A stretch of DNA of 64,000 bases. Source: an archaeon. Lineage in GTDB: Archaea; Asgardarchaeota; Heimdallarchaeia; Heimdallarchaeales; Kariarchaeaceae. A program made the translations under genes and the position numbers. The stretch is taken from contig JAJRQD010000026.1 of NCBI GenBank assembly GCA_024280435.1, positions 11,257 to 75,256 on the forward strand, given 5' to 3'. Positions 1 to 64,000 of the stretch are shown here, in pieces. How positions within the stretch are numbered: the stretch's first letter is position 1; every line of letters begins with the position of its first letter. Below the pieces are notes generated by a model. The model saw only the letters and a program-made list of their open reading frames with translations. It did no database searches and was not told the DNA's origin.

Positions 1-499
1 CCTTTATCTTCTTACTACTCTTTTTTATCTCCCGATAAGCTTCCAATTGTTTCTGAAGGGATTGTTCATTATTCACCTGCTGAAACATCACCTTTACAGC
101 AGATTCATAATTTTTTGCCTCAACAAAAGCTTCTTTTGCCTGTACATATATCTCAGCAGGATCTCTATTTGTAAAAACATATATCATAGACAGTGAGAAT
201 AGAATATCTCCTTTGAGATCCATTCGTTCATCATTTGATGGTATTTTATCTATAAATTGCAATGACTTGTTGAATGATTGCTCTGCTTTCTTTGCACGAT
301 TTAACTGAAGATTAACCATACCTTCAAAATGATAAACTCTTGCCAGTTGAAATCTGACCATTTCCTTATCAGTAGCACTCTCTCTTAGTGTTTTGGTCAA
401 AGATTTTATACATCTGGATAAAGATTCAAGAGAATTTTTCAAATCTCCATTCTGATAGTATTTCTGTGCTTTTGCACAGTGATCAGATCTCTTCTTCAT
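1..499 (-). CDS. Partial CDS (3' end beyond window start): TPR-like alpha-helical repeat protein
   Basis: Reverse-complement reading from ATG at 499 gives an uninterrupted frame to position 1 (MKKRSDHCAKAQKYYQNGDLKNSLESLSRCIKSL...). Helical, TPR-like composition. Absent from the ORF track only because it has no stop inside the window. The plus-strand ORF 388..660 is antisense to it and likely spurious. Confidence 0.4.
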   Translation of the reverse strand, partial: MKKRSDHCAKAQKYYQNGDLKNSLESLSRCIKSLTKTLRESATDKEMVRFQLARVYHFEGMVNLQLNRAKKAEQSFNKSLQFIDKIPSNDERMDLKGDILFSLSMIYVFTNRDPAEIYVQAKEAFVEAKNYESAVKVMFQQVNNEQSLQKQLEAYREIKKSSKKIK

Positions 500-536
500 A
501 TATTGGGAATGGATTGTATATTACTAAATTTATGTA

Positions 537-1139
537 TCAAGTATTATTCTCAAGCCAATCAGCAACTGATTTCACAACAATTTCAAGAGCAAGTGTGATA
601 TTTTCCTGTTCCATTGATGGCTTATTCCCTGTTACCTGTTCTGGAAGCAGGGGTACATGAATAAATCCAGTTGGAATATCTGGAAAGTCCTCTCTTCCAT
701 GATAGAACACCTGATTACAGCCAAATTCACCTGCATCATCTGAATATCTGACAGGAATACCAGCTTTGTTGATCTCAGACATCACTCGTTCCAATGGTAA
801 TGTCGATTTATGGGCATCAGGTCCGATCTCAGATATTATCTCACTATTAACCAATGTACCACAATTGTATGGAATATTACAATTCACTATATTCTTGGCT
901 ATCCTCTCTAGTCTGATCTCAGCACCACCTGCCTGTCCAGAGAGGACAATTGCATTTGGTTTGTACTCATTCACCAGTTTTTGTAATTCAGGCTCAATCT
1001 CCTTGTACCTAAGTGGTAGAATTCTTGCAATTATTCTGTGGCCATTGAACTCCTTGCCATCAAGTACTTTTGCTGCCTCTGCAGTTGGATTGATAGCCCA
1101 ATCTCCAAATGGTTCATAACCCGTGAATAAAATAGTCAT
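537..1139 (-). CDS. pcp: Pyrrolidone-carboxylate peptidase (pyroglutamyl peptidase I)
   Basis: 200 aa; N-terminus MTILFTGYEPFGDWAINPTAEAA, and the LSGQAGG...IRLERIAKN and C-terminal HVPLLPEQV motifs are typical of the Pcp family. Confidence 0.85.
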   Translation of the reverse strand: MTILFTGYEPFGDWAINPTAEAAKVLDGKEFNGHRIIARILPLRYKEIEPELQKLVNEYKPNAIVLSGQAGGAEIRLERIAKNIVNCNIPYNCGTLVNSEIISEIGPDAHKSTLPLERVMSEINKAGIPVRYSDDAGEFGCNQVFYHGREDFPDIPTGFIHVPLLPEQVTGNKPSMEQENITLALEIVVKSVADWLENNT

Positions 1140-1418
1140 AAACGATTATACCATCAATAATTATTGAATATTGGTGTTTGCCTAGTATTTTAAATTGAAA
1201 GATCAGAGTATAATACTATGCCGTCATCTTGGCTAAAAATGAAATAACTGTGCTTAAGGATTAGAACCATGAAATTTAAGATAGATTACAATATACCAGC
1301 TGCTAATAGATTTGTTAAAAAGTTTGGATACACAGATCTAGAAAATGTTTATTGTATTCAAGTGTAATCATATGTATACTCTAATAAAACTGAAATAGTA
1401 TAATTATAAAATTAATCA

Positions 1419-2000
1419 ATGAACATTGATTTTTCAACAAACAAAAAATATATTGCAGTGATAGACTTTGAGGCTACATGCAGTAATGATAGGACATTTC
1501 CCCGGGATCAGATGGAGATAATTGAATTTGCCTGTGTGGTAATAGACAAACAGCTAACAGAGATTGATAGGTTTGCCACCTTTGTCAGACCGGTTAGAAA
1601 TTCCAGATTAACAAAATTCTGTACTGAGTTAACCAGTATATCACAGGAACAGGTGGATGGCGCACCAGAATTTGAAGAGGTAATTTCTCAGTTCAATAAA
1701 CAGATCATAGATAAATATGATCCGTTATTTACCTCATGGGGCAGATATGATAAATCACAACTACAAATGGATTGTAAATATCATAAAGTTAATTTCCCAT
1801 TTAACGAGGAGCATTTGGATATTAAGAGATGGCTACCGCAATATCTTGGATTCAACAAACCAAAAGGTATTGGAGGTATGATCAGATACCTTGGCATGCA
1901 ATTTGAAGGTACACCCCACAGAGGAATTGATGATGTGTTGAATATAATAAAAATTCTACAAAAAGTGGAGGATAATCTTCCAAAATCAGAAAAAATATAA
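1419..2000 (+). CDS. DEDDh-family 3'-5' exonuclease, ERI-1/3'hExo-like
   Basis: 193 aa. Exo I motif IDFEATC; Exo III motif H-x4-D (HRGIDDVLN). Overall similarity pattern to eukaryotic ERI-1/3'hExo nucleases. Confidence 0.7.
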   Translation: MNIDFSTNKKYIAVIDFEATCSNDRTFPRDQMEIIEFACVVIDKQLTEIDRFATFVRPVRNSRLTKFCTELTSISQEQVDGAPEFEEVISQFNKQIIDKYDPLFTSWGRYDKSQLQMDCKYHKVNFPFNEEHLDIKRWLPQYLGFNKPKGIGGMIRYLGMQFEGTPHRGIDDVLNIIKILQKVEDNLPKSEKI

Positions 2001-2622
2001 TATATTCATAGTTCTCTGGTTAAATATCACCAAATAATGGTTCAAAATAAATTGAACTCTATAGAATTTAATGATAGTATTTTTTTTCAATATCTGTCAC
2101 ATTAAAATTATCATTATTTTGTATTGAAATGCAAAATTTGGGGTAATTACAGCTTCAAAAATTGCGTATAGTGGTGGCTATACGACACTGGAGCTAGTTT
2201 ATGTAATACAGAAAATACTATATTCGTAATAAAATACTAGACAAACAATAATAAAAATGTTTAGTGATATTATTAGCCGTGAATGAATAAATCAAGTTGA
2301 AGTATTAATTTTATGCCATTTCAGATAAACACTGCTAGCAGCGGCACATTGTTAGCCAGCCGATTGAGCAATATTTTGAATAATTGTAGTGAAAATATTA
2401 TTTTAAATAGAGTATTTTAAATTTTCAGCCAGCTGAAAGTATGAAATTTTAATTACTATTTGAGATTATTACTCAAACCATTCGTTTTTAGCGTTATAAA
2501 TCTTTACAGCGGATAAAAAGATACATTGAACAATATAGTGCACCTCAATATCGATGATAAACTGACAATAATAACAATAATCAAAGTCGTTCACTTGATT
2601 AGGTAAAAATATATACTCTGAT

Positions 2623-2973
2623 TTGTATATGAGTCCTAGGATGTTAGATATAAGATTATACGGGAAATTCAGAGTTCTTGCAGAAGATAAGAGACCAACT
2701 GCACAGTCAAAGTTGCATTTACAGTATATAGAGGGTGAGAATATAGATAATTTACTAAAAAGACTCAATATAGAATCAGATAGAACGGGAGAGATACTTG
2801 TGAATTTTGCAGTTGCAGAGCTCAACACAGTGATACCAAGAGATGATAGCAGAGTTGCTATATTTCCAATGGGAATGGTACTATTATGCGGTGCTTCGCA
2901 TCTCAAGGGTCATTCATACAGTAATATGAAAGAGGCGAACAGTTCATATTATGGTAAACCGGAGGTTAAGTAA
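2623..2973 (+). CDS. MoaD/ThiS-like beta-grasp protein with C-terminal extension (no free Gly-Gly)
   Basis: Paralogous to the downstream MoaD-like ORF (DIRLYGKFRVLAEDK ~ KVKVFANLRDLVPVK; RVAIFPMG ~ ISLFSPVGGG), but continues about 35 aa past the expected terminus. Stop overlaps the next start (TAATG). The antisense ORF 2469..2906 is low-complexity and Ser-rich, hence likely spurious. Confidence 0.4.
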   Translation: MYMSPRMLDIRLYGKFRVLAEDKRPTAQSKLHLQYIEGENIDNLLKRLNIESDRTGEILVNFAVAELNTVIPRDDSRVAIFPMGMVLLCGASHLKGHSYSNMKEANSSYYGKPEVK

Positions 2974-3215
2974 TGGAGATAAAGGTCAAGGTTTTTGCAA
3001 ATCTGAGAGATCTGGTCCCGGTAAAGCCAGCTCTTGGAGAGGCAATAGTTCTGGATATGGAAAGTAACTCAACTGTATTGGATGTGATGAAAAAAATCAA
3101 TCTTAGCAGGAATGATGTGGCAATTATACTGATTAATGGAGTACACCATCCTCCGGAACACATTATAGCAGAAGGAACATCTATTTCACTTTTTTCACCC
3201 GTTGGTGGAGGATAA
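2973..3215 (+). CDS. moaD: MoaD/ThiS-family ubiquitin-like sulfur-carrier protein (C-terminal GG)
   Basis: 80 aa beta-grasp protein ending ...SLFSPVGGG. GGAGG-like Shine-Dalgarno sequence 8 nt upstream. Translationally coupled to the preceding ORF; sits upstream of aor. Confidence 0.65.
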   Translation: MEIKVKVFANLRDLVPVKPALGEAIVLDMESNSTVLDVMKKINLSRNDVAIILINGVHHPPEHIIAEGTSISLFSPVGGG

Positions 3216-3350
3216 TTAACAAATATATTATATGTGAATAAAAGTCTCTATATTGAAAAATCAGCTTAGGCTATCTGAAAAATAATATTTCTAAATATGT
3301 AAAATTGCCATATTAAACTTAAATAATTAATTTGGATACATATTTTATCT

Positions 3351-5135
3351 ATGCTTGAAAGCGAGAAAAAAATACTAAGAATAAATATGAACGACCTTTC
3401 TGTCAAATGGGAGGAAGTCAAAGATGAGTGGAAACATCTGGGAGGTAGAGGTTTGACCTCAACCATTATCTCAGAAGAGGTCCCTGCATTATGTGAACCA
3501 TTGGGGCCTTATAACAAACTGATCATTGCTCCAGGACTAGTAACTGGAAGTACAGCACCCTCAACAGGTAGATTATCTGTTGGGGCAAAATCACCCCTGA
3601 CAAATGGAATAAAAGAAGCAAATGCAGGTGGAAGAACACCACAGAAACTTGCAAGAGCAGGTGTCAAAGCAGTAATAATTGAGGGACATCGTAAGGATAA
3701 GAACAAATGGTATAATATTATTATCAAAAAAGATAATGCAGAGATTGTAGAGGCTAATGAATACCACAATATGGGCAACTATGAACTGATTAAACAATTA
3801 TGGGAGAAATATGGTAGCAAGCCTGGAATTATCGGATCCGGTATAGCCGGTCAGATGTTACTTCAGGGAGCAGGAATATTTGGAAATAATGTTGAGAATA
3901 GTGATCCGGGAAGATTTGCAGGAAGAGGTGGATTGGGTGCAGTTATGGGCTCAAAGGGTATTGTTGCAATAATCACAGATGATAGTGATGGAGGAGTGAT
4001 AAAGCCTGTTAATGAGGAGAAATTCAAATCTGCAACAGCAGCTCTGAAAGAGGCACTGATAGAGCATCCAGTCACGGGTAAGAATGGTGGACTTCAGAAT
4101 TATGGTACCAATGTACTGATGAATGTGTTGAATGAGGCAGGATCTTTACCTGCCAAGAATTGGACACTTGGATATGTTGAACATGCAGTGAAAATATCTG
4201 GAGAGGCAACACATGAGAGGATTGATCTGGCAGTGGAGAAATTTGGAGATCAGACCAATGCACAGTACGCACATGCCTGTAATCCTGGATGTGTGATGAA
4301 ATGCTCAATGATAGTTGTGGATAAAGATAGCGGTAAAGAGGTACTCAGCCCATTGGAGTATGAGAGTGCATGGAGCCTTGGAAACAATACCATGATACAC
4401 ACATATGAGGATGTGGTCGAGTTAAACAGGATCTGCAATGATATTGGCCTGGACACTATCGAGGCGGGAAATGCATTGGCAGTAGCCATGGATGCAGGAG
4501 CACTTGAATTCGGAGATGGTCCTGCTGCGATTAAAGCATTGAAGGGTGTTGCAGAGGACACACCAATGGGTAGAATCATCGGATCGGGTGCAGTCACCAC
4601 AGGAAGAGTATTTGGGTCCAATAGAGTGGCCCATGTGAAGGGTCAATCAATGCCGGCATACGATCCCAGACCAATCAGAGGTATTGGCGTCACCTATGCC
4701 ACCAATCCAATGGGTGGTGATCATACAGCAGGATATACCATAGCAGCAGAGATACTTGGGATCAAAGGAGAGGTAACAGATCCAAGAGCAATAGATAAGG
4801 CAGGATTATCAAGAGCATTCCAGGAAACTACTGCATTTCTTGATTCCAGTGGATACTGTTTGTTCACTGCATTTGCAATACTTGATGTGGATGCTGGATT
4901 TGCAGGACTAGTGGATTCATACGCAGCAATTATGGGTGAAGAATTCACTGTTGATGATGTCACCAAATTTGGTAGAAAGATACTGAACCTGGAGAGAGCA
5001 TTTAACAAAGCAGCGGGAATGACCAATGCAGATGATAGGCTACCCGAATTCATGAAAACAGAGCCATTACCACCTCATAATGTGGTATTTGATGTCACTG
5101 ATGAAGAACTAGATGCAGTTCATAATTCTCTGTAA
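3351..5135 (+). CDS. aor: Tungsten-containing aldehyde:ferredoxin oxidoreductase (AOR family)
   Basis: 594 aa. AOR N-terminal domain (SVKWEEVKDEWKHLGGRGLTSTII) and conserved AOR C-terminal domains. The true start may be the internal Met at MNDLSVKW. Confidence 0.9.
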   Translation: MLESEKKILRINMNDLSVKWEEVKDEWKHLGGRGLTSTIISEEVPALCEPLGPYNKLIIAPGLVTGSTAPSTGRLSVGAKSPLTNGIKEANAGGRTPQKLARAGVKAVIIEGHRKDKNKWYNIIIKKDNAEIVEANEYHNMGNYELIKQLWEKYGSKPGIIGSGIAGQMLLQGAGIFGNNVENSDPGRFAGRGGLGAVMGSKGIVAIITDDSDGGVIKPVNEEKFKSATAALKEALIEHPVTGKNGGLQNYGTNVLMNVLNEAGSLPAKNWTLGYVEHAVKISGEATHERIDLAVEKFGDQTNAQYAHACNPGCVMKCSMIVVDKDSGKEVLSPLEYESAWSLGNNTMIHTYEDVVELNRICNDIGLDTIEAGNALAVAMDAGALEFGDGPAAIKALKGVAEDTPMGRIIGSGAVTTGRVFGSNRVAHVKGQSMPAYDPRPIRGIGVTYATNPMGGDHTAGYTIAAEILGIKGEVTDPRAIDKAGLSRAFQETTAFLDSSGYCLFTAFAILDVDAGFAGLVDSYAAIMGEEFTVDDVTKFGRKILNLERAFNKAAGMTNADDRLPEFMKTEPLPPHNVVFDVTDEELDAVHNSL

Positions 5136-5216
5136 TACTTGATCTATGAATATTTTCAACAATATAATAAATAATACTAAGCAACTTTAAGATATGTATA
5201 CAAAGCTTTTACATCG

Positions 5217-5591
5217 ATGGTAAGAATATTTGATATTGATAATTTACAGTTAAGATGCAAAATATGGTTTGAATCACCGGATGAAAAACAATCACTACTG
5301 GGTGAGAATAAATTTGCACTACTTGAAGCATTACATGAGAAGGGGTCTATAAAAGCAGCTGCAAAAAAATGCAGACTGGAATATAAAACGGCATGGGATA
5401 TGATTAAAAACATCAATGATAAATTTCAACCAAATCAGATAATAGTATCTGAGAGAGGCTCAGGAGGTGGTAGTAGTTTGACCACTCTGGGAATAGAATT
5501 ACTTGAGAAATATAACAGATTAAACAGATTATTTGGAGAAATTATTGAATTAATTGAGAATGGAAATGAAATTGATATTATTATTAAATAG
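5217..5591 (+). CDS. ModE-like winged-HTH regulator (N-terminal domain only)
   Basis: LLEALHEKGSIKAAAKKCRLEYKTAWDMIKNIN matches the ModE N-terminal HTH signature. No TOBE domains. Located next to aor. Confidence 0.65.
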   Translation: MVRIFDIDNLQLRCKIWFESPDEKQSLLGENKFALLEALHEKGSIKAAAKKCRLEYKTAWDMIKNINDKFQPNQIIVSERGSGGGSSLTTLGIELLEKYNRLNRLFGEIIELIENGNEIDIIIK

Positions 5592-5592
5592 G

Positions 5593-6273
5593 TTAGGTGA
5601 ACATTTTACCAAGAGATTTACTAATACTATCCAATGCACTGGATATTATCTTCTCAGGATTGAAGTCCTCTCCATTGATTTTTATCTGGCCATTGTTGAT
5701 TTCAATTGATTTATCATCACCAATACTTAAAACACCATTTTTTGCATTAAGATGTACCAGTTTTTCCACTCCTTTTCTTTTGAGGATCATCACCTCACCC
5801 TCACATATACGGATAGATGAATCATCTGTCTGTACAAAAATATATTTTGATTTTGTAGATATAATAATCACAGTATCATCATTTTTACCATCAAGATCAA
5901 TATTATGTTCCAATTTATCCAGCTTGTATTTATCAAGAACTACCTGTGCCTCATCTATATCATACTCATTCAGTTCTGAGCTAGCCAGTTTGTTTTTCAT
6001 ATCCAATATGAATGCATACTCAATAGTATCATCAACAGATTTTCCCTGCATTCCTTTGGAAGTATGTGCAGTGAAATCTGCCAATAAATTGATAGGACCC
6101 ATTACAATCCAGCCAATTGGAAGCTCATCAATGAGTACTTCGAAAAATTTCACACCCCTAGATTCAATCTTTACGTTCTCATCTAACCACTCACCATCTG
6201 AGATGAATGCCTTACCAGATAATTTTAAATCATTTATATCATATCTCATCTTACTCATCCACCTCAAATTCAA
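5593..6273 (-). CDS. Hypothetical protein
   Basis: 226-aa ORF with balanced composition and no recognised motif. Confidence 0.4.
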   Translation of the reverse strand: MNLRWMSKMRYDINDLKLSGKAFISDGEWLDENVKIESRGVKFFEVLIDELPIGWIVMGPINLLADFTAHTSKGMQGKSVDDTIEYAFILDMKNKLASSELNEYDIDEAQVVLDKYKLDKLEHNIDLDGKNDDTVIIISTKSKYIFVQTDDSSIRICEGEVMILKRKGVEKLVHLNAKNGVLSIGDDKSIEINNGQIKINGEDFNPEKIISSALDSISKSLGKMFT

Positions 6274-7159
6274 TATCTTCTAGTTTTTCTTTCAGATCCT
6301 CTGTTGCATCCTCAATACCATTCATCTCATCCTCAATACCATCCATCTCATCTTCCAATTCATTCTCGTAGGGTTCTTCTGTGTATTCACCGGACTTTAT
6401 TTTCTCATCATACTGATGCCTTCTGAATAACATCTCAACCAACTTCAATGCTTCCATTCCAAGTTGTGTGATGAGATATCTACCCCTTACAGCTTCTTGG
6501 GAAATGAAATTAGCATGTATAAGATTATCAAGATGGTTTTTTAAAGCACCACCTTTGAAGCTGAGCTTATCTGCAAGTTCTGGAGAATAATGTGGTTTCG
6601 TCTCCAATTCCTTTAGGATCATTAATCTACGTGCATCTGCGAGTGAACCTGCAAGTGACGGAGCAACGTCCAAAAAGTTCTCCAGTTCCTCAACAGTCAA
6701 TGGTTGATATTTCAAAAACTTGTTCTTTAATTTCATCTCTTTCTTTCTGATCCTCTTCTCATGCTGTCTTATCTGTCTCTCTGCATTCCTCACAGCTCTT
6801 TTTGCCTCTTTTGCAGCTGCTTTTGCTGCACTCTTCTTCATCTTGATACCGAAATTTGACGATAGAGAACTTAGGGAGTGTTGTAAATTTTGCTCAACTC
6901 CTTTTAGTACATTTGCCATGTAATGATTCATAGTCTCACCCAATTCCTCAAGTCCATCAAAATCAATATCAAGATCATCTGCACTGAATACAATCTTTGG
7001 TTTCTTTGGTGGTTTCTTTGGTTCACCATGTACAGTATCAAATTTTACTGTGTGTTCAGGATCAGAGGCTTTTGCTTTCAACAATTCTTTGATCTCATTC
7101 ATCTCTTCTTTTATTCTCAATAATTCATCCTCTAGGGATTGATTTTTGTTTTCGTTCAT
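6251..7159 (-). CDS. Coiled-coil/acidic protein with ArsR-like winged helix
   Basis: 302 aa. Central Lys/Arg-rich coiled-coil, then a wHTH-like segment (LADARRLMILKELETKPHYSPELADKLSFKGGALKNHLDNLIHANFI), then an acidic tail with EDEMxGIED repeats. Confidence 0.5.
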   Translation of the reverse strand: MNENKNQSLEDELLRIKEEMNEIKELLKAKASDPEHTVKFDTVHGEPKKPPKKPKIVFSADDLDIDFDGLEELGETMNHYMANVLKGVEQNLQHSLSSLSSNFGIKMKKSAAKAAAKEAKRAVRNAERQIRQHEKRIRKKEMKLKNKFLKYQPLTVEELENFLDVAPSLAGSLADARRLMILKELETKPHYSPELADKLSFKGGALKNHLDNLIHANFISQEAVRGRYLITQLGMEALKLVEMLFRRHQYDEKIKSGEYTEEPYENELEDEMDGIEDEMNGIEDATEDLKEKLEDIEFEVDE

Positions 7160-7303
7160 ATTATTACCTTCTTTTATTGGAGATTATCAGTTTCATGACT
7201 TTATCATGTTTCTCCCAATAGATCTTACTCATCATCAATGATAGCCATATTCTATCTCTGGTGATCAGTAGATCCATTTTATTTTTCATGCTCATAACTT
7301 CAC

Positions 7304-7501
7304 CTAGAATACTCTGAACACCGTTTTATCTGCATTCCTCATATCATTCATGAGCTTTTTCTGCCTATCCAGTGAAAGTTTTCTCTCAGTCTCATGATCC
7401 AATTCATATGGACCAAGTCCTGCATTTTTACTCTCAACATTTATGTTGAGTATTTTTCTGAAGTTAATGAATTTATTTGATTTTCTTGTTACTGCTGCCA
7501 T
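7304..7501 (-). CDS. Small hypothetical protein
   Basis: 65-aa ORF only; no motif recognised. Confidence 0.25.
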   Translation of the reverse strand: MAAVTRKSNKFINFRKILNINVESKNAGLGPYELDHETERKLSLDRQKKLMNDMRNADKTVFRVF

Positions 7502-7860
7502 CTTGGGTTTCTCCTTGATTATTACAATTGTATGAATAGTAAATTATTCAAAATGTATTAAATCTTGAAATTTGTTTTTTTCTCGCATTTAAGAGATGTT
7601 ACAAATCAGTTGAATTCAATTCATTTGTTTTGTATTTACAATTCACTTGCAAACTATATATGCAAATTGTAATATATAAAATTTCCTACACTTCTGAGTT
7701 AATACTGGTTCACAATGGATTATGTAATAAAATAGAGAGTGCATTCAGTTAAATATTAATTTACTGACCGATATAATATTATGAAACATTTATTTTTCTA
7801 ACAATAATTTGTTGAGAAAGATTTTAGGCACTCACAATTAAGTTTCTGCAACAATCTTAT

Positions 7861-9270
7861 ATGATTGCAATTAATATTGAGATTATGGACAGTACCATTG
7901 AGATTAACACAGAAGGTAGGAGTAGAACCCAGGCTGTGATAAATACTGCCAATATAATTGATTATGCAGATGCACAGATAGATATATCAGTTTATCAGGC
8001 AGTAGAAGTAGAATTTGGACTGAACCCCACTGAACTAGGCATGATTACTGCTGTGAGAGCACTGCTACAAAGTGTGGCCACTCCATTCTGGGGAGTACTC
8101 GCTGATAAATACTCCCGCAAGAAAATACTTGCATTTGGTACATTCCTATGGGGTGTGATCACCATAATTGTGGGCCTATCCACCTCATACAACTCAATGC
8201 TGATATCAAGAGGTGTAAACGGTATTGCCCTGGCAATTATAACGCCAGTAACTTATTCATTGATCGCAGATTATTTCAAACCTGAGGACAGAGGTAAAGC
8301 ATTTGGACTACTAGGTCTGACCACAGTTATTGGTGCAGTTACAGGTACATTATACGCCACCACCATTGCAGGTGGCCCACAGATATGGGGATTTGATGGA
8401 TGGAGGTTTGCATACTTTAGCTTTGGTGCCATGTCAATTCTTCTCGGCATACTTGTCCTGATATTTGCCAAGGACCCGATAAGAGGTGGATCCGAGATTG
8501 GTTTTGAGAACAAAGGCATTGACGAGGAGAACTACAAATTATCCGCATACCATTTCAAAAGTATATTGAAGAGCAGAACATTTTTGATTATTGTGGCACA
8601 GGGTATGGTGGGTGCACTACCATGGTCTGCACTGGGTTTTCTAATTCTATGGCTTCAGTATATTGGATTTGATGATGGTACCAGTGCTATTATGTATGGA
8701 ATGATTGCCCTGGGTGCGGCATTTGGTAATCTATTCGGAGGATATGCAGGTGATTGGGCATTCAGAAGAGATCAGGAACGAGGTAGACTAAAAGTTGCAC
8801 TTGTTAGCATATTTTCAGGTATTCCTCTATCCTACATCCTATTCAATATGATACCACAGACCACAGAGAGCAAGGGAATAATGATTGCCTTCGGAATGCT
8901 AACTGGATTTATGATATCGTGGGTAGCTCCAGCGGCCAACAATCCAATTCTTGGTGAAATAATAGAGCCTGAAGCGAGATCAACATCATATTCAATGCAG
9001 AGGCTTTTTGAGGGAAGCTTTGCAGCTTCTGGTACATTGATAGTAGGATATCTAGCAACCAAATACTTTGGGTATGTAGAACGAACTGAGAACATCGCAG
9101 ATCTATCAGAGGTGGATAGGATAGCAAATGTATCTGCACTTGCCAATGCCATGTTCACAGTTGCATTCATTGGTTGGACGCTATGCTTCCTGATCTACAC
9201 ACTTACACTCATATATTATCCAAGAGATAGAAACAGAATAAAAGAGATAATGCAAAAAAGGCTTGAATAG
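7861..9270 (+). CDS. MFS transporter
   Basis: 469 aa with about 12 predicted TM helices and an MFS-like loop motif (GVLADKYSRKKIL). The start may lie at a downstream Met. Confidence 0.8.
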   Translation: MIAINIEIMDSTIEINTEGRSRTQAVINTANIIDYADAQIDISVYQAVEVEFGLNPTELGMITAVRALLQSVATPFWGVLADKYSRKKILAFGTFLWGVITIIVGLSTSYNSMLISRGVNGIALAIITPVTYSLIADYFKPEDRGKAFGLLGLTTVIGAVTGTLYATTIAGGPQIWGFDGWRFAYFSFGAMSILLGILVLIFAKDPIRGGSEIGFENKGIDEENYKLSAYHFKSILKSRTFLIIVAQGMVGALPWSALGFLILWLQYIGFDDGTSAIMYGMIALGAAFGNLFGGYAGDWAFRRDQERGRLKVALVSIFSGIPLSYILFNMIPQTTESKGIMIAFGMLTGFMISWVAPAANNPILGEIIEPEARSTSYSMQRLFEGSFAASGTLIVGYLATKYFGYVERTENIADLSEVDRIANVSALANAMFTVAFIGWTLCFLIYTLTLIYYPRDRNRIKEIMQKRLE

Positions 9271-9297
9271 CTCACTCAGTCGTATGAAATACATAGC

Positions 9298-9651
9298 TCA
9301 CTCAATTGTATGGAGCATATTATCGATTAATTTAATTCTTGGAGACACAAGAAAATCAATCTGAGATTGAGTATTCTGTAATCCACTTAGAGCAAATAAT
9401 TCCAGTTTATTTATGGGAATAGTACTTCCATATGCATAAAAAGGCTTTCTCAGCTTTAATGTGATAAATGCCTCATCTATAATTTGTTTGAGATTAACAA
9501 TCTGATTAAATGTGATACAAACTCTCTGTTCATCGCCAAGATCCTTCATCTTCAGATATATTAATGATTTTACCACAGGTAAATTGTATTGATGAATAAT
9601 TAGATTACCAGGACCGAGTTTCAGTGCACCTGGATGTTTATGAGAATTCAT
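9298..9651 (-). CDS. Hypothetical protein
   Basis: 117-aa ORF; no motif recognised. Confidence 0.3.
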   Translation of the reverse strand: MNSHKHPGALKLGPGNLIIHQYNLPVVKSLIYLKMKDLGDEQRVCITFNQIVNLKQIIDEAFITLKLRKPFYAYGSTIPINKLELFALSGLQNTQSQIDFLVSPRIKLIDNMLHTIE

Positions 9652-10009
9652 ACCTATATTAAGACATAATATTATTTAATTTTTACTCACATAGGGGTTA
9701 ACTATTTAGTATCTATTTTTTTAGTGTGATCTATTGAATGAAGCTACACCTGCTTTTATCTTCACATCAAGAAAATTTACCTCAGGAACCACCGTACAGT
9801 TGTAATTATCAGAATAATCACATAAAGAATTATATGCCATGTTAAGATCAATCACAATAAAATCACTATTTATTTCCTCATTAGAAACCTGAATTGTGAT
9901 CATCTTTTCACCTACAAATTTCAAAAATAAAAAGATTAGAATACATATTGTCTCATATAAAAACGATAATGTCATCAAATATATAAATAAGTAATTATAT
10001 ATCAATATT

Positions 10010-10339
10010 ATGGAAAACATAGAACAATTGAGATTAAAAGCCAAATTATTCAATGGATTCAGTGATGTATCCCGTTTGAGGATATTCCAGACACTTATTG
10101 ATAAACCAATGAATGTCGGAGAGATAGTTAAACTTACAGAACTTAGCCAACCAAATGTATCTTCACATTTGAAATGCCTGAATGATTGTAATCTTGTGAA
10201 AGCAAAAAAAGTAGGAAGAAAAGTGTTTTACTCACCTATCAATGATAAGATAAAAGAGATGATGCGATTAGCAGATGACATACTTCAATATATCTACAGT
10301 GATATAAACAGTTGTGTTAACTATGAGGTGAGCATTTGA
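10010..10339 (+). CDS. ArsR/SmtB-family metalloregulator
   Basis: 109 aa. HTH segment LRIFQTLIDKPMNVGEIVKLTELSQPNVSSHLKCLNDCNLV. Its stop overlaps the ATPase start (ATGA). Confidence 0.8.
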   Translation: MENIEQLRLKAKLFNGFSDVSRLRIFQTLIDKPMNVGEIVKLTELSQPNVSSHLKCLNDCNLVKAKKVGRKVFYSPINDKIKEMMRLADDILQYIYSDINSCVNYEVSI

Positions 10340-12288
10340 CAGAGCAGTTAATTGCATGTGATTGTGGTGGAGATTGTGCAGATATACCACAACTACATGA
10401 GAACGATAGTTTCATCAAAGTAATTGGACTACTAATAATCAAGAATAACAGATTCAAATATATTATCTACGCAACCATACTTGCATTTATTTCAATAATA
10501 CTCACATTAATACAATTCGATGAAATTGTGATAAACTTGCTCTGGATCAGCTCTGCAATTATGGGACTGGTAATACCCTTCAGAAGTGCTATAAAAAGTG
10601 CTAGGAAAAAGAACTTGACTATAAACACATTACTGGTTGTTGCCACTGTATCAGCAGTATTATTGCAGTTGTATGAGGAAGCTGTGCTGTTAGTGATTAT
10701 TTTTTCCATGGGTGAGATAATTGAGGGAGTACTTGTCAATATAACTGAGAGGGAGCTGGATATATTCAAAACACTAGTACCTGCAAACACAACTATCATC
10801 AATGATGAGGGCATGTCATTACCAATCAAGTCAGATAGTATTATTAAAGGTCAGAGAATACTGGTCAGAACGGGTGAGATAATACCAATTGATGGTGTTG
10901 TTGTAGATGGCTTGATAGAACTGCAGAACAGCCATATCACAGGAGAAGCTGAGATAGTTACAGTACAGAAGAACGATGCTGTTTTTGCAGGAGGTATTAT
11001 CATTTCAGGAAGTAGTACAATTATTGCCACAGCAGATGCAGGTGAGAACCAGGTGGATTTCATTGTAAAATCAGTGGAAGAGGCTTTGAAACAAAAATCC
11101 ACTGCTGAGAAATTCTCACAGAGATTTGCCAAGAGATATACACCCTTTACTTTTGTACTGGCATTGTTGGTAGCTATTGTCATGCCTTTACTCACAGATA
11201 TGAATTTCCAACTGTGGATAGTACGTGCACTGGTTATACTGGTGGTATCCTGTGCCTGTGGACTGGCTCTATCCGTACCAATAACAATGGTTGCAGCAAT
11301 ATCATCAGCTGCGAAAAGAGGAATACTGATCAGAGGTGGAGATGCCATCGAACAGTTATCAAAGATCAAGACAGTTGTATTTGACAAAACAGGTACTCTG
11401 ACCACAGGTGAACTGGAAGTTATTGATATCAAACTGTTCAATGGAGAGAATATAGATAGTGAGATATTTACACTTGTAAGCAGATCCAACCATCCAGTTT
11501 CCAGGAGTATAAAGCACTATCTTGAACAAAGAGGTGTGGTCAATGGAAAGGAAATCATCTCATTTGATGAGATTGCGGGAAGTGGTCTGATAGCAAAATT
11601 CAGCAACTTCAAATTATCATTGATCAAAGATAGTGAAAAACAGTATCAGAATGATATAATCTCGGTGTATGGCACGCCCAAAACATATTCTCTCCTGATA
11701 ATTGATGAAGTGATAAAGGGCTACATTGTACTCAATGATAAAATAAGAGAAAATGCGAGGGAAACTGTTGAAATACTGAAACAACAGGAGATCCATGTTG
11801 TGATGCTGAGTGGGGACAATTATGATGTATGCAAAGATGTGGCAGATCAGCTAGATATTGATTTCCATGCGGAGGTAAAACCACTTGAGAAAGTGGAGAA
11901 GATAAAGGAGATCCAGGAGAAATATGGATACACAGCGATGGTTGGTGATGGAATAAATGATGCAGCAGCTTTTGCAACATCAGATGTATCATTCGCAATG
12001 GGTCAGACAGGTACACAGATCGCATCTGAAGTAGCTGATGTGGTACTTATCAGAGACAATATTGAAGATATATCACACACAATTATCCATGGGAAGTATG
12101 CCTTTAGAATTGCCAAAATGAATGTACTGCTGGCATTATCAACAATATTTGTTCTGCTATCCCTTGCATTCATTGGAGTGCTTACTCTTGTTACGGGGAT
12201 ATTTGCCAATGAAGTGACTGCATTACTGATAATTACAAATGGATTAAGATTATTGAAATTCAGAGATAATTATTCAACCACTTTATAA
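10336..12288 (+). CDS. P1B-type heavy-metal translocating P-type ATPase
   Basis: 650 aa. DKTGTLT phosphorylation motif, TGEA actuator motif, MVGDGINDAAA hinge, N-terminal CDCGGDC. The TM6 metal motif reads SCACG (CAC rather than CPC). Confidence 0.85.
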   Translation: MTEQLIACDCGGDCADIPQLHENDSFIKVIGLLIIKNNRFKYIIYATILAFISIILTLIQFDEIVINLLWISSAIMGLVIPFRSAIKSARKKNLTINTLLVVATVSAVLLQLYEEAVLLVIIFSMGEIIEGVLVNITERELDIFKTLVPANTTIINDEGMSLPIKSDSIIKGQRILVRTGEIIPIDGVVVDGLIELQNSHITGEAEIVTVQKNDAVFAGGIIISGSSTIIATADAGENQVDFIVKSVEEALKQKSTAEKFSQRFAKRYTPFTFVLALLVAIVMPLLTDMNFQLWIVRALVILVVSCACGLALSVPITMVAAISSAAKRGILIRGGDAIEQLSKIKTVVFDKTGTLTTGELEVIDIKLFNGENIDSEIFTLVSRSNHPVSRSIKHYLEQRGVVNGKEIISFDEIAGSGLIAKFSNFKLSLIKDSEKQYQNDIISVYGTPKTYSLLIIDEVIKGYIVLNDKIRENARETVEILKQQEIHVVMLSGDNYDVCKDVADQLDIDFHAEVKPLEKVEKIKEIQEKYGYTAMVGDGINDAAAFATSDVSFAMGQTGTQIASEVADVVLIRDNIEDISHTIIHGKYAFRIAKMNVLLALSTIFVLLSLAFIGVLTLVTGIFANEVTALLIITNGLRLLKFRDNYSTTL

Positions 12289-12482
12289 CCGATTTTATTG
12301 ATTGCATTTACAACCTGAGTACGATTGTTTTCAAAATCACCTGAAATATTCATCACACCAGTACCTGCTTCGTGATCAATCTCCACATCTGATGTGAAAT
12401 CAAATTTAGATACTCTTGCAGTGATAGCTCTTGAACATGATCCACATGTCATTCCTTCAATCTTTAGATCTAGTTTAGTCAT
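12270..12482 (-). CDS. HMA-domain metallochaperone (CopZ-like)
   Basis: 70 aa with the GMTCGSC metal-binding motif; convergent to the ATPase. Confidence 0.8.
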   Translation of the reverse strand: MTKLDLKIEGMTCGSCSRAITARVSKFDFTSDVEIDHEAGTGVMNISGDFENNRTQVVNAINKIGYKVVE

Positions 12483-12683
12483 AAGCTATATGTCGCTTTT
12501 TGTTATATAAATAATATTTTATGTGAAAGAAAAAATAAACAATATTTATCTATTAAATCACGTATAGCTCATTAATTATCAAATAGAGCACACAATCAGT
12601 ACGAATATGAAAAAGGTATATATGATTGATAAAAAAAATAACTATTACTTGCTTACTAAAAAACAATATTTTTAACAAAAGAA

Positions 12684-13130
12684 TTGAAACTTACATTAAT
12701 GTCACAGCCTAAACTTACTTCCCTATTTAGAATTCAAACATTACTTATGTTACACCCCAAACATTCCAAATCAGGCTATGATCTTGCCAAAGAGCTTGAG
12801 CAATTAACAGGGAAAAAACCATCTTCGGGTAAAATATATCCATTTTTACATGAATTGAAAGATACGGGTTACATAATTGAGAAAGAAACAGGAGATTCTG
12901 GAGGAAGAAGTAAATTCGAATATTTTCTTACTGAGAAAGGTGTTGAATTGAAAGAAGAATTGGCTGAGAGAATGGCTAATCTCTTGCAGATAAGATTGGA
13001 TCAGAAACTTGATAAATGCCACCACTGTGGAGTTAAGCTATATGATTCAATTGTGGAGGGAAAAGATAAATCTGGAAGCCCTGTTGTATTCTGTTGTAAA
13101 CACTGTCAAGCAGCATATTTTGACAAATAA
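12684..13130 (+). CDS. PadR-like wHTH regulator with C-terminal TRASH metal-binding domain
   Basis: PadR-like GYDLAKELE...GKIYPFLHELKDTGYI, then C-x2-C-x21-C-x3-C (CHHCG...FCCKHC), the TRASH/YHS pattern. Confidence 0.7.
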   Translation: MKLTLMSQPKLTSLFRIQTLLMLHPKHSKSGYDLAKELEQLTGKKPSSGKIYPFLHELKDTGYIIEKETGDSGGRSKFEYFLTEKGVELKEELAERMANLLQIRLDQKLDKCHHCGVKLYDSIVEGKDKSGSPVVFCCKHCQAAYFDK

Positions 13131-13142
13131 AAACATAATTCA

Positions 13143-14144
13143 CTATTTATTTGACTTATATTTCCGATATACAGGGATTATTATCAGTAATAGACTGAAT
13201 ATTTGAAAATCAATATCACTATTGACTGAATTACTTGTATTATCAGGAATTGTGATATTATTATTGGTTGTGAGATAACTCAACACCACATCTGTAACTA
13301 TGGCGATACTTGTGGCCGAGATATTATCAATATCATCATTTGTTGTGTGCCACTCGGGATAGTCAAAATCGATTATATCAAGAGTATCTATACCTCTTCT
13401 TTTGAATGGAATATGATCATCAATCAGATTGTAACCCTGCTCATCAAGAAAAATATCAGCATAGCCAAGGTCAGCAGCCAATTTCCATACCTCTTCTGTC
13501 AGAGCTTCATCACCATTCTGTTCTATTTTAAGATTTAACTCATCATCTCCAACCATATCCAGTAGAATGAATGATACAGTGTTAGCAACCTCTGTAATGG
13601 ACATCTCATTGGCAAAGTATGTTGAGCCTATAATCCAGTCCCAACCCTCAATACCACTTGATCCCTGGTCCTCACCATCAAACAACAAGAAGCCGATTTT
13701 TGATTGTATCTCCACAGGTATTTTGTTGATCAATTCCAGAATTGCAGCCACTCCAGATGCCCCATCATTAGCACCAGGTACGGGTTCCTCTCTTTTCAGG
13801 AAATTAGGGTCATTATTTGCCACTGCACGACTATCATAGTGTGCAGCTATCAGATATGGTGGTAATTCATCTGTTGTGGATATGACATAGTTTCTCAGCT
13901 CAACTTCCTTGTAAGTAAAATTCTGTGTGTATATAAACCATGGCTCTGCAACTTTACTGTGAATCCAGGTATTGAATGCATCAGAACCAGCAGTACCGGG
14001 TATTCTTGGTCCAAGCTCCAGTTGTTCATCAACATATTTGAGAATATCATCCTCATTGATAATGGATGTATCTCTCAGCTCTGCTGCCTGTGTTCCATAT
14101 ATATTCAATAACAGAATTAATACAATAAAGAATACTTTTCTCAT
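13143..14144 (-). CDS. Secreted/anchored M28-family zinc peptidase (glutaminyl-cyclase-like fold)
   Basis: Signal peptide MRKVFFIVLILLLNIYGTQA; HYDS, GANDGASG and DHIPF metal-ligand motifs; C-terminal hydrophobic anchor. Confidence 0.7.
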   Translation of the reverse strand: MRKVFFIVLILLLNIYGTQAAELRDTSIINEDDILKYVDEQLELGPRIPGTAGSDAFNTWIHSKVAEPWFIYTQNFTYKEVELRNYVISTTDELPPYLIAAHYDSRAVANNDPNFLKREEPVPGANDGASGVAAILELINKIPVEIQSKIGFLLFDGEDQGSSGIEGWDWIIGSTYFANEMSITEVANTVSFILLDMVGDDELNLKIEQNGDEALTEEVWKLAADLGYADIFLDEQGYNLIDDHIPFKRRGIDTLDIIDFDYPEWHTTNDDIDNISATSIAIVTDVVLSYLTTNNNITIPDNTSNSVNSDIDFQIFSLLLIIIPVYRKYKSNK

Positions 14145-14215
14145 TTATTTCGTTTATACCATTATGGTAATAAAATTAGTTCTACAGGAATGACTTTTAC
14201 AACAATTAAATTGAG

Positions 14216-15037
14216 TTACGGTGTTGCGGGTCGATATCCACCCATATCTAGAGTTATATACCGATATCCAATTTTCATGAGCTCAGTATTTATGAATTCG
14301 AAAACATCCGGATCCAGTAATTTTGGCAAATCAGATGCACCCACCTCGATTCTGACCAGTTTATCATGATCACGCACCCTTAATTTCAATATATCAAAAT
14401 TATCCCTGATAATACTCTCTGCCAGTGCAATTCTATTTAATCGATCAACAGTGATAGGAATACCAGTAATAACCCTTGATGCCAAACATGCGGTTGCAGG
14501 TTTGATTGCAGTGAGCAAGCCCTCACTAGAGGCGATATGTCTAACCTCTGATTTTGTTATATCTGCGATGACAAGAGGATTGACAACACCATTCTCCTCG
14601 CCCGCAGCATATCCTGGTCTATGACCAGATAGATCAGATATATTCGTACCTGAAACAATCATATCATAATTATATCTCTCACGTATTTTCTCTATAAATC
14701 CAAATAACAGTGTCTTGCAGTGATAGCATCTATTCTCATCATTCATGCGATACTCATCACTGAGATCCACCTCATTGTACTTGATGAATTCAATAGGAAG
14801 ACCCAATTGCAAAGCTTGTTTTTTAGCCACATCCACTTCAAACTCAGGTACTGATGATCCTGTTTGCATTATCAACTTGGTATTCAATGCATATTTTTTA
14901 CTAAGTGCAGCTACAACAGAAGAATCAACACCGCCTGAATATGCCACCACTACCTGTTTATTCTGGAATAATGAGGCAATTCTTCTTACTTTCTCTTCAA
15001 GTACATCTGGATTGATTATTTCTAGATTGATTGACAC
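14216..15037 (-). CDS. PP-loop ATP pyrophosphatase, LarE-like (COG1606)
   Basis: SGGVDSS PP-loop; CYHCK; GTNISDL; ACLASR; RVRDHD..VRIEV; YRYITLDMGGYR. Collinear with the LarE family. Confidence 0.8.
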   Translation of the reverse strand: MSINLEIINPDVLEEKVRRIASLFQNKQVVVAYSGGVDSSVVAALSKKYALNTKLIMQTGSSVPEFEVDVAKKQALQLGLPIEFIKYNEVDLSDEYRMNDENRCYHCKTLLFGFIEKIRERYNYDMIVSGTNISDLSGHRPGYAAGEENGVVNPLVIADITKSEVRHIASSEGLLTAIKPATACLASRVITGIPITVDRLNRIALAESIIRDNFDILKLRVRDHDKLVRIEVGASDLPKLLDPDVFEFINTELMKIGYRYITLDMGGYRPATP

Positions 15038-15099
15038 TGAATTGAATATTGATTTTAGTTTTTTAAAGTTAATATTTGAGGTACTATATAGTTATACAA

Positions 15100-16206
15100 T
15101 TACCACTCTGCCCAACCTTTCTCATCAGATCTTTTTTTCTTTCTCTTATCTGGAGCCACGGGTGGTTTACTGAATGGTTTTTTCCTATTATCAGGGGAAG
15201 GAATGTTTGCCTTCTTAGATTCTGCCTTAAGACGATCTGATGGTTTTACCCATTTATCCTCCTGTGGGGTTGCTTTTATCGGAGGATCATTTTTTACAGG
15301 TGCAGAACGTGGTCCGGGAATATTTGCAGTGGTCGATTTTGGTATATTTTGTTTTTTCAGAAAATCAGATGGTTTTACCCAATCATCTCCTGTTTGATTA
15401 TCATCCCTAGTAGGTTCCTTCCATTCTTCAACCTGTTTGTTCTCAATAACCTTCTTTGCACTGGGTATTCCAGGGCTTACAGACCTCACCTTTTTATGGC
15501 TTGCTCGATCTATAACAGCAGCAGATTTTTTCTTTTCCTTTTTCTTGGGTTTTTTATCAATATTATCCAGTGCAGAAAATAAATCATCATCATCATCTTT
15601 ATCAGCAGACCTTCTTGCTCTTGTAGGAGTTGCTGGTGAGATCACAGTAGCACCAATCTCAGATTCAGCCACTTCCCATTTCTTATTATCCAGATCCTCA
15701 CCAATTGTAATTGGACTCCACGTTGTTTGTACCACCTCACTATCAAATGAAGAGTGCCAAAAACCTGCATCATAAGATAGTGTTGTTGTGTTTAATTTCA
15801 TTCTATCTGGAAAAGTACTCTGAACGATTGGTGCCTCCACTTGTGGTTCCATAACAGGCTCTATATTATCAGGTATGGTTGAATCAACAGTCACTGTGTC
15901 CTTTACATATGGTACAAACTCCTCCTTTTTCTCCTCCACCACAAGACCTGCTTCTTCCATATCCTGATCAAATTGTGATCTCCAATCCACATCTGTTTTA
16001 GAGGGTTTTACCCAATCTATTGACAATGCAAATGAATTCTCTGAAATAACTAATTCTGTATCTAATTGATCACCAACATCCAAAGATGCCGCATTTCCTT
16101 TGACTTCTATCTCCAATGATCTTGAGGATCTAAGACTCATTGAAAGTTCATCAAATAGATTTGCCAGCTCCTCTCGAGTAAGAGTGAATGAATTTTTAAT
16201 TCTCAT
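15100..16206 (-). CDS. Hypothetical protein with Lys/Pro-rich tail carrying (D)WVKPSD repeats
   Basis: 368 aa. N-terminal globular part, then a KKPKKKEKKK tract and four copies of a WVKPS(D/K) motif. Confidence 0.5.
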   Translation of the reverse strand: MRIKNSFTLTREELANLFDELSMSLRSSRSLEIEVKGNAASLDVGDQLDTELVISENSFALSIDWVKPSKTDVDWRSQFDQDMEEAGLVVEEKKEEFVPYVKDTVTVDSTIPDNIEPVMEPQVEAPIVQSTFPDRMKLNTTTLSYDAGFWHSSFDSEVVQTTWSPITIGEDLDNKKWEVAESEIGATVISPATPTRARRSADKDDDDDLFSALDNIDKKPKKKEKKKSAAVIDRASHKKVRSVSPGIPSAKKVIENKQVEEWKEPTRDDNQTGDDWVKPSDFLKKQNIPKSTTANIPGPRSAPVKNDPPIKATPQEDKWVKPSDRLKAESKKANIPSPDNRKKPFSKPPVAPDKRKKKRSDEKGWAEW

Positions 16207-16298
16207 CGCTTAATTCATTATATCTTTGTCTAATAGATTAAAATTTCCTGTTGAGTGTTATTAATTGTTAAATTTTTTCTATTTTATTATTTATTGAA

Positions 16299-17615
16299 TT
16301 ATTTACCAACTACTTTTTTGACCATATCTGCCAGTGGTGTACCCTCTACCTCTTCTGAGGCATATTTCACCCTAACAATTGGCTTGTTGACTTTGAGGAC
16401 CCTTGTGATATCAATTGGAGTAGCAGATAGTACAACATCACAATCTACGTTCTCAATTACCTCATTCATCTCTTGGATCTGCTCTGCAGAATAACCAAGT
16501 GCAGGCAATGCCATGTCCAGTTGGGTATACTTATCAAATGCGGCTTTGATAGTACCTACAAGAGCAGGCTTTGGATCAACCACCTCAAGGCCTAATCTCT
16601 CTGCTGCAACCATACCTGCACCAAATGCCATGGAACCATGTGTGATGGTTGGACCATCCTCAATAACAAGTACTTTTTTACCTTTGACTGCCTCTACATC
16701 CTCAACTGTCACAATTGAATTTGTCTTCAGGATTACTGCTTCTGGATTTACCTTTACTGCATTGTCATACACAGTCTTGATATTCTCTTCTGATGCGGAA
16801 TCTACCTTGTTAATTATTATCACACTTGCAGACCTGAAATTAGTCTCACCTGGATGATACATTAATTCATGACCGGGCCTATGTGGATCTGCCAAGGTGA
16901 TATGAAGATCAGGTTTGACAAATGGTGTATCATTGTTTCCTCCATCCCAGATGATAACATCTGCCTCTGTTTCAGCCTGTCTCAGGATCTTCTCATAATC
17001 AACCCCTGCATAGATTACAAAACCCTGATCAATATAGGGTTCATATTCCTCCCTTTCCTCAATTGTACACTCATGCTTATCAAGATCAGCATATTCTGCA
17101 AATCTCTGAGAAACTTGTTTTGATAGATCACCATAGGGCATTGGATGTCTCAATGCAACTACTTTCAGACCCTCTTTTTTCAGAATGTCTGTGACATATC
17201 TTGATGTCTGTGATTTACCAACTCCAGTACGGACAGCAGTGATAGAAATCACAGGTTTATCAGTTTTCAACATGGTTTTGTCCATTGAGTGCAATTTGAA
17301 ATCAGCACCATTAGCATTTGCCAGAGATGCAAGGTTCATAACTTCCTCATGTCTCACATCAGAATATGCGAATACACAGGTGTCAATCTTCTTCTCTCGG
17401 ATGATACTAACAAGATCTTTCTCATCTAGAATATCAATACCATTTGGATATAATTCACCAGATAATACAGGGGGATATTTACGCCCTGCAATACCCATAA
17501 TCTGTGTAGCCGTGAATGCTACAACTTCAACATCGGAATTCTGACGATAAATCATATTAAACACATGAAAATCTTTACCAGCAGCTCCTAGAATTAAAAC
17601 TCTTTCTTTTGCCAT
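16299..17615 (-). CDS. Cyclic 2,3-diphosphoglycerate synthetase-like P-loop protein (COG2403 family)
   Basis: 438 aa. N-terminus VLILGAAGKDFHVFN and Walker A VRTGVGKSQTS. The size and architecture resemble archaeal cDPG synthetase. Assigned from memory of the family, so moderate confidence only. Confidence 0.5.
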   Translation of the reverse strand: MAKERVLILGAAGKDFHVFNMIYRQNSDVEVVAFTATQIMGIAGRKYPPVLSGELYPNGIDILDEKDLVSIIREKKIDTCVFAYSDVRHEEVMNLASLANANGADFKLHSMDKTMLKTDKPVISITAVRTGVGKSQTSRYVTDILKKEGLKVVALRHPMPYGDLSKQVSQRFAEYADLDKHECTIEEREEYEPYIDQGFVIYAGVDYEKILRQAETEADVIIWDGGNNDTPFVKPDLHITLADPHRPGHELMYHPGETNFRSASVIIINKVDSASEENIKTVYDNAVKVNPEAVILKTNSIVTVEDVEAVKGKKVLVIEDGPTITHGSMAFGAGMVAAERLGLEVVDPKPALVGTIKAAFDKYTQLDMALPALGYSAEQIQEMNEVIENVDCDVVLSATPIDITRVLKVNKPIVRVKYASEEVEGTPLADMVKKVVGK

Positions 17616-17699
17616 AGTTATCTAATAAAATATTTATAACATCCGAATAAAAAATGATTGATATATCTAATAAATTTTTATCTCTTTATTGAAATAGAA

Positions 17700-19577
17700 T
17701 TATTTTTTCAGAGATAGAGCCATAATTTTCTCAACTCTTTTGGACATTTTATTGAAATCGGGTACATCTCCATCCGCCAATCTTGCATTATCAAGTATCT
17801 GATGTATAGTCAGATCGATAATCTCATCATCAGCATTTGCCTCAAATTTCTCATTAAGATCTTTGATTATCTCATGTTCGGGATTGAGTTGTAATACCTT
17901 GCCCATCATTGGTAGAGACATAGTGGAACCAGATTGAGTCTCCATTATCTTCATCGCCCTCTGAAGATCCGATGACATTCCACCTTTGGGTGTGACCAAA
18001 CGTGCAACAGCAGAGATCAGCCTATCAGATGTTTTTACATCTGCAATTGTACCTCCCAGAGTATCTGCAAAACGATCCATCAGTTTTCCAATAGGCCCTG
18101 TTCTCTCTTTCTTCTTAGGTTCCTCATCCTCTTCACCCTCTTTTGGCTCCTCTGGAGGATCTAATTCAACTGATTCATCCTGATCAATAAGGAAGAATTT
18201 TTTCTCATTGTAATCATGAAGATGCATCATTAAAAATGAGTCGATGGCTTCTCCTAGTAGGATAACCTCATAACCCTCTTTCTCATAATATTCAAGATGT
18301 GGGCTCTTTTTCAGTGCTTCAAGATCAAATCCGGACAGATAATATATCTCCTCCTGATCTGGTTTCATCCTCTCGACATACTGTGCAAGAGTTGTAGAAC
18401 CATCTTTTCCATCCTCATGTGTTGTGTGGAAACGAAGCAGTTCAACTAATCTATCCTTGAATTTATCATTGGATGCTATACCTTCTTTGATGAATGGACC
18501 AAACTCTCTGAAGAACTCAAGGTATTTCTCCCCATCATCCTTTGCCATATCCTCAAGTGTTGACAGGATCTTTTTGTGGAGATAATTCTTCATCTGTCTC
18601 TGCATTCTTGAACTCTGCACAACCTCACGGGATACATTTAGCTCAAAATCCTCTGCATCAACCACACCTATAACAAATCTAAGATACTCGGGTAATATAT
18701 CCTTGTTCTTATCATCAATCAGTATCTTTCGGTTGTAAAGTTTAATACCCCAATCACTATCCTGCTGATTGAACATTTTATTCTTTGTCGGGGGTATGTA
18801 CAGTAATCCATAGAATAGACTAGGTGATTCAACTCTTACGTGTATCTTAGTGGTGTAATCACCAAATTGACCGAGATGATTATAGAATTCTTTATACTGC
18901 TCATCAGTCACCTCACTGGGAGATACTCTCCAAAGTGCTGTTTGTTCATTTAATGTATCCTCACCCATTTTAATTGGAAACTCAATATAATTACTGTACT
19001 GACTTACAAGTGACTTTATTCGGTAGTCCTCAAGATATTCACTCTCATCCTCTTTGACATAGAGTATAATATCAGTACCTCGGGTATCCTTATCACACTC
19101 CTCAATTGAGAATGAATTCTGACCTGTTGAGCTCCATTTATGTGCCTTTTCACCAGGAATTGCAGATTTACTGATCACATCAACCTCATCTGCAACGAGA
19201 AATGTTGAGTAAAAGCCAACACCAAATTGACCAATAAGTGTCTCATCCCCACTCTCAATTGCTTTGATAAACTCCTCAGTACCGGACTGAGCAATTGTTC
19301 CCAGGTTCTTCACCATTTCATCCTTTGTCATACCAATACCATAGTCACGAATAGTGATTGTCTTGGCCTCTTTGTCAAGAATGATCTCAATCTCAAGTTC
19401 CCTCTCCTCATCAAAAATCTCCTCATTGGTAAGTTGTCTTATTCTTACCTTATTCAAGGCATCAGATGCGTTTGATAGGACCTCTCTCAGAAATACCTCT
19501 TTCTGTTGATAAAGGCTGTTGATTATGATATCTAATATCTTTGTTGTATCTGTCTTAAATTCATATTCTGAACTCAT
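17700..19577 (-). CDS. htpG: Hsp90-family chaperone HtpG
   Basis: 625 aa. GHKL ATPase N-terminus (FLRELISNASDALDK-like: FLREVLSNASDALNK), IGQFGVGFYS motif, and full middle and C-terminal domains. Confidence 0.9.
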   Translation of the reverse strand: MSSEYEFKTDTTKILDIIINSLYQQKEVFLREVLSNASDALNKVRIRQLTNEEIFDEERELEIEIILDKEAKTITIRDYGIGMTKDEMVKNLGTIAQSGTEEFIKAIESGDETLIGQFGVGFYSTFLVADEVDVISKSAIPGEKAHKWSSTGQNSFSIEECDKDTRGTDIILYVKEDESEYLEDYRIKSLVSQYSNYIEFPIKMGEDTLNEQTALWRVSPSEVTDEQYKEFYNHLGQFGDYTTKIHVRVESPSLFYGLLYIPPTKNKMFNQQDSDWGIKLYNRKILIDDKNKDILPEYLRFVIGVVDAEDFELNVSREVVQSSRMQRQMKNYLHKKILSTLEDMAKDDGEKYLEFFREFGPFIKEGIASNDKFKDRLVELLRFHTTHEDGKDGSTTLAQYVERMKPDQEEIYYLSGFDLEALKKSPHLEYYEKEGYEVILLGEAIDSFLMMHLHDYNEKKFFLIDQDESVELDPPEEPKEGEEDEEPKKKERTGPIGKLMDRFADTLGGTIADVKTSDRLISAVARLVTPKGGMSSDLQRAMKIMETQSGSTMSLPMMGKVLQLNPEHEIIKDLNEKFEANADDEIIDLTIHQILDNARLADGDVPDFNKMSKRVEKIMALSLKK

Positions 19578-19755
19578 TTGTACACCTCAATTACGATATT
19601 ATTTTTAACACAGTATATATTTTAAACTTTTAAGATAGGTATCATCTACCTTTGAATTTAAATTTTAAAAACATTATTTGTTTATCTACAAACTGCAGAA
19701 ATAAATTATCCACACAGATAATAATCTTTAACTTCATGCAAATTCTGAAAAATTT

Positions 19756-20139
19756 ATGAAAAATTATGACATTATAGAAGTTAAAACTTTTGACAAAAAT
19801 AATATGGGAAACACTAAATTTAATGATTTGATGAGAAATGAACACTTTGAATTTCATCCAAATGATCCATATTCAGAAAATAAACTGAACGATAAACAAA
19901 AAGAAGATTTCAAGAGTATTGTTCAACCACTTATCAGCAAATCATGGTTTATTAAGAAAAATGATGAAATTATAGGTTATGCAATGCTATTCAGCAACAA
20001 TTCTGAATTTCCTCAGAATGTATTTGATGAGGATATGGGATTGTTTAAATTGTACATTTTGAAAAAATACAGATGTAAAAAAGCTGGAACTATCTTATAT
20101 GCAAAAATTATTTCTGAAGGTAAAAATATCAATCTTTAA
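19756..20139 (+). CDS. GNAT-like acetyltransferase (small)
   Basis: 127 aa; GYAMLF...LYILKKYRCKKAGTILYAKI resembles the GNAT motif A region. Confidence 0.45.
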   Translation: MKNYDIIEVKTFDKNNMGNTKFNDLMRNEHFEFHPNDPYSENKLNDKQKEDFKSIVQPLISKSWFIKKNDEIIGYAMLFSNNSEFPQNVFDEDMGLFKLYILKKYRCKKAGTILYAKIISEGKNINL

Positions 20140-20202
20140 AAAATATATTGTAATACATATCTAGAAGGAGGTCAAAAATTTCTATCAAATATTAATGGTA
20201 GA

Positions 20203-20772
20203 TTGATTTCTCAAACCTCAGAAAGCCGATTATATCTGGATAATTTAAATCAGGAATTAATTGCAAAATGGAATAAAATACAAATTCCTCCAGAATACTC
20301 GCTTGTTATTGTAGAAGTAATTGAGGAGGAGTTTTTGAATGAATTATGTGAATTTTATGATTTTCTGAATAACAATACCACCATTGAAAATAATAATGAG
20401 ATCCCAACAAACTATTTACCTGAGAATCGAAGATTTGATGAGAACCTATATAAACAGCTTGGAAGTACCTGGTTAACACTTGTATTAAAGAACAATAATA
20501 ATCGAATAATAGGACTCACAGAGATGATCTTCGATCCTAAAGAACCACACAGGATTCGTCAAAATCTTACAGGTATAGATCCAAAATACAGAGGGAATGG
20601 ATACGGTAGATTAATTAAGGTAAAATTAATCGGGTTAGTAAAAGAAAAATATGCAGATCTAAAATATATATACACAGGTAATAATATCACCAATCAATCA
20701 ATTTTGAATATAAACAATAAACTCGGATATAAAACTGAAAATATAGTATACAATTACATAATTGACCTGTAA
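20203..20772 (+). CDS. GNAT-family N-acetyltransferase
   Basis: 189 aa; the IDPKYRGNGYGRLIK motif A region is typical of GNAT enzymes. Confidence 0.6.
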   Translation: MISQTSESRLYLDNLNQELIAKWNKIQIPPEYSLVIVEVIEEEFLNELCEFYDFLNNNTTIENNNEIPTNYLPENRRFDENLYKQLGSTWLTLVLKNNNNRIIGLTEMIFDPKEPHRIRQNLTGIDPKYRGNGYGRLIKVKLIGLVKEKYADLKYIYTGNNITNQSILNINNKLGYKTENIVYNYIIDL

Positions 20773-20883
20773 CCAAGTGTACAATATTTTAAAAAGAAAT
20801 CTCTTTTTATCTACAAATTAACATTATTTTTACTGTTAAGAAAAGAAATCCTTTTTTTTAATTGTGAGTATTATCAATTCTGA

Positions 20884-21975
20884 ATGGCAATTGATACACA
20901 GCTACCAATATTGGGGATAGAGCAAACTAAAAAAATACTTAGTCAGATTATGGGTAAAATTAACAAAGAGGGAAGTCAGGGAATATTTCTCTGGGGACCA
21001 CCAGGAATAGGAAAATCTGCACTTATCAAGCAACTGGCTGAGGAGCATAATATGAAACTAAGTGATGTGAGACTCCCATTACTTGATCCGGTTGATCTGC
21101 GAGGTCTTCCTATGATTGATAAGGAGGCAGGAGTGGCAAAATGGTTACCACCAGATTTCTTACCAAAGCAGAACAGCAAAAAAGCAGGTATACTACTTTT
21201 GGATGAGATTAATGCTGCGCCACCATCAATACAGGCATCTGCATATCAATTGATACTCGACCGTAGAATTGGTAGTTATAAACTTCCAAAAAATTGGGTT
21301 GTGATTGCAGCAGGAAACAGAGTGTCGGACAGAGCAGTGGCATTTAAACTACCCAGTGCATTGGCAAACAGGTTCACACATCTTGAACTCTCACCAGATG
21401 CAGATGAGTGGATAAGATGGGCCATTGCAAATGAGATTGACCCTCTGATCATTGCTTTCATCAAATCACAGCCATCAATGCTATTTCAATTTGATCCACA
21501 AAGATTACCAATTGCTTTTCCATCACCAAGGTCATGGGCATTTGCATCCAATTTATCAGAATTAAGAAAGACAAACCTACTATTGTACCTATCTGCATTA
21601 CAGGGTACTGTTGGAAATGCCACAGAAGAAATTTTCAGAAGTTTTATCGAGTATGAGAATGATGTTCCCAATATAGAGGACATACTATCGGGTAAGCCAT
21701 ATGAACTGCCACAACCAAATCAACTTGATATTCTCTACATTGTATTTGCAAATATTATAACATCACTGCTAAAAAAATTAACTGAAGAGAGAGTATCTAA
21801 TTTTTTCAACTATGCCATGCAATATGACAATACATCAGCTGCGGATTATTCAACAATGCTATTATTTGAACTGATCAAACAAATAAAATATCAGAACCAA
21901 AGCAATCTGTATGTTGTTATGAATGTAAAGGGCTATTCAGATTGGTTGTCAAAAAATATGGAAATAACTAGTTAA
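20884..21975 (+). CDS. MoxR/AAA_5-family AAA+ ATPase
   Basis: Walker A GPPGIGKS; Walker B LLLDEIN; sensor IAAGNR. About 360 aa, typical of the MoxR/CbbQ/GvpN group. Confidence 0.8.
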   Translation: MAIDTQLPILGIEQTKKILSQIMGKINKEGSQGIFLWGPPGIGKSALIKQLAEEHNMKLSDVRLPLLDPVDLRGLPMIDKEAGVAKWLPPDFLPKQNSKKAGILLLDEINAAPPSIQASAYQLILDRRIGSYKLPKNWVVIAAGNRVSDRAVAFKLPSALANRFTHLELSPDADEWIRWAIANEIDPLIIAFIKSQPSMLFQFDPQRLPIAFPSPRSWAFASNLSELRKTNLLLYLSALQGTVGNATEEIFRSFIEYENDVPNIEDILSGKPYELPQPNQLDILYIVFANIITSLLKKLTEERVSNFFNYAMQYDNTSAADYSTMLLFELIKQIKYQNQSNLYVVMNVKGYSDWLSKNMEITS

Positions 21976-22611
21976 TTATTTGTGTACATGTTTCAACTGT
22001 GGAGTTATAAGAAAAGCAAACAGGGTACAAAGGTGCAATAGCTGTCGGGAGAAATGCAGATATGCAATAAATATAAAGTAACCCCAGAGTATCAAAATAC
22101 ATTCAATGGTGACACCAACATAGCGTGTGGAATTTCACAACTTAAAATTTGTATGTGGAAATAAGATGATGACTGCGAGGTGTTACTCTCATGAAAAAAA
22201 AGCAGTTATTGCAATTAAGAAATATATAATTGATCAATTTTGAAAGGTGGAAACATCAAAACATCAATAACTGCCATATAAATATATCGCGAAACAATTA
22301 TTAAAGGTATTCATTACCTGTCGGATTATATCACAAATCAATGATATCACTAAATTATAGAATAATAGCACATTTTAATCTACTGTGAATAGTAAATCAG
22401 ATCAAAATCACCTAATGATGTATTACGTAGACTTATAAGTATAATATCATTTCTTCTATACTTTTAATCGCTTTCCAGGTCAGTATTATTTTTTTTTAAT
22501 GTATTTTACGATTTAGTAAACCACCTCTACCAAAAGGATGGGACTTCTTGCTATTTATTAAAAAACACTTGGATTATTTTTATATTATTATAGTATCTAA
22601 ATTTTAATTGA

Positions 22612-22824
22612 TTATACGTCTCTAGCTTGAATTGTTTTTCTTCCATTTAATTTTGCTCTTGAAGCAGCATCATCAAGGATACTTGCAACACTTTTAGAGA
22701 CAGCATCAAACAGATCAGAACCGATGTTATAATCACCAGTTGATTTTAGATATTCACGAATTTTTGACTGAACGACCAGCATTGGAGCTGGGTTTTTCTT
22801 TTTACTAGCTTTCTTTTTTGCCAT
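22612..22824 (-). CDS. Histone-fold protein with Lys-rich N-terminal tail and truncated alpha3
   Basis: MAKKKASKKKNPAP tail, then a histone fold (alpha1-L1-alpha2 ...ASRAKLNGRKTIQARDV) that ends 5 aa after the L2 GRKTI motif. AGGTGG Shine-Dalgarno 10 nt upstream of this ATG. The ORF track's earlier Met at 22860 would read through the Shine-Dalgarno sequence. Confidence 0.6.
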   Translation of the reverse strand: MAKKKASKKKNPAPMLVVQSKIREYLKSTGDYNIGSDLFDAVSKSVASILDDAASRAKLNGRKTIQARDV

Positions 22825-22901
22825 GTTTTTGTTTCCACCTTGTCTCGACCTTGTCAACAATATTACTTGCTTTAAAGGCGAGTCGAATTAATTATAAGGG
22901 C

Positions 22902-22911
22902 TTTATATAAA
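22902..22911 (-). promoter_or_regulatory. Putative TATA box of the histone gene
   Basis: TTTATATAAA about 80 nt upstream of the histone ATG, which would leave a roughly 55-nt 5'UTR containing the Shine-Dalgarno sequence. Confidence 0.3.
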
Positions 22912-23234
22912 AAGGTTTCTCAAACCCATTCAAAATCCGGTTAAAAGAGATTTTATAGATGTCCTTTACAATACTTGCTGAATTGATGAAATTATTCAAC
23001 TGTGTGATAGTTAATAAATGTATTGCATATTCAGAGGATTTTAAGACTGAATCCGAATTTCAAACCACAATGTATCGTGTTTTTTGGTACTTCATGCTTT
23101 TTGTCCTTCTTGGCGCCTTTTATTTAGCGCAAATTGCATTGAAAAAACAATGTACAACAAATGCAGAAAAGGGTGGCTCTACAGATAAAATTGCGTTTTT
23201 TCAATTATACTAGAATTATGGATTTTCAACTTAA

Positions 23235-23597
23235 TTAGCCCAATAAAGTATCATCATCTGAAAAATTTACTGCACCCACCTCAAATAGAAGCACTTTTTT
23301 TCTTTCCACCTGATTTATTCTCTCAGCCAGCTCTAATGCTGAATGGCTGAATGCAGATCCAACAATCAAGGCACCATCAAGCTCAGTATTGTTTACAGAT
23401 TTTATTGCCTGATTTATTTTATCCACCCCAATTTTTCTTTTCCAATTATAATGAAGAATACCCATATTTATTGCTTTATCACCTATCTTCGAATGAAATT
23501 CTCCAATAAAATTTGAGGCTTCTCCTGTTTTGGTTCTTGGGATTGTATCTGTTACATACCCACCAAGTGATTCAACCATCTCTCTGAATAAAGACAT
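23235..23597 (-). CDS. Mrr-cat-like restriction endonuclease-fold protein
   Basis: 120 aa; the pattern GY.V..T....GD..I......(K)...AIKSV......GALIVGSAFSHSALELA matches the PD-(D/E)xK Mrr catalytic-domain layout. Confidence 0.45.
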   Translation of the reverse strand: MSLFREMVESLGGYVTDTIPRTKTGEASNFIGEFHSKIGDKAINMGILHYNWKRKIGVDKINQAIKSVNNTELDGALIVGSAFSHSALELAERINQVERKKVLLFEVGAVNFSDDDTLLG

Positions 23598-23835
23598 AAT
23601 TCTAATCTACCATAATATTTGTACAATATAATAGAAGATAATACTAGAGATATATTGAGCGAATACTAAACTAGATATTGAGTATCACCAATAATTTATT
23701 TCACAAATATTGTCGAATTTATCTTATACACTTATAATTCAAGGAATCTTTATAATAAAGCTAATTGGTGTTTCAAAAGAGGCGTTCTAAATCGTTGAGA
23801 AACTCTGGTCGAGAATAAATAATCGCAATCAGATC

Positions 23836-24849
23836 ATGCAGATTGCAGAAGATCTGATACCATATTTTAAGAGCCAGATCAAGGATGAATTTGGTAATAC
23901 TGCAAGATTTGCCAGTATTCAGGATGTGGAATTTGACCAGATACTTCTTGCAGAAATTAACAATATTCATCTCAAGGTCAAAGTACTATCAGATCAGGGT
24001 GCTTGGACACACGACTTGATTATCAGAGAGTTCAAAGATCTTGATAAGTTAAACAGAGAAATTGAGAGATACAATGAATTAGAGAGGAGATGTATTCTCT
24101 TTGAGAATATATTTCCAGCCCCCTTAATCAATGTAGATAAAAATAACAGACAATTGATTTATGAAAAAAATACCGGTCTACAAATAGATAAGATTGAATT
24201 CACAAATAATCTCAAAGATTATCAGCTAGGCAAGATATTTGCCATGATACAGGGTGAGAAATCAAATCCACTTGACGCATCCACTATGAAAGAATTACTT
24301 GAGTATGTGTTATCCACATTACCATTCACTGAGGATGAACGTACCAGGATTTCAATGCTCTTAGAGCCACATTACTATATACTACCCAACTCACTTGGTG
24401 GTTATGTACCATGCACTTTATTTGATCCAACAACAATTGAAGTCAACAAATTATCAGATATTACCAGGGAGAATATAGATGATAACAAAGCATTGTATTT
24501 GACAATACCAATACAGATACCTGAAAGTAATATTGTGGATAGAATGGCAGATATTGCATCCTATTACATAGAAGAGACATACAAGGAATTCTGTACCACC
24601 GGAAGTGTACATAACACCAAGGAGAAAATATATGTATTCTTTGAGGGCTACAATAGTGTGGCAAAACAGATTAACATGCCAACAATGAAGGAACTGTACA
24701 AACATGGCATAACTCTTGATATACAGATGTTATTGATATTCTGGATAATGATACTGAGTAAAATTGGTTCTGGTGAGAATGTATGGTCTAAAGATGTGAC
24801 CAGATTCACTTATTTTATTCTTCTAAAGAAACCATTTTTATTGTTCTAA
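23836..24849 (+). CDS. Hypothetical protein
   Basis: 337 aa; no motif recognised. Confidence 0.4.
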   Translation: MQIAEDLIPYFKSQIKDEFGNTARFASIQDVEFDQILLAEINNIHLKVKVLSDQGAWTHDLIIREFKDLDKLNREIERYNELERRCILFENIFPAPLINVDKNNRQLIYEKNTGLQIDKIEFTNNLKDYQLGKIFAMIQGEKSNPLDASTMKELLEYVLSTLPFTEDERTRISMLLEPHYYILPNSLGGYVPCTLFDPTTIEVNKLSDITRENIDDNKALYLTIPIQIPESNIVDRMADIASYYIEETYKEFCTTGSVHNTKEKIYVFFEGYNSVAKQINMPTMKELYKHGITLDIQMLLIFWIMILSKIGSGENVWSKDVTRFTYFILLKKPFLLF

Positions 24850-25934
24850 TATTTAAAATTACTGAGTTCATTCTCTACCTTACCAAGTACTTGCACAAGA
24901 TCATCATAGTTTGACTGGACTGAGTTGAAATCTCTGCTTGCACTTGATACATCATTTTTTATTGTGACAGCAATTTTATGTGCATTATCAATCTGGGATG
25001 ATAACTGATGCATAGAACCGGTGATCATATCCAATGAATCTTTTGCATTGTCACTCACCTGATGTAACTGTGCTTTAACATTACTTGCTGAATTACTGAT
25101 GTGATTTGATAATCTTCTTAGATTAGAAGCTACCACTTCAAAACCCACTCCAAATTCTCCTGATCTGGATGCTTCTATACCTGCATTCAATGCAAGCATC
25201 TGTGTCTGTTTTCCAATTGATCTCATCAGTTTAGATACATCATCAATAACTGTGATTGCATCATCAAAAGATGAGGTCAGATTATCTATTCCTGAAGATG
25301 AAATCGACAGATAACCCTTCAATTCCTGATATACTGCTATATTTGCCAATGAATTATCAATTCCTAGATTTGATTGTCCAAGAGTACTTGATGTTTTGTT
25401 GAATTTGTTTTCAATCATTGATAACTGATAATTTATCTCACGCATATTCTGATCAAATGATTTGAATGTGTGATTCATATCTTTTCTGAATTCATTGAAA
25501 TTCTTGATTGCCTTATCCTCAGATACACCATAGACAAATTCATCAGCAGCCACAAAGTTTCGATCTTTAAATCGTACTGAGCTCTTTTTTAATAGTTCCA
25601 ATGGTTTCAGATAAACTGTGTAATGAACCAGATAAGCAATTATTATTGCGATGACCACAATCATGGTTGATATAACTACCATTAGATCATTTTTCAGAAT
25701 GGAGAATATCAATGGTAATGTGGCAAAAATTATGGCAAAAACAGTCATGATATTAAGCTGATTATCGATTATTACCTGTTTAAGGGATCTTCTACTCTTA
25801 TCTTCTACAAATAGTTCTTCGTGGATCAAATCATCCCAAAAATAAATGAACTTATCCTTTGCTTCCTCATCTCCTTCTGATAGGAGAGCATTCAATACTT
25901 TTTTTACTCCAGATACCTTACTAGACATTCTCAA
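24846..25934 (-). CDS. Methyl-accepting chemotaxis protein-like membrane sensor
   Basis: TM segment near the N-terminus; the MCP signalling motif QTQMLALNAGIEASRSGEFGVGFEVVASNLRRLS. Confidence 0.65.
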   Translation of the reverse strand: MRMSSKVSGVKKVLNALLSEGDEEAKDKFIYFWDDLIHEELFVEDKSRRSLKQVIIDNQLNIMTVFAIIFATLPLIFSILKNDLMVVISTMIVVIAIIIAYLVHYTVYLKPLELLKKSSVRFKDRNFVAADEFVYGVSEDKAIKNFNEFRKDMNHTFKSFDQNMREINYQLSMIENKFNKTSSTLGQSNLGIDNSLANIAVYQELKGYLSISSSGIDNLTSSFDDAITVIDDVSKLMRSIGKQTQMLALNAGIEASRSGEFGVGFEVVASNLRRLSNHISNSASNVKAQLHQVSDNAKDSLDMITGSMHQLSSQIDNAHKIAVTIKNDVSSASRDFNSVQSNYDDLVQVLGKVENELSNFKY

Positions 25935-26169
25935 ATTTCAGATTAAATGAAAATTATTTTACTATTTCCCCATCATGACGAATTTATCTATCAATTGCAC
26001 AATTTTGATATGTATGAATCTACCATTGATTGTAAAATTTACCTCTAGCTTATGCAAAAAAAGTTATTTTTAAGGTGGAGATGGTTCACTATATTTTATA
26101 GAGATATTTTATAATCAAAATATAATTTAGTGATTCTTAGAAAAATATTAATGTGAATAAATACTCATC

Positions 26170-26715
26170 ATGTATATGGTTGATGAAAGTAAATCACCAA
26201 TATTTGGTCTCTATATTCTAGATGAATCTGGCATTCCATTGATTGCAAGACAGTATTCAGACCATATTGCAGAGAATGAAGCAATATTAATTGGTGGTTT
26301 CTTCTCAGCAATTGATATATTCTCAAGATCTAGTTTACAGACAAGATTAACAGATATCGGTATGGAGAACAAGCGTTTCTATTTCAAAAGCTCACATAAT
26401 TTTGTACAGGTAATACTAACCACCTCAGACAAACCCATGTTTATAGATCAGAATACTCTTGCACTGGTATCTCTGGTCCAAGAAAGAGTACAGCTACTAA
26501 TTGAGACGATAATTGATCTGGTTGATAGAAATTTGCTGAATGTAGAACAGATAATCAAAAACTGTGGTACATCATTGGATTCAATTGTATTCGAAGCAGC
26601 ATTTGAAGAATATGAGGACACAGATAATGTGAACATGAAGAGAGGTAAAACACTAGATTATACCAAGATTGCAGATAATACATTATTAAAAAAGATCAAC
26701 CATTTATTTGATTAG
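26170..26715 (+). CDS. Roadblock/longin-like (profilin-like fold) domain protein
   Basis: Alternating beta/alpha pattern GLYILDESGIPLIARQY...AILIGGFFSAIDIFS...FYFKSSHNFVQVIL, typical of roadblock/LC7 or longin folds. Lies next to GTPase genes. Confidence 0.35.
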   Translation: MYMVDESKSPIFGLYILDESGIPLIARQYSDHIAENEAILIGGFFSAIDIFSRSSLQTRLTDIGMENKRFYFKSSHNFVQVILTTSDKPMFIDQNTLALVSLVQERVQLLIETIIDLVDRNLLNVEQIIKNCGTSLDSIVFEAAFEEYEDTDNVNMKRGKTLDYTKIADNTLLKKINHLFD

Positions 26716-26724
26716 TATCCACAA

Positions 26725-28899
26725 TTAGTTTTTCTTATCTAGAGCCACAAGATACATCTTATCATCAATCAATTTGAATTCCGCCTGCAATTCACCATTG
26801 ACAATTAACTCCGTGATTAATTTCTCCACATTCTTTATATCTTTACTAAGCGTATCTGCAAGCGTATTCAATTGTACCATACGCAGTTTCTCAACAGACC
26901 GTGCAAGCTCCATTCGCTCAAATTTTCGCAAAGTAGCTTCTGGAAGAATAGAACCGATAACATTGGATAATGTCACCTTATCACCTGCTTTCCATGCACC
27001 TATCACTTTGCTGACAATAGAATAAAAAGAGCCTGTAAACCGGAGTATAGATGAACGACGGGTTATCTCCTCAATTTTTGAGGTGGAGAACCGTGTTACC
27101 ATCTCAATTGCAACTGAATTTGCATCAAAAGAGGTTAAGATATTCCATAGCTCAGCATTTGATCCATGCTTGGATTCTATCACCTGCAATATCTCCCCAA
27201 TTGCAATATTAGATAATTTTTTCTTACTTATCACCAATTGAAGAATTGTTATTTTTGAGGTCTCAAGTACTGTTTGCTTGGTATCATCAGACAGTGATGC
27301 CAGGTCTCGAACTATGCTTCCAATCAGAGAAATGGTAAAGTCATCAGCCTCCTCGTACAGAAGATGATATAGAAAGATCAACTGCCTTCTCTTCTCATCC
27401 TGTTTCTCTCTTACACTGTTCATCATATGTCGTTGCAATATCTGTTGATAGATTACCTTATGCTCATCTACAAATTTTGCAAGTAAACGTGCACCATTTT
27501 TTCTTGAGGTAATAGACCTGGATTCAATCCAACGAGATATTAAACTCTCCGCAATCTCTTGTTCCTTCTCACTATCATTCTTGCTCTGTTTTATTAACCA
27601 TGCATATGCGGGATGTGCCAGATTTATCAAAGTAAGATCAATAGCCCGATTGACTGCATCAAACCATTCCTCCTCATCAAGAACAAGAAATGGCTCAATT
27701 GCATCAGTTACTGTCTCAACATGTTTTTCATCTATAACATCATCCACCTCTATTTTTTCAGGTTCGGCCAGTGCCACCTCATCATTTTCTTCAGCTACAT
27801 CCGCTGTGAGTTCAATATTTTCCTCTTTTACAATACCAGATTCTTCGGGTGATTCCAACAATTGAGAGATAGGTTTGGCATCATTGATTATTTCTTTTGT
27901 ATTTGAAGAAGATTCACCATTATCATCCACCTCATGGTTTATCCCCCCGATACTGAGTATAGATGCAAGACTACTCGATGAGAATACACCATCCTCGTAG
28001 AAATCCTCAACTATTACTTTACAGCCCTCTTCTCTGAGATGTTCCACTTCATCAATCTGTGATCTATCAATTATCACGTAATCAGCCAATTCTGATAGAT
28101 ATGGAGCAAAAGCAGATAAGGAAGCTTCCATTCCCATTGCCTCAAGAATAGTATTCTCATTCTCAGTTCCCTCCTCATCAAGTGTCCACACAAAAGCAAG
28201 TGGGGTACTAGTCTTTTTTATCTGATTTTTTAGCTCTTTACTCTGCAGAATTGTGGCAAGTGATACATAATCAGTTGCAAGAATAATCACTAAATCTGCA
28301 TTGTCTATCAGATCACCTATTTCATCCTTGAATTTTAATGATTTCAGCAGTTCCAAATTCTCAATGGTATATTTCTTATCAGGATATTTACGTTTTTTAT
28401 CAGATTCTGGAGGGTCATCTACCAAAAGTTCACCTCGCTCAGCAAAATACCTGAGAGGAGCGTATTTTTTACCTTTGAACAGCAATAAATTTGGGTTTTC
28501 ATTTACAAGTGGATGAAGTGTAATATCTGTTCTTCCATTCTCATCTAACAATATATTGTATGTAGTTTTTAGATTCTTGCTATTCTGATCAATCTGAGAT
28601 ATATGTGAGATCAATGCCAAATTTTCTTCATCAAGATCCAATCTATCATTTTCCTTCAATAAAGCTGATAAAGAATCTGAGATTGAAACATATCTATTAG
28701 CTCCTAATTGTGTCAGAAGAAAACGCACTTCATGATAATAAGTCTGGTTAACTGCATTTCTGACCTTGGGAGGTAGGGTATAATCAAGCATATTCATTAA
28801 AATGAAATTTATCCTATCAATTTCTTTTATACCTAATAATTTGTCGATAATATTATTTGGCTTATGGCCTAGACTTATCACGCTTATTGTCTTTGTCAA
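26725..28899 (-). CDS. Large multidomain protein: N-terminal alpha/beta domain, acidic linker, helical repeats, C-terminal winged-helix (PCI-like)
   Basis: 724 aa. Acidic stretch (EVDDNGESS...EENDEVALAEPEKIEVDD), helical body, and a C-terminal ...ELARSVEKLRMVQLNTLADTLSKDIKNVEKLITELIVNGELQAEFKLIDDKMYLVAL resembling PCI winged-helix modules. Confidence 0.45.
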   Translation of the reverse strand: MTKTISVISLGHKPNNIIDKLLGIKEIDRINFILMNMLDYTLPPKVRNAVNQTYYHEVRFLLTQLGANRYVSISDSLSALLKENDRLDLDEENLALISHISQIDQNSKNLKTTYNILLDENGRTDITLHPLVNENPNLLLFKGKKYAPLRYFAERGELLVDDPPESDKKRKYPDKKYTIENLELLKSLKFKDEIGDLIDNADLVIILATDYVSLATILQSKELKNQIKKTSTPLAFVWTLDEEGTENENTILEAMGMEASLSAFAPYLSELADYVIIDRSQIDEVEHLREEGCKVIVEDFYEDGVFSSSSLASILSIGGINHEVDDNGESSSNTKEIINDAKPISQLLESPEESGIVKEENIELTADVAEENDEVALAEPEKIEVDDVIDEKHVETVTDAIEPFLVLDEEEWFDAVNRAIDLTLINLAHPAYAWLIKQSKNDSEKEQEIAESLISRWIESRSITSRKNGARLLAKFVDEHKVIYQQILQRHMMNSVREKQDEKRRQLIFLYHLLYEEADDFTISLIGSIVRDLASLSDDTKQTVLETSKITILQLVISKKKLSNIAIGEILQVIESKHGSNAELWNILTSFDANSVAIEMVTRFSTSKIEEITRRSSILRFTGSFYSIVSKVIGAWKAGDKVTLSNVIGSILPEATLRKFERMELARSVEKLRMVQLNTLADTLSKDIKNVEKLITELIVNGELQAEFKLIDDKMYLVALDKKN

Positions 28900-29173
28900 C
28901 TGAAATTCCCAACCAGCTAGTCATCATCAAATACCTATTCAATGATGATAAAACCATATTATTTTATTTATTTAAGAGCTTTACCTTTTCCTCTCGATAG
29001 AGGAAAAAGTAAACGTGAAAAATCAAATATTTTATACTAAAACTAGTACTTTTACCAACACAAAGTATTGTTTTAGGATAGAAAAAAACAAGTAACACAA
29101 GTTACGATAAATGCTCATTTTATATTTATATTAACAATAAAAACTTTAAATGTAAGATATTTTATATAACTCT

Positions 29174-29752
29174 ATGAACAAAAATTGTTTTGTACTATTA
29201 ACAGGTTTGATGAGTGCGGGTAAGAGTACCATCCTAAGAGAATACATGCTTAATTTCAAAACAATTGAATTTACTCGTCCACCAGTAGAGGCCAAATTCC
29301 AGGGAAAAGACTTTGAGTTTCTAGATTCCATATTTGCAATAAGAAATCGAGCAGATCAGAAAGTATACAATTTCTATGAATTGGATGCACCCACGGTTAA
29401 AAAATGGATACAGTTTATCAGTATCGCAGATGGAATTATAGTTGTAGCTAATATAAATCAGAAAATACAGTATAGCAAACCAAAAGCACTGCTAGACGTA
29501 ATATTAGAGAATGCACCCAATACACCAATACTTTTTGTAATCGGTAATTATGATGATTATGATGCAGCTAAACAGAAAGTGATTGAAGATTACAGAACAG
29601 ATAGAGTAAAGCCGGATAATCTTGAATTCATTGCACTTGGCAAGGGTAAGGAATATTTTGATGATGTCTATGGAAAAAGAATTCAGTTTGATAATAATGT
29701 ATTGAAAAGTATTTTTGAGTATCATTTCAGCTCAAAAAATGATAGAATTTAG
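29174..29752 (+). CDS. Divergent P-loop GTPase-like protein (degenerate G3/G4)
   Basis: G1 GLMSAGKST present. Positions equivalent to DxxG and NKxD read DAPT and GNYDD. Layout similar to SR-beta/Rag-like small GTPases. Confidence 0.45.
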   Translation: MNKNCFVLLTGLMSAGKSTILREYMLNFKTIEFTRPPVEAKFQGKDFEFLDSIFAIRNRADQKVYNFYELDAPTVKKWIQFISIADGIIVVANINQKIQYSKPKALLDVILENAPNTPILFVIGNYDDYDAAKQKVIEDYRTDRVKPDNLEFIALGKGKEYFDDVYGKRIQFDNNVLKSIFEYHFSSKNDRI

Positions 29753-29851
29753 ATCAAAAAATATTCCAATCAGCATATTGTAAAATATCTTTGAACAATA
29801 AAAACTGTAAAACATAGATATCGTTTTTTAAAAGTATTCGAATATCATTTT

Positions 29852-30616
29852 ATGGCAAAAAAAAACAGATCTGAAGATGAAAACAAAATGATTGGATCAA
29901 TTCTAAAAATTAGAAATACTATGAAAGATGATTTGAAAGATTATCAGGTCATTCTTGGTTTCTCAGGATTTGGAAATATAGGATATTTAAGCCTCTCCCA
30001 TATAATTGAGACAGCAGAACTTGAGGCATTCAGTTTCTGGGGAGCAAATTCATGGTTTTACCGAGATAATATAGAATCCACCATAACTGCATATATGCAT
30101 CATGAATCAAAATCAGTCATAATTACATCTAGACTACCTATTTTCGTATCCGCCATGACAAAGGCCTTTTGGGACAGATTAATTGAAGATATACTGGCAT
30201 GGGAATGTAGAAGATATATCGTCATTGCAGGTCTGAGGGAAGAGACCAGAGAGGCAATGTCAACCGATTGGGCTGCATTCATTCCTACTAAAAAATGGAC
30301 CAAACTATATGGACATACAAGAAATTTTGCTGATAAACTCACCATGATTGGTCCTTTGAGCTCTATACTACTATTAGGAACAACTATGAACATACCAGTA
30401 CTTGGATTACTAGCATATTGTAATCTGGAAGATGACCCTGATGCGGCATTGTTTACACTCAAACAGATTGAAGAACTGGCCGACATCAATATCGAAATGA
30501 AAGATAAATTACAGCTATTTGACTTTAATTTCTTGTCAACGGGTATAACACAGAATACAGAGATAGTTGAAGAGGACCTTGATGATGATGAATTCAACAT
30601 AGATGATCTACTGTGA
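29852..30616 (+). CDS. PAC2-family proteasome assembly chaperone-like protein
   Basis: 254 aa; N-terminal GFSGFGNIGYLSLSHIIE resembles the PAC2/COG1938 motif; acidic C-terminal tail. Confidence 0.5.
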   Translation: MAKKNRSEDENKMIGSILKIRNTMKDDLKDYQVILGFSGFGNIGYLSLSHIIETAELEAFSFWGANSWFYRDNIESTITAYMHHESKSVIITSRLPIFVSAMTKAFWDRLIEDILAWECRRYIVIAGLREETREAMSTDWAAFIPTKKWTKLYGHTRNFADKLTMIGPLSSILLLGTTMNIPVLGLLAYCNLEDDPDAALFTLKQIEELADINIEMKDKLQLFDFNFLSTGITQNTEIVEEDLDDDEFNIDDLL

Positions 30617-30830
30617 GTGGTGGCGCCAAGAATAACTGTATTATAGTTACATTTATCTGATAATACCACCTGAATATAATAATAGGTGTTTTGCAAATCA
30701 CAAGAACTGATTTCAAAGATTGATCAATGAGAAAATGGAAATCATGTCAATAATATTTTGTTTTGATTAATATACGAATTAGAAATATCTTTATACAACT
30801 TCAATGTTCCACACACTTGAGGTATAAAAT

Positions 30831-31400
30831 ATTTCATCTACATCAGGAAGAAAACTATACAAAGTAAGTCTCCTTGGCGATGGTGGTGTTGGAAAGACAT
30901 CACTAAGACATCGTTACCTGGGTCAAGGATTTAAAGCCAATTACATGGCAACTATTGGTGCAGACTTCGCTATAAAGAAATTAGGTGATAATATTATTCA
31001 GATATGGGATCTTGCAGGTCAAGAAAGATTCTCAGTTGTAAGAGAGGGATATTATATTGGTACAAAGGGTGCAATGCTTGTTTTTGATATCACCAGACCA
31101 GAGACATTTCGTTCCATTCCAAATTGGATACGAGAATTATTGAATAACCTCAGCCATGATGATATTATTCCCCTTGTGCTTATAGGAAACAAAGCAGATC
31201 TACGAGAGATGGATAGCCCTAATTATATTTCTAGAGAGCAGGGAATATCATATGCACAGGAATTAGCAGACTGGTCAGAATTTGATGTACCCTATGTTGA
31301 AACCTCAGCAAAGACTGGTTTAAATGTAGACCTGATATTCAATACACTTGTAAATAATATTGCTAAAAAACAGGGAAATTTTTTCTCAAATATTACTTAA
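30831..31400 (+). CDS. Rab/Ras-like small GTPase (start codon uncertain)
   Basis: In-frame upstream of the first ATG (30945) lie G1 (LLGDGGVGKTS) and switch I. Downstream are WDLAGQERF (G3), GNKADL (G4) and ETSAKTG (G5). No ATG/GTG/TTG occurs between the upstream stop (30825-30827) and 30945. The ATT at 30831 is taken provisionally as the start. Confidence 0.75.
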   Translation: MSSTSGRKLYKVSLLGDGGVGKTSLRHRYLGQGFKANYMATIGADFAIKKLGDNIIQIWDLAGQERFSVVREGYYIGTKGAMLVFDITRPETFRSIPNWIRELLNNLSHDDIIPLVLIGNKADLREMDSPNYISREQGISYAQELADWSEFDVPYVETSAKTGLNVDLIFNTLVNNIAKKQGNFFSNIT

Positions 31401-31410
31401 TTAACCAATT

Positions 31411-32130
31411 TTATCTGATATTTTCAATAAGATTATCAACAGATACACAGAGTAATTTACTATCCTCTACAATTTTGCTTGAACATTGGAATGCGAGTAT
31501 GGATACATCAGACACTATTGCCCTATCGAATATATCTGCAAATACAGGATCTATATCTCTACAGGCAGATATTGAACGGGCAGGTCTGTAAACCATAAAA
31601 ATAAGCATGCATTGACGAGACTCAGATAGTTCAATCAATGTCGATAGATGAGATTGTGCTCGTTTGGATACTGCATCTGGAAAACATGCCACATCATCAA
31701 CCACCCGGGTGGTAGATTTTACCTCAACTAGAGTTTCAACACCATTCTTCTCTATAAGATAGTCATATCTGTGCTTTCCCACAGTATATTCTTTTTTCAA
31801 TAAATTATATCCATTCAATCCTGGAAATTGTTTCTCCAGCATTTTCGGAATAAGTATAGTAACCAGATTACTATCCAACTGGATTATCTCACCATCAAAA
31901 TCTATTGCTACCAGTGTTGCAGCTGTTTTCCTGTTGGGATTATCAGATAATCGAATATACACCTTTTTTTTTGGATGAAGAAATTCAATCATTCTTCCAG
32001 GATTTGGTAGATGACAACGAAGAGATGAACCGTTATAATCCACAATAACAATAAACCTGTTCTCACGGCTCAGTAATGTAGCCATCTCCAATTTACCGGG
32101 TATTATGATTTCTAATTTCAAATGTACCAT
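31411..32130 (-). CDS. sfsA: SfsA-family DNA-binding protein
   Basis: LLSRENRFIVIVDYNGSSLRCHLPNPGRM matches the SfsA N-terminal signature; 239 aa. Confidence 0.8.
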   Translation of the reverse strand: MVHLKLEIIIPGKLEMATLLSRENRFIVIVDYNGSSLRCHLPNPGRMIEFLHPKKKVYIRLSDNPNRKTAATLVAIDFDGEIIQLDSNLVTILIPKMLEKQFPGLNGYNLLKKEYTVGKHRYDYLIEKNGVETLVEVKSTTRVVDDVACFPDAVSKRAQSHLSTLIELSESRQCMLIFMVYRPARSISACRDIDPVFADIFDRAIVSDVSILAFQCSSKIVEDSKLLCVSVDNLIENIR

Positions 32131-32198
32131 TATTATTTTGATAATATAACTATTCTACTATCCATGAGCAATTTTCTCACAAGTAATTTATTCAGATC

Positions 32199-33278
32199 TT
32201 ATTCTACGATATGTACCCATCCATGACGATCTTCAATTCTACCATACTGGATACCAGTTAATTCATCATAGAAACGCTGGGTTATTGGACCTGTCTCATT
32301 ATTGTTAAGGACATGAAGATGATCCTTGTACTTCAATTCACCCACAGGTGCAATTGATGCAGCTGTACCAATACCAAATATCTCGGTCAATGATCCAGAT
32401 TTGATTGATTCCTCAATGAAATCAATTGATAATGTTTCTTCCCGTACTTTGATACCCATATCATTACCTAACTGTATAACTGATTTTCGAGTGATACCAG
32501 GTAATATTGATCCTGTTAGCTTGGGTGTAACTACCTCATTATCAATAACAAATGCAATATTCATTGCACCAACTTCCTCGATGTATTTTTTCTCTTTTCC
32601 ATCGAGCCACAATACTTGTGAATAGCCCTCTTTCTTGGCATTAACAGCTGCTAATAGAGATCCAGCATAGTTGCCACCTGCTTTTGCCTGTCCAGTACCA
32701 CCAAGAACTGCTCTCACAAACTCATCCTCAACTTTAATCCTTGTTGGCTTGAATCCCTCTGAGAAATAACTACCTGATGGACTAAGTATTACAAAGTAAT
32801 AGTATTCACCTGCTGGATGTACACCCAATGCACCTTCCGTGGCAATCATCGTGGGTCTGACATACAGACTAGTACCCTTTTTTCTAGGTACCCAGTCCCG
32901 TTCCAAATTAACAAGGGTATTCAGTGTATCCACAAAATAACCCTCCTCAAGTGTTGGCATGACCATTCTCTCAGCAGAGCGATTCATTCTTTTGGCGTTT
33001 TCATCAGGTCTAAAAATAGCGATATTACCATTTTCCTGTCTGAATGCCTTCAAACCCTCAAATATTTCTTGACCATAATGAAACACCATTGCAGATGGGG
33101 GAAGAGAGAAATTCGAATATTTCTGTATTCTACCCACTTGCCATTGATTATCCTTGTACTCCCTTAGGAGCATTCTATCGGAGAATTGTTGGCCGAATCC
33201 TAGTGATTCGTCAGATGGCTTTGTCTTGAAATCTTTGATTTCGTCAATTACTAGATTTATAGAAGATGTAACTGCCAT
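32199..33278 (-). CDS. ilvE: Branched-chain amino acid aminotransferase (fold type IV)
   Basis: 359 aa; FEGLKAF, LYVRP, GTGQAKAGGNYAGSLLA and GIGTAA motifs. Confidence 0.85.
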   Translation of the reverse strand: MAVTSSINLVIDEIKDFKTKPSDESLGFGQQFSDRMLLREYKDNQWQVGRIQKYSNFSLPPSAMVFHYGQEIFEGLKAFRQENGNIAIFRPDENAKRMNRSAERMVMPTLEEGYFVDTLNTLVNLERDWVPRKKGTSLYVRPTMIATEGALGVHPAGEYYYFVILSPSGSYFSEGFKPTRIKVEDEFVRAVLGGTGQAKAGGNYAGSLLAAVNAKKEGYSQVLWLDGKEKKYIEEVGAMNIAFVIDNEVVTPKLTGSILPGITRKSVIQLGNDMGIKVREETLSIDFIEESIKSGSLTEIFGIGTAASIAPVGELKYKDHLHVLNNNETGPITQRFYDELTGIQYGRIEDRHGWVHIVE

Positions 33279-33582
33279 GAATCAAATCTTGACAGTTTTT
33301 ATAATAGGTTTTGTTTTTGGATAGAAAAAATTGCACATGAAAATATATTAATTTATTACAGCATATAATTATGATTTGGATGTATTCAACAAGTATTGGC
33401 AATAATAAATAAAATTGTGAGATATAAATTCTACCATTGTAAAATAAATACAGATCCTAGTTATTTACTAAATATTTTGGATTAATTATTTCTAAGAATA
33501 TTCCTTAGATATGTGCTACAGATAATAAGATTAAATAGAAATAAACCGAGCAAAAAAATTAACAGAATTTATACTGGGTGCG

Positions 33583-34608
33583 TTGACTATAAAGAACAAA
33601 CTTGAACAATTATACATCTTACAGACCAATATAACACAGAAATTGGGAGATGAGATGGAATTATTTTTGGATGAAATAGAAGATCCAGATATAAAGGAGA
33701 TACTCAGCTATTATTTTGATCTTGGTGGTAAGCGAATGAGACCAACTCTATTCTATGCCATCTCAAAAGCATTTGGATCCGAGGAGAATTTGAACCCCTT
33801 CTCATTGATTCTAGAATTGATCCATAATATGAGCCTTTACCATGATGATGTGCTTGATAATGCAGAGGAGAGACGAGGAGCACCCACAGTGCATAAAAAA
33901 TGGGATGACGCCACTGCAATTGTAGGTGGTGATATTTTTCATGGAATGATACACAAGTATCTCATTGATGCAATTATAAATAACAGAGTTAAATCCAAAG
34001 ATAAATCATTGAAATTTATCTCTGATCTCATAAATGATGTGGAACTCACCATTGGAAGTGCGGTATTAACAGAGATGAAACTTGCAAAAACAAATAAAAT
34101 GCCCTCTCTTGAATTATCACTAAAAGTAGCCTCGGATAAAACAGCACCTCTATTTGCATTCTCAGCATCAGCTGCTGCATCACTTGCCAATATTGATCAG
34201 GAAATTTGTGATAAACTGTATATTATGGGTACCAAAATGGGATTTGCCTTTCAACTACTTGATGATCTTGGAGATTATTTTCCATCAAACAAAGGACTGG
34301 GTAATGATCTCAGAGAGGGAAGAAAAACTCCTTTTATTGTACTCTGTCATCAGAAGGATAACAAGACAGTGGAAAAGTACCTAGCAATTGGTAAGGAGTT
34401 GGAAACATCTGAAATATTAGAATTCAGAAACATATTCAAGGAGCAGTTTTTAGAAGTGAATAATTGGATAAGTACCTCATTGAAAATAGCTGAGGAATTG
34501 TTGATAGTCATACCAGAAAATGAATACAAAGATAATGTAAAAGTGATTATAGAGATGCTTTTCATCAAAAATGAAGAGTTTAAGACACTACTCAATAATA
34601 GAGAATAA
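33583..34608 (+). CDS. Polyprenyl (geranylgeranyl) diphosphate synthase
   Basis: First Asp-rich motif LYHDDVLD and second Asp-rich motif FQLLDDLGD. Confidence 0.85.
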   Translation: MTIKNKLEQLYILQTNITQKLGDEMELFLDEIEDPDIKEILSYYFDLGGKRMRPTLFYAISKAFGSEENLNPFSLILELIHNMSLYHDDVLDNAEERRGAPTVHKKWDDATAIVGGDIFHGMIHKYLIDAIINNRVKSKDKSLKFISDLINDVELTIGSAVLTEMKLAKTNKMPSLELSLKVASDKTAPLFAFSASAAASLANIDQEICDKLYIMGTKMGFAFQLLDDLGDYFPSNKGLGNDLREGRKTPFIVLCHQKDNKTVEKYLAIGKELETSEILEFRNIFKEQFLEVNNWISTSLKIAEELLIVIPENEYKDNVKVIIEMLFIKNEEFKTLLNNRE

Positions 34609-34941
34609 TTCCTCAAGATCAAATGGTTTATTCAGAAATTTAGATACACCCATTCTTAAAAATTTATTCTTATCAATCATAGGTCCATCACCAGTGGATA
34701 ATATCACAGGTATATCTGGATAGAGCTTGTTTATTCGTTTCAATGTCTCCGTACCAGAAAGACCGTCAGGCATATTAAGATCAAGAATTATATGAGAAAC
34801 CTCATTCTTAGCAAGTATATCAAGAGCCTGTTGACCTCCGCCCGCACTGAAAGTCAGATATTTCCTAGTAGCCAGCATCCTTTTTATCAATTTCAAAATC
34901 ATGGGATCATCATCCACAATTAGAATTCTATGGTCAGACAT
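34588..34941 (-). CDS. CheY-like response-regulator receiver domain protein
   Basis: ILIVDDD...ILDLNMPDGLSG...KPF receiver motifs; single domain. Confidence 0.8.
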   Translation of the reverse strand: MSDHRILIVDDDPMILKLIKRMLATRKYLTFSAGGGQQALDILAKNEVSHIILDLNMPDGLSGTETLKRINKLYPDIPVILSTGDGPMIDKNKFLRMGVSKFLNKPFDLEELFSIIE

Positions 34942-34990
34942 CAGAAACTATAATAATGTTCACTAATTTAATTCTTTCTCATTACAATCA

Positions 34991-35632
34991 TTAAATAATC
35001 AAATTTGAGAGAGAATAACCTATATGTGAACCTTTGTATTCTTTATTCAACTGAATTGCCATAGCTACCATGCGTTCAATAGTATGTGCATGAAACTTAC
35101 CTCTCACCCTAACTGGCTGAAGTCCAATATCTCGTGATAGTTTACTTGCAATCGCTAATGCCGCTTCATCAGTTGAGATCTGAAAATCCACCTCATTCAG
35201 AGCTGCATCAGAATCCAGGATATGTGAGGATATGGTCTTCATACATGCAACTACATTACCAGGAAGGTAATCTCTCAGAAATTCATAGCTTGACAAATTA
35301 TTCTCTTTTGCAACTTTGAAAAATTTACCCGGTATCAGATTAACAGTCAGATCAAGAATTATCTTGTTCTCCATATGATCCAACAGAGGATCAAGTAAGT
35401 TGGTGATACCCTTGAATGGAACCGCAAGCACAATCACATCAGCATTACATGCATCCAGATTATCACCACCAGCAATAGTATCCACTTGTATAGTTTTATT
35501 CAGTTTATCAGCCATTTCCGCGCCTTTAACAGCAGATCTAGATCCTATGAATATATGATGTCCTGCCATTGCAAATCGTTTTGCAAGTGCACTGCCTTGC
35601 TTTCCAGTACCTCCTAGTATACCGATTATCAT
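34991..35632 (-). CDS. NADPH-dependent F420 reductase-like (NpdG/Fno family) Rossmann oxidoreductase
   Basis: N-terminal IGILGGTGKQGSALAKRFAMAGHHIFIGSR dinucleotide-binding motif; about 213 aa. Confidence 0.7.
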   Translation of the reverse strand: MIIGILGGTGKQGSALAKRFAMAGHHIFIGSRSAVKGAEMADKLNKTIQVDTIAGGDNLDACNADVIVLAVPFKGITNLLDPLLDHMENKIILDLTVNLIPGKFFKVAKENNLSSYEFLRDYLPGNVVACMKTISSHILDSDAALNEVDFQISTDEAALAIASKLSRDIGLQPVRVRGKFHAHTIERMVAMAIQLNKEYKGSHIGYSLSNLII

Positions 35633-35665
35633 ATATCTTGATTAGAGTCCCATATATTTGAAGAT

Positions 35666-36337
35666 TCACAAGAGGTACTTGACTGGAAAGTATTTTCTCA
35701 GAAGTATTGGAACTTTGGAATGTGTAAGCTCTTCTTCAAAATCAATCTCATCATCTTCCAGCCAACCATCATTGAACCATACATTTTTGTCTGGAAAAAT
35801 AATATTCAGGCTATGTTTCAACTCTGCAAGTACGGCAATATCCATTGTTTCAAAGATCACATCTCCGGGATAATTCTCATCGACGATTATTGCCAACTGA
35901 AATATACCATTCTCATCTGATACTACTTTGAATCCAATAGCCTGGTTGAATCTTATCTCATCTTCTAAAAATTCAGATTGTGAGCCATCGATCCATGTTA
36001 GTGTTCTAAAAGTCCGGACTTTATTATTATCATCAAAAGTTATCACAAAACCCATCAAATCCTCAGTCAATTCTGATCTGAACTTTTTTCTATAGAAGTA
36101 AAGTGGAATTAATATTAAATAGAAAATCATGAGAAAATACTGATCAAGCAATATAACAAAATACAGAGAAAATAAAATAGACAATATACTGAGTTTTAGA
36201 GCCTTATTTGTAATTTGATACATTTTGAAGAGTGTTGACCGGGAATTATTCCGCATATAATCTGTGAATTCAAGTTCTTTATTCCGGGTTTCATTTACAA
36301 TTAGCAATATTATCACAATATACCATACATATATCAA
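35666..36337 (-). CDS. Membrane protein, hypothetical
   Basis: Three N-terminal TM helices plus a soluble C-terminal domain. Confidence 0.4.
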   Translation of the reverse strand: MIYVWYIVIILLIVNETRNKELEFTDYMRNNSRSTLFKMYQITNKALKLSILSILFSLYFVILLDQYFLMIFYLILIPLYFYRKKFRSELTEDLMGFVITFDDNNKVRTFRTLTWIDGSQSEFLEDEIRFNQAIGFKVVSDENGIFQLAIIVDENYPGDVIFETMDIAVLAELKHSLNIIFPDKNVWFNDGWLEDDEIDFEEELTHSKVPILLRKYFPVKYLL

Positions 36338-36408
36338 ATGTTACAATATATACAGAGGAAATTGTATAATTTTTAATATGAATATATATTTATAAAAATT
36401 GAATAACT

Positions 36409-36969
36409 TTGAATAAAATACAATGTCTAGAATGTGAGTATGAGAACCCAGATTATGCAAATTTTTGTGTAAACTGTGGAAATAATATTTCCGGGACCAA
36501 AGCTAGATTTATGCGACTTCAGAAGAGATTAACACACAAATCAAAAGATTGGATACAAGATATTAGAAATTCCATTGATAATCGCATAAATGGTATGCTA
36601 TATCAAATGGATACTAATCAGCAATTCAAGATTGGAGGCATAAACATTCCAGATAACAGAAAGAATACCATCAGAAATGCGCTCAACTCATTTCAGAGCA
36701 AGTATGGTACTGAAGAAGAGGTAAGTGAGGATTTCAAAATATGGATGGACAATCTAGAGGATATGCTTGAGGAACAGAAGTGTATAGTCTGCTATTCCAA
36801 CTGGAAGAAGAATGATGACATTGTAGTTTGTAAACATTGCAGATCAGGAGGACATAAAGAGCATCTATTCAGCTGGGTAATGAATAATAACAACTGTCCA
36901 CTTTGCAGACAAAATTTAACATCAACAGGTCTGATTAAAATAGAATTTAAGGAAAAAATAAACAATTAA
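36409..36969 (+). CDS. Zinc-ribbon plus RING-H2-like finger protein
   Basis: N-terminal C-x2-C...C-x2-C (CLECEYENPDYANFCVNCG). C-terminal CIVC-x11-CKH-x5-H-x2-H-LFSW-x6-CPLC aligns with the RING-H2 cross-brace (C-x-H...H..C...W...CPxC). Confidence 0.55.
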   Translation: MNKIQCLECEYENPDYANFCVNCGNNISGTKARFMRLQKRLTHKSKDWIQDIRNSIDNRINGMLYQMDTNQQFKIGGINIPDNRKNTIRNALNSFQSKYGTEEEVSEDFKIWMDNLEDMLEEQKCIVCYSNWKKNDDIVVCKHCRSGGHKEHLFSWVMNNNNCPLCRQNLTSTGLIKIEFKEKINN

Positions 36970-37030
36970 ATAACAATTGATAATCTAGTATTGCAAAGAT
37001 ATATTACAATATATACACTTATGAGATTAT

Positions 37031-37651
37031 ATGAGCAATATTAGTAAATTCAAACCGGTTTTGATACTGATTATTATAATTCTCCCAATTGCCCTGATAA
37101 CATATGATTATAAGGTAACAGATATTGCAGTGACAAATCCAGATTTCAATGATACTGCGACAATTGATATAAATAATAGATATGAGGAGCATATTTTTGA
37201 ATTACCTATTTTCACAAGAATATATCTGACCATTAGTAACTTACCAGCAAACAGGGAGATTGTGGTATATTTGATGGATGTAATTGCATATGATGGATAT
37301 ATTGAGGATGGAGTACCATTTGGTCAGTATACAGAGAATGTATTGAATAATAGCACTGAGAATCTGATTGAAGTGGTATTTGATCCCCAGATTGACCTTT
37401 ATCTCGTCATAACTACAAACTCAGCAGATACATTGAATCTTGGAATACAGATGGATTTTCTGTACTCATCCTATTATGAAAGAGAGGGACTTGGAATAAT
37501 TCTATATGTTATGCTATATATACTATTCTTCAACATATTACAGTACTTGATCTCGGATTATCACAAAAAGAAGGCTGTAAAATCACATATTAAGAAAAGA
37601 ATTAAAGAAGAAGATGATTTTTTTGATAGAGCATTTGGAAAACTAGATTAG
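37031..37651 (+). CDS. Membrane-anchored hypothetical protein
   Basis: N- and C-terminal TM segments flanking an extracytoplasmic domain. Confidence 0.4.
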   Translation: MSNISKFKPVLILIIIILPIALITYDYKVTDIAVTNPDFNDTATIDINNRYEEHIFELPIFTRIYLTISNLPANREIVVYLMDVIAYDGYIEDGVPFGQYTENVLNNSTENLIEVVFDPQIDLYLVITTNSADTLNLGIQMDFLYSSYYEREGLGIILYVMLYILFFNILQYLISDYHKKKAVKSHIKKRIKEEDDFFDRAFGKLD

Positions 37652-37663
37652 TTTATTTTCAGA

Positions 37664-40231
37664 TTACTCAATAATTACATGATCATTATCGAGATTTAGT
37701 CTGATCTCATTCTTATCAGTACCAGATAGCAGATAATTTGCCAATTCATTACTGATATATTTCTGTATCGCCCTTTTTAATGGTCTTGCACCAAACGCGG
37801 GATCATACCCTTTTTCAGCAAGAAATTCCTTGACCTCATCAGGTATTATCAGAGTGATATCCTGATCTGCAAGTCTATTATTTAACCTCTGTAGCTGTAT
37901 CTCAACAATACCCTTCATATCATCACGGGATAATGTTCTGAATATCACCAGCTCATCAAATCTATTGATAAATTCGGGTAGAAAATACATCTTCAATTCT
38001 TCAAAGACAGCCTTCTCGATCTCATCCATTAATTTGCCCTCACGGTTTAGCTCAAATATTTTGGCACTACCAACATTGCTGGTGGCAATTATCACAGTAT
38101 TGGTGAAATCAACAACTCTACCCTTGGCATCTGTGAGACGCCCATCATCTAGTATCTGCAAGAACATGTTGAATACATTTGGATGAGCTTTCTCCATCTC
38201 ATCAAGTAGTATGACAGAGTATGGCTTTCTTCTGACCTGTTCTGTTAGTTGGCCACCCTCATCATATCCAACATATCCCGGTGGGGAACCGATCAGTTTT
38301 GCCACAGAATGTGCTTCCTTGTACTCAGACATATCAATGCGAATTAGCATATTCTCATCATCAAATAGAAATTCAGCCAGTGACTTTGCCAGTTCAGTCT
38401 TTCCTACACCGGTAGAACCCATGAACAGGAATGAACCCAGTGGTCTATCAGTTGCGGTGATACCAGCTCTTGCACGTCTGATTGTCTGTGCTAATTTCTC
38501 CACAGCAACTTCCTGTCCGATCACTCTTTTGGTGAGTATCTGTTCCATATTCAGAAGTTTATCCTTCTCCTCCTGTACTATCTTGCTAGCTGGGATTCCA
38601 GTCCACAGAGCAATTATATTAGCAATATCAATCTCACCAATCTCCTCCCTTAACAAATTATCCGCACCCTCAGACAGTTTATCTTTTTCAGACTGAAGTT
38701 TTGCATTCAGATCGGGGAGTAAGCCATACTGTATACGTGCCATCTCATCAAGGTTACCAGATCTCTGAGCCTGTTCCATCATTATCTTGGTCTCCTCGAT
38801 TGCGGATTTGTACTTGCTGATATTATCAATTATATCTTTCTCCTGTTCCCATCTGACTTTTATGGCAGCTAGTTCAGTGGATAGTTGCTCAATCTGTTCC
38901 TCGATAGCTTTGACTCTATTCTTAGATACGGCATCGGTCTCTCTTCGTATACTATATTTCTCCATCTCAAGTTGTCGTATTTTCCTATCAAGTTCATCAA
39001 TCTCAGTGGGTACAGACTGTATCTCCATTGATAGAGCTGCTGCTGCCTCATCTAATAGATCTATCGCCTTATCAGGGAGGAACCTATCAGATATATATCT
39101 TGATGATAACACAGCAGCTGCAACTATTGCCTCATCATGTATACGAATGCCATGATGCACCTCATATTTCTCTTTAAGACCCCTGAGAATAGATATGGTA
39201 TCAGTCACGCTTGGTTCATCCACCATTATTTTCTGGAAACGTCTCTCCAGAGCACTATCTTTCTCGATATATTTTTTATACTCATCAAAGGTTGTTGCAC
39301 CGATGGCATGGAGAGAACCACGTGCAAGTGCAGGTTTCAGCAGGTTAGACGCATCCATTGCACCTTGTGTGGCACCAGCACCGACAAGTAGATGTATCTC
39401 ATCAAGGAAAAGAATTATCTGTCCCTCTGCCTCTTCTATCTCTTTGACAACAGCTTTCAATCTCTCCTCAAATTCACCCCTGAATTTTGCACCTGCAACC
39501 AGTGCACCCATATCAAGGGCCATGACAGTTTTATTTTTCAGTGATTCGGGTACATCCTGATTGACTATTCTCTGTGCAAGTCCCTCTACAATTGCTGTTT
39601 TTCCAGTACCAGGCTCACCTAGTAATATTGGATTATTTTTTGTTCTTCGGGATAGTATGTGTATCACACGTCTGATCTCTGCATCTCTGCCAATGACCGG
39701 ATCGAGCTTTCCCTTCATTGCCAGTTCTGAGAAATTGATAGCATATTGTTCGAGTGATTGGAATGAGTTCTCTGCATCCTGGTTATTTATTGCATTAGAT
39801 CCTCTAATTTCATCCAATGCCATCTCAATTGTTTTTTTAGAAATATTCTGATGACTTATTAGTTTCTGAAATGGTTTAGATTTGGCCAGCATTCCTTTGA
39901 TGATAGTATCAATTGATACATACTCATCATTGCTTGCAATCATTATTTTCTCGGCTTGATTAAGAGCAGAGTTCAGATCAGATGAGAGAGATGGAGAGCC
40001 TCCGGATACTTTTGGAAATTTATTGTATTCCTCTTCTATCTGATTTTTGAATAGTTGTATATTGGCACCTGCTTTCTGCAGAACTGATTGTAAAATACTC
40101 TGATCCTGTTCTAGAAGTATTTTAATCAGATGGATAGCAGATATTTCGGGGTGTTCGTTCATATCAGCCAGTGATTGTGCGTCTTGAATGGCTTCTTGAG
40201 CCTTGTATGTATATTTTCGTATATTTACCAT
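37664..40231 (-). CDS. clpB: ClpB (Hsp100) disaggregase
   Basis: 855 aa; two AAA+ modules (GEPGTGKT and GSTGVGKTE Walker A motifs) with a coiled-coil middle domain. Confidence 0.9.
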
Positions 40232-40467
40232 ATTTGCAACCTCGCTATTATAACATTAGTATTGTACTTAAAGTATAGTTGTAATTCATGATATATAAAT
40301 TTTCCCAAAACACTACGGAAAAATCGCAATTCATTGAATAAGCACCCACAACACCACAATAAAATCAACATAACAATAAACCTCTGAAAATTACACTATA
40401 AAATTTAAGAAAAAATAAATAGACCATAGAATATCATTAATACACACAGAATAAAAAATAACAACTG

Positions 40468-41205
40468 ATGAAGTACTATAATCTGAATACATTTCTAAAG
40501 AATAGAATAACGATTATACTGCTAAATGGAAGTGCAATGCAACATTTTAACAGGATTAACCCACTCGTCAGATATCTGCTGAGATACAACTGCAACCTGA
40601 TATCAATGGAATTACCAGGCCATGGCACCTCTAATTTTGATAAGATAATAAAAACCAATGAATTCCTAGAACAATTCAACTCGGATATCACACAGTTAAT
40701 CAATGAAATAGCTGATTTTGCAATAATTGCATTCTCCCTTGGAGGCCTCTCCACACTGAAAATAATGGAACAAAAATTAATCAATCCAAAATTCACCATA
40801 CTAATAGGCACTGGGTTCAGCATGAATGAGATCACCCAGCAAAAAATCAATACCTTCACCACAACTGAATTTTTCGAGAGAATGGGATGGTGTGATGCAA
40901 TGAAAAAATTCCATGCAGATGGATGGCAGTATCTACTACCATCTTTAGCCGAGATACTAGATGGAGAGAAAGGAATACTATCAAAAGCAGATAAAATAGA
41001 GAATGAGAATATATTTATAATACTAGGTGATGATGATCAGGCATTTCCTGCCAATGATCAGTTCCAATTATTACCATATGAGAACTTCCATAAATACAAA
41101 ATCAATAACTGCACACATTTTGATTATTTCACCAAATCATGGCCTCAGTTAAAAAATATATTAGAAATAATACTAAAAGATAATATTGAATCAACTGATA
41201 ATTAA
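40468..41205 (+). CDS. Alpha/beta-hydrolase fold protein
   Basis: HG oxyanion motif (ELPGHG) and nucleophile elbow AFSLGG. Confidence 0.55.
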   Translation: MKYYNLNTFLKNRITIILLNGSAMQHFNRINPLVRYLLRYNCNLISMELPGHGTSNFDKIIKTNEFLEQFNSDITQLINEIADFAIIAFSLGGLSTLKIMEQKLINPKFTILIGTGFSMNEITQQKINTFTTTEFFERMGWCDAMKKFHADGWQYLLPSLAEILDGEKGILSKADKIENENIFIILGDDDQAFPANDQFQLLPYENFHKYKINNCTHFDYFTKSWPQLKNILEIILKDNIESTDN

Positions 41206-41220
41206 GATATTAAGTATTTC

Positions 41221-42219
41221 CTATAAAGATAAATTACTCGGAGCCAATGCCTGTACAGTCTCCATTGCATATTCCATTGGTGTTTTGAATGGTAAAGAGA
41301 TCAAAGGACAGGTTGCACCCGCTTTCCCAATTGCAATCAACTTCTCCTGTACTGCATCCTTATCACCATAAACACAGGTCTGTGCCAATAATTCATCTGT
41401 CACTGCCATTGCAGACTCCTTTATCTTACCCTTTTTCCACAAGCCCATAATATTATCAGCTTCCTCCTCAAAACCTATTCTTTTCAACATAGTATTGTAG
41501 AAAGTACCCATTCCACCAAAATAATAGGCCATATGGCCCCTCAACAGATCCAGCTTTGGCTTCTCATCTCCAAGGATAGATAATGTAAATGGAGTTATTG
41601 AGAAACTATCTCTCTTCTCTGCGGGAATAAATCCACTCATACGTTTAACCTCCTCTTCAAACGCAGATAATGGCATAATCACGGGAAGCCATCCGTCTGC
41701 CATTGTTGCGGTCAACTCTATATTCTTGGGACCTAGTGCAGCTATGTGAATTGGAATATCTGAACGAATATCCTTGATTGATACTTTGAAATTCTTCAGA
41801 TGCCCAAGTTGTTTTGTTTCATGGTTAAGCCGTTTATTGCCGAACAATGTTCTTAATACATCAATATATTCTCTTGTCCTCTGTAAGGGTTTACTATATG
41901 CCATTCCATGAAAATTCTCAATCACCTGTGGACCAGACAAACCCAATCCCAGTACAAATCTACCGCGTGAGATCTCATCAATAGATGCAGCAGTCATCGC
42001 CATTGTCCCCGGAGTTCTACTAAATATATTTACAATTCCCGTGGCCAATCGTGTCTTTCTTGTAACATGTGCCAACACAGATAACAATGAGATCGCATCA
42101 TGCCCCCATATCTCAGGGACTGAGATCTGTGCATAGCCCATTGCATCAATCATTGGAGCAAGTTTAATAATTTCTCTAGAGGGTAAATAATCGCTTGATA
42201 GTACAATACCAACATCCAT
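41221..42219 (-). CDS. Luciferase-like monooxygenase family (F420-dependent, Mer-like) oxidoreductase
   Basis: 332 aa TIM-barrel; GLGLSGPQV and IAALGPK motifs typical of the LLM family. Confidence 0.75.
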   Translation of the reverse strand: MDVGIVLSSDYLPSREIIKLAPMIDAMGYAQISVPEIWGHDAISLLSVLAHVTRKTRLATGIVNIFSRTPGTMAMTAASIDEISRGRFVLGLGLSGPQVIENFHGMAYSKPLQRTREYIDVLRTLFGNKRLNHETKQLGHLKNFKVSIKDIRSDIPIHIAALGPKNIELTATMADGWLPVIMPLSAFEEEVKRMSGFIPAEKRDSFSITPFTLSILGDEKPKLDLLRGHMAYYFGGMGTFYNTMLKRIGFEEEADNIMGLWKKGKIKESAMAVTDELLAQTCVYGDKDAVQEKLIAIGKAGATCPLISLPFKTPMEYAMETVQALAPSNLSL

Positions 42220-42335
42220 AAAACCCCTGTAAAATAATAATTTCTTTAAGATGTTGCATAATATTACAAAAAAATATGGATTTTATTGTTTAATATGGTC
42301 AAAGCTATAAATTTTATTTTCTTTTGTAAAATAGA

Positions 42336-43361
42336 ATGGATACAAAGAAAAGAATCATTGTTCTAGGTATGGGAGGGACCATAAGCAGTGTAATTGGAGA
42401 AACAGGCCTATCACCCCAGCAAAAATCAGCCGATCTCATCTCATTACTACCTGAGCTGAAGAAATACTATGATATAGAGACCCACGAACTGATGTCCATT
42501 GATTCATCCAACTTGCAACCAGAACACTGGACCATTGTAGCAGAGAAGATACACCAGGAAGCCATTCGAAGAGATGTACATGGAATCGTTATTGTACATG
42601 GAACCGATACCATGGCATATACTGCCTCTGCGATTGCATTCATGGTGCAGAGAATTGGTATCCCAATCGTATTCACCGGATCACAGATCCCATTCTCAAA
42701 AATTGGAAGTGATGGAAGAAAGAATATTATTGATGCCATAAGAGTTGCAGCAGATGCAGATATTGCAGAGAGTATCATTGTATTCGATTCTAAAATAATG
42801 CGGTCTGTCAGAACAATTAAGATGAGAGAATATGATTTGAATGCTTTTGAGACCACAGACCCCGTGCCAATCGGAGAGATTGCAATTGGCCTTCATATCT
42901 ATGATAATACCACTATTCGAAGAAATAATATGTCACCAGTACTATTCAACAGGATAAACACCAATGTAGCCATGTTAAAAGTATTTCCAGGTATGAAGCC
43001 GGAGATATTGACCACACTGATAGATCTAGGATATGAAGGAATAGTACTTGATGCATATGGAGCAGGTAATGTACCAATACTGGAGAATTCATTATTAGAA
43101 CCTATAAAAGAACTTGCTGAGAGAAATATACCCGTGGTAATAACCTCCCAATGTGTATTTGGTACAACTGAGTTATTATATGAAACTGGCATCAAAGCCC
43201 ATCAGGCAGGTGCCATACAGGGATATGATACGATTGCAGAGGTAGCTCTGATCAAGTTGATGTGGATACTTGGAAAGACCAGATCTATGGATGAGATAAA
43301 TAAACATATGAGCAATAATTATGTTGGTGAGATAAATCCCGCTATACAAAGAAAGAGATAA
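42336..43361 (+). CDS. ansA: L-asparaginase (type I)
   Basis: The N-terminal GGTIS-type motif (LGMGGTISS) and the HGTDTMAYTASA motif. Confidence 0.8.
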   Translation: MDTKKRIIVLGMGGTISSVIGETGLSPQQKSADLISLLPELKKYYDIETHELMSIDSSNLQPEHWTIVAEKIHQEAIRRDVHGIVIVHGTDTMAYTASAIAFMVQRIGIPIVFTGSQIPFSKIGSDGRKNIIDAIRVAADADIAESIIVFDSKIMRSVRTIKMREYDLNAFETTDPVPIGEIAIGLHIYDNTTIRRNNMSPVLFNRINTNVAMLKVFPGMKPEILTTLIDLGYEGIVLDAYGAGNVPILENSLLEPIKELAERNIPVVITSQCVFGTTELLYETGIKAHQAGAIQGYDTIAEVALIKLMWILGKTRSMDEINKHMSNNYVGEINPAIQRKR

Positions 43362-43376
43362 CTCAGTATAAATTTC

Positions 43377-44252
43377 CTAGAACATATTGAAAAAAGCGAA
43401 TATATTGGGAATAACACCTAATAAAACAAGTATAACAATGATAAATAGCAGCATAGCCCCATTGTAGTTATTACCTTTTACGCCTTGATGAAGAATATAG
43501 ATACTGTAGATTTTTCCCAGCAATCCAAGAATAATTACAGCAATCAGATAGAATGTGGAGTAATTATAAGAGGGAACAGGTACTGTGGTGACCACACCAA
43601 ATAAGTCAACTGAAGAAGTAGTATAGCTCACTGAAATATCTGGATGAATAGCTAATAAAACAAGTTGAATAATTCCAACTGCAATTCTTGGCAGATAGGT
43701 ATATGCGTTAAGCCTCCTCATTGCCTTGAAAGTATCATATCTAATTGGTTCCTCCGGTGCAAATCCGGATTTTAAGAATAAAGAGAGTAATAAAGCTCCA
43801 AAATACCAAAAAATCAGCAAAGTGATGAAAATCGTGATTGAGTTGGTAATATTTGGCTGAGTAATACTTTCCATAAGTACAGATTTGTCACCATCATCTA
43901 TATCTGATGAGAATACAACAGTTTTCACCTTCATTGCAGTGATTACTGGAATCAACGCCTCAACCAAAGCAAGAATGATAACCAGAATTAATGGATTAGG
44001 TGCCCTGGGATCCTGTAATAAACCGGGTGATACTCTTGCCGTATCTTTCAACATATCAACTGAGGCATTCATAATATTACCACCTTCATATACAATCGAT
44101 GTCATCACCATTGGCTGAGCCTGTTGAGGTACTTGCTGGAATTCTCCCAATGCAGAGAATTTTCCTGCCACAGTGAATTCAGTTCCACAGTTATCACAGA
44201 ATTTTAAATCATCAGCAGATTCTACGCCACAATTTTTACAATATTTTGACAT
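43377..44252 (-). CDS. Zinc-ribbon-anchored polytopic membrane protein
   Basis: N-terminal CKNCG...CDNCG zinc ribbon followed by about six TM helices. Confidence 0.45.
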   Translation of the reverse strand: MSKYCKNCGVESADDLKFCDNCGTEFTVAGKFSALGEFQQVPQQAQPMVMTSIVYEGGNIMNASVDMLKDTARVSPGLLQDPRAPNPLILVIILALVEALIPVITAMKVKTVVFSSDIDDGDKSVLMESITQPNITNSITIFITLLIFWYFGALLLSLFLKSGFAPEEPIRYDTFKAMRRLNAYTYLPRIAVGIIQLVLLAIHPDISVSYTTSSVDLFGVVTTVPVPSYNYSTFYLIAVIILGLLGKIYSIYILHQGVKGNNYNGAMLLFIIVILVLLGVIPNIFAFFNMF

Positions 44253-44316
44253 AATTACTGTTTGAAAATATCAAATAATTAAATACATGCAATACAGGTA
44301 ATTAATTTTAACTATT

Positions 44317-44970
44317 TTAGTACTTAAGATCATTCAAAAATTTATCAATATCATTAGAAATCCAGTATGCTACCCTATCATCAGTCTTATCTTTCACCTG
44401 TAACTGATAGTTTGCCCCACGAATAGAGCCCACATGTACATGTTCTGCCATCATTCGTATGGAATTCCTGACTCTTGTTGGATCTCCACGGTTGGAATCA
44501 GTACCCTGCAAGAAGAATGCCTCTCCCATAATTGCACCCAAAGCACGCATATCAACACGATCGGGTTTATTTGGTGGATAAAGAGGATAGTTCAGACATA
44601 CAATTGGAGGAACCTCACCAAAGTCAGATGCAATTGGTGCCACTCTTAATGCAGATGCAGCTGCAATACCATGACCACATAGTACCCATGTAATTTCGGG
44701 ATAAGTAGCTGAGATATGATCATATACTGCTTTGAATGCCTCATCAAGACTGCTCGTGTCTTTTCCGGGTTTACTACCATTTACTCTGAATGGGAATGCA
44801 AACCTTACAGAAGATATTTTCTTCTCAGATAATTTTTTGCTTAATGAAAGAATTATACCCCTGTCATGATGAGTACGCTCACCATGAGCAAGAATTAAGC
44901 CCCACTTACCATTATGAATTGCGATTTCAGCAGGTAAAGGTGGATTGAACTCGATATTTGTCTTGATCAT
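44317..44970 (-). CDS. Alpha/beta-hydrolase (dienelactone-hydrolase-like) protein
   Basis: LILAHG...CGHGIAAA nucleophile region; 217 aa. Confidence 0.5.
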   Translation of the reverse strand: MIKTNIEFNPPLPAEIAIHNGKWGLILAHGERTHHDRGIILSLSKKLSEKKISSVRFAFPFRVNGSKPGKDTSSLDEAFKAVYDHISATYPEITWVLCGHGIAAASALRVAPIASDFGEVPPIVCLNYPLYPPNKPDRVDMRALGAIMGEAFFLQGTDSNRGDPTRVRNSIRMMAEHVHVGSIRGANYQLQVKDKTDDRVAYWISNDIDKFLNDLKY

Positions 44971-45030
44971 TACTTATTGCCTATATTATAAATTATATTA
45001 AATATTGTTTTATTAAACAATATCAAATAC

Positions 45031-45287
45031 TCCTGTATCTATCATCTCTTTTTTTATACATTCTCACACAGAAACCACAAAGCATTGTATCTATATGCAG
45101 ACAGGCACCACAGAACCCTTTTCTACATAATTTACATCTTATCGATACATGTTTTATTCTGCAACTACTGCATAACTCTAGATACATTAACAATCTACAA
45201 ACAATATGGTCTATATGTATTATTTATACAATCGGGATTTTTGTTCACGCAACCATCTGAAGTGAGATAATTGATAGAGATACAGGA
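45031..45287 (+). ncRNA. Candidate structured leader/ncRNA upstream of the RT operon (inverted repeats plus long hairpin)
   Basis: 10-bp inverted repeat TCCTGTATCT (45031-45040) / AGATACAGGA (45278-45287) flanks a bulged 14-bp hairpin (45087-45100 pairing with 45168-45185). The GTATCTA motif recurs four times. The region is GC-richer than its surroundings and has no plausible ORF (45085..45270 is low complexity). Confidence 0.3.
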
Positions 45288-45325
45288 AAAGATAGATTAA
45301 ATACTAATAATATCTACATTTTATT

Positions 45326-47056
45326 ATGAGTTTGGATTGGCTTGCCTCCGTTCGATTATTCTTTAGAGATGAAAAAGAGGCATTTCTATTTCTTGGAACA
45401 GAACAAAAGCCCAGATCCACATATATCAGAATCACAGATAGATTTGATAAACCTAGATACTACCCCCCCATCCCGCTTGATAAATTACAGGAAAAATTCA
45501 ACCTCAATATAACTCTTGATAACTCACTCATAAATGATGAATTCAAACTATTGTTATCACTTATTATCAGAGAGAGATTGAGCAACCCAATTATTCAATA
45601 CAATGAGGAACTTTCCAATTGGATTGACAATGGAGTTGAGAGTGATATATTGGGATATATAATACAGATAATCAGCAATGATAAAAGAATTGCAAGACAG
45701 CATGCACTCTATAAACTAGTTAAAACACGATCAGATACATCTGAGATAGTATTAACATGTATGATAGATCTGAGAGAGGAGATCAGTATTGCTATTATCA
45801 GAGAATTAGGCAGATGGAGTATATGTCTTGACCGTGCATTAAAATTCTCCAAAGATAATACTGAAACAAAAGGGGCACTTGGATTTTACTCAAAATTGTA
45901 CCTGATCAGATATAATAAACAGACCATGGACATCAGTGATGTAAAACAAAGTATCACCCTTGTTAAGAAATTCAATTCAATTCACAAAATCAAATTTGAT
46001 ATGAAAAATATACCATATCTGACTTTTGAGGGCCTACCTTATCTTGCCACTTCAGACAAAGAGCTTTATGCCAAGATAATAGATAAATTGGTCAAATACA
46101 GATTATCAGGCAAAAATTACCGGGCTGCATTGATGCGAATAGTAAAATATGCAGAAATACTAGAATCTGTGGAACTAGTAGGGGGATTAGTGTGCTTGAC
46201 ACTGAATAATCGTTCAGTACATATTTATAGAGAAAAACAAACTATATATTTCCATGAAGATGAATTTATTGTGTACCCCCGACAGAGATTATTATCTCTG
46301 ATAAATATATGGGAAATTACTGGAAGAGATGATCTGCTTGATGCAGTACTGATATTTATCATCAGACATATACCGGCAGAGATCAATCTATTTGGAAAAA
46401 CCAGATACAAATATATCAATATGACACAATGGTTGGACACAATGCCACTGATAAAAGATCATTCTGACAGGATACAATTGATACTGTATAACGATCAGGA
46501 ATTATTACGAGACATTATAATTCATTTATCTAGAAATTTTAATCTACATTTCTACACCTGGTTACTTCAACATATAGATAATGAGATTATTAAGGAAATA
46601 CTATCAGAATTGAGCTTCAATGATAAATTACATATATACAGCTCGGCATATGTTTACCCACCGGATTTCAATCTATTGCATTATCTGAAAAAATACAGCA
46701 AGAATGCTTCCTTTGGACATTGTGATTTTGTTCCAACAAAGGATAGTCTCAAACAGACACTTAGTTTTTTCTATAGATTAAGATTTATACTGCCAGATAG
46801 AATATTCGATCAAATTGCAGAACTAATTCATGATGATAATTACAAGAAAATGAATATACACTCATTGTTGATCAAATATATGAAAAAAGTAATTTATCGT
46901 CACAAAAAAATATCAGATAGATATGCAAATATAATTCTTGAGAGAATAATCAATAATAGACACAGCAATTGTAAATTATGTGTGAACCAGTTAGATTATC
47001 TGAATAACTGGAAAAATATACCACTCATTCAATCCCAGAGGCTTGGCAGGACATAA
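45326..47056 (+). CDS. RT-operon gene 1: large alpha-helical repeat protein, function unknown
   Basis: 576 aa, predicted all-alpha with HEAT/ARM-like periodicity, no catalytic motif. First gene of a co-directional four-gene block. Confidence 0.5.
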   Translation: MSLDWLASVRLFFRDEKEAFLFLGTEQKPRSTYIRITDRFDKPRYYPPIPLDKLQEKFNLNITLDNSLINDEFKLLLSLIIRERLSNPIIQYNEELSNWIDNGVESDILGYIIQIISNDKRIARQHALYKLVKTRSDTSEIVLTCMIDLREEISIAIIRELGRWSICLDRALKFSKDNTETKGALGFYSKLYLIRYNKQTMDISDVKQSITLVKKFNSIHKIKFDMKNIPYLTFEGLPYLATSDKELYAKIIDKLVKYRLSGKNYRAALMRIVKYAEILESVELVGGLVCLTLNNRSVHIYREKQTIYFHEDEFIVYPRQRLLSLINIWEITGRDDLLDAVLIFIIRHIPAEINLFGKTRYKYINMTQWLDTMPLIKDHSDRIQLILYNDQELLRDIIIHLSRNFNLHFYTWLLQHIDNEIIKEILSELSFNDKLHIYSSAYVYPPDFNLLHYLKKYSKNASFGHCDFVPTKDSLKQTLSFFYRLRFILPDRIFDQIAELIHDDNYKKMNIHSLLIKYMKKVIYRHKKISDRYANIILERIINNRHSNCKLCVNQLDYLNNWKNIPLIQSQRLGRT

Positions 47057-47157
47057 TTACAGGTATAGAGATTGTACATAAGGAGATAATAGGTAAAATT
47101 TCAGTTGATGCTATCACACCCCTGACAATCAAAACAATAACCACAAGTTACAGAATA

Positions 47158-48114
47158 ATGAATGGTATGATACATCCCATTATAGAGGATAATATTAAAT
47201 TTGCATTGAACAAATACAACTGGGATCAACTAGCAAGACATTATCTGGCTCTTGGATTGGAAAGACCACAAAGAGAGGCATTAATAGCTTCAGAATTGAA
47301 AAATATTCCGAAAATGTTACTCAGAGACCAGCTAGGAAGGATTGCGCTGGTCAGTCAAACTATACTGTACGGAATGGATTTTGGATTCACTCCAGCTCTG
47401 GAGAATGTGATAATCAATAATATATACATGCGAGGTTGGAATATTGATAATAATATACAGAACAGACTGATCAGATTACTTGCTAGTGTTTCATTCAAAT
47501 TCAGATCATTCATTGCTGCCTATTTAATTCTTGAGAAAAGTGAGGTGAATAATGAGATACTGTTATTGGCAAGAGATGTATCATCTAAAATAATCAGAGA
47601 TAGATTACTAAGAACTCTTGAGAGATTTGGCTCTGCGGATATGTGGTATGCACTTGCAGGTTCAACATTTGAAGATCTAGCAGAAACTGCAACAGAACAG
47701 CTGAGAAGACTCAGAATGGGTAAAGAGGACAGATTACGTTTGATACAGACATTACTGAATTCAGAGAAGATAGAGCTGAGACAGATGGCACTGAGATGGA
47801 TGCTGAATCTTGAGTTTATAGAAGATGAGACAATTCCACTGTTCACATCCATATATACAGATACATGGTCAGATCTGATTGATTACTTCAATACCCATAT
47901 AAGATATATAAAAGAGACATATCCTGATTTCAAAAATATAATACAAGATATGATCTGGCGAATTGCAAGCCCTGTCAAGAGCAATGATAAAATTGTGGCA
48001 CTGGCAAGCAAGTTTGATGAACTGAGATCCACTCTTGATGAGCTGAGCAATACCAAAATTAAGAGCAGGTCTGCTGTGATACTACAGAAAATAGTTGGTG
48101 AATTCAATGATTGA
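47158..48114 (+). CDS. RT-operon gene 2: HEAT/PBS-lyase-like repeat protein
   Basis: 318 aa; repeated about 30-aa helical hairpins (LLARDVSSKIIRDRLLRTLERFGSADMWYALAGSTFEDLAETATEQL; RLRLIQTLLNSEKIELRQMALRWML). Confidence 0.5.
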   Translation: MNGMIHPIIEDNIKFALNKYNWDQLARHYLALGLERPQREALIASELKNIPKMLLRDQLGRIALVSQTILYGMDFGFTPALENVIINNIYMRGWNIDNNIQNRLIRLLASVSFKFRSFIAAYLILEKSEVNNEILLLARDVSSKIIRDRLLRTLERFGSADMWYALAGSTFEDLAETATEQLRRLRMGKEDRLRLIQTLLNSEKIELRQMALRWMLNLEFIEDETIPLFTSIYTDTWSDLIDYFNTHIRYIKETYPDFKNIIQDMIWRIASPVKSNDKIVALASKFDELRSTLDELSNTKIKSRSAVILQKIVGEFND

Positions 48115-49570
48115 GATCAAATATTCTGTATCTAATGAGACTGCTGTGGCAAAAAAAGATGATAATATAGTCTATCATTTTGCAACTGATGAAACTCACA
48201 ACAGATTCAATATCACACTGCTCGATCCAAACAAATATCTATATGCATTGAGATCTTCCCTATCAATTCTATTTGACAGGAAAATAATGATCGAACCGGA
48301 TAGATCACAGTATGAACTGTGGTTGGAGTATGAATTATTGAGAATAAGTGAAAAACAATACAATACACAGTCTACAAGAGAAGATGTTGATATCGAGGAT
48401 TATGAGACAATAAAAGAGAGAAGGGATGACTTGCTTGTCAGAGTACGTTCTCAGATAGCATATATGGATAAAGCAGTTAAAAAAATACCACTAGTGAAGA
48501 AAAGACTGATATTTCTGTGGGGTAATTATACATTACCAATATTAAGCTGCTTAGAAAATTATTTCAACATTCATGTATTCACAGATGAACTATACACTGA
48601 ACTATCAATCAAATCACCAAAGATTAGGTTTTATCATGGATTTACAGAGATTACACCCCTGTTCTACGAATCAATAGAAAGTCTTAATCGTGATAGAATT
48701 GTATTTACCAACGAGAGAATCGAGAAAAGACCTGAGATAGCGATTACAAAACTCAACAGATATGAAGAGAATGTAATTGATAATATGCACCTCAGCCAGG
48801 TATTGCTCTATTTTATCAAAAATACCAGTGTAGCCAAACATATAGAGCTGAATAGAGTACAGACCTATGACCTGCTCAGCAAGATAAACAGTATCAGAGG
48901 AGAATTCACACTAGCTATAAAATCAGGTAAGGAATACTCAATATCAATAAAAGATAAAATTGTTAATATAACAATTAAACAGGGTAAGAAAACATCTATC
49001 AGAATTACAATACCTGCTACATTTATCAGATCAATTGAGTTGGTGTTACCATATATCAGAAAGATCAGAATATCAGATACATTGATCGGATCTGTTATAC
49101 AGGTATACACAGATAATTTCATGATGAGCACCTGTCATCTGCAAGAGAATACAATAGAGCTGTATAATATACTGTACAGCATGTATAATTTTGATAGCCC
49201 TAACAAAGATGCAGTTATCAACCAGCTGAAAAATAGAGACTATGCAAATGTAAAATTATTCAATAACAATGAACTATTACAGTTAATTATGGAGGGTAAG
49301 ATCAGATATATCTCAAATAGTAATTCAGTCATCTACAAAAATATGTACAGCTACAACAGAACAAACCAATATACCAATGCAATGTGGTTAAGGAAGATAA
49401 TCCGTACAATTATGGTGTACAGTAAAACCAAGTATACCTGTATTATTGAGGATCATGATATCTCAGTCAGAATATCAAATAGAATACAGGGAGGCTGTAG
49501 TTGTGGAAAATCATGTGATTATGAGATTGCTTTGAAAGCAATAATACTGGAGGATAAACATTATGAGTGA
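48095..49570 (+). CDS. RT-operon gene 3: hypothetical protein (mixed alpha/beta, C-terminal Cys cluster)
   Basis: 491 aa; overlaps gene 2 by 20 nt and the RT by 8 nt (translational coupling). Ends ...GGCSCGKSCDYE. Confidence 0.5.
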   Translation: MVNSMIEIKYSVSNETAVAKKDDNIVYHFATDETHNRFNITLLDPNKYLYALRSSLSILFDRKIMIEPDRSQYELWLEYELLRISEKQYNTQSTREDVDIEDYETIKERRDDLLVRVRSQIAYMDKAVKKIPLVKKRLIFLWGNYTLPILSCLENYFNIHVFTDELYTELSIKSPKIRFYHGFTEITPLFYESIESLNRDRIVFTNERIEKRPEIAITKLNRYEENVIDNMHLSQVLLYFIKNTSVAKHIELNRVQTYDLLSKINSIRGEFTLAIKSGKEYSISIKDKIVNITIKQGKKTSIRITIPATFIRSIELVLPYIRKIRISDTLIGSVIQVYTDNFMMSTCHLQENTIELYNILYSMYNFDSPNKDAVINQLKNRDYANVKLFNNNELLQLIMEGKIRYISNSNSVIYKNMYSYNRTNQYTNAMWLRKIIRTIMVYSKTKYTCIIEDHDISVRISNRIQGGCSCGKSCDYEIALKAIILEDKHYE

Positions 49571-50876
49571 GAAGATAAACAAATTAATGAAAATATTCCA
49601 GGAGCTCAACGATCTAGGTCTGTGGCCAAGATCTATCTCACCACCAGATCCACAGGCACTTGAGAGAATTTATAATCTTGATGTGGATCTGTATAATCGT
49701 AAGTACAAATTATCAGTACCAGATGACAGAGATATTGAAGAGATCAGAGAAGAATACTCCAAAGAGAGTAAAAAAATAAGAGAGAGAAAACGTGTAAAAC
49801 GAGCACAGAAGGAGAGGAGAAAGAGACAGGAATGGAAAAAACTGAAAGAAACTCAGTTTACATATCTTGGGAAAGGTGTATCAGCCAAATTATCATCAAC
49901 AGATGAGAATACTGAATTGATAAAAAAACTAGAATTACCAAGTATAGAAAATGCAGATAAGTTATGTGAGTTTCTGGAAATCGAATTTGATCAGCTTGTA
50001 TGGATGGTATATCACCGAAAAAATAATAGATTCAGCAATTATATAGATTTTGAGATACCCAAAAAAAGTGGAGGAGTGAGAAAAATATCTGCTCCAAAAC
50101 CTTATCTGAAGAGAGTACAGTATATAATCAAAGAGAAAATACTAGATAAGATAGTGTTACCAGATCATGTTATGGGTTTTAAAAACAAAACCTCGATATT
50201 TGACAATGCAAGAGAACATCTCAATGCAGAGATACTGATAAATGTAGATATAGAGAATTTTTTTCAATCAATACGTTATTTCAGAGTAAGATCCATGTTC
50301 ATTAGATTTGGATACTCTGGTGAGATTGCCACCGTGTTATCACTGCTATGTACCAAACAGTATCAGAAGACAGTCAAGATAGGTGAAATCATACATTATG
50401 TGTTCTCAGAGAGCAGATACTTGCCACAAGGTGCACCTACAAGTCCTGTAATCAGCAATATCATTGCATTACCAATGGATAGAAATATCAAGGAGAGAGT
50501 TGAGAAACTTGGCTATAGATACACAAGATATGCGGATGATATCTCAATATCCACAATCAAGAGAGATAAGAAGATAAAAGCAGTGATGAGTATTGTGCAT
50601 CGTACCATGACAATGCATGGATTCAGTATTAACAATAACAAAACAAAAATACGGGGAAAGCATGAGAGACAGGAAGTTACAGGTCTGGTGATTAATTCGG
50701 GAGAGGTGAGAATACCCCGATGGTGGAGGAGAATTTTAAGAGCAAGGATAAACAGATTTATCAGCACAAATGAGGGTGATCCACTATCTTTGCTAGCAAG
50801 TATTGCATATCTAGACACTACCCATCCAGAACTGGCAAATAAGTATCTACAACAGATTATCGATAAAACTAGCTGA
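49563..50876 (+). CDS. Reverse transcriptase, retron-type
   Basis: Motifs 1/2 FEIPKKSGGVRKISAPKPYLKRVQ; NAxxH (NAREH); motif 3 NVDIENFFQSI; motif 4 LPQGAPTSPVISN; motif 5 RYADDISIS; motif 6 NNNKTKI; motif 7 VTGLVIN. N-terminal about 110-aa basic coiled extension. No maturase X or endonuclease domain. Confidence 0.85.
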   Translation: MSEKINKLMKIFQELNDLGLWPRSISPPDPQALERIYNLDVDLYNRKYKLSVPDDRDIEEIREEYSKESKKIRERKRVKRAQKERRKRQEWKKLKETQFTYLGKGVSAKLSSTDENTELIKKLELPSIENADKLCEFLEIEFDQLVWMVYHRKNNRFSNYIDFEIPKKSGGVRKISAPKPYLKRVQYIIKEKILDKIVLPDHVMGFKNKTSIFDNAREHLNAEILINVDIENFFQSIRYFRVRSMFIRFGYSGEIATVLSLLCTKQYQKTVKIGEIIHYVFSESRYLPQGAPTSPVISNIIALPMDRNIKERVEKLGYRYTRYADDISISTIKRDKKIKAVMSIVHRTMTMHGFSINNNKTKIRGKHERQEVTGLVINSGEVRIPRWWRRILRARINRFISTNEGDPLSLLASIAYLDTTHPELANKYLQQIIDKTS

Positions 50877-53298
50877 TATATCTGGCAAGCAGTTTTCTCA
50901 TGCTACCAGTTGACTGATATGCAATTCCGTTGACATTGTGGACTGCATTATCCTTTATTATATTTTTCAGCAGTAGCTCAAATCGTTTTCCCACATGATC
51001 ACATTGATATTTTATCATTTTTGGTATTTTATCCAGCTTAGAGAATGCAATAAAACGATCATTAACAATATCACCAACATATTTGAAATATACATCCACC
51101 ATTCTTTCTCTTGCATATGGTACACTCAGTTTCAGAGCATCATGATATGAGTACAGATCAACCTCAGAGATCTGATCATGTGTATCCTCAATAATTCCAA
51201 CTATCACTGCAATATCATCCTTCTTATTCACAATTGCACGCTCATATACTTTGAAAGGGCGAAAATGCAGCTCTCTTCGGATCTCTGGATGTGGATCAAC
51301 TGGAAATTCCACACCCTGCTTATCCTGTATTGATTTTGTATTTGTAGAATGAGTCATCCAGTATCTTTTGTATTTTGAAGGGTTGTATCGATGAAATTTA
51401 TCTGTGAAAATATATGATACTGCGTGTTCCAGATCAATATATGACGGGAATTTGAATACTATTCCCTCCTCTTCCATCTCAATTGACAGTAGATCATCAA
51501 TCAGATGTGTCACAAATGGTAATTCTTTTCTGTGATACTCATCTCTCTCACGATCATAAACCACCAATCTGATCATGGGCGATAGTGCAGAGATGGTTTT
51601 CCCGGTTTTCGTATGAAAATCATAATCATCTGAATACAATGATACACCTGCAATAAAGCGTTTGTTTGGAGAGATTTTGACCAGTAATGGTACTCCTAAC
51701 TCAAAGGATAGTAGAGGAATATTATTTCCTATACTCCATAAATAACATCTACCATCATAAGATACAGTTGCCACAAAATTATCAACCCTTGCCCACATAG
51801 GTGCAATCCCATAAAAATTATGCCCATCCACCTCAAGATCTCCATAGATCATACGATTTGAGTCCTCGGGATAGTTATCATAGGTTAGCTCGGTTATCAG
51901 TTCTAATTTACTCCAGTACTCTATAAAGTAATAAAGAGAGGAGAGGGATAGTCTTATCTGATCAACTGTTGTACCACCATATTTTATATCTATCAACACA
52001 CTATGCCACTCTCTTACGATTAGATTTGATAGATTATCTCTTTTTGATAGAAAATCATCTTCCTCTACCTTTACATGTTTCTCCTGATTATACAGTATTT
52101 CAGTTGAATTATTCAACTCTCGTTTTTTAAGCATACCCAGTGGGGGAGAACCACCAGCATCCCATTCCAGTAAATATCTTTTATTCTCTTCCAATAATAC
52201 AAATGTATTTTTCTTATATCTAGTTACTGGAAAATCAATGCAGGTATTATCAAACATATCAAATAATGTGTGATTACTACCATCTGCAATCATAAAAAAA
52301 CCTTCTGCAACATTAATTCTTGATAGTCGTTGATTTATTCTTCCTGCAAATAAAAAACTGGGGGCATTACTGAAAAAAATATTTTCTTGTTTTATATGAT
52401 CTGCCAGTGATCGAGATAGTATTTTTTCAGTACAGATCATCTCGCCACCTTGATTAGATATGGTATAGAAATCTTTTTCCCGGTATAGCACACCATATCC
52501 ATCAAAGCTGACAATTGCACCATTTGGATTTTTCTTACGATTAGTTGTAATGAAAAAATCGGGTGATTGATAGACTATAAGCTTATCCAGTAAATAGATG
52601 ATCAAAATACTATTGTGTACAAGATACTGTCTCATACCAGGAGGAAGTTGTAATCGTGGAGTTCTTCTGAACTCACCATAGATGACTATCTCTCCATTGA
52701 GTTCTGTATCATTCTGACGAATTATCTGTTTTCTAACATTATCAATCTTCTTGTTGAATAATCTCTCACCATTCAGCACAAATACTCCAGAGCTAATCTT
52801 GTAGTATATCCTGTTGTCATATATCCATGAAAAATCAACAACAATCTTCTTACCACCTATCTCTTTGATACTTCCCCCGGAGTACACATATAATTTGTTA
52901 TTCAGCCGGATAATATAGTTAATCCGATCCCTGATTTTAAAGAAAGACAGTTTCTTGTTCTCATACACATCCCAGATCAAACACTGCTCATCACCTATGA
53001 TTGCAAGATTAGGTGTATTTCGTACCCATTTTATATCTTTGACAGAGATTGGAGATATAATTATAGAGATAAGGTCAGATACATTCTCTTTTTTCTGCCA
53101 CACGATAATATTATCAGTACCATCTGTTGCAGCATATCGTTCCTGATTCACCACTGCAATCTGGATATCTTGAAAATTGAATTCAATCCATGCATATACC
53201 GATAACATATAATTTATTCTAAATCCATTTAATAATAATTTTATTACAAATATATTGCTAGAAGTTATAAATATTTGAATTGGATACCAAATATTCAT
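50869..53298 (-). CDS. Large hypothetical protein, beta-propeller-like N-terminal half
   Basis: 809 aa. WD-like blades (NIIVWQKKEN, CLIWDVYENKK, RCYLWSIGNN). Its 3' end overlaps the RT 3' end by 8 nt (convergent). Confidence 0.5.
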   Translation of the reverse strand: MNIWYPIQIFITSSNIFVIKLLLNGFRINYMLSVYAWIEFNFQDIQIAVVNQERYAATDGTDNIIVWQKKENVSDLISIIISPISVKDIKWVRNTPNLAIIGDEQCLIWDVYENKKLSFFKIRDRINYIIRLNNKLYVYSGGSIKEIGGKKIVVDFSWIYDNRIYYKISSGVFVLNGERLFNKKIDNVRKQIIRQNDTELNGEIVIYGEFRRTPRLQLPPGMRQYLVHNSILIIYLLDKLIVYQSPDFFITTNRKKNPNGAIVSFDGYGVLYREKDFYTISNQGGEMICTEKILSRSLADHIKQENIFFSNAPSFLFAGRINQRLSRINVAEGFFMIADGSNHTLFDMFDNTCIDFPVTRYKKNTFVLLEENKRYLLEWDAGGSPPLGMLKKRELNNSTEILYNQEKHVKVEEDDFLSKRDNLSNLIVREWHSVLIDIKYGGTTVDQIRLSLSSLYYFIEYWSKLELITELTYDNYPEDSNRMIYGDLEVDGHNFYGIAPMWARVDNFVATVSYDGRCYLWSIGNNIPLLSFELGVPLLVKISPNKRFIAGVSLYSDDYDFHTKTGKTISALSPMIRLVVYDRERDEYHRKELPFVTHLIDDLLSIEMEEEGIVFKFPSYIDLEHAVSYIFTDKFHRYNPSKYKRYWMTHSTNTKSIQDKQGVEFPVDPHPEIRRELHFRPFKVYERAIVNKKDDIAVIVGIIEDTHDQISEVDLYSYHDALKLSVPYARERMVDVYFKYVGDIVNDRFIAFSKLDKIPKMIKYQCDHVGKRFELLLKNIIKDNAVHNVNGIAYQSTGSMRKLLARYIS

Positions 53299-53379
53299 CT
53301 ATTGATGATCTATTTTATATTACTTACAAAATTCATTGAATTATACTTCTTGGCATTGAGTCTTGATTGATTCTAGTGT

Positions 53380-53620
53380 GATGTTTCGTCATGCATTGAG
53401 CAAACACAATATATTCAAAGAATCGGTGATCATCGTCACTTGGTTTCCTCTGTCGCTTCTTTGCACGTGCATAAGTTCCTATTGCAGAAACTTTAATGCT
53501 CCTGAGGACCTGTTCCTGTATATCACCGACTCCTGAGAGCGTCAGCTACTACACTGCGTTACATACGCTCTCCTTTTCGCAAGAAGTACACGATTGGTTG
53601 AAAGACCAATCATTATTTTT
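53380..53620. ncRNA. Candidate structured ncRNA in GC-rich ORF-free block
   Basis: About 240 bp at roughly 45% GC, against a background of about 30%. No ORF. Stems GAGAGCG/CGCTCTC (53540-53572) and GTGA/TCAC; duplicated CTCCTGAG. Class and strand undetermined. Confidence 0.3.
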
Positions 53621-53677
53621 ACCGAATATAAGTTGGCAAATCACAAATAACTTAATGTAAAAAAACAAATCACATAC

Positions 53678-54454
53678 ATGCTGAAAGAGAAACGTATATC
53701 AACCAAATTTGGTAGGATGTCATATTTTACATTTGATGGGAAAGACCATAATATACTGTTTATACATGATAATACATCAACCAAGGAATGGTTTGCACAG
53801 CCAGAGATTGAACTACCGGAATATAACTGGATCATTCCAGATCTAATTGGGTTTGGCACCTCAAGTAGATGTGAGAATATTGATGCATACTCAATTGAAC
53901 AGTATACTGAAGATATGTATATGTTATTAGTAGAGGAGAAAATTGATAAGCTAGTAATAATTGCTCATGGCCTAGGTGCTGTAATAGCACATAATCTATC
54001 CAGATACCTTGTAGACAGGGGGATCACTGTGAATATGCTGATCTACATCAATGGTACCTTCTCAAGCAAAGATATGGATCCCATGGGAAAAGATGAATAT
54101 GATAAATATCTTGAAAGACATAATTTTGATATCGAGAGATATACACGACTGAACACCACATACTCCAAACTCATTGTGAAACATCTGAAAAAACTCGATC
54201 CATTCAGTATATGGGCAACTCATAAACAGCTTGATAAATATCTTGAGAATGATATTATGAAAGGTATAAAAGAATGTGATATCCCAACTCGTTATCTCAT
54301 TGGAGAGCACATCAGAGGTGAGAGAACCTCTGAGAAGTTGATGAAATCAACTGAGCATGTGGTTAGTTTTATACCGGATACCAAGTTCAATATACATATC
54401 GAGAATCCACCGGAATTGTGGAAATATATAGAGTTACAATTTGAAAGTTTATAA
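53678..54454 (+). CDS. Alpha/beta-hydrolase fold protein
   Basis: HDN oxyanion region (LFIHDN) and nucleophile elbow IIAHGLGA. Confidence 0.6.
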   Translation: MLKEKRISTKFGRMSYFTFDGKDHNILFIHDNTSTKEWFAQPEIELPEYNWIIPDLIGFGTSSRCENIDAYSIEQYTEDMYMLLVEEKIDKLVIIAHGLGAVIAHNLSRYLVDRGITVNMLIYINGTFSSKDMDPMGKDEYDKYLERHNFDIERYTRLNTTYSKLIVKHLKKLDPFSIWATHKQLDKYLENDIMKGIKECDIPTRYLIGEHIRGERTSEKLMKSTEHVVSFIPDTKFNIHIENPPELWKYIELQFESL

Positions 54455-54455
54455 T

Positions 54456-54692
54456 TCAGTGCAATTCAGATCTCATTCTTACAATACTTGTATGTGGAAC
54501 GAAGAATTTTCTGTTCTTTCCAAGATATTTGACTGCCTCAACTGTATAACCAACATCATCTTTGAAAAGTATCTTAACGTTCTGTACTTCCTCAACTTTT
54601 TTACCTGCCTCTCGTATCCAGATAGTGAATTTATTCTTCTTTTTACCAATCAGGTGCTCAAGATGCCCACTGACTTCAAATTCTTCAGCCAT
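54456..54692 (-). CDS. Small basic beta-rich protein (paralog A)
   Basis: 78 aa; HLIGKKKNKFTIWIREAGKKVEEVQNVKILFKDDVGYTVEAVKYLGKNRKFFVP; paralogous to the adjacent gene. Confidence 0.45.
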   Translation of the reverse strand: MAEEFEVSGHLEHLIGKKKNKFTIWIREAGKKVEEVQNVKILFKDDVGYTVEAVKYLGKNRKFFVPHTSIVRMRSELH

Positions 54693-54700
54693 ATTAACAC

Positions 54701-54922
54701 CTAAATGAATTCCTGCCTGAGTGAGATCAGACTTAGCATAGGAACGAATAATCGTCTATTCTTACCTACATGCTTCATTTCCTCAACTGTTACTCCCTTA
54801 GCATCCATATACAGGATCTTGACAGAGTCAATTGTCTTAACCTTGTCACCTTCTCGAAGCTTCAAAGTCCATTCATTCTTATTTTTACCAACTAAATGTT
54901 CATAATGGGGCGATTGTGCCAT
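54701..54922 (-). CDS. Small basic beta-rich protein (paralog B)
   Basis: 73 aa; HLVGKNKNEWTLKLREGDKVKTIDSVKILYMDAKGVTVEEMKHVGKNRRLFVP; collinear with paralog A. Confidence 0.45.
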   Translation of the reverse strand: MAQSPHYEHLVGKNKNEWTLKLREGDKVKTIDSVKILYMDAKGVTVEEMKHVGKNRRLFVPMLSLISLRQEFI

Positions 54923-55019
54923 ATTATATAACTGTGCAATACTTCTTTTTATTTATTTGTGATTCTATTTGTTTTAATACATATTTTCATTTCAAATATT
55001 TCCAATTTGATTGTATATT

Positions 55020-55790
55020 CTATCTGAATTTTTCAATAAGTATGGGTTTTATCACAGAGGTCCATAATTTATAACCCTCTGCATTCAGATGTATACCATC
55101 CCATTTGAACAGTGAATAATTTATCTTTCCATCTTCCATCATCACATCTGTAATATCGATATAATACAATTGATTTTTACCTTCACAGTATTCCTGTATC
55201 AGTTTATTCGCTCTCTGCATCTCAGACCATTGTTTTTTTCTCCTCTTTGGTGGTTTGATTGATACAAAGTATATTGGAATATCCTCTGATATCTGTGCAG
55301 TCAATTCACAGAATTTTATGAAATTATTCAACACTGTCTCTGCACTCTCGCCCTTGACCATTGGAAAGCCTGAAATATCATTCTCTCCTGCATAGAACAC
55401 TATTGCCCTGGGATTATATGGTAGAACCACATCTTCAAAGTAGTACAGAACATCGGGTATTCTGGAGCATCCAAAACCACGATTTATGACTGATAAAGGA
55501 GCCATATCATTTTCCAATGTTTCCCAGTATTTGATACTCGAACTCCCTGTGAATACAATCACTTCATTTGCCAGCTTTTTAAGATCTTCACTCACAAATT
55601 TATCAATATCACCACCCCATACGGTGGCATCATAATTTTTCAAACGCTTCAGCTTACCAAGTATATTCACAAATATATAGAATACAGCTGCGAAAATAGT
55701 GATACCAGCATATGTTATCCAATCATTCATATCAAATGTACTGTGGATGCCATTATAAGTATTATTAGAAAATAATATTAAATATTGCAA
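55020..55790 (-). CDS. SGNH/GDSL-family hydrolase, membrane anchored
   Basis: N-terminal TM segment; the GSSS block (VIVFTGSSSIKYW) and a GxND block (YAGENDI). Confidence 0.6.
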   Translation of the reverse strand: MQYLILFSNNTYNGIHSTFDMNDWITYAGITIFAAVFYIFVNILGKLKRLKNYDATVWGGDIDKFVSEDLKKLANEVIVFTGSSSIKYWETLENDMAPLSVINRGFGCSRIPDVLYYFEDVVLPYNPRAIVFYAGENDISGFPMVKGESAETVLNNFIKFCELTAQISEDIPIYFVSIKPPKRRKKQWSEMQRANKLIQEYCEGKNQLYYIDITDVMMEDGKINYSLFKWDGIHLNAEGYKLWTSVIKPILIEKFR

Positions 55791-55910
55791 TTACCTGGTC
55801 TACATTATAATTGTAAAATTATGGTTAAAAGTGAATGTGTGGTAAAAAATAAATATTTTTAATGATTAGTATAGACAATACTTATACTTTGATGATGTAT
55901 ATAAGATACT

Positions 55911-56600
55911 ATGAATCTTGATACAGTCATTCAAAGATGCCAATCACAGGGGTATACTATCTCAGATAGATTGATAAAGATAGTAGATTCAATTGATAGG
56001 AGTATTTTTGTTGAGAGTAAATATCAAGAGAGAGCCACTGATGATAACCCACTGCCAATTCCCAATAATCAGACCATCTCAGCACCCCATATGGTTCTGA
56101 TGATGCTTGCTGATGAGGCACTAGATGTACATGCAGGTGATAAGGTATTGGAGATCGGTACTGGTAGTGGCTATAATGCGGCGATATTAACATTACTGGT
56201 GGGAGAGAATGGTAAATTAATCACTATTGAACGTCATGCAAAACTGGTTGAATTTGCTCGAAATAATATGATCAATGCAAAAATACCACTGAATTATGAG
56301 ATAATTCATGGTGATGGAACTCTTGGATTATCAGATATGCAATTTGACAGAATAATTGTAACCGCATCAGGTCCATATATCCCGGATACACTGATAGAGC
56401 AGCTTAAATCAGGTGGAAAAATGGTTATTCCTGTTAAAAGCAGAGTATATGAGATATTATTGCGAGTTGAGAAGATAGATAGCACAGATAAATCCAATAA
56501 AGAGTACATGCAAAGAAACAGTGAATTTATTGATAAAATCAGGATTACGGATCTTGGAGGTGTTAGATTTGTACCACTTGTTGGAAAATATGGACATTAA
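55911..56600 (+). CDS. pcm: Protein-L-isoaspartate O-methyltransferase
   Basis: ISAPHMV and VLEIGTGSGYNAA SAM-binding motifs; 229 aa. Confidence 0.85.
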   Translation: MNLDTVIQRCQSQGYTISDRLIKIVDSIDRSIFVESKYQERATDDNPLPIPNNQTISAPHMVLMMLADEALDVHAGDKVLEIGTGSGYNAAILTLLVGENGKLITIERHAKLVEFARNNMINAKIPLNYEIIHGDGTLGLSDMQFDRIIVTASGPYIPDTLIEQLKSGGKMVIPVKSRVYEILLRVEKIDSTDKSNKEYMQRNSEFIDKIRITDLGGVRFVPLVGKYGH

Positions 56601-56672
56601 TTGTAATTTTATCAGTGCCTATCTTGAATGATTTAACAATACTTTATAATATACACTAACTATCAAAAATAG

Positions 56673-57164
56673 ATGGAAGATAAGATATTAGAGAGATTAA
56701 GTATAACAATTACTCATGATAGCAGGAAAAAAAGAGGTGATGCTATACCAGGATACAATAATTTCATCAGAGAATTCGATATATATGAGAAAAAAAGCTA
56801 CAAAGAGGAATTAGAATGTCCTATCTGTGAGGAGAAGGTCATTGTATCTGTAAATTCATTCAAGAGTGCAACTCAACTGAATAAAATAGGTTACGCAGTA
56901 ATAATCACACCAATGATAATCTATTATCTAATCACTGTATTCGGACAATTACTGTATGGAGACCTGTCAGATTACAATATACTTACCTACCTCATATTAT
57001 TTATCTTCCCAATAATACCTGCTGCAATACTCGGCGGGATTATTGGTATGATCCTCTACTTCATACTTGGAGAACTGAATATAATCAATGATGCAGGTTA
57101 CAGAGTTACTAGTAAAAGCAGAAAACACAGGGCCAATGGAATAATTATTGGAAAAGTAGTGTAA
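56673..57164 (+). CDS. Zinc-ribbon membrane protein
   Basis: CPICEEKV ribbon half-site followed by TM helices. Confidence 0.4.
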   Translation: MEDKILERLSITITHDSRKKRGDAIPGYNNFIREFDIYEKKSYKEELECPICEEKVIVSVNSFKSATQLNKIGYAVIITPMIIYYLITVFGQLLYGDLSDYNILTYLILFIFPIIPAAILGGIIGMILYFILGELNIINDAGYRVTSKSRKHRANGIIIGKVV

Positions 57165-57274
57165 CTTTTGTGTAATAAAAATTCAATAAAATTATGTCTT
57201 GTATTATTAAATATTATTCCAAGATAGAATTGAGGCTTATACTTAAAAGTACCTTTTCTAGTTGTAAAAAATCA

Positions 57275-58429
57275 TCATTCAAATGTATCAAAGTATTCAT
57301 CCAATGTTTTTACCTGTTCTATATTCTTGTAATCCTCGATTACAAGCTCAGTATTCTCGCCTAGAATTGATTTACGATATATCTCCCGGAGTACATTGAT
57401 TGATATGAATTTATTGTCATAATAACAGTACCAATAATCCCAGCCATTATTATTTTTTATATTAAGTAAATATGCGGATAATGAATGTATAGACCCGGAG
57501 ATATTCCCCGAGATAACACTTGCATCTGCTTTGACAATTGCAGATTTACTCTTATCTCTGGAATAGATTGTATCGCCAATATTGATCATCTTAGCATCTA
57601 TTAACTGAGAGAATTTCACCCGGGTGGCATTTTTCCGGTTAAAAGTGGTGTATACATTCTCAGGTATATTCTTATCAACCACTATACTATTAATACGCTC
57701 ATTTGCAACAGAGATATATTTTTGATCTCTCTCTATTCCAAGCCAGTTTCTCTTCAGTTTTTTTGCGACTGCACCAGTTGTGCCAGATCCGAAGAATGGA
57801 TCAAGTACGACATCACCAATATTTGAGGAGGATAATATCACACGATTGAGTAATGCCTCAGGTTTCTGTGTGGGATGTGCCTTTACTCCATCTATCTTCA
57901 CTCGTTCACTACCCTGGCATATTGGTATGAGCCAATCACTTCTCATCTGTTTATTATCATTGAATCGTTTCATTGTCTGATAATGAAAGGTGAATTTTGA
58001 TTTTTTTGATTTAGATGCCCAGATAATAGTTTCATGGGCATTGTTGAATCTAGTACCTTTGAAATTGGGTGTGGGATTGACCTTTATCCAGACAATATCA
58101 TTTAGTATCCAGAAATCCATATCCTGCATGATATTTCCGATTCTGAAAATATTGTGATAGGTACCTATTACCCAGATAGATCCAGTATCTTTCAGTATTC
58201 TTCTGCATTCTCTTAGCCATGCAATACTGAATTTATCATATTCTTTCATAGTATCAAATTTATCCCATTCATCCTCCACTCCTTCAAATTTATTCTCATT
58301 TGGTCGAATGAGTTCATTCTCAAGCTGTAAATTGTATGGTGGATCTGCAAATATCAAATCAATTGAATTATCGGGTAATTCTCTGAGTTTATCTATAGAA
58401 TCACCTTGGATAATTCTGTTGATAATCAT
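57275..58429 (-). CDS. DNA N6-adenine/N4-cytosine methyltransferase (beta class) with long C-terminal extension
   Basis: Motif IV DPPY (LIFADPPYNL) near the N-terminus and motif I FFGSGTTG downstream (beta-class order). An extra C-terminal domain of about 100 aa follows. Confidence 0.8.
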   Translation of the reverse strand: MIINRIIQGDSIDKLRELPDNSIDLIFADPPYNLQLENELIRPNENKFEGVEDEWDKFDTMKEYDKFSIAWLRECRRILKDTGSIWVIGTYHNIFRIGNIMQDMDFWILNDIVWIKVNPTPNFKGTRFNNAHETIIWASKSKKSKFTFHYQTMKRFNDNKQMRSDWLIPICQGSERVKIDGVKAHPTQKPEALLNRVILSSSNIGDVVLDPFFGSGTTGAVAKKLKRNWLGIERDQKYISVANERINSIVVDKNIPENVYTTFNRKNATRVKFSQLIDAKMINIGDTIYSRDKSKSAIVKADASVISGNISGSIHSLSAYLLNIKNNNGWDYWYCYYDNKFISINVLREIYRKSILGENTELVIEDYKNIEQVKTLDEYFDTFE

Positions 58430-58587
58430 GAACTAGCTATAAATTAGCATAATAAATATTTTTACAAGTGTTGTGTATTTTTTTGAGAGACAATAGAATT
58501 CAGTAGAGCATCTGAAATTAATCTTAGAGATTACACCTATTATTTTCCTTTAATAAATTATTAATATATAGAATTTGAATAGGAAAC

Positions 58588-59829
58588 ATGAACTATTCAC
58601 AGTTCACACAATTCTCAGAAGCCAAGAGATTGTTGAATAGCAACACGTTAACGCCACTGGTTGAAGTAATCCCCATAAGTATGGCAATTGGAAGGATACT
58701 GGCAGAAGATATTCAGTGTATCAAAGATCATCCGGCAACAGATATCTCAGCAATGGATGGATATGCCTTGCAAGCATCAATAACCTCTGATGCCACGGAG
58801 GGGAATACAGTCTCAGTTCCAGTGAGTAAGGTTATTCATACTGATAATTACAACAGAATAGTTATTGAGGATAATTCCTGTGCCAGAATAGATACAGGAG
58901 CAATAATTCCTGCAAATGTGGATGCAGTGGTTATGGTTGAGAATGTACAGATAGGAACTGATCAGATAACAATACAAAAGCCAGTGACATCGGGTACCAA
59001 TATAATCAAAAAAAGTTCAAATATAGCTATAAATGAAAAAATATATGTTGCGGGTCAGCAATTATTTGCACAGGATATTGCATTTCTATTCTCTCAGCAG
59101 ATCACTGATGTGAGAGTATATCAACAATTCAGTATTGGACTACTAATCACAGGTAATGAATTGACAAGAGACCCTGTTGCAGAGCCAGATAAGACTATTG
59201 AGACCACAAGCATTATAGTTAAACACATGTTGGCAGAGGTATCATCCAAGATCATTGATTTTGGGATAATAAAGGATGAGTATGAATTACTGAGAGAAAG
59301 AGTGAATGAGATCATAGAAGAGGTTGATATTCTGATAATCACAGGGGGTACATCAAGAGGTACGCATGACTACACAGCAGATGTACTTGGTGAGATTGAA
59401 GGATCTGAAATGATATTCCATTTTGTATCTATTAAGCCGGGTAAGCCATTTGGTGCCTGGAGAATTGCCACTGATAAAATTATATTCCTGCTTCCCGGAC
59501 CACCAGTTGCGGCTTTTGTCACATATGAATTTCTGATAAAAGATTTCATCAATCATAGCTACAATTTTCTGCCAAAGTATCTGAAAAATCAGATAGTTGA
59601 GGTGAAGATGATAGATGAGGTAAAATCAAGAAAGTACAGGAAAGATTTCATCAGAGTAAGTGTATTGATTGAGGATGGAAAACTAGTTGCCAGATTGATC
59701 AAATCACAGAGTTCCAGCAATCTATCCTCATTAACACTTGGAAATGGAATTATAGAGATTGGGGAAGATATGCTTCTTATTGAGAGGGGTAGTAAACAAC
59801 TGGTAAGACTGATAAAACATGTGTATTGA
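58588..59829 (+). CDS. moeA: Molybdopterin molybdenum/tungsten-transferase MoeA
   Basis: 413 aa; N-terminal ...ISAMDGYAL motif; four-domain MoeA length. Confidence 0.8.
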   Translation: MNYSQFTQFSEAKRLLNSNTLTPLVEVIPISMAIGRILAEDIQCIKDHPATDISAMDGYALQASITSDATEGNTVSVPVSKVIHTDNYNRIVIEDNSCARIDTGAIIPANVDAVVMVENVQIGTDQITIQKPVTSGTNIIKKSSNIAINEKIYVAGQQLFAQDIAFLFSQQITDVRVYQQFSIGLLITGNELTRDPVAEPDKTIETTSIIVKHMLAEVSSKIIDFGIIKDEYELLRERVNEIIEEVDILIITGGTSRGTHDYTADVLGEIEGSEMIFHFVSIKPGKPFGAWRIATDKIIFLLPGPPVAAFVTYEFLIKDFINHSYNFLPKYLKNQIVEVKMIDEVKSRKYRKDFIRVSVLIEDGKLVARLIKSQSSSNLSSLTLGNGIIEIGEDMLLIERGSKQLVRLIKHVY

Positions 59830-59839
59830 TTTATATATT

Positions 59840-60181
59840 TTATTTGATATTTTCGGGAATATCAGTTAATTTCTCGGTGATATAACGTATGGTATCTTTC
59901 TCATCTGCATTATCATACTGCGTATCATCTTTCTTTCCCAGTAGCACAACGACCCTGTTGATGTCTTTCTCATGATCAAAGTGTTGATCATTTTGTCGGG
60001 CACCTATATTGATAAATGTCTCAAGTACATCTCTGACGACCTCCAGGGCATCAGTTACGGATATATGCAATCGATGTGCCTCTTTGATTATTGTATTACC
60101 GATAATATCTCTGTAAGTGTGTATATTTGGGATCTTATCAAGATGTTCGAATTCAGTATCGCAGGTATCACATTTCACCAT
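59840..60181 (-). CDS. Hypothetical protein with N-terminal CxxC
   Basis: 113 aa; MVKCDTCDTEF; no other motif. Confidence 0.35.
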   Translation of the reverse strand: MVKCDTCDTEFEHLDKIPNIHTYRDIIGNTIIKEAHRLHISVTDALEVVRDVLETFINIGARQNDQHFDHEKDINRVVVLLGKKDDTQYDNADEKDTIRYITEKLTDIPENIK

Positions 60182-60302
60182 ATTTTATAGTGATAATATT
60201 ATCTTATTAGTATTCACATAGTAGAAATTCAAAAGGTAGAAATTGTTGAATAAAATAATATAGCAATTTCTCGATATTAGTAGATTTTTTAAAATACTGT
60301 TT

Positions 60303-61367
60303 ATGATAGATACTATGGAATTTGAAAAGGTTAAATTCAATCCAGAAGATGATGATAACTGGGTTATTTTATTGGATTTTAACAGGTCGCTACACAGATA
60401 TCTGTATCCAAATGAGGCACGTATCTCAGATGAGGCAAATAAGCAGGAAATAATCAGGCAATTCAGTCGGGGAGATATCAAATTTGATATTTATCTGGTA
60501 TTTGAGAGGGCAAAAAGAGATAAGATGATTGCGCTGTTCATGGTTGGCTTCTTCTATGATGGCCCGGATATGATGAACAAAGAGGTGGGCATAACAGACA
60601 TCATAGTATTACCGGAGTACAGGCGGAAAGGAATTGCAAAGATGTTATTCAAGGATTTACATGATATAATGAAGGAGCATGGTATTGTGGATATTATCTG
60701 TAATTCACAGGAGGAGGAGGGTAAATTGATGATTGAGAAGATGAATGGGAAAGTACTGGAGAGTAATATTGAGAACAGAGTATATTTGAAAGATATTGAC
60801 TGGAATTTGATGAATGAATGGGTGACAGATGGAATATCTAATAATAAAGATGTTAATCTGAAAGTATTCTCAAAGATACCAGATGAGTATATGAACTGGT
60901 ATATTGCCATGCAGAATGAGATGCTTGATTATTTCCCCAAGGATAATCTCAGTTTGAATGAGGCGATGATCACCAGTGAGATGATCCGTGGTAAAGAGGA
61001 ACAGCTATCCTTCTCGGGAAAGACCAAGATCACAGCTATTCTGTACACAGATAAGATACTTGCCCAGACAGAGATGATTTTTGCACAGAATAATCTTGAC
61101 AGGATATACCAGGGATTGAGTTATACACTTCCACGATATGTGAACAAAGGGCTGGGCAAGTGGATGAAAGCATATATGCTGAGATTTGTGAAGGATAATT
61201 ATGAGACGGTAGAATTTATCAATAGCAATCTCATCTCAGATGATGCTGCATTGTCATCAATTAATGAACGTATTGGATTTCAGAGAGCTAAACGATACTA
61301 TACACTGGAAATATCAACTGAGCAGCTTGGAATATATCTACATGAATTTTTCCATGTATTGGTATAA
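60303..61367 (+). CDS. Tandem GNAT-fold acyltransferase-like protein
   Basis: The N-terminal half carries a GNAT motif A (YRRKGIAKMLF); the C-terminal half is a second GNAT-like fold. Confidence 0.55.
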   Translation: MIDTMEFEKVKFNPEDDDNWVILLDFNRSLHRYLYPNEARISDEANKQEIIRQFSRGDIKFDIYLVFERAKRDKMIALFMVGFFYDGPDMMNKEVGITDIIVLPEYRRKGIAKMLFKDLHDIMKEHGIVDIICNSQEEEGKLMIEKMNGKVLESNIENRVYLKDIDWNLMNEWVTDGISNNKDVNLKVFSKIPDEYMNWYIAMQNEMLDYFPKDNLSLNEAMITSEMIRGKEEQLSFSGKTKITAILYTDKILAQTEMIFAQNNLDRIYQGLSYTLPRYVNKGLGKWMKAYMLRFVKDNYETVEFINSNLISDDAALSSINERIGFQRAKRYYTLEISTEQLGIYLHEFFHVLV

Positions 61368-61429
61368 TTTTTGAACTAATGCAATAAATCTCGAAATTAG
61401 TCAGATAGTTTTAAGAATTGAAGTAGTAA

Positions 61430-62608
61430 TTGAGTGATATGAGTAAATTATTTATTTTAATTTTTCTGCTGATATTACTTATTCCAGTAGATGGAAAAGT
61501 GATCTCAGTATCAGTTCAGTTTGATTTTGATATTGATGTCGGTAATGAGGGATTTTCACCGAATTTTGCAATGTACTCAGATGATTTGATTGTAAGCGGC
61601 GGAGACTACACCACAAGTACATATTTCTATGATCATAATGGTACACTGGTTGATAAGCTACTTGATGTTGCACCATATATCAATACACCAATTGATGCGG
61701 AAACTGTTTCTGAGATGGGATTGTATGTTACAAGGGATTTTGGTGGAATGATTGTGATTTGGGAGGTGAATAACACCATAAATTTAAGTGATAAATACAC
61801 TAATTTAAGAAATTACGCGATTGACGTGCAGGGACAGTTCACATTTGATGTGACAGAGAATGGAATTCTTGCATATGCAGCGGGTAATGGCAATATATAT
61901 GTGTATGATCTAGTAACAGAGAGTTTTTTGATGAATTACACAGCAGTGGGATATGATTATCAGAGTATAGCGATATCAGATGATGGGGAGCAATTATCCT
62001 ACACCAGGCCGTATTATCCCAGTACACAGGAATATATTGACAAGCCAAAGAATATCACAATTGTGGAGGTGAGTAGTGGGGAGCATCTGTTCACGGGCAA
62101 TGTCACATCATTTACAAAATTGGAATATTTGAGGACAGATGAGTTGATGTTGATTTCAGAGGATGCAGGTATCAGCATAATGAATACAACAGATTTTGCG
62201 AGTAGAGTTATTTCCACAGAAACAGGATTTCTCACTGCGGAACTGCATCCAAAGTATGATCTGGTATTTCTTGGTGGAATTGGATGTACCACATCTGTGT
62301 ATAACAATAGGGATGGCAGCATTCTGGAATTACTTGACAGGGGCTCATGTTCGGGATACATGGTTGATTTCTCACTTGATGGTAGTAAATTACTGATCAC
62401 AAGTTATTCAAATACAGACTATACTAACCTGGTGGAGGTATATGATCTGGCAATAGAGTTAGATAAAATTGAGGCAACACCAAGCTCTAGTTCGACAGAT
62501 CTGGGTGAGAAAACTGATAGTAATACACTTGCATTTGGTATCATTCCGATGCTGATAATACCGTTAATCAGTGAAATTAAGCGATTTAAGAAGAATAATC
62601 AGAGATAA
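61430..62608 (+). CDS. Secreted, C-terminally anchored beta-rich protein
   Basis: Signal peptide MSDMSKLFILIFLLILLIPVDG; Ser/Thr linker (ATPSSSSTDLGEKTDSNT); C-terminal TM helix plus basic tail. Confidence 0.5.
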   Translation: MSDMSKLFILIFLLILLIPVDGKVISVSVQFDFDIDVGNEGFSPNFAMYSDDLIVSGGDYTTSTYFYDHNGTLVDKLLDVAPYINTPIDAETVSEMGLYVTRDFGGMIVIWEVNNTINLSDKYTNLRNYAIDVQGQFTFDVTENGILAYAAGNGNIYVYDLVTESFLMNYTAVGYDYQSIAISDDGEQLSYTRPYYPSTQEYIDKPKNITIVEVSSGEHLFTGNVTSFTKLEYLRTDELMLISEDAGISIMNTTDFASRVISTETGFLTAELHPKYDLVFLGGIGCTTSVYNNRDGSILELLDRGSCSGYMVDFSLDGSKLLITSYSNTDYTNLVEVYDLAIELDKIEATPSSSSTDLGEKTDSNTLAFGIIPMLIIPLISEIKRFKKNNQR

Positions 62609-63290
62609 CACATCAGTACGTAGTAATTAATCAGTATGTATAATCATCAAAAATTTAAACTAGTATCTCAATTTATACAATTTTTATTAAATATGCAGTA
62701 GTTAGATGGATTTTTACAATTTCAGAGATTAAAAGTGGAAAATAAGATATATACATGTCAAAAGCGGTTTACTATTGTGAGATATGGGGAAATCCAGTTT
62801 TCTCACTATATATAGCCCTATTATGCAAATAATTAAAGTATATCATATCATAAAATAATGTACAATAATGTTTGTTCAGCAAAACAAGAGAAAAAAAAAT
62901 GATACATATTATTTAAAAAAAAGCTATATTTTTTTGTGCATTAATACGATATTTTGTTTTTTCATGATAATTGTGATTTACTAAATTATAAAATTGATTA
63001 ATTTATCTTATAATTTTGTTTATATATTTTTGGGTAAAGGAGAATGTAATATTCGGTGATCCAAAAAATAATACTGGTGAACCACAGTGAGAATTACTAT
63101 ACTTTTAGCAATTAATTTTTTAAACTATTAGAGCTTAATTAGGCTGAAATTATATTTTAACAGTGTTATTTTGAGCACCAATTCCTTACTATAAATTTTA
63201 AAGAAATAAATGTGATCTAAAAAAGATACAAATTTCACAGGTTCGAAATCAAAGACAATAACTATTAAATACCAAATCTAATTTATAAAT

Positions 63291-64000
63291 ATGTTGACAA
63301 TCCTAAGTGTAAATTTTATAAAAAGGAATCTAATAATATTAGAATTAATACTACTATTTGTTTCTATTTCGAACCCAGTGATTGCTCAAACCGCAGATGC
63401 AAAGCTATACCCGTATGATCTGGCAAATTTCAATCCAGATGCAAAGATCAGTGAGGATGAGTATGCTACAACCCTTGTATTACCAAGCAGTGCTGATAAT
63501 AAGCCTATGGTTGAATTATCATGGGGACATAACAATACCCATCTTGCAGTTGGCATTACTGGAAAGCTCACTGGTTGGATTGGTTTTGGCCAGAATACCG
63601 AGGGCTCTGGAATGCTAGGAGCTAATATGATCATATCATCTGTTACCGGCGATAATTTAACTATTGCAGATTACTATGCAGTGGGAAATACAGAGCCACT
63701 AAAAGATGGAAATCAATCATCTACTTTACAAGCAAACAGTGCAGGTAAGGATGATGGAACAACAACCACTGTGGAATTTATCATACCAATGACATCAAAT
63801 GATGTTGATGGACAGGATAAATCCTGGGAGGTTGGAGGAGTATACAGTTTCTTTGTATCTATACATGCAACAAGTGATACACTGCAATACCACACATCAA
63901 GAACAAATGTTCTCAGTGTGGAGGTGACTGATGATGACTTACCTGCTGAGAGATATATCACTCTTGGTCAGGCAAGTTATGAAACCAACCCTGTTGGTGC
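63291..64000 (+). CDS. Partial CDS (continues past window end): secreted protein, possible DOMON-like beta-sandwich
   Basis: ATG at 63291 with an open frame to the window end (236 codons). Signal peptide ...LLFVSISNPVIAQTADA. Absent from the ORF track because there is no stop in the window. Confidence 0.45.
   Translation, partial: MLTILSVNFIKRNLIILELILLFVSISNPVIAQTADAKLYPYDLANFNPDAKISEDEYATTLVLPSSADNKPMVELSWGHNNTHLAVGITGKLTGWIGFGQNTEGSGMLGANMIISSVTGDNLTIADYYAVGNTEPLKDGNQSSTLQANSAGKDDGTTTTVEFIIPMTSNDVDGQDKSWEVGGVYSFFVSIHATSDTLQYHTSRTNVLSVEVTDDDLPAERYITLGQASYETNPVG

What the first reader, a model, noticed from the sequence alone, without database searches (positions are those of the whole stretch)
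22612..22911. Histone-fold protein with Lys-rich N-terminal tail and truncated alpha3 helix
MAKKKASKKKNPAP precedes a histone fold that terminates five residues after the L2 GRKTI motif (…GRKTIQARDV-stop), so alpha3 is essentially absent. Short-alpha3 histones have been described as a distinct, face-binding, non-nucleosomal class in a few bacteria and archaea. A eukaryote-like basic tail on such a variant is unusual. The gene has a TATA-like element and a Shine-Dalgarno sequence and sits in a 1.2-kb AT-rich region free of other genes.
Basis: partly seen in the sequence, partly recalled or inferred. Interest (0 to 1): 0.7.

Follow-up and report, generated by a model that had tools for sequence, protein, structure and literature searches.

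The report
Tailed face-to-face histone of Heimdallarchaeia
This is a real, conserved 70-residue gene for a short, "alpha3-truncated" (face-to-face type) histone with a lysine-rich tail. It comes from a Heimdallarchaeia/Kariarchaeaceae-like Asgard archaeon, and this kind of DNA-packaging protein is already described, so it is a correct but largely ordinary find.

Summary
On the minus strand, 22824..22612 encodes a 70-aa protein: a disordered tail (MAKKKASKKKNPAP, 6 Lys) followed by a 56-aa histone fold that ends five residues after GRKTI.

The AlphaFold2 model gives alpha1 19-29, alpha2 37-59 and a one-turn alpha3 67-69. It superposes at 0.8-1.1 Å on the three solved alpha3-truncated histones (HBb, HTkC, HLp). 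Nucleosomal histones reach only TM about 0.5.

The truncation is not an error:
- All 35 close homologues have a fold of exactly 56 residues.
- dN/dS is 0.12-0.24.
- No alpha3 is hidden in another frame.

Every residue shown experimentally to close the face-to-face (FtF) tetramer is present and invariant (R56, N60, R62, D69, C-terminus one residue after the Asp). The likeliest mode is therefore a toroidal tetramer wrapping about 60 bp, with four basic tails adding charge.

Close relatives are all Heimdallarchaeota/Kariarchaeota MAGs, and all are tailed. DPANN homologues are mostly untailed, and bacterial ones are often tailed.

The literature already reports FtF histones in Heimdall LC_2, and abundant alpha3-truncated histones in a Kariarchaeaceae metaproteome that lacks nucleosomal histones.

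A conserved BRE/TATA and a Shine-Dalgarno sequence were confirmed by footprinting.

Verdict: new member of a known kind, modest interest.

The parts
22612..22824 (-). Complete CDS (70 codons plus TAA stop) of the tailed alpha3-truncated (FtF-type) histone
   Evidence: Searches give the ORF. One search finds 38 homologues down to E 7e-35. One search gives dN/dS of 0.12-0.24 against relatives. Searches give HBb/HLp/HTkC as best PDB matches (profile E 7e-14 to 9e-11).
22783..22824 (-). Codons 1-14: disordered Lys-rich N-terminal tail MAKKKASKKKNPAP (6 Lys, no acidic residue, net +6)
   Evidence: mean pLDDT 53-57 over residues 1-20 and below 50 for residues 8-15; tails of 9-23 aa (median 14, median 43% Lys) in all 36 clade members. 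29 of 35 homologues have Ile/Val rather than Met at position 15, so in those the tail cannot be skipped by an internal start.
22615..22782 (-). Codons 15-70: 56-residue histone fold. alpha1 is residues 19-29 (22738-22770). alpha2 is residues 37-59 (22648-22716). L2 with GRKT plus a one-turn alpha3 is residues 60-70 (22615-22647).
   Evidence: DSSP on the AF2 model, pLDDT 85-96 over the fold; rmsd 0.8-1.1 Å to HTkC 9f2c, HBb 9ezz and HLp 9qt0; fold length is 56 in 35 of 35 homologues.
22615..22659 (-). Codons 56-70 (RAKLNGRKTIQARDV), the predicted dimer-dimer (face-to-face) interface. R56, N60, R62 and D69 are present, and the free C-terminal carboxylate is on V70.
   Evidence: Mapped through the alignments onto HTkC R45 and HLp R49/N53/R55/D62/F63. 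All are invariant in 35 of 35 homologues. HBb, a dimer, has Ser and Asp at the two key positions.
22835..22840 (-). Shine-Dalgarno-like AGGTGG, with 10 nt between it and the ATG
   Evidence: AGGTGGAAA is one of only two conserved blocks in the spacer alignment with L001 and L005, and it is present in L002 and, as GAGGTG, in L003.
22906..22921 (-). Archaeal promoter core GAGAAACC-TTTTTATA (BRE-like plus TATA box), about 82-97 nt upstream of the ATG
   Evidence: One search gives the coordinates. GAGAAA(C/T)CTTTTTA is invariant in window, L001 and L005. Similar TATA elements lie at comparable distances in L002, L003, L004 and L007. The function is inferred, and the TSS has not been mapped.
22560..22565 (-). 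T6 run 46 nt after the stop codon: candidate archaeal oligo-T terminator
   Evidence: Read directly. This is inference from the known use of oligo-T terminators in archaea, and was not tested.

Best explanation
The gene encodes a face-to-face (FtF) type member of the alpha3-truncated histone superfamily, in a Heimdallarchaeia (Kariarchaeaceae-like) Asgard archaeon.

Shown here:
- The protein has a 14-residue disordered, lysine-rich tail and a 56-residue histone fold whose alpha3 is a single turn.
- It is under purifying selection.
- It has its own conserved BRE/TATA promoter and Shine-Dalgarno sequence.
- It carries, invariantly, every residue that experiments on HTkC and HLp identified as closing the tetramer.

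Inferred:
- Two chains form the usual antiparallel histone-fold dimer.
- Two dimers close into a toroidal tetramer. R56 salt-bridges to the C-terminal carboxylate of V70 of the opposite dimer, supported by N60 and R62.
- Because both interfaces are used, no hypernucleosome can grow.
- About 60 bp of DNA wraps around the ring, contacting S20/K21, R23 and K27 (alpha1), N33/S36 (L1) and K63/T64 (L2).
- The four tails (+6 each, against +2 for each fold) project outward. They add non-specific DNA affinity and charge neutralisation, and may be modification sites.

From the literature: in this lineage such histones are abundant and nucleosomal histones are absent. The protein is therefore probably the main chromatin-packaging protein.
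For: Family membership:
- phmmer against the PDB gives HBb 8cmp/8fvx (E 1e-7), HTkC 9f2c (1e-6) and HLp 9qt0 (1e-5), with nucleosomal-type hits far weaker.
- The profile search gives 7e-14, 7e-14 and 9e-11, against 3e-3 for HMfA.
- AF2 model: alpha1 19-29, alpha2 37-59, alpha3 67-69, fold pLDDT 85-96.
- Foldseek: HTkC rmsd 0.8 Å (TM normalised to target 0.91), HBb 1.0 Å, HLp 1.0-1.1 Å. Nucleosomal histones give TM about 0.5.

Tetramer signature:
- HTkC R45 bridges to the C-terminal carboxylate, and R45A turns the tetramer into a dimer.
- HLp R49/N53/R55 plus C-terminal residues form the interface.
- The window protein has R56/N60/R62/D69 with an identical C-terminal register, invariant in 35 of 35 homologues.

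DNA-contact residues of HLp map to conserved polar or basic residues.

A real gene with a real tail:
- dN/dS is 0.12-0.24.
- The tail is present in all 36 clade members.
- The SD lies before ATG-1 and is conserved.

Host: close relatives and syntenic contigs are labelled Heimdallarchaeota/Kariarchaeota.

Role in the literature:
- Heimdallarchaeota LC2 encodes FtF histones but lacks nucleosomal histones (10.64898/2025.12.06.692711).
- The Kariarchaeaceae MAG KowaHeim1 lacks nucleosomal histones and has abundant alpha3-truncated histones in its metaproteome (10.64898/2026.07.02.735847).

No second histone-fold gene was found in the 64-kb window.
Against: - No multimer prediction or experiment was possible, so the tetramer rests on residue conservation alone.
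- By raw sequence score the nearest solved relative is the dimeric HBb.
- The protein keeps the Lys of the RKT motif, which Schwab et al. describe as typical of bacterial dimers rather than of the FtF profile. HTkC, a proven tetramer, also has RKT.
- Abundance and the absence of nucleosomal histones are taken from related genomes, not from this genome. Only 64 kb could be inspected.
- The role of the tail is entirely inferred. In the HLp crystals the short tail is simply disordered.
Confidence: 0.7

Rival explanations
1. The protein is an HBb-like dimeric alpha3-truncated histone. It binds as a dimer and bends DNA like HU/IHF instead of forming a DNA-wrapping tetramer, and the tail adds affinity.
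For: HBb is the top sequence hit in both the phmmer and the profile searches and ties for the best structural match. The RKTxxxxD motif with Lys is shared with bacterial dimer histones. No oligomer test could be run.
Against: HBb has Ser and Asp where the window protein has R56 and N60. Loss of exactly this Arg is what converts HTkC to an HBb-like dimer. The C-terminus ends in the register needed for the Arg-carboxylate bridge in 35 of 35 homologues. The 'bacterial dimer' category was defined as exclusive to bacteria, and the fold is slightly closer to archaeal DPANN FtF-like sequences (0.45-0.51 identity) than to bacterial ones (0.39-0.47).
Confidence: 0.2
2. The protein is a histone-fold protein with a role other than chromatin, for example a low-abundance regulator or a partner of another protein. 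The basic tail would then be incidental.
For: All curated family models score below threshold: Pfam DUF1931 16.3 against 21.8, Histone 15.2 against 26.4, NCBIfam archaea_histone 20.6 against 50. Some minor alpha3 histone categories, such as ZZ histones, are poorly expressed.
Against: It is a stand-alone gene with a strong conserved promoter and SD. DNA-contact positions are conserved. The three characterised relatives all bind DNA and are highly expressed. A Kariarchaeaceae metaproteome shows abundant alpha3-truncated histones.
Confidence: 0.07
3. The finding is an artefact. Either it is a nucleosomal histone gene truncated by a sequencing or assembly error or a pseudogene, or the tail is an annotation artefact because translation really starts at Met15.
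For: Met15 exists in the window protein, and the untailed DPANN homologues begin at the equivalent position.
Against: The stop position is identical in all 35 homologues from independent assemblies. There is no alpha3-like sequence in any frame downstream. The gene is under purifying selection. alpha2 is also shortened, as in the true alpha3-truncated family. 29 of 35 homologues have Ile/Val instead of Met at position 15 while keeping an in-frame Lys-rich MAKKK extension. The conserved SD precedes ATG-1, not Met15.
Confidence: 0.02

Closest known systems
HTkC of Thermococcus kodakarensis (archaeal FtF histone, PDB 9F2C)
   Same: Both have a single 56-59-residue alpha3-truncated fold. The model superposes at 0.8 Å. 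The critical Arg is shared (R45 = R56), as are GRKT, the xARxV C-terminus in the same register, and an archaeal host.
   Different: Sequence identity is only about 33%. HTkC has no N-terminal tail, has Glu where the window protein has N60, and coexists with the nucleosomal histones HTkA/B. The window's lineage reportedly lacks these.
HLp of Leptospira perolatii (bacterial FtF histone, PDB 9QT0-2)
   Same: The tetramer-interface residues R49/N53/R55/D62 correspond to R56/N60/R62/D69, with one residue after the Asp. HLp has a short positively charged N-terminal extension, is probably the main DNA organiser in a genome without other major NAPs, and wraps about 60 bp.
   Different: The host is bacterial, and identity is about 32%. 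L2 reads KRTT rather than GRKT. The tail is shorter and less Lys-rich.
HBb / Bd0055 of Bdellovibrio bacteriovorus (bacterial dimer histone, PDB 8CMP, 8FVX, 9EZZ)
   Same: It gives the best sequence score (36% identity), and shares the fold, the truncated alpha3 and the GRKTxxARD motif.
   Different: HBb lacks the Arg and Asn of the tetramer interface, is a dimer that bends DNA, has no Lys-rich tail, and is bacterial.
Tailed nucleosomal histones of Asgard archaea (HLoB of Lokiarchaeum, HMpB of Hodarchaeales)
   Same: Both have a disordered Lys-rich N-terminal tail that begins MAKKK and continues with A/P/S-KKK (HLoB.1: MAKKKAPAKKKKAAPKK...). Both are from Asgard hosts and are abundant chromatin proteins.
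   Different: Those have a full-length alpha3 and are predicted to form nucleosome-like particles. The window protein has the non-nucleosomal FtF fold. Tail similarity is compositional only, so homology cannot be claimed.
Heimdallarchaeota LC_2 / Kariarchaeaceae 'KowaHeim1' alpha3-truncated histones
   Same: They share the clade and the family, and are described as FtF or alpha3-truncated histones in genomes without nucleosomal histones. They are abundant in a metaproteome. Homologues named Heimdallarchaeota/Kariarchaeaceae are 60-83% identical to the window protein.
   Different: The papers I could read do not discuss the Lys-rich tail on these proteins.

Membership tests
alpha3-truncated histone superfamily (Schwab et al. 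2024, PMC11390915) | Histone fold alpha1-L1-alpha2-L2-alpha3 | tested here: met
   AF2 model with fold pLDDT 85-96. All top Foldseek hits are histones.
alpha3-truncated histone superfamily (Schwab et al. 2024, PMC11390915) | alpha3 of only 3-4 residues, against about 10 in nucleosomal histones | tested here: met
   DSSP helix covers residues 67-69 only, and the protein ends at residue 70, five residues after GRKTI.
alpha3-truncated histone superfamily (Schwab et al. 2024, PMC11390915) | alpha2 shorter than in nucleosomal histones by 4-5 residues (about one turn) | tested here: met
   alpha2 spans residues 37-59, which is 23 residues. The model superposes at 1.1 Å or better on HLp, HTkC and HBb, whose alpha2 is one turn shorter than that of HMfB. 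The HMfB alpha2 length itself is taken from the literature.
alpha3-truncated histone superfamily (Schwab et al. 2024, PMC11390915) | Significant sequence similarity to characterised members, stronger than to nucleosomal histones | tested here: met
   Profile E-values are 7e-14 (HBb), 7e-14 (HLp) and 9e-11 (HTkC), against 3e-3 (HMfA).
Face-to-face (FtF) histones | Conserved Arg at the end of alpha2 that bridges to the opposing C-terminal carboxylate (HTkC R45, HLp R49) | tested here: met
   R56 aligns to HTkC R45 and HLp R49. It is invariant in 35 of 35 homologues. Its role is shown.
Face-to-face (FtF) histones | Asn two residues before the L2 Arg (HLp N53, H. volcanii D4GZE0 N45) and the RD clamp (R...D) | tested here: met
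   N60, R62 and D69 are present and invariant.
Face-to-face (FtF) histones | C-terminus ends right after the one-turn alpha3, so that the carboxylate can reach the Arg | tested here: met
   The protein ends one residue after D69, the same register as HTkC (..ARHV) and HLp (..PTDF). Fold length is 56 in 35 of 35 homologues.
Face-to-face (FtF) histones | Forms a closed toroidal homotetramer (the feature by which the category was defined) | not testable with these tools
   Only single-chain AF2 was available. This needs AF-Multimer/AF3 or SEC-MALS.
Face-to-face (FtF) histones | Wraps about 60 bp of DNA around the tetramer | not testable with these tools
   Shown for HLp and HTkC only.
Bacterial dimer histones (HBb-like) | Lack of the tetramerisation Arg and Asn, and bacterial host | tested here: not met
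   The window protein has R56 and N60 where HBb has Ser and Asp. Close relatives and syntenic contigs are archaeal. The category was defined as exclusive to bacteria.
Archaeal nucleosomal histones (HMfB-like; Pfam CBFD_NFYB_HMF, NCBIfam archaea_histone) | Full alpha3 contributing to the four-helix-bundle interface, and a score above the curated family thresholds | tested here: not met
   alpha3 is 3 residues. PF00808 scores 13.2 against 21.4 bits, PF00125 15.2 against 26.4, and NF043032 20.6 against 50. TM to HMfA/B is about 0.55.
Pfam DUF1931 (pseudodimeric histones such as Aq_328) | Score above the gathering threshold, and a doublet (two-fold) architecture | tested here: not met
   The score is 16.3 against 21.8 bits, matching profile positions 20-53 of 138 only. 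The protein has a single fold. DUF1931 pseudodimers form a separate cluster. NCBI nevertheless labels some homologues 'DUF1931 domain-containing protein'.
Asgard tailed histones (HLoB/HMpB) | Lys-rich disordered N-terminal tail on a nucleosome-forming fold | tested here: not met
   The tail is present, but the fold is the non-nucleosomal alpha3-truncated type.

The most novel reading that the evidence does not exclude
In the Kariarchaeaceae branch of Heimdallarchaeia, which has no nucleosomal histones, lysine-tail-based chromatin regulation (acetylation and deacetylation of an exposed N-terminal tail) may operate on a non-nucleosomal face-to-face tetramer. If so, the 'tail code' of Asgard and eukaryotic chromatin would be separable from the nucleosome itself. 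The tail could have been gained independently, or share an origin with the MAKKK..AKKK tails of Loki/Hod nucleosomal histones. My data show only three things. The tail is universal in this clade and mostly absent from DPANN homologues. Its composition, but not its sequence, is conserved. The nearby GNAT genes give no specific support.
Probability: 0.12. Interest if true: 0.65.

Novelty: new member of a known kind. Interest (0 to 1): 0.3.

Why it matters
It adds one well-anatomised example to a recently recognised class. The example comes with a promoter, an SD, a tail and a full tetramer signature. It also documents that, within archaea, Lys-rich tails on face-to-face histones are a consistent feature of the Heimdall/Kari clade, whereas most DPANN homologues have none.

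Heimdallarchaeia are the closest known relatives of eukaryotes, and this sub-lineage reportedly packages DNA without nucleosomal histones. A tailed non-nucleosomal histone is therefore a useful comparison point for asking whether histone tails evolved for charge and DNA affinity before they were used for regulation.

The family, its occurrence in this lineage and its abundance are already published, so the finding does not change the picture.

Tried and rejected
- **Sequencing error or hidden alpha3.** I translated all three frames downstream and found nothing alpha3-like. The stop position is conserved in all homologues. Rejected.
- **Second histone gene or degraded paralogue.** I searched with phmmer/hmmsearch on six-frame fragments, using my own recalled HMfA/HMfB sequences and the family profile. 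I also ran tblastn on the whole window and on the 636-bp spacer. The only hit was the gene itself.
- **Functional link to the two GNAT acetyltransferase genes 2.5 kb away.** They neighbour the histone gene only in the same-species contig L075, not in other Heimdall/Kari loci. They show no specific similarity to the experimentally shown Asgard tail acetyltransferase LoHAT2. Not supported.
- **Non-coding RNA in the flanking spacers.** Rfam gave only a sub-threshold C/D-box hit (E 0.58), in a stretch that is not conserved in relatives. Rejected as probably chance.
- **The 84-aa ORF 22959-23213.** It has no Pfam or NCBIfam hit and no counterpart in L001 or L005. Probably not a gene.
- **Origin of the clade (bacterial or archaeal).** An NJ tree with bootstraps timed out. 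Mean fold identities are only marginally higher to DPANN than to bacterial sequences, which is too weak to call.
- **Exact protein look-up.** The window protein is not on record. A variant with one substitution is on a syntenic 6.8-kb NCBI MAG contig.
- **Sigma-70 promoter and intrinsic-terminator scan.** Uninformative for an archaeon.

Full report
**1. What is there**

On the minus strand an ORF runs from the ATG at 22824 to a TAA stop at 22614-22612. It encodes 70 residues: MAKKKASKKKNPAPMLVVQSKIREYLKSTGDYNIGSDLFDAVSKSVASILDDAASRAKLNGRKTIQARDV. The mechanical ORF list extends it to a TTG at 22860, but every homologue begins MAK/MAR, so the ATG at 22824 is the start.

In-frame stops follow at once, and the other two frames downstream contain nothing helix-like. 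tblastn found no degraded copy either.

**2. It is a real, constrained gene**

The word-indexed search returned 38 homologues, with E-values down to 7e-35. In the 35 close ones:
- the fold is exactly 56 residues long;
- K21, K27, R56, N60, R62, K63, T64 and D69 are invariant (alignment A1).

Codon comparison of the fold with six related loci gives dN/dS of 0.12-0.24 wherever dS is not saturated.

**3. Fold**

AlphaFold2 with the 27-sequence alignment gives mean pLDDT 79.7. The first 17 or so residues are low-confidence. The rest shows alpha1 19-29, alpha2 37-59 and a single turn 67-69.

| Foldseek target (PDB) | rmsd | TM score |
|---|---|---|
| HTkC 9f2c | 0.8 Å | 0.91 (normalised to target) |
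| HBb 9ezz/8fvx | 1.0-1.2 Å | 0.84 (normalised to target) |
| HLp 9qt0/9qt1 | 1.0-1.1 Å | 0.88-0.90 (normalised to target) |
| Nucleosomal histones (H4, HMfA/B, Asgard HHoB) | 2.6-2.9 Å | about 0.5 |

Sequence searches of the PDB agree.

Curated models are all sub-threshold: DUF1931 16.3 against 21.8 bits, Histone 15.2 against 26.4, CBFD_NFYB_HMF 13.2 against 21.4, and NCBIfam archaea_histone 20.6 against 50. This is why the homologues are mostly unannotated or labelled 'DUF1931'.

**4. Which kind of alpha3-truncated histone**

Schwab et al. 2024 (PMC11390915) define the alpha3 superfamily by a 3-4-residue alpha3 and a shortened alpha2. They split it into face-to-face (FtF) tetramers, bacterial dimers and minor categories. 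Experiments identify the residues that decide between the two modes:
- In HTkC, R45 salt-bridges to the C-terminal carboxylate of the opposite dimer. R45A converts the tetramer into an HBb-like dimer.
- In HLp the interface uses R49, S52, N53 and R55 against T61 and F63, and R55-D62 form the RD clamp.

Through the pairwise alignments these map to R56, N60, R62 and D69, with V70 as the last residue in exactly the same register. All are invariant in the clade. HBb has Ser and Asp at the R56 and N60 positions.

The HLp residues that touch DNA are A13/S14/K15, K17, K21, T27/G29 and T56/T57. They map to Q19/S20/K21, R23, K27, N33/S36 and K63/T64, which are conserved polar or basic residues.

I therefore file the protein as FtF-type by every sequence criterion. 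Tetramer formation itself could not be tested, because only single-chain prediction was available.

**5. The tail**

Residues 1-14 contain 6 Lys and no acidic residue, giving net +6 against +2 for the fold.

| Group | Tail |
|---|---|
| 36 clade members | 9-23 residues (median 14), about 43% Lys; begins MA(K/R)K, otherwise varies freely in sequence and length |
| DPANN homologues (Aenigmatarchaeota, Woesearchaeota, Micrarchaeota, Iainarchaeota and others) | mostly start directly at M(x)EMLVVQSK, with no tail (one Woesearchaeota sequence, L067, opens with a short MAKKAKVKS) |
| Bacterial homologues (Myxococcota, Planctomycetota, Bacteriovoracaceae) | often Lys-rich, up to 30-50 residues of AKKx repeats |

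The first row is and the other two. Selection on the tail is on composition, as expected for a disordered DNA-binding extension.

The tail is translated:
- 29 of 35 homologues have Ile/Val, not Met, at position 15.
- The conserved SD precedes ATG-1.

[quoted passage not shown] So the tail is an exception among archaeal FtF histones but typical of this clade.

Loki nucleosomal tailed histones begin almost identically (HLoB.1 MAKKKAPAKKKKAAPKK...). This is low-complexity similarity and no argument for homology.

**6. Expression signals**

Upstream on the coding strand lies GAGAAACC-TTTTTATA (22921-22906), and AGGTGG (22840-22835) sits 10 nt before the ATG.

I aligned the whole 380-415-bp upstream spacer with those of two diverged relatives (L001 and L005, whose histones are 83% and 66% identical). 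The only conserved blocks were GAGAAA(C/T)CTTTTTA and AGGTGGAAA. Similar TATA elements lie at 70-90 nt in four further loci.

From general knowledge of archaeal promoters I infer a TSS near 22880-22885 and a 5' UTR of about 55-60 nt. A T6 run lies 46 nt after the stop (22565-22560) and is a candidate terminator. Neither has been mapped.

**7. Context and host**

The window is ordinary chromosome. It carries aldehyde:ferredoxin oxidoreductase, an MFS transporter, a P-type ATPase, HtpG, ClpB, MoeA and an MCP-domain protein.

A 6.8-kb NCBI MAG contig (GCA_024278115.1) is collinear and nearly identical. More distant Heimdallarchaeota/Kariarchaeota contigs keep the MoxR-like AAA ATPase and the small Mrr_cat-like gene next to the histone gene. 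All named close homologues are Heimdallarchaeota or Kariarchaeaceae.

The gene sits in a 1,259-bp interval with no other conserved gene. GC there is 0.29-0.33, against 0.35 overall.

**8. What is already known**

- FtF histones were described in 2024 and are widespread in archaea, including Asgard archaea.
- The HTkC preprint notes that Heimdallarchaeota LC2 encodes FtF histones but lacks nucleosomal ones. LC_2 is listed under Kariarchaeaceae in the 2026 preprint's tables.
- That 2026 preprint reports that the Kariarchaeaceae MAG KowaHeim1 lacks canonical histones and has abundant alpha3-truncated histones in its metaproteome.
- The HLp paper includes a Heimdallarchaeum sequence in its alignment.
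- An exhaustive profile search finds 1,948 representatives at E of 1e-3 or below, and 279 at 1e-10 or below. Many are tandem doublets.

In the papers I could read I found no explicit discussion of the Lys-rich tail on the Heimdall/Kari FtF histones.

**9. Verdict**

The novelty claim is overstated: this is a new member of a known kind.

The best-supported mechanism is a toroidal FtF tetramer that wraps about 60 bp, with four basic tails increasing DNA affinity and charge neutralisation. It probably serves as the principal chromatin protein (confidence 0.7). The HBb-like dimer is the main rival (0.2).

The most novel surviving reading is tail-based regulation on a non-nucleosomal scaffold in the eukaryote-proximal Heimdallarchaeia. 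It has no direct support here. The neighbouring GNAT genes are neither conserved neighbours nor LoHAT2-like.

Noticed in passing
window 19756-20139 (+) and 20203-20772 (+): Two adjacent GNAT acetyltransferase genes (PF00583: E 1.7e-7, and 1.6e-3 just below threshold) lie about 2.5 kb from the Lys-tailed histone gene. They neighbour it only in the same-species contig L075, and show no specific similarity to the Asgard tail acetyltransferase LoHAT2.
   Followed up: yes
window 20884-21975 (+) and 23235-23597 (-); loci L001, L002, L004, L005, L007: A MoxR-like AAA ATPase and a 120-aa protein with a sub-threshold Mrr_cat (restriction-endonuclease-like) match stay next to the histone gene in several diverged Heimdall/Kari contigs. 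This may be plain synteny or a functional link. The 337-aa neighbour (23836-24849) has no family match and is duplicated in L004.
   Followed up: partly
window 22244-22255 (+), inside the gene-free spacer 21976-22611: This is an exact 12-nt copy (AAGGTGGAAACA) of the histone gene's Shine-Dalgarno region, on the opposite strand. It is one of only two perfect AAGGTGGAAA sites in 64 kb. No start codon or ORF follows, and there is no histone remnant. The 636-bp spacer (GC 0.286) shrinks to 90-230 bp in the relatives L005 and L001. It is unexplained.
   Followed up: partly
window 22978-23056 (+): A sub-threshold Rfam C/D-box match (SNORD36, 23.7 bits against 30, E 0.58) lies in the histone upstream spacer, overlapping the 84-aa ORF. 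The stretch is not conserved in L001 or L005, so the match is probably chance.
   Followed up: yes
window 22959-23213 (+): An 84-aa ORF with one hydrophobic segment is called as a gene in the NCBI MAG (L075). It has no family hit and no counterpart in the equivalent spacers of L001 and L005, so it is probably not a gene.
   Followed up: yes
L001 (JAJRXM010000050.1, 3.6 kb, binned as Candidatus Zixiibacteriota): This contig carries the Heimdall-type tailed histone (83% identical to the window protein) together with the same AAA ATPase (78%) and Mrr-like (55%) neighbours. It is almost certainly a misbinned archaeal contig.
   Followed up: partly
proteins P0039-P0060: About half of the best-scoring family representatives are natural tandem doublets of the alpha3-truncated fold (115-135 aa, two matched stretches). 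The top hit, P0039, has a short MAKKGKE tail. Some others have signal-peptide-like N-termini (P0040, P0048).
   Followed up: no
loci L070, L071, L073, L074 (Myxococcota and related MAGs): These bacterial relatives carry very long (30-50 aa) H1-like AKKx-repeat tails on the same 56-aa fold. They show how far tail expansion goes in this family.
   Followed up: no
window 17700-19577 (-), 37664-40231 (-), 24846-25934 (-): Genes for bacterial-type chaperones HtpG (HSP90) and ClpB, and for a protein with a methyl-accepting chemotaxis signalling domain, are present in this archaeal window.
   Followed up: no

Follow-up and report, generated by a model that had tools for sequence, protein, structure and literature searches.

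Do the eukaryote-like genes that lie side by side in this archaeal contig form a functional unit, or are they neighbors only by descent? We analyzed a stretch of 64,000 nucleotides (the window), in which an earlier note had described five adjacent genes for eukaryote-like proteins and suggested an Asgard-like archaeon. All five open reading frames (genes A to E below) are present at their listed coordinates. The Asgard origin is also supported: close homologues of A, B, and C all come from Heimdallarchaeota/Kariarchaeota MAGs or metagenomes, and the closest relatives of the window are Heimdallarchaeota and Kariarchaeota MAGs. Calls made elsewhere in the window held as well, with Pfam backing the RING of the RING-H2-like finger (36409-36969) and an RNase_T exonuclease in the ERI-1-like gene (1419-2000), and with the small histone (22612-22824) matching solved histone-fold proteins. 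The features discussed here are as follows:

23836..24849, plus strand: X337, conserved neighbor of 337 aa with no known function (orthologues; no Pfam family)
24846..25934, minus strand: MCP-signal-domain protein, 362 aa (Pfam MCPsignal, E 3.7e-21, 76 bits)
26170..26715, plus strand: gene A, longin-fold protein, 181 aa
26725-28899, minus strand: gene B, CofD-fold/PCI-type protein, 724 aa (Foldseek, Pfam PCI, family profile)
26725..27690, minus strand: C-terminal PCI-type domain of B, aa 404-724 (secondary structure, Foldseek, Pfam, family profile)
27691..27924, minus strand: acidic low-complexity linker of B, aa 326-403, predicted disordered (pLDDT 22-28)
27925..28899, minus strand: N-terminal domain of B, aa 1-325, a divergent CofD/FbiA-fold alpha/beta domain
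28900..29173, no strand: B-C intergenic spacer, 274 bp, AT-rich (direct sequence reading)
29174..29752, plus strand: gene C, divergent Arf-leaning small P-loop GTPase, 192 aa (Pfam, family profile)
29852..30616, plus strand: gene D, PAC2-family protein, 254 aa (Pfam PAC2)
30831..31400, plus strand: gene E, Rab-like small GTPase, 189 aa if it starts at ATT 30831 (Pfam Ras)

The genes run in four alternating directions of transcription, so that they make up at least four transcription units and not one operon. The spacer between the divergent genes B and C is presumed to be a bidirectional promoter region. The MCP-like gene and A are also transcribed divergently, from a 235-bp spacer, and X337 is convergent with the MCP-like gene, which it overlaps by 4 bp.

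Is this neighborhood kept in other genomes? The adjacencies PAC2-C-B and B-A-MCP persist in eight or more lineages, among which B is 37 to 52% identical, and they tolerate inversions, reordering, and gene insertions. C and B are adjacent in seven of eight lineages, A lies at most one gene from B in seven of eight, D and B are linked in six of eight, and an MCP-like gene is found near A in six of seven; PAC2 and C are adjacent in every locus that has C and a contig long enough to judge. The MCP-like orthologue adjoins A in L001, L002, L004, L007/L008, L009, and L013/L030 and lies near it in L005 and L029. Orthologues of X337 adjoin the MCP-like gene in L001, L002, L004, and L005, and twice in L009. 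In L005, L009, L025, and L029, B and A are separated by an inserted gene of 294 to 297 aa, and the cluster has not been broken up. Locus L005 holds B, A, and MCP with no C or PAC2 nearby; L025 (Ca. Kariarchaeum pelagius, the most distant tier-1 genome) holds PAC2-C-B, with Rab, SfsA, A, MCP, and X337 missing within the 20 kb covered. Homologues of B occur across Asgard, but beside the distant ones (22 to 27% identity; Loki, Thor, Sigyn, and other Heimdall lineages) these neighbors are all absent. The co-regulated GTPase/roadblock module proposed in the earlier note holds only in part. What is conserved is PAC2-C-B plus the longin protein A and the MCP-signal protein; the MCP-signal gene lies outside the five-gene stretch, the genes of the window are not one operon, and the Rab-like E, which the note stressed, is the least stably attached. 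Gene E does not flank the cluster in L007 or L025, is located elsewhere in L005, and is probably a frequent neighbor rather than a core member. That three or four of the five genes are kept together, centered on B, suggests a GTPase-controlled complex.

Can inherited gene order alone explain this pattern? On that account the genes are functionally unrelated and have stayed neighbors only because ancestral order is kept in the sampled Heimdallarchaeota/Kariarchaeota lineages. The region is indeed collinear with relatives over roughly 20 kb around the cluster: the window from ~20.9 kb to 40.2 kb matches L001 and L009, and the shared genes include housekeeping genes of plainly unrelated function (ilvE-type aminotransferase, SfsA, polyprenyl synthase, HSP90). 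The large-scale order of aminotransferase, cluster, HSP90, and AAA ATPase is retained even in L025. Simple inheritance thus accounts for part of the conservation, and the adjacency may not have been selected. The alternating strands fit this account too, as do published surveys in which such neighborhoods are mostly not conserved: most Asgard ESP genes lie outside conserved neighborhoods (Liu et al., 10.1101/2020.10.19.343400), and in MK-D1 the GTPase genes generally do not share operons with genes for longin or roadblock proteins (Tran et al. 2024). However, the collinear frame has seen many gene losses, insertions, and moves (Rab, SfsA, X337, the histone, a 120-aa gene, and the 297-aa gene), whereas L025 keeps, of the adjacent pairs in this part of the window, only PAC2-C and C-B. 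In the window, L001, and L002, transcription of C and then PAC2 runs away from B; the loci L007/L010, L009, L012, L025, and L029 carry PAC2, C, and B in that order on a single strand. A single inversion is insufficient to convert one order into the other, so that PAC2-C-B stayed contiguous through more than one event. We consider inherited order alone unlikely, yet a substantial competitor.

Gene B, the center of the conserved genes, is a previously undescribed CofD-fold/PCI-domain protein. Its reading frame runs from a TTG start codon at 28899 to a stop codon at 26725-26727, and its linker contains a motif conserved in the tier-1 alignments, KPISQLLESPEE. The C-terminal domain consists of an alpha-helical solenoid (residues 409-671) followed by a winged helix (residues 674-719; DNA 26743-26880). 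The description of this protein as PCI-like is borne out at the family level. A Foldseek search against the PDB returned CofD/FbiA first and then solely PCI subunits of the 26S lid, CSN, and eIF3 (E 2e-4 to 4e-3, ~330-420 columns). Pfam PCI matches all 14 of the 14 B-family C-terminal domains, 6 of them (24-32 bits) above the gathering score of 22 bits; the window copy, at 12.9 bits, falls below it. The family profile matches only eIF3e (E 6e-4) and eIF3c in the PDB. We found no description in the literature of an architecture combining a CofD fold, a disordered linker, and a PCI domain.

The "divergent P-loop GTPase" of the earlier note is an atypical Arf-leaning P-loop GTPase: C has weak Pfam matches to Arf (1.8e-4) and Ras (6.5e-3), and its family profile matches Arl6, Arf1, Arl1, and Arl3 in the PDB at 4e-5 to 1e-3. 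The family alignment gives G1 as GLMSAGKS, G3 as ELDAPT, which lacks both the DxxG glycine and the catalytic Gln, and G4 as a degenerate GNYDD, so that guanine nucleotide binding is putative. No N-terminal amphipathic helix is present in C. Gene A, called roadblock/longin-like in the earlier note, encodes a longin-domain protein; its longin core (about residues 10-121) is followed by a helical acidic C-terminal tail, and none of the Pfam longin or roadblock families matches its sequence. The families of A (14 clusters) and C (21 representatives among 1.84 billion in an exhaustive HMMER search) are narrow, and their distributions overlap.

The Rab-like identity of E is well supported (Ras family, E 1.2e-31; PDB matches to Thorarchaeota Rab 7ezb, 4.9e-34, and Rab7, 5.8e-34), and the WDLAGQERF, GNKADL, and ETSAKTG segments are present. 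The near-canonical G1-G5 set is also there (G1 GDGGVGKTS, G3 WDLAGQE, G4 NKAD, G5 ETSAK), but the frame originally reported, from ATG 30945, lacks G1. Because GDGGVGKTS lies in frame upstream, E must start near 30831, and its start codon is either non-canonical (ATT 30831) or lost. The earlier note mentioned neither this start-codon problem nor the CofD-fold domain of B.

How might the conserved proteins work together? On the basis of domains and gene context, we tentatively favor, at somewhat less than an even chance, a membrane-linked switch complex specific to Heimdallarchaeota/Kariarchaeota and composed of an atypical GTPase, a longin platform, a PCI scaffold, and a PAC2-like partner. B would use its PCI domain to oligomerize or to dock partners, in the manner of the PCI subunits of the proteasome lid, CSN, and eIF3. 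A would be a platform (GEF, GAP, or effector) for C, by analogy with the longin/roadblock dimers that serve Rab, Arf, Rag, and MglA, and C, given its degenerate G3 and G4 motifs, is probably a slow or non-hydrolyzing switch. D may bind the complex as a partner or assist its assembly, docking by its C-terminal tail. The MCP-signal protein, which by eye has two adjacent hydrophobic helices at about residues 60-110 and then a coiled-coil MCP signaling domain, would link the complex to a membrane or signal; the membrane-anchored, N-glycosylation-sequon-rich 297-aa protein may play the same role in other lineages. The main caveat on this switch complex is the broad collinearity of the region; the alternating strands, the incomplete gene sets near B in L005 and L025, and the absence of these neighbors beside distant B homologues also count against it.

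Could the cluster instead serve proteostasis, with D and the scaffold B acting on the archaeal 20S proteasome or a lid-like regulator, under regulation by C and A? The PAC2-like call for D is confirmed (Pfam PAC2, the proteasome-assembly-chaperone family, E 1.6e-12, 48 bits versus a cut-off of 25.8), the D-B linkage described above speaks for such a module, and the structural matches of the B C-terminal domain include Rpn3/5/6/7/9-type lid subunits. However, the PCI fold serves eIF3 and CSN too, and the NCBIfam archaeal chaperone model matches D very weakly (E 0.032, 13.9 bits versus a cut-off of 199). Archaeal PbaA/PbaB-type proteins dock on the 20S ring via a C-terminal HbYX motif; this motif is absent from the C termini of the eight D orthologues compared, which share an acidic tail with the end motif aromatic-D-[LI]-x-[DE]-L-x, also read as Y/F-D-L-x-D/E-L-x. 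The annotated neighbors of the cluster include no MPN/JAB, proteasome, or ubiquitin-like gene, and we regard a proteostasis module as improbable. Least probable of all, and very doubtful, is that B is an enzyme (a CofD/FbiA-like phosphotransferase or YvcK-like UDP-sugar-binding regulator) in a metabolic or cell-envelope-related cluster, since the weak Pfam CofD and TIGR01826 matches and an F420-dependent oxidoreductase gene ~6 kb away (by synteny) stand against an insignificant profile-level similarity to CofD (E 0.35), an N-terminal Gly-rich loop that is not conserved in the B family (one Gly alone is invariant), the fusion to a disordered linker and PCI scaffold, signaling- or trafficking-type neighbors, and no other F420 biosynthesis genes in the cluster.

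The switch complex that we favor can be set against known systems. Compared with CofD/FbiA (2-phospho-L-lactate transferase) and YvcK-like proteins, to which B is just 13-16% identical, B appears to have lost the Gly-rich N-terminal motif, with LGHKPN apparently in its place; its CofD-fold domain is, judging from sequence, probably non-catalytic or repurposed. Like PCI subunits of the 26S proteasome lid, the COP9 signalosome, and eIF3, its C-terminal half is a solenoid and then a winged helix, but an acidic disordered linker joins it to a CofD-fold domain, and neither an MPN partner nor another PCI paralogue lies near B; the large predicted RMSD to those subunits (11-18 A) is expected of flexible solenoids. 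D shares with the PAC2/archaeal PbaA-PbaB chaperone family a PF09754 match over nearly its whole length and differs in its acidic tail and in being linked to a GTPase gene, not to proteasome genes. E shares the canonical G1-G5 motifs and, by eye, the RabF-like motifs TIGADF, IWDLAGQE, and LVFDIT with Asgard Rab-like GTPases (Thorarchaeota Rab, PDB 7EZB) and eukaryotic Rab7/Rab8, and unlike the latter it lacks C-terminal prenylation cysteines, having no C-terminal Cys, a lack already known in Asgard Rabs. In contrast to the TRAPP core, Mon1-Ccz1, Ragulator-Rag, and MglB-MglA platforms, A is single-domain, its presumed partner C has degenerate G3/G4 motifs, and both an A dimer and an A-C contact are putative. 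A parallel in gene context is the Asgard LAMTOR1-like roadblock/Rab-like GTPase/DENN operon (Liu et al., bioRxiv 10.1101/2020.10.19.343400), likewise a conserved neighborhood of a roadblock-superfamily protein and a small GTPase; the cluster described here has neither DENN nor a LAMTOR1-like protein, is limited to Heimdallarchaeota/Kariarchaeota, and has as its hub a CofD-PCI protein accompanied by PAC2-like and MCP-signal proteins.

All five of the adjacent open reading frames that the earlier note had placed at 26170-31400 are present and non-overlapping, and G+C is 31-41% across the window that holds them. They are as follows:

26170-26715, + strand: A, longin-fold protein, 181 aa
26725-28899, - strand: B, CofD-fold, linker and PCI-type protein, 724 aa, TTG start
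29174-29752, + strand: C, divergent small P-loop GTPase, 192 aa
29852-30616, + strand: D, PAC2-family protein, 254 aa
30945-31400 as called, + strand: E, Rab-like GTPase, 151 aa

Spacers were computed from the ORF coordinates, with the start of E set at 30831. A and B converge with 9 bp between them, B and C diverge from a spacer of 274 bp, and C is followed by D after 99 bp and D by E after 214 bp. Outside the cluster as originally drawn, a 362-aa gene on the opposite strand lies upstream of A across 235 bp; its product is MCP-like (Pfam MCPsignal, 76 bits), with two hydrophobic helices visible by eye. Scans of the window for tRNA and Rfam families returned no features. A defence-system reading was dropped, the PADLOC models having matched only weak coiled-coil or P-loop noise.

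A and B each have a 100% identical counterpart in assembly GCA_024278115.1, and the next relatives after it are Candidatus Heimdallarchaeota MAGs. Sixteen GTDB species representatives carry homologues of B; those from Heimdallarchaeota and Kariarchaeota are about 42-57% identical, while the best segment reaches 22-31% identity in other Heimdallarchaeota and in Sigynarchaeum, Thorarchaeota and Promethearchaeota (Loki). A scan of genome contigs with B singly gave nothing and an alignment of B was needed; a metagenome scan yielded five further loci only. The close homologues of A, B and C all come from Heimdallarchaeota or Kariarchaeota MAGs or from metagenomes. The proposed Asgard-like origin is sound, and nothing suggested a chimeric contig. 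Other window genes named in its support also bore out their descriptions: the RING-H2-like finger (36409-36969) scores just about at the cut-offs of two Pfam models (Prok-RING_1, 29.1 bits versus 29.1; zf-RING_2, 26.9 versus 27.3), the ERI-1-like exonuclease (1419-2000) matches RNase_T (E 2e-25), and the tailed histone (22612-22860, - strand) is a small Lys-tailed histone-fold protein. Relatives of the last are the short CBFD_NFYB_HMF-domain proteins 8cmp and 8fvx, its best solved relatives (E about 1e-7), and one DUF1931 protein; it has no Pfam match at E ≤ 0.01. An HSP90/HtpG homologue is encoded at 17700-19577.

The topology of A is beta-beta-alpha-beta-beta-beta-alpha(-alpha), that of a longin fold, and it begins without an N-terminal helix, the feature that divides longin from roadblock. 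Searches with A found nothing at E ≤ 1 in Pfam/NCBIfam (Longin, Sedlin_N, Clat_adaptor_s, Robl_LC7 and similar) and nothing at E ≤ 10 among PDB sequences. A word-based search with A singly recovered two related proteins, and a four-sequence profile recovered 14. A belongs to the longin group at fold level only; the suggestion that it was roadblock/longin-like held for the longin fold, and in sequence A matched none of the curated families of either kind. What would hint at a GTPase-platform role for A is the adjacency of its gene to C and E.

With C singly, the Arf and Ras matches in Pfam were sub-threshold only, and HMMER, run exhaustively over 1.84 billion representatives, recovered only 21 relatives; those with a named source come from Heimdallarchaeota, "Asgard group" or Ca. 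Kariarchaeum pelagius. A 12-sequence profile of this family (A5) matched Arl6, Arf1, Arl1, Arl3, M-Ras and Rap in the PDB (4e-5 to 1e-3) at modest scores of about 22-27 bits. The matches, such as those to Arl6 (3.7e-5, positions 3-125) and Arl1 (2e-4, positions 4-155), cover G1-G4, a similarity to solved small GTPases that places C in the Ras-superfamily fold (TRAFAC). G1 is intact (GLMSAGKS in the window, GxMxxGKS in the family). G3 is an invariant ELD-x-PT (ELDAPT in the window), without the DxxG glycine or the catalytic Gln, and G4 is degenerate (GNYDD in the window and variable in the family, with NKAD in one relative, P0029, only). The Arf motifs WDxGGQ (G3) and NKxD (G4) are not found in C, and its P-loop starts from residue 11, after MNKNCFVLLT, which leaves no N-terminal extension and hence no Arf-type amphipathic helix or myristoylation site. 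Given an intact G1, degenerate G3 and G4 and no Arf helix, C is therefore, as judged from profile and motifs, a divergent GTPase domain of the Ras superfamily, as had been called, and does not belong to the Arf family. It is possibly a slow or pseudo-GTPase. C-type domains also occur C-terminally in four proteins of ~385 aa (P0027, P0030, P0033 and P0038), whose N-terminal ~200 residues have, by eye, the look of leucine-rich repeats. If those repeats are real, the arrangement would be that of a ROCO-like LRR-GTPase with COR missing.

Identification of E as a Rab-like GTPase with near-canonical G motifs was borne out: the motifs are read in E, which scores 110 bits against Pfam Ras (E 1.2e-31), and its best solved relatives are a Thorarchaeota Rab (7ezb, 4.9e-34), then Rab7, Ypt7 and Rab8, all 60 PDB matches listed being Rab or Ypt proteins. 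Its C-terminus (...KKQGNFFSNIT) contains no cysteine, so E is without the Cys prenylation motif of eukaryotic Rabs. Where does E begin? As called from ATG 30945, it starts inside the protein and the P-loop is missing. The sequence GDGGVGKTS lies in frame directly upstream of the called start and downstream of a TAA (30825-30827), and no ATG, GTG or TTG occurs in the E frame between that stop codon and the P-loop. ATT 30831 lines up with the initiator Met of E orthologues at two homologous loci of other genomes (MSTSRTLYKV in L002; MARNLYKI in L001). At a third, L005, the orthologue (64% identical over the tblastn match; L005 1579-1746) has only ATA or ATT before the P-loop and is likewise called from an internal Met; gene callers have cut both genes to a P-loop-less form. 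Because these are two independent cases, sequencing error is unlikely to be the cause of the missing start, and in the simplest reading E is predicted to initiate at a non-canonical codon. The pattern in the start region (window 30804-30947) and in L005 points to non-canonical initiation or to recent loss of the start. Stop-codon read-through from an upstream ATG (30804) is unsupported; in L005 the upstream ATG is in a different frame.

We then asked about the neighbourhood across lineages. A, B and C (by family HMMs), D, E, the MCP-like gene (MCP) and flanking genes were mapped onto all fetched loci. The close B homologues of Heimdallarchaeota/Kariarchaeota represent at least eight lineages and are 37-52% identical to one another.

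Gene order at loci with close B homologues (X337, the 337-aa gene beside MCP; Rab, gene E)
Window, L001, L002: X337(+), MCP(-), A(+), B(-), C(+), D(+), E(+)
L007/L008: MCP, A, B, C, D; Rab absent
L009 and L029: Rab, (125-aa gene, L029), D, C, B, 297-aa gene, A, MCP
L012: Rab, D, C, B, gap, A (contig end)
L005: MCP, Rab, 131-aa gene, A, 294-aa gene, B; C and D absent
L025 (Ca. Kariarchaeum pelagius): D, C, B, 297-aa gene, unrelated 190-aa gene; A, MCP and Rab absent

C adjoins B in 7/8 lineages, and D adjoins C at every locus with C where the contig permits judgement. A lies at most one gene from B in 7/8 lineages and MCP is near A in 6/7; the position and presence of Rab vary. In the window clade C and then D point away from B, whereas elsewhere D, C and B all lie on one strand, and the two orders are not obtainable from each other by a single inversion. 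The 190-aa gene of L025 was rejected as an A homologue (hhalign probability 0.6%). None of these neighbours adjoin the distant B homologues; around those of L017 and L023 the genes were uninformative (HEPN, oxidoreductases, a hydrolase and unknowns).

Two further proteins recur at these loci. Four lineages encode one of them, of 294-297 aa, between B and A, and the window lacks it; it belongs to no Pfam family and shows, by eye, a signal peptide (two of three sequences), many NxS/T sequons and a C-terminal transmembrane anchor:

L005 3268-4152: 294-297-aa protein
L009 12267-13160: 294-297-aa protein
L025 13141-14034: 294-297-aa protein
L029 8974-9903: 294-297-aa protein

The other, of 120 aa (window 23235-23597, - strand), has a weak match to Mrr_cat (restriction-endonuclease fold) and accompanies the MCP/A side in several lineages (L005 2299-2694, L013, L029), lying in L005 between Rab and A.

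Could the linkage simply be inherited collinearity, with no shared function? Over about 20 kb, housekeeping genes included, L001 and L009 share the gene order of the window, and in L025 the coarse succession aminotransferase, cluster, HSP90, AAA ATPase persists; part of the linkage is therefore explained by genomes that rearrange slowly. Of the direct adjacencies in this part of the window, on the other hand, L025 keeps only PAC2-C and C-B, and this, together with insertions and re-orderings absorbed without dispersal, is in favour of selection. Inheritance with no shared function is the leading alternative to a complex, at clearly less than an even chance. If adjacency is merely inherited, what remains is five correctly recognised eukaryote-like genes, as expected for a Heimdallarchaeial genome.

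A proteasome-related module, built of the PAC2 protein and the PCI scaffold, is a less probable alternative still. D passes the Pfam PAC2 gathering score (PF09754; 48.1 bits, cut-off 25.8) over most of the model (residues 34-219, model 2-199 of 215), which upholds its PAC2-like description. Its score against the archaeal chaperone equivalog TIGR00161 is very weak (13.9 bits, cut-off 199), and a PDB sequence search with D found no relative. A C-terminal HbYX motif is required for proteasome docking of the PbaA/PbaB type. Eight D orthologues instead share an acidic tail ending in aromatic-D-[LI]-x-[DE]-L-x (...EFNIDDLL in the window, ...GYDLSDL[ITV] in orthologues), which is not HbYX, and with the TIGR00161 score this sets D apart from PbaA/PbaB-type proteins. 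No second PCI or MPN gene was seen among the annotated neighbours.

The protein around which a physical complex would be built is B. An AF2 model from five sequences (pLDDT 69.5) has three regions, the last comprising a solenoid and a winged helix:

B residues 1-325: alpha/beta domain, pLDDT about 80-90
B residues 326-403: acidic disordered linker
B residues 409-671: helical solenoid, 15 helices
B residues 674-719: winged helix (strand-helix-helix-strand-strand)

In Foldseek searches of the PDB, every match listed from rank 6 onward was a PCI subunit, from the 26S lid (Rpn), CSN or eIF3 (E 2e-4 to 4e-3, about 330-420 columns, probability 0.96-1.00), and the helical-repeat (TPR-like) solenoid lies directly N-terminal of the winged helix, as in PCI proteins. 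Besides CCDC32 at E 1.5, the C-domain family profile matched only eIF3e (6e-4) and eIF3c. Pfam PCI (PF01399) matches 14/14 family members and exceeds its 22-bit gathering score in six full-length homologues of other Asgard lineages (24.3-32.0 bits); close relatives score 16-21 bits and window B 12.9 bits (E 0.13). The PCI-like call thus holds for the family, and the window copy itself is sub-threshold. Homologues align with window B over its full length, both domains included. The N-terminal domain has a CofD fold; its family profile reaches the CofD sequence of the PDB at E 0.35 only, and the CofD relationship therefore rests on structure. Matches of this profile to de novo TIM barrels were spurious. 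An enzymatic, CofD-like role of B is very improbable, and B is not to be classed with the CofD enzymes, as the fold is accompanied by curated scores below cut-off (PF01933, 20.9 bits versus 30; TIGR01826, 15.8 versus 196) and by an N-terminal loop, LGHKPN with G11 as its sole invariant position in the family, that appears not to keep the Gly-rich nucleotide/phosphate loop conserved in CofD.

At the TTG start of B (28899), MTKTISVISLG aligns with MTAKIAVISIG of orthologues (window 28792-28899). The identical protein in public collections, P0001, is a shorter gene call of 688 aa; judging by the TTG start of B, it may begin later and drop the first strand. Distant homologues of ~860 aa (L014, L016, L017, L019, L021, L024) carry a C-terminal extension with an acidic/Lys-rich stretch and then a C2H2-type zinc-finger motif. 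A Ras-like GTPase gene is constant 6-7 kb downstream of B in L014, L017, L021 and L024, the loci among those six that reach so far. No description of a CofD-PCI architecture was found in the searchable literature, where PCI-like winged helices in Asgard are mentioned solely for ESCRT-associated proteins.

Asgard genomes each encode dozens of small GTPases and of longin/roadblock proteins, seldom together, so that regulator-GTPase pairs cannot be assigned, and surveys find such pairings rarely legible in gene order (Tran et al. 2024, PMC10933270; Liu et al., bioRxiv 10.1101/2020.10.19.343400). A GTPase, longin, PCI scaffold and PAC2-like set conserved over deep divergence provides four or five defined proteins for testing. 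PCI scaffolds typify the multi-subunit complexes of eukaryotes, and a full-length PCI family across Asgard, with its domains combined in a way that eukaryotes do not show, is relevant to where the scaffold arose. Eukaryote-like GTPases, longins and PAC2 proteins are expected in Heimdallarchaeota; what is new is a family that unites a CofD fold with PCI, and the conserved association of this family with one particular GTPase, a longin and a PAC2-like protein.

Taking together the domain identities and the gene linkage, both of which the data show directly, we favour, at slightly below an even chance, a lineage-specific complex of B, A, C, D and the MCP-signal protein. In such a complex B would be the PCI-type scaffold, A a longin platform for the atypical GTPase C, and D a tail-docking partner or assembly factor, with the MCP-signal protein providing a link to membrane or signal; in other lineages the 297-aa, membrane-anchored, sequon-rich protein may contribute. 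A wider proposal is more doubtful, namely that B stands for a family of true PCI scaffolds, undescribed and spread over all Asgard, fused to a repurposed CofD-fold domain and forming a prokaryotic relative of the scaffolds of the lid, CSN and eIF3. In Heimdallarchaeota/Kariarchaeota it would nucleate a physical complex with the atypical, Arf-like (pseudo)GTPase C, the longin platform A, the PAC2-like D and a membrane MCP-like receptor. Should this hold, the genome itself would naturally pair an Asgard small GTPase with its regulator and effector scaffold. The interactions and activities envisaged for the complex would have their models in TRAPP, Mon1-Ccz1, Ragulator and MglB platforms and in PCI assemblies.

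Follow-up and report, generated by a model that had tools for sequence, protein, structure and literature searches.

A probable stand-alone RING-type E3 ubiquitin-ligase-like protein with an N-terminal zinc ribbon in a Heimdall-group Asgard archaeon

The gene described here lies at 36409..36969 on the forward strand of a 64-kb stretch of archaeal DNA, hereafter the window, which has a G+C content of around 35%. As judged by the ORF list and the sequence, it is a complete gene with a TTG start and a TAA stop, encoding a protein of 186 aa. Inspection of the sequence upstream showed no in-frame ATG, GTG or TTG, and in the alignment the homologues begin at the same point, with their first cysteine 2-6 residues after it. 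The ORF is a real gene. An identical protein is found in NCBI assembly GCA_024278115.1, and the closest relative, at 48% identity, comes from a MAG annotated as Candidatus Heimdallarchaeota. From N- to C-terminus, the protein is made up of a zinc ribbon, a helical stretch of about 90 residues and a RING finger.

The upstream neighbour is a divergent gene at 35666..36337 on the reverse strand. Its longest ORF is 223 aa, and alignment with its homologues places the start at 36307, giving 213 aa. The AT-rich intergenic region between the two divergent genes (36338..36408) is 71 bp long when measured from this longest ORF and about 101 bp long if the upstream gene starts at 36307; several TATA-like runs can be seen in its sequence. 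The upstream gene encodes an uncharacterised protein with two predicted transmembrane (TM) helices and a beta-rich C-terminal domain, referred to below as the 2-TM neighbour. The remaining neighbours of the RING gene encode an F420 oxidoreductase, a response regulator, a polyprenyl synthase, an uncharacterised 206-aa protein and ClpB. We collected related loci from six close sequences, which gave three genome loci and five metagenome loci. The gene order polyprenyl synthase, response regulator, F420 oxidoreductase, 220-aa protein, RING gene is common to four Heimdall-group loci.

The window was then searched with Pfam (30 ORFs of at least 100 aa were scanned, and precomputed Pfam hits were used for the remaining window), and no E1 (ThiF-type), E2 (UQ_con), ubiquitin or JAB/Rpn11 gene was found in the 64 kb. 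Similarly, the stretches of about 6-10 kb around the homologues examined contained no ubiquitin-system genes, and tblastn of the window and the fetched loci with human ubiquitin and UBE2D2 (approximate queries) gave nothing under E = 5. The RING gene thus lies outside any ubiquitin/E2/E1/Rpn11 cluster, as it does at the other loci examined. NCBIfam gave no useful hits.

Several other genes were noted in the course of this survey. Chaperone genes for HSP90/HtpG (17700..19577) and ClpB (37664..40231) are both on the reverse strand of the window, which also carries a PAC2 gene (29852..30616) and a gene for a PCMT protein-repair methyltransferase (55911..56600). At locus L002, from a related Heimdall MAG, HSP90 (11763..13847) is encoded three genes downstream of the RING gene, at about the place that ClpB occupies in the window. 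The chaperone, PAC2 and PCMT genes may reflect a loose proteostasis theme or a coincidence. A retron-type-XIII-like cluster spans 45326..53298; its reverse transcriptase (RT; 49563..50876, forward strand) matches the PADLOC RT_XIII model over nearly its full length (E 1.6e-122, 408 bits), an ORF upstream of it (47158..48114) matches WGR_XIII weakly (1e-4), and no family was assigned to the flanking ORFs (576, 491 and 809 aa). Such a cluster looks unusual on an Asgard archaeal contig. Further along are a fusion of an N6/N4 DNA methylase with a RAMA domain (57275..58429, reverse strand) and a protein with a WD40-type beta-propeller that weakly matches the THOC3 propeller (61430..62608, forward strand). 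Near the RING homologue of locus L002, in turn, a 639-aa protein with a Cas12f1-like_TNB (TnpB/Cas12f-type) domain is encoded at 14813..16732 on the reverse strand.

The N-terminal zinc ribbon comprises residues 4-25 (36418..36483, forward strand) and has the pattern C6-x2-C9-x10-C20-x2-C23, with beta strands predicted at residues 3-5 and 12-14 in the AlphaFold model. The Pfam models Zn_Ribbon_1 (21.9 bits) and DZR (20.0 bits) both match it under their respective cut-offs, and the zinc ribbon that the initial annotation had read here is borne out by this pattern and these sub-threshold matches. The four cysteines are present in 28-29 of the 32 family members in our alignment, the remainder being N-terminally truncated records, and zinc-ribbon models match 26-27 of the 32. 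The spacing of the ribbon, together with N13, agrees with the NZF pattern C-x2-C-x3-N-x6-C-x2-C. Ubiquitin binding by NZF fingers is recognised by a Thr-Phe dipeptide after the second cysteine. In the present protein this position is occupied by E-Y and is not conserved in the family, and we therefore rejected an NZF/RanBP2-type ubiquitin-binding reading; no Pfam match of the protein to zf-RanBP was found at E<=10. A zinc ribbon of the same DZR/Zn_Ribbon_1 type is found at the N-terminus of a Yip1-domain membrane protein encoded elsewhere in the window (43377..44252, reverse strand).

Between the ribbon and the RING finger lies a middle module of residues 30-120 (36496..36768, forward strand). 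The AlphaFold model, with pLDDT values of 82-92 in this region, predicts a long helix (30-68), a hairpin at about 74-80 and two further helices (82-98 and 104-120). The module has no Pfam family, and Foldseek gave no PDB fold match for the protein beyond the RING. It is presumed to be a substrate- or partner-binding or dimerisation module. The C-terminal tail (36919..36966, forward strand) contains a conserved hydrophobic strand at residues 175-178 in the model, with L175 and I176 invariant among the six closest family members. A role for the tail in dimerisation is something we would only infer.

The RING finger itself occupies residues 121-170 (36769..36918, forward strand) and reads C125-IV-C128-x12-C141-K-H143-C144-RSGG-H149-KE-H152-LFS-W156-x6-C163-P-L-C166-R167. 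The zinc ligands C125, C128, C141, C144, H149, H152, C163 and C166 give the pattern C-x2-C-x12-C-x2-C-x4-H-x2-H-x10-C-x2-C, in which pairs follow in 2 + 2 + 2 + 2 order with RING-compatible spacing. The residues predicted to contact an E2 enzyme are I126, W156 (four residues past H152) and P164, and R167 is the putative linchpin. A loose regular expression for RING fingers found a single match in the six-frame translation of the window and none in 50 shuffles.

In order to place the protein in a family, we ran an exhaustive profile search against 1.84 billion representatives, which returned 704 proteins at E<=1e-3. Among these matches are about 35-40 full-length representatives of the family, of 176-250 aa. 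Family members that bear a source name are all Asgard: they come from Kariarchaeaceae (P0003, P0008), Heimdallarchaeota (P0002, P0030, L005), Hodarchaeales (the P0027 and P0032 clusters) and Thorarchaeota (P0022), and Hermodarchaeota gave a RING-only match. Some members already carry the NCBI name 'RING finger domain-containing protein'. The initial annotation had drawn attention to the rarity of RING proteins outside eukaryotes and Asgard archaea. The RING assignment behind this remark holds; the argument from rarity drops, since the closest relatives come from MAGs of Heimdallarchaeota, Kariarchaeaceae, Hodarchaeales and Thorarchaeota, that is, the group already excepted.

Conservation was counted in a 32-sequence alignment (A2) with pairwise identities of about 20-50%. 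All eight ligands and P164 are invariant (32/32), position 126 is hydrophobic in every member, W156 is present in 31 of 32, confirming the conserved tryptophan that had been pointed out earlier, and position 167 is Arg or Lys in 30 of 32. The family signature is C-x2-C-x12-18-C-x2-C-x4-H-x2-H-x10-11-C-P-x-C, i.e. C4H2C2. The residue H143, which had been counted as a ligand when the finger was first described as RING-H2, is His in 15 homologues, Asn in six, Tyr in five and another residue in the remaining six. Given this variability and the invariance of C144, H149 and H152, the ligand set is C4H2C2 rather than C3H2C3, with C144 as ligand 4 and H152 as ligand 6, and the RING-H2 label is hence inaccurate. 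The spacing 'CKH..H..H' given in support of that label also misdescribes the sequence, as H143 and H149 are separated by five residues and not two. With a Cys at ligand 4, a His at ligand 6 and a ligand 4-5 loop that is one residue longer (x4 as against the usual x2-3), the series is unlike that of any classical RING class. A literature search found 'C4H2C2' in use only as the name of a zinc finger in LSD2, and not for any RING class. As judged by these sequences, the family is conserved in Asgard archaea and its architecture is fixed.

The domain matches point in the same direction. The best Pfam hit of the protein is Prok-RING_1 (PF14446), which scores 29.1 bits (E 9.4e-7), exactly its cut-off, and covers only profile positions 3-33 of 54. 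The zf-RING_2 model falls just short of its own cut-off (26.9 vs 27.3 bits) and spans the whole RING domain. Across the family, zf-RING_2 matches all 32 members at E<=0.01, as against 23 of 32 for the partial Prok-RING_1 profile. A phmmer search of PDB sequences found Arkadia (4.3e-5), RNF24 (1.2e-4) and EL5 (7.6e-4), followed by RNF165 and Rbx2, so that the best sequence matches of known structure are all RING-H2 E3s.

An AlphaFold2 model of the protein built from the 32-sequence alignment has a mean pLDDT of 91.1 and a pTM of 0.72, and pLDDT values over the RING of 93-98. The RING fold, with two short strands (138-141 and 147-149) and a central helix (150-160), is present in the predicted model, together with the terminal strand 175-178. 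When the model was compared with the PDB using Foldseek, the matches were almost only RING/U-box domains, including those of Rad18, the Prp19 U-box, RNF126, RING1B, Arkadia, EL5, RNF38, the RNF165-UbcH5b~Ub complex and RNF4; the rest were related zinc fingers from IFT-A subunits and a pair of weaker hits to PHD fingers. The best-fitting RING/U-box structures superpose with an rmsd of 1.2-2 Å over about 50-60 residues at a probability of about 1. The corresponding E-values of 0.01-0.2 are weak because the domain is small. On sequence and model together, the C-terminal 50 residues are predicted to be a two-zinc cross-brace RING, as first proposed from the ligand spacing, with the Pfam and PDB sequence matches, the modelled fold and the conserved E2-contact and linchpin residues all in agreement. 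The best match of this C-terminal domain is accordingly a RING finger and not another treble clef such as a ribosomal or transposase zinc ribbon.

A peptide- or nucleic-acid-reading finger of PHD-like or other non-RING binuclear treble-clef type has to be weighed against this assignment, as the spacing C-x2-C...C-x2-C-x4-H-x2-[H] resembles that of C4HC3 PHD fingers. In both the RINGv (C4HC3) and the PHD consensus a Cys at ligand 4 is followed by a His at ligand 5, as in the present protein, and weak hits were obtained to MTF2 (E 0.54 among PDB sequences) and to PHD6 of MLL3 (Foldseek probability 0.5-0.85). RINGv fingers, however, have a ligand 4-5 spacing of x7 whereas the Asgard protein has x4, and its ligand 6 is His, which does not fit C4HC3. 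PHD fingers also lack the RING helix and its tryptophan; here the modelled helix 150-160 bears a tryptophan four residues past ligand 6, and a proline follows ligand 7, both of which are RING features. Pfam gave no PHD match even at E<=10, and RING/U-box structures rank above the PHD hits throughout. We therefore regard a PHD-like finger as very unlikely.

The position of Prok-RING_1 as top Pfam hit, and the retron-type RT cluster 13 kb away, could also be read as placing the protein in a prokaryotic conflict or defence system with a Prok-RING finger. The partial extent of the Prok-RING_1 match speaks against this, and neither the RING protein nor either of its neighbours has a significant PADLOC match. 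Furthermore, the neighbourhood is of a housekeeping kind (polyprenyl synthase, F420 oxidoreductase, ClpB) and syntenic across genomes, and the surroundings of the homologues show no defence-island signature. A defence role is in our view highly improbable.

The best sequence and fold matches of the RING are thus to eukaryotic RING-H2 E3s, namely Arkadia/RNF111, RNF165/Ark2C, RNF24, RNF38, rice EL5 and Rbx2. These share with it the cross-brace two-zinc fold and the positions of the hydrophobic residue after Cys1, the helix tryptophan, the proline after Cys7 and the linchpin arginine. They differ in being C3H2C3, where the Asgard protein is C4H2C2 with the longer ligand 4-5 loop, and they have no counterpart of its zinc ribbon and helical module; its host, moreover, is an archaeon. 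A second comparison is offered by srfp, the small RING finger protein of Caldiarchaeum subterraneum, an archaeal E3 that has been reconstituted biochemically (PMC5654768). It carries an Ile, a Trp and an Arg at the equivalent positions, all needed for its function, and its third/fourth ligand is likewise off register, with an extra Cys (PMC5654768). In vitro, the I30Q mutation of the Caldiarchaeum RING protein abolishes ubiquitylation, and W58A and R69A impair it (PMC5654768). The srfp gene belongs to a ubiquitin/E2/E1/srfp/Rpn11 operon (PMC5654768), whereas the Asgard gene is stand-alone, has no ubiquitin-system neighbours and encodes about 120 additional N-terminal residues.

Collectively, these data suggest that the gene product is probably a RING-type E3 ubiquitin-ligase-like protein, soluble and located in the cytoplasm of its Heimdall-group Asgard host. 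As judged by the alignment, the family retains every residue expected to be needed for E2~Ub activation, and on sequence and model the most likely function is that of a stand-alone RING E3 that activates E2~ubiquitin. An E3-like factor, as the initial annotation had cautiously offered, is the best reading because the Pfam and PDB matches, the confident model with its RING/U-box folds and the conserved E2-contact and linchpin residues all favour it.

We propose a classical RING mechanism on the grounds that the E2~ubiquitin residues are conserved at about 20-50% identity and that the corresponding Caldiarchaeum residues are sensitive to mutation. The RING would bind the E2~ubiquitin thioester through Ile126, Trp156 and Pro164. 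Arg167, immediately after the last cysteine, would act as the linchpin that holds E2~Ub in its closed, reactive conformation, and a lysine of the substrate would then receive ubiquitin straight from the E2, with no intermediate on the E3. The zinc ribbon together with the three-helix module probably selects substrates, or may bind a partner or mediate dimerisation. As the gene lies outside any ubiquitin operon, other parts of the genome would have to supply the E1, E2 and ubiquitin.

The same domain might instead have no E2 partner and serve only as a non-catalytic zinc scaffold that holds proteins together or helps complexes assemble, in the manner of the RING-like fingers in subunits of coatomer, GATOR2 and IFT-A. 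Weak matches in sequence and fold were obtained to the zinc fingers of MIOS/WDR24/SEH1 and of IFT-A, and the Zf_2nd_IFT121 model matches 4 of the 32 family members; the absence of nearby ubiquitin-system genes and the unusual ligand set would also fit. What argues against such a scaffold is that the residues that matter only for E2~Ub, i.e. the hydrophobic position 126, W156, P164 and the Arg/Lys at position 167, are conserved at about 20-50% identity, and that the top sequence matches are catalytic RING-H2 E3s. On this basis we consider a purely structural role unlikely.

Two ORFs at 2623-3215 had been described as beta-grasp ubiquitin-like proteins, and a conjugation link with the RING protein had been suggested. 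One of the two, an 80-aa protein (2973..3215), has a precomputed Pfam ThiS hit and a C-terminal ...PVGGG; against NCBIfam it matches SAMP1, MoaD_arch and MoaD, all far under the cut-offs. This protein is, as judged by sequence, of the ThiS/MoaD/SAMP beta-grasp type and not ubiquitin proper. The other, a 116-aa ORF, has no family match, so that family matches back the beta-grasp description for the 80-aa protein and not for its partner. The gene directly downstream of the pair (3351..5135) encodes an aldehyde:ferredoxin oxidoreductase (AFOR_N/AFOR_C). The RING protein could in principle act with these proteins in a SAMP-like conjugation, given the GGG terminus of the 80-aa protein and its weak matches to SAMP1 (3.4e-4) and MoaD_arch (5.3e-4). 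The two loci are nevertheless 33 kb apart, no E1 was found in the window, and the position of the pair beside the oxidoreductase, together with a MoeA in the window, fits a sulfur-carrier/cofactor setting. To our knowledge, archaeal sampylation requires only an E1-like enzyme, with neither an E2 nor a RING E3. The suggested link finds no support in these observations, including the lack of E1, E2, ubiquitin and JAB genes in the window and near the homologues, and we judge a SAMP-like role exceedingly improbable.

Returning to the stand-alone RING E3, its sole recurrent partner in an all-against-all comparison of neighbours is the 2-TM protein, which adjoins the RING gene in 6 of 10 loci. At locus L009 a rearrangement has placed it downstream of the RING gene, on the same strand. 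Most of these six loci have wider synteny in common, and the P0011 lineage has a different gene upstream of the RING gene; a conserved operon of the two genes was therefore rejected. The 2-TM neighbour has no Pfam, NCBIfam or PADLOC family. A model from four sequences is of low confidence (pLDDT 61) and predicts an N-terminal hairpin followed by a pair of long hydrophobic helices, then six or seven strands and another helix. Its Foldseek matches are non-significant (all E >= 0.09), the top few being PH-like (ELMO1, Spt16, Rtt106, FERM) with an rmsd of 9.7-15.5 Å, so that a PH-like domain is a hint only. The 2-TM protein may be a partner or substrate of the RING protein. With no family match, a low-confidence model and non-significant fold matches, we treat this functional link as a weak lead and not as a result.

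RING proteins are generally counted among the eukaryotic signatures of Asgard archaea, for which a complete ubiquitin machinery has also been reported. Another typical Asgard eukaryotic-signature protein, an Arf/Ras/Roc-like small GTPase, is encoded in the window at 30945..31400 on the forward strand, and the PAC2 gene of the window is likewise of Asgard type. Since RING proteins are an acknowledged Asgard signature, and the NCBI label 'RING finger domain-containing protein' already exists, the presence of a RING protein is in itself unsurprising, and this protein and its family are therefore of a known kind. The family is an uncharacterised one of known type; its ligand set departs mildly from the usual, and the N-terminal module is fixed.

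A bolder reading, which we offer as speculation and think distinctly unlikely, is that these proteins form an uncharacterised, Asgard-specific family of stand-alone E3s, with a C4H2C2 RING of its own and a zinc-ribbon/three-helix substrate module, that acts with the 2-TM, possibly PH-like, neighbour in membrane-associated protein quality control. Such a family would be a pre-eukaryotic analogue of membrane-tethered RING E3s. If this were true, the diversification of E3s beyond a single operon-encoded RING would already have been under way in the archaeal relatives of eukaryotes, Hodarchaeales included.

RING E3 ligases are the source of the substrate specificity of the eukaryotic ubiquitin system, and the manner and timing of their diversification form part of the question of eukaryogenesis. 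The locus described here adds a compact family of fixed architecture, found in Hodarchaeales, Kariarchaeaceae and other Asgard lineages and encoded outside ubiquitin operons. At 186 aa and soluble, the protein would be a tractable candidate for addressing whether Asgard archaea already had several substrate-specific E3s.

What the first reader, a model, noticed from the sequence alone, without database searches (positions are those of the whole stretch)
44971..50876. Four-gene, translationally coupled operon ending in a retron-type reverse transcriptase, with no recognisable effector
The RT (49563-50876) carries the full retron-type motif set: FEIPKKSGGVRKISAP, NAxxH, QGAPTSP, RYADD, VTGLVIN. 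It lacks maturase and endonuclease domains, so it is not a group II intron, and it lacks the DGR-type motif. It is the last of four co-directional genes with overlapping stops and starts (48095/48114 and 49563/49570). The three upstream genes encode large alpha-helical/HEAT-like or unassignable proteins (576, 318 and 491 aa). None has an ATPase, nuclease, TIR, NDT, protease or other domain used by described retron or defence-RT effectors. Retron-type RTs are rare in archaea, and helical-repeat modules are usually fused to UG/Abi RTs rather than encoded separately. This operon architecture is therefore a candidate for an undescribed RT-based system, either defence or RNA-templated DNA synthesis.
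Basis: partly seen in the sequence, partly recalled or inferred. Interest (0 to 1): 0.85.

Follow-up and report, generated by a model that had tools for sequence, protein, structure and literature searches.

The report
Divergent type XIII retron in Heimdallarchaeia
The operon is not a new kind of reverse-transcriptase system but a very diverged, vertically inherited Asgard-archaeal branch of the known type XIII retrons (the Mx162 family), with its template RNA gene moved 2.4 kb away next to an extra lineage-specific gene.

The parts
45326..48114 (+). Gene for the large helical (HEAT/ARM-type) partner, ~929 aa when intact. In this window it is split into 45326-47056 (576 aa) and 47158-48114 (318 aa) by a 1-nt shorter A-run at 47012-47016.
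   Evidence: L004 (99.8% identical) has one 929-aa ORF. Relatives encode 915-1033 aa. Weak PADLOC WGR_XIII and HEAT-ARM_XIII hits. hhalign against 35 bacterial WGR_XIII neighbours: local 91.2%, E 1e-6; global 96.9%, E 2.8e-10. The N-terminal 170 aa show no WGR similarity.
48107..49570 (+). Gene for the SWIM_XIII-family partner (487 aa from ATG 48107). It has a predicted DNA-clamp-like core and a degenerate C-terminal SWIM finger, CSCGKSCDY.
49563..50876 (+). Retron reverse transcriptase of the type XIII clade (437 aa), with an intact YADD.
   Evidence: PADLOC RT_XIII 1.6e-122, 408 bits, model positions 47-420 of 469; next best 243 bits. Best solved relatives are retron Ec86, Ec67 and Ec78 RTs. 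The NCBIfam group II RT score is 63 against a cut-off of 300.
50869..53298 (-). Lineage-specific ~800-aa protein gene, convergent with the RT and overlapping it by 8 nt. It is beta-rich with weak WD40 signal. It is a candidate fourth component.
   Evidence: Homologues occur in all 10 archaeal loci and in none of 80 bacterial type XIII loci. Only 3 clusters were found in the 5.8-billion-protein search. Weak WDR5 and WD40 matches. Not related to the bacterial partner proteins. The AF2 model is unusable, pLDDT 38.
53344..53588 (+). Predicted retron ncRNA (msr-msd). Sub-features: a2 53344-53352; candidate branching G 53353; msr hairpin 1 53358-53373; msr hairpin 2 53376-53394; long msd hairpin 53420-53532; opposing G 53579; a1 53580-53588.
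   Evidence: 81% (L008) and 71% (L005) DNA identity, although the RTs are ~55% identical. Found in 9 further loci. Covariation score 0.333 against 0.170 shuffled, 0/500; hairpin 2 is 100% paired. Terminal stem and msd stem covary, and the U.G pairs fix the strand. Reciprocal CM hits with bacterial type XIII msr.
53313..53322 (+). TATA-like box TTTTATATTA, about 26 nt upstream of a2. Possible archaeal promoter of the ncRNA.
   Evidence: Read from the sequence. Similar AT-rich boxes sit at the same distance in L008, L005 and L006. Inference only.
53592..53620 (+). Hairpin GATTGGT/ACCAATC followed by a T5 run directly after a1. Possible terminator.
   Evidence: Read from the sequence. T5 to T10 runs follow a1 in L008, L005 and L090. 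Inference only.

Best explanation
This is a Heimdallarchaeial (Asgard) branch of the type XIII retrons, the family of Mx162, Mx65, Sa163 and Ne144.

Inferred mechanism, by homology with characterised retrons:
1. The ~245-nt RNA from 53344-53588 folds so that a2 and a1 pair.
2. The RT binds the conserved msr hairpins.
3. The RT primes from the 2'-OH of G53353 and copies the msd part into a ~150-165-nt branched msDNA with a long hairpin.
4. The SWIM-family protein, predicted to have a sliding-clamp-like core, and the ~929-aa HEAT/ARM scaffold assemble on the RT-msDNA particle.

What this lineage changes:
- The RNA gene is a separate unit 2.4 kb from the RT.
- The RNA gene is always placed at the 5' end of a lineage-specific ~800-aa beta-rich protein gene. 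That protein is probably a fourth component.
- In the window's subclade, the SWIM histidine and two of the DEDE acidic residues are replaced.

Shown: family membership of the RT, the SWIM partner and the HEAT/ARM part; the RNA's conservation, structure and homology to type XIII msr; synteny.

Inferred: msDNA synthesis, complex formation, the role of the 800-aa protein, and the biological output. The output could be defence or, given strictly vertical inheritance in a housekeeping neighbourhood, a domesticated cellular role.
For: RT:
- RT_XIII 408 bits, full length.
- In a rough NJ tree the archaeal clade is monophyletic and lies beside the bacterial type XIII RTs.

SWIM partner:
-.

HEAT/ARM partner:
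-.

Gene order and conservation:
- The order large-SWIM-RT with overlapping stops and starts occurs in 8 independent archaeal loci. This is the order in canonical bacterial loci such as L058 (WGR_XIII 1103 bits, SWIM_XIII 789 bits).

ncRNA:
- Conservation exceeds that of the neighbouring proteins.
- a1/a2 repeats with compensatory changes, and opposing Gs, in all six full-length copies compared.
- Covariation statistics.
- The hairpin GAUGUUUCGUC is identical to Bacteroidota type XIII msr.
- A CM built from bacterial msr puts 4 of its top 5 hits on this element.
- A CM built from archaeal msr hits bacterial msr just upstream of the RT in 10 loci.
- The length between the repeats (232-258 nt) matches the bacterial type XIII ncRNAs (210-255 nt).

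Vertical inheritance:
- The window and L005 share asparaginase, a Yip1-like gene, Abhydrolase_11, the system and abhydrolase_1, at 29-72% protein identity.
- ClpB is nearby in three loci.
- No close relative was found on viral contigs.
Against: - No experiment: msDNA, transcription and phenotype are untested.
- The window's own SWIM partner lacks the fourth zinc ligand and two conserved acidic residues.
- The large partner is frameshifted in this assembly, so this copy could be decaying, or the assembly could be wrong.
- No WGR domain is detectable.
- PADLOC partner models do not reach significance on the window proteins themselves.
- The ncRNA is not contiguous with the RT, unlike most described retrons.
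- Individual CM E-values across domains are marginal (0.003 to 2.7). The argument rests on their coincidence with the independently defined element.
- The clamp fold rests on a 7-sequence AF2 model of mean pLDDT 61.
- The tree is neighbour-joining, midpoint-rooted, without support values or other retron types.
Confidence: 0.85

Rival explanations
1. An undescribed RT-based system unrelated to known retron types. The three upstream proteins would be novel effectors.
For: Pfam, NCBIfam and PADLOC give no significant hit for the 576-aa and 491-aa proteins, and only weak hits for the 318-aa protein.
Against: The RT is a full-length RT_XIII match. Profile-profile and transitive searches tie both partners to the type XIII partner families. 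The gene order equals the bacterial type XIII order. The RNA shares the type XIII msr hairpin.
Confidence: 0.04
2. A decaying or non-functional retron remnant in this particular genome. The scaffold gene is frameshifted, the SWIM finger degenerate and the DEDE residues lost, and it persists only through linkage.
For: A 1-nt frameshift in an A-run splits the 929-aa gene. H to Y in the SWIM motif, and D/E to N/H in the acidic motif, in the window subclade.
Against: The sister assembly has the intact gene. Apart from the 1-nt indel, only 3 substitutions fall in the 2.8-kb gene, which suggests a homopolymer error or a very recent change. The RT catalytic motifs are intact. All genes and the RNA are conserved across relatives with 38-55% RT identity. 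The SWIM and DEDE substitutions are shared by a whole subclade with otherwise conserved proteins, which points to changed rather than lost function.
Confidence: 0.07
3. The conserved RNA element at 53344-53588 is not the retron template. It would be an unrelated structured RNA or a regulatory leader of the ~800-aa gene. The 800-aa gene would be an ordinary neighbour, and the true retron ncRNA would lie elsewhere or be absent.
For: The element always adjoins the 800-aa gene rather than the RT. In five loci it is co-directional with and upstream of that gene, like a leader. In L006 and L090 it lies 2-3 genes away from the RT operon.
Against: It has every retron ncRNA hallmark: a1/a2 repeats, opposing Gs, two short msr hairpins and a long msd hairpin of type XIII size. 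It shares the msr hairpin sequence with bacterial type XIII, with reciprocal CM hits. Its orientation relative to the 800-aa gene flips between subclades, which does not fit a leader. No other candidate element is conserved near the operon. The 800-aa family was not seen apart from these loci.
Confidence: 0.04

Closest known systems
Type XIII retrons (RT clade 10 of Mestre et al. 2020: Retron-Mxa1/Mx162, Mxa2/Mx65, Sau1/Sa163, Nex2/Ne144). PADLOC models RT_XIII, SWIM_XIII, WGR_XIII and HEAT-ARM_XIII.
   Same: RT clade. A partner with a C-terminal SWIM finger. A ~900-1100-aa HEAT/ARM partner encoded upstream in the order large-SWIM-RT. An ncRNA of ~230-255 nt with a1/a2 repeats, opposing Gs, the GAUGUUUCGUC msr hairpin and a long msd hairpin. 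A tendency to vertical inheritance (PMC7736814).
   Different: The host is archaeal (Heimdallarchaeia). The ncRNA is not next to the RT: it is a separate unit 2.4 kb away, beside an extra ~800-aa gene that bacterial loci lack. No gap exists between the SWIM gene and the RT. No WGR domain is detectable. The first DEDE aspartate is absent in all archaeal members, and the window subclade also lacks the next D/E and the SWIM histidine. The partners fall below the curated HMM thresholds.
Bacillota and Hermodarchaeota subgroup of type XIII (Lachnospiraceae loci L014-L029, L082; Thermoactinomycetaceae L079).
   Same: The SWIM gene abuts the RT with no intergenic ncRNA. In L079 the msr-like element lies upstream of the whole operon, so a displaced ncRNA has a bacterial precedent.
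   Different: Their partner proteins are canonical (SWIM_XIII 597 bits in L082). No 800-aa gene is present. Their RTs form a separate clade. The Hermodarchaeota copy looks like a transfer from Bacillota, unlike the deep Heimdall clade.
Structurally characterised retrons (Ec86 type II-A, Ec78/Ec83 type I-A, Ec67).
   Same: The RT core is homologous (phmmer 4e-32 to 3e-17). The presumed 2'-5' branched priming from a conserved G next to the a1/a2 stem is the same.
   Different: Their effectors (NDT, PtuAB ATPase/HNH, Toprim) are unrelated. Their msDNAs are much shorter. No structure exists for any type XIII partner.
DNA sliding clamps (PCNA, beta-clamp, 9-1-1).
   Different: No sequence similarity. 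The partner has an extra N-terminal region, a long helix, and a C-terminal helical domain plus SWIM finger. Ring formation is unknown. The bacterial homologues carry invariant acidic residues in this region, which clamps do not.

Membership tests
Retron type XIII | RT belongs to the type XIII clade (clade 10). | tested here: met
   PADLOC RT_XIII 1.6e-122, 408 bits, near full length; the next model (RT-TIR_XII) scores 243 bits. The L001 homologue scores 389 bits. The NJ tree places the clade beside bacterial type XIII RTs.
Retron type XIII | Retron RT signature motifs (NAxxH, VTG) and a catalytic YADD. | tested here: met
   NAREH, VTGLVIN and RYADD are present in the translation.
Retron type XIII | Associated cluster-114-type protein (the SWIM_XIII family). 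| tested here: met
   hhalign 99.5%, E 6.2e-23, 497 columns against 40 bacterial neighbours confirmed as SWIM_XIII. Transitive hits P0129-P0131.
Retron type XIII | C-terminal SWIM zinc finger CxCxnCxH in that protein. | tested here: not met
   The window protein has CSCGKSCDY, with Y in place of H and a short spacer. Five of 8 archaeal family members keep CxCx4-8CxH.
Retron type XIII | Central acidic Dx7[D]x4Ex30-32Dx37E (DEDE) motif. | tested here: not met
   Aligned positions in the window protein are L, N, H, E and an unclear fifth position. The L089-L092 subclade keeps the second D and the E. The bacterial residues are invariant.
Retron type XIII | Accessory HEAT/ARM-repeat protein encoded upstream of the SWIM gene. 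| tested here: met
   Same position and size. hhalign local 91.2%, E 1e-6; global 96.9%, E 2.8e-10 against bacterial WGR_XIII neighbours. Weak PADLOC WGR_XIII and HEAT-ARM_XIII hits.
Retron type XIII | N-terminal WGR-like domain in the cluster-216 accessory protein. | tested here: inconclusive
   The N-terminal 170 aa of the archaeal family show no similarity to the bacterial N-termini (hhalign probability 0.1%). Bacterial L058 has Pfam WGR at 5.7e-9. Some described type XIII variants have HEAT/ARM proteins without WGR.
Retron type XIII | msr-msd ncRNA with a1/a2 repeats, opposing Gs, short msr hairpins, a long msd hairpin, and the type XIII-specific structure. | tested here: met
   for structure and covariation. 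for the shared msr hairpin and reciprocal CM hits with bacterial type XIII.
Retron (general) | ncRNA gene contiguous with the RT gene. | tested here: not met
   The element lies 2.4 kb downstream of the RT stop, beyond a convergent gene. In L006 and L090 other genes also intervene.
Retron (general) | Production of branched msDNA. | not testable with these tools
   Needs expression and nucleic-acid analysis.
Group II intron | RT with a maturase (X) domain, often an endonuclease domain, and intron RNA domains I-VI. | tested here: not met
   TIGR04416 scores 63 bits against a cut-off of 300. Only RVT_1 is found in Pfam. No Rfam intron match in the window.
DNA sliding clamp superfamily | Two-domain beta-alpha-beta clamp fold. 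| tested here: inconclusive

The most novel reading that the evidence does not exclude
Heimdallarchaeia carry an ancient, vertically inherited four-protein version of the type XIII retron. In it the template RNA is uncoupled from the RT and is genetically coupled to a lineage-specific ~800-aa WD40-like protein, which acts as the output module. It is co-transcribed with the RNA in one subclade. The SWIM partner would be a sliding-clamp-fold protein that grips the long msDNA duplex. The system would serve a domesticated cellular function rather than, or in addition to, virus defence.
Probability: 0.35. Interest if true: 0.7.

Novelty: new variant of a known kind. Interest (0 to 1): 0.55.

Why it matters
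- Type XIII is the oldest known retron family (Mx162), and I found no report of how its partner proteins work in the library searched.\n- This locus shows the family reaches deep into the Asgard archaea. It is kept at one chromosomal place while its proteins diverge to 30-55% identity. That pattern argues for a long-retained function.\n- It shows that curated defence HMMs miss the partner proteins, so such systems are likely under-counted in archaea.\n- It gives three testable leads. First, an RNA gene detached from the RT. Second, an extra obligatorily linked protein. Third, a clamp-like fold for the SWIM partner, which suggests how type XIII complexes might read their unusually long msDNA.\n- The predicted ~150-165-nt msDNA from an archaeal RT may also interest retron-based DNA production.

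Tried and rejected
- The 355-nt region upstream of the operon (44971-45325) has a perfect 10-nt inverted repeat 237 nt apart (I7). I considered it as a1/a2. It is rejected because it is not conserved in any relative and neither CM hits it.\n- Rfam gave no family at gathering threshold in the window, and only chance-level hits at E<=10 around the locus and the RNA element.\n- The genome-contig scan with the SWIM-partner alignment found nothing. One alignment had no usable pattern, and the other gave no confirmed relative. Co-occurrence beyond my 10 loci is therefore untested.\n- The sequence HMM of the bacterial ncRNA does not reach the archaeal element. Structure-aware models were needed.\n- The AF2 model of the 809-aa protein is too poor to use (pLDDT 38).\n- The afdb50 fold library was unavailable.\n- Profile searches of PDB with all three partner families found no solved relative.\n- The 800-aa family is not a diverged copy of either bacterial partner.\n- Literature searches found no paper on Asgard retrons or on a clamp fold in type XIII partners in the held library.


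Full report
**Observation**

The RT matches Pfam RVT_1 at 3e-27 and carries NAREH, QGAPTSP, RYADD and VTGLVIN.

Three details needed correction.

- The 576-aa and 318-aa ORFs are 100 nt apart and in different frames. A second public assembly of nearly the same genome (L004, GCA_024278115.1) is 99.8% identical over 10.9 kb. It differs by one extra A in the run at window 47012-47016, and there it encodes a single 929-aa protein. Relatives encode 915-1033 aa at this position. The operon therefore has three genes, one of them frameshifted, or mis-assembled, in the window.
- The third gene most likely starts at ATG 48107. That start follows GGTGA and gives the overlap ATGATTGA. The RT start at 49563 follows GGAGGA with the overlap ATGAGTGA.
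- The 355 nt before the first gene are not conserved.

**What the RT is**

- Against PADLOC, the RT matches RT_XIII at 1.6e-122 (408 bits, model positions 47-420 of 469). The next retron type scores 243 bits.
- The NCBIfam group II intron model scores 63 bits against a cut-off of 300.
- The best solved relatives are retron RTs: Ec86, Ec67, Ec78 and Ec83.

Type XIII is clade 10 of Mestre et al. 2020, the family of Mx162, Mx65, Sa163 and Ne144. It is described as an RT with three further parts (PMC7736814):

- a protein with a DEDE motif, a winged helix and a C-terminal SWIM finger;
- usually an upstream WGR/HEAT-ARM or HEAT-ARM protein;
- a distinct ncRNA.

**Host and relatives**

The closest RTs (38-55% identity, about 19 clusters) come from MAGs named Candidatus Heimdallarchaeota or Kariarchaeaceae. 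Bacterial type XIII RTs follow at 33-40%. In a rough NJ tree the archaeal sequences form one deep clade outside the bacterial groups. A Hermodarchaeota RT (L082) instead groups with Lachnospiraceae.

I read eight independent archaeal loci that include the genes upstream of the RT. All have the order large gene, middle gene, RT, with overlapping or nearly abutting stops and starts. A ninth, L008, holds only the end of the middle gene and the RT.

The window and L005 also share the flanking asparaginase, Yip1-like, Abhydrolase_11 and abhydrolase_1 genes. Protein identities are 29-72%. ClpB lies nearby in three loci. No close relative was found on viral contigs. This pattern indicates vertical inheritance in a housekeeping neighbourhood, not a mobile island.

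**The upstream proteins**

Curated libraries are nearly blind to these proteins, so I used the 80 bacterial loci fetched. Their RT neighbours are canonical. For example, L058 scores WGR_XIII 1103 bits and SWIM_XIII 789 bits.

Middle protein (SWIM partner):
- An HMM of the archaeal middle protein ranked the bacterial SWIM neighbours at the top.
- Profile-profile comparison of eight archaeal members with 40 bacterial ones gave 99.5% probability, E 6.2e-23, over 497 columns.
- A whole-library profile search reached three further proteins of 549-568 aa, one from Kariarchaeaceae. These hit SWIM_XIII at 2e-25 to 4e-19.
- Five of eight archaeal members keep CxCxnCxH. The window, L001 and L005 have Y or F instead of H.
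- Of the bacterial invariant acidic residues, the first D is absent in all archaeal members. The next D and E are kept in the L089-L092 subclade and replaced by N and H in the window.

Large protein (HEAT/ARM partner):
- It aligns with the bacterial WGR_XIII neighbours at 91.2% (E 1e-6, C-terminal 156 columns) locally.
- Globally it aligns at 96.9% (E 2.8e-10, 883 columns).
- Its N-terminus shows no WGR similarity.

**The RNA**

No space for an ncRNA exists before the RT. The intergenic region on the far side of the convergent 809-aa gene is 81% identical to L008 and 71% to L005 over about 285 nt, although the RTs are only ~55% identical.

Features of the conserved block:
- It is bounded by TACTTCTTG (53344-53352) and CAAGAAGTA (53580-53588), each followed or preceded by a G. 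This is the "two opposing G" arrangement of retron ncRNAs.
- The stem covaries: CUUCCUG/CAGGAUG in L008, CUCUCG/CGAGAG in L006, CUCUUG/CAAGAG in L089.
- Inside are two short hairpins, a ~113-nt hairpin whose basal stem covaries extensively, and a 3' hairpin.
- Two U.G pairs are invariant in hairpin 2, and L090 has a U.G pair in its terminal stem. These fix the strand as window +.
- On an alignment of nine copies, hairpin 2 is 100% paired, with double-sided changes at 3 of 8 pairs. The covariation score is 0.333 against 0.170 for shuffles (0/500) and at most 0.135 for slid controls.
- A TATA-like box lies about 26 nt upstream, and a hairpin plus T-run lies directly downstream. This is inference only.

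Link to type XIII:
- The bacterial ncRNAs, which are IR-flanked and 210-255 nt long just upstream of the RT, show ..CCUU|GCA after a2 and ACG|AAGG before a1.
- In Bacteroidota they have two msr hairpins. The second is GAUGAUGUUUCGUCAUC, against GUGUGAUGUUUCGUCAUGC in the window.
- A CM built only from nine bacterial msr sequences placed 4 of its 5 best hits in 183 kb of archaeal DNA on this hairpin, on the predicted strand.
- A CM built only from six archaeal copies found the element in three more archaeal loci (L092 at E 8e-8, L091, and a truncated copy in L001). It also hit bacterial msr sites just upstream of the RT in ten loci, at E 0.003 to 2.7.

Each cross-domain E-value is marginal. The coincidence with independently defined elements is not.

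**The fourth gene**

- The 809-aa protein has homologues of 756-849 aa in all ten archaeal loci and in none of the 80 bacterial loci.
- The large protein search found only three clusters.
- It is unrelated to the bacterial partner proteins.
- It shows only weak WD40 signals, and its AF2 model is unusable.

The RNA element always lies at its 5' end. It is divergent from the gene in the window, L001, L005 and L008. It is co-directional and upstream in L006, L089, L090, L091 and L092. In L092 a 219-aa ORF lies between. In L006 and L090 the RNA and the 800-aa gene have moved together 2-3 genes away from the RT operon. I read this as evidence for a functional link, but common descent of a neighbourhood cannot be excluded. 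The metagenome scan meant to test co-occurrence failed.

**Fold of the SWIM partner**

**Mechanism**

By homology with studied retrons, the RNA folds and the RT binds the msr hairpins. The RT then primes from the 2'-OH of G53353 and copies the msd into a ~150-165-nt branched DNA. The SWIM/clamp-like protein and the HEAT/ARM scaffold join the particle. The 800-aa protein is the best candidate for an output or regulatory module in this lineage. All of these steps are inferred.

Whether the system defends against viruses is open. Mestre et al. already noted vertical inheritance for type XIII and suggested possible domestication, and this locus fits that pattern strongly.

**Comparison and novelty**

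Archaeal retron RTs are known to exist but are rare: 4% of archaeal RTs (PMC8632793). A 2026 survey lists type XIII only across bacterial phyla. This locus is a member of the type XIII family by its RT, SWIM partner, HEAT/ARM partner and RNA.

It differs in five ways:
- the host domain;
- the detached, separately placed RNA gene. A displaced ncRNA also occurs in the bacterium L079, upstream of the operon;
- the extra linked gene;
- the degenerate SWIM and DEDE motifs;
- the absence of a detectable WGR domain.

I rate it a new variant of a known kind, with interest 0.55.

Noticed in passing
L020:5101-5982; L067:2246-3070; also L032, L053, L056, L058, L075, L080, L012: Several bacterial type XIII retron loci carry 2-4 tandem copies of the msr-msd element upstream of the RT (nhmmer E 1e-10 to 1e-37). 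They have similar msr parts and differing msd parts.
   Followed up: no
L079:5267-5357: In Thermoflavimicrobium dichotomicum the msr-like element (CM E 0.004) lies upstream of the WGR gene, giving the order ncRNA-WGR-SWIM-RT. In the Lachnospiraceae and Hermodarchaeota (L082) loci the SWIM gene abuts the RT and no ncRNA was detected with my models.
   Followed up: partly
window 47012-47016: An A5 run in the window against A6 in the 99.8%-identical assembly GCA_024278115.1. It splits the 929-aa gene and is either a homopolymer assembly error or a strain polymorphism.
   Followed up: partly
window 57275-58429 (-); L089:13268-15259; L091:10020-11936: DNA methyltransferase genes lie a few kb from the system: N6_N4_Mtase plus RAMA in the window, and N6_Mtase/Eco57I-type next to an NYN-domain gene in L089 and L091. 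The NYN gene adjoins the RNA element in L006, L089, L090 and L091.
   Followed up: no
window 37664-40231 (-), 17700-19577 (-): ClpB and Hsp90 homologues. ClpB is also within 8 kb of the retron in L006 and L092, so a wider housekeeping synteny block is conserved around the system.
   Followed up: partly
window 45031-45040 / 45278-45287: A perfect 10-nt inverted repeat 237 nt apart in the operon leader. It mimics a retron a1/a2 pair but is not conserved in any relative.
   Followed up: yes
L082 (Candidatus Hermodarchaeota, JBHLLE010000043.1) 7242-10525: A second Asgard lineage carries a canonical, Bacillota-like type XIII retron (SWIM_XIII 597 bits). Its RT groups with Lachnospiraceae, which suggests a separate horizontal acquisition.
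   Followed up: partly
window 52720-52780 region of the 809-aa protein (residues ~660-695): The most conserved stretch of the ~800-aa family is GxEFPxxPHPEIxRE...D, with invariant G662, E664, H670, P671, E672, R675 and D694. It could be an active site, but it matches no known motif.
   Followed up: no
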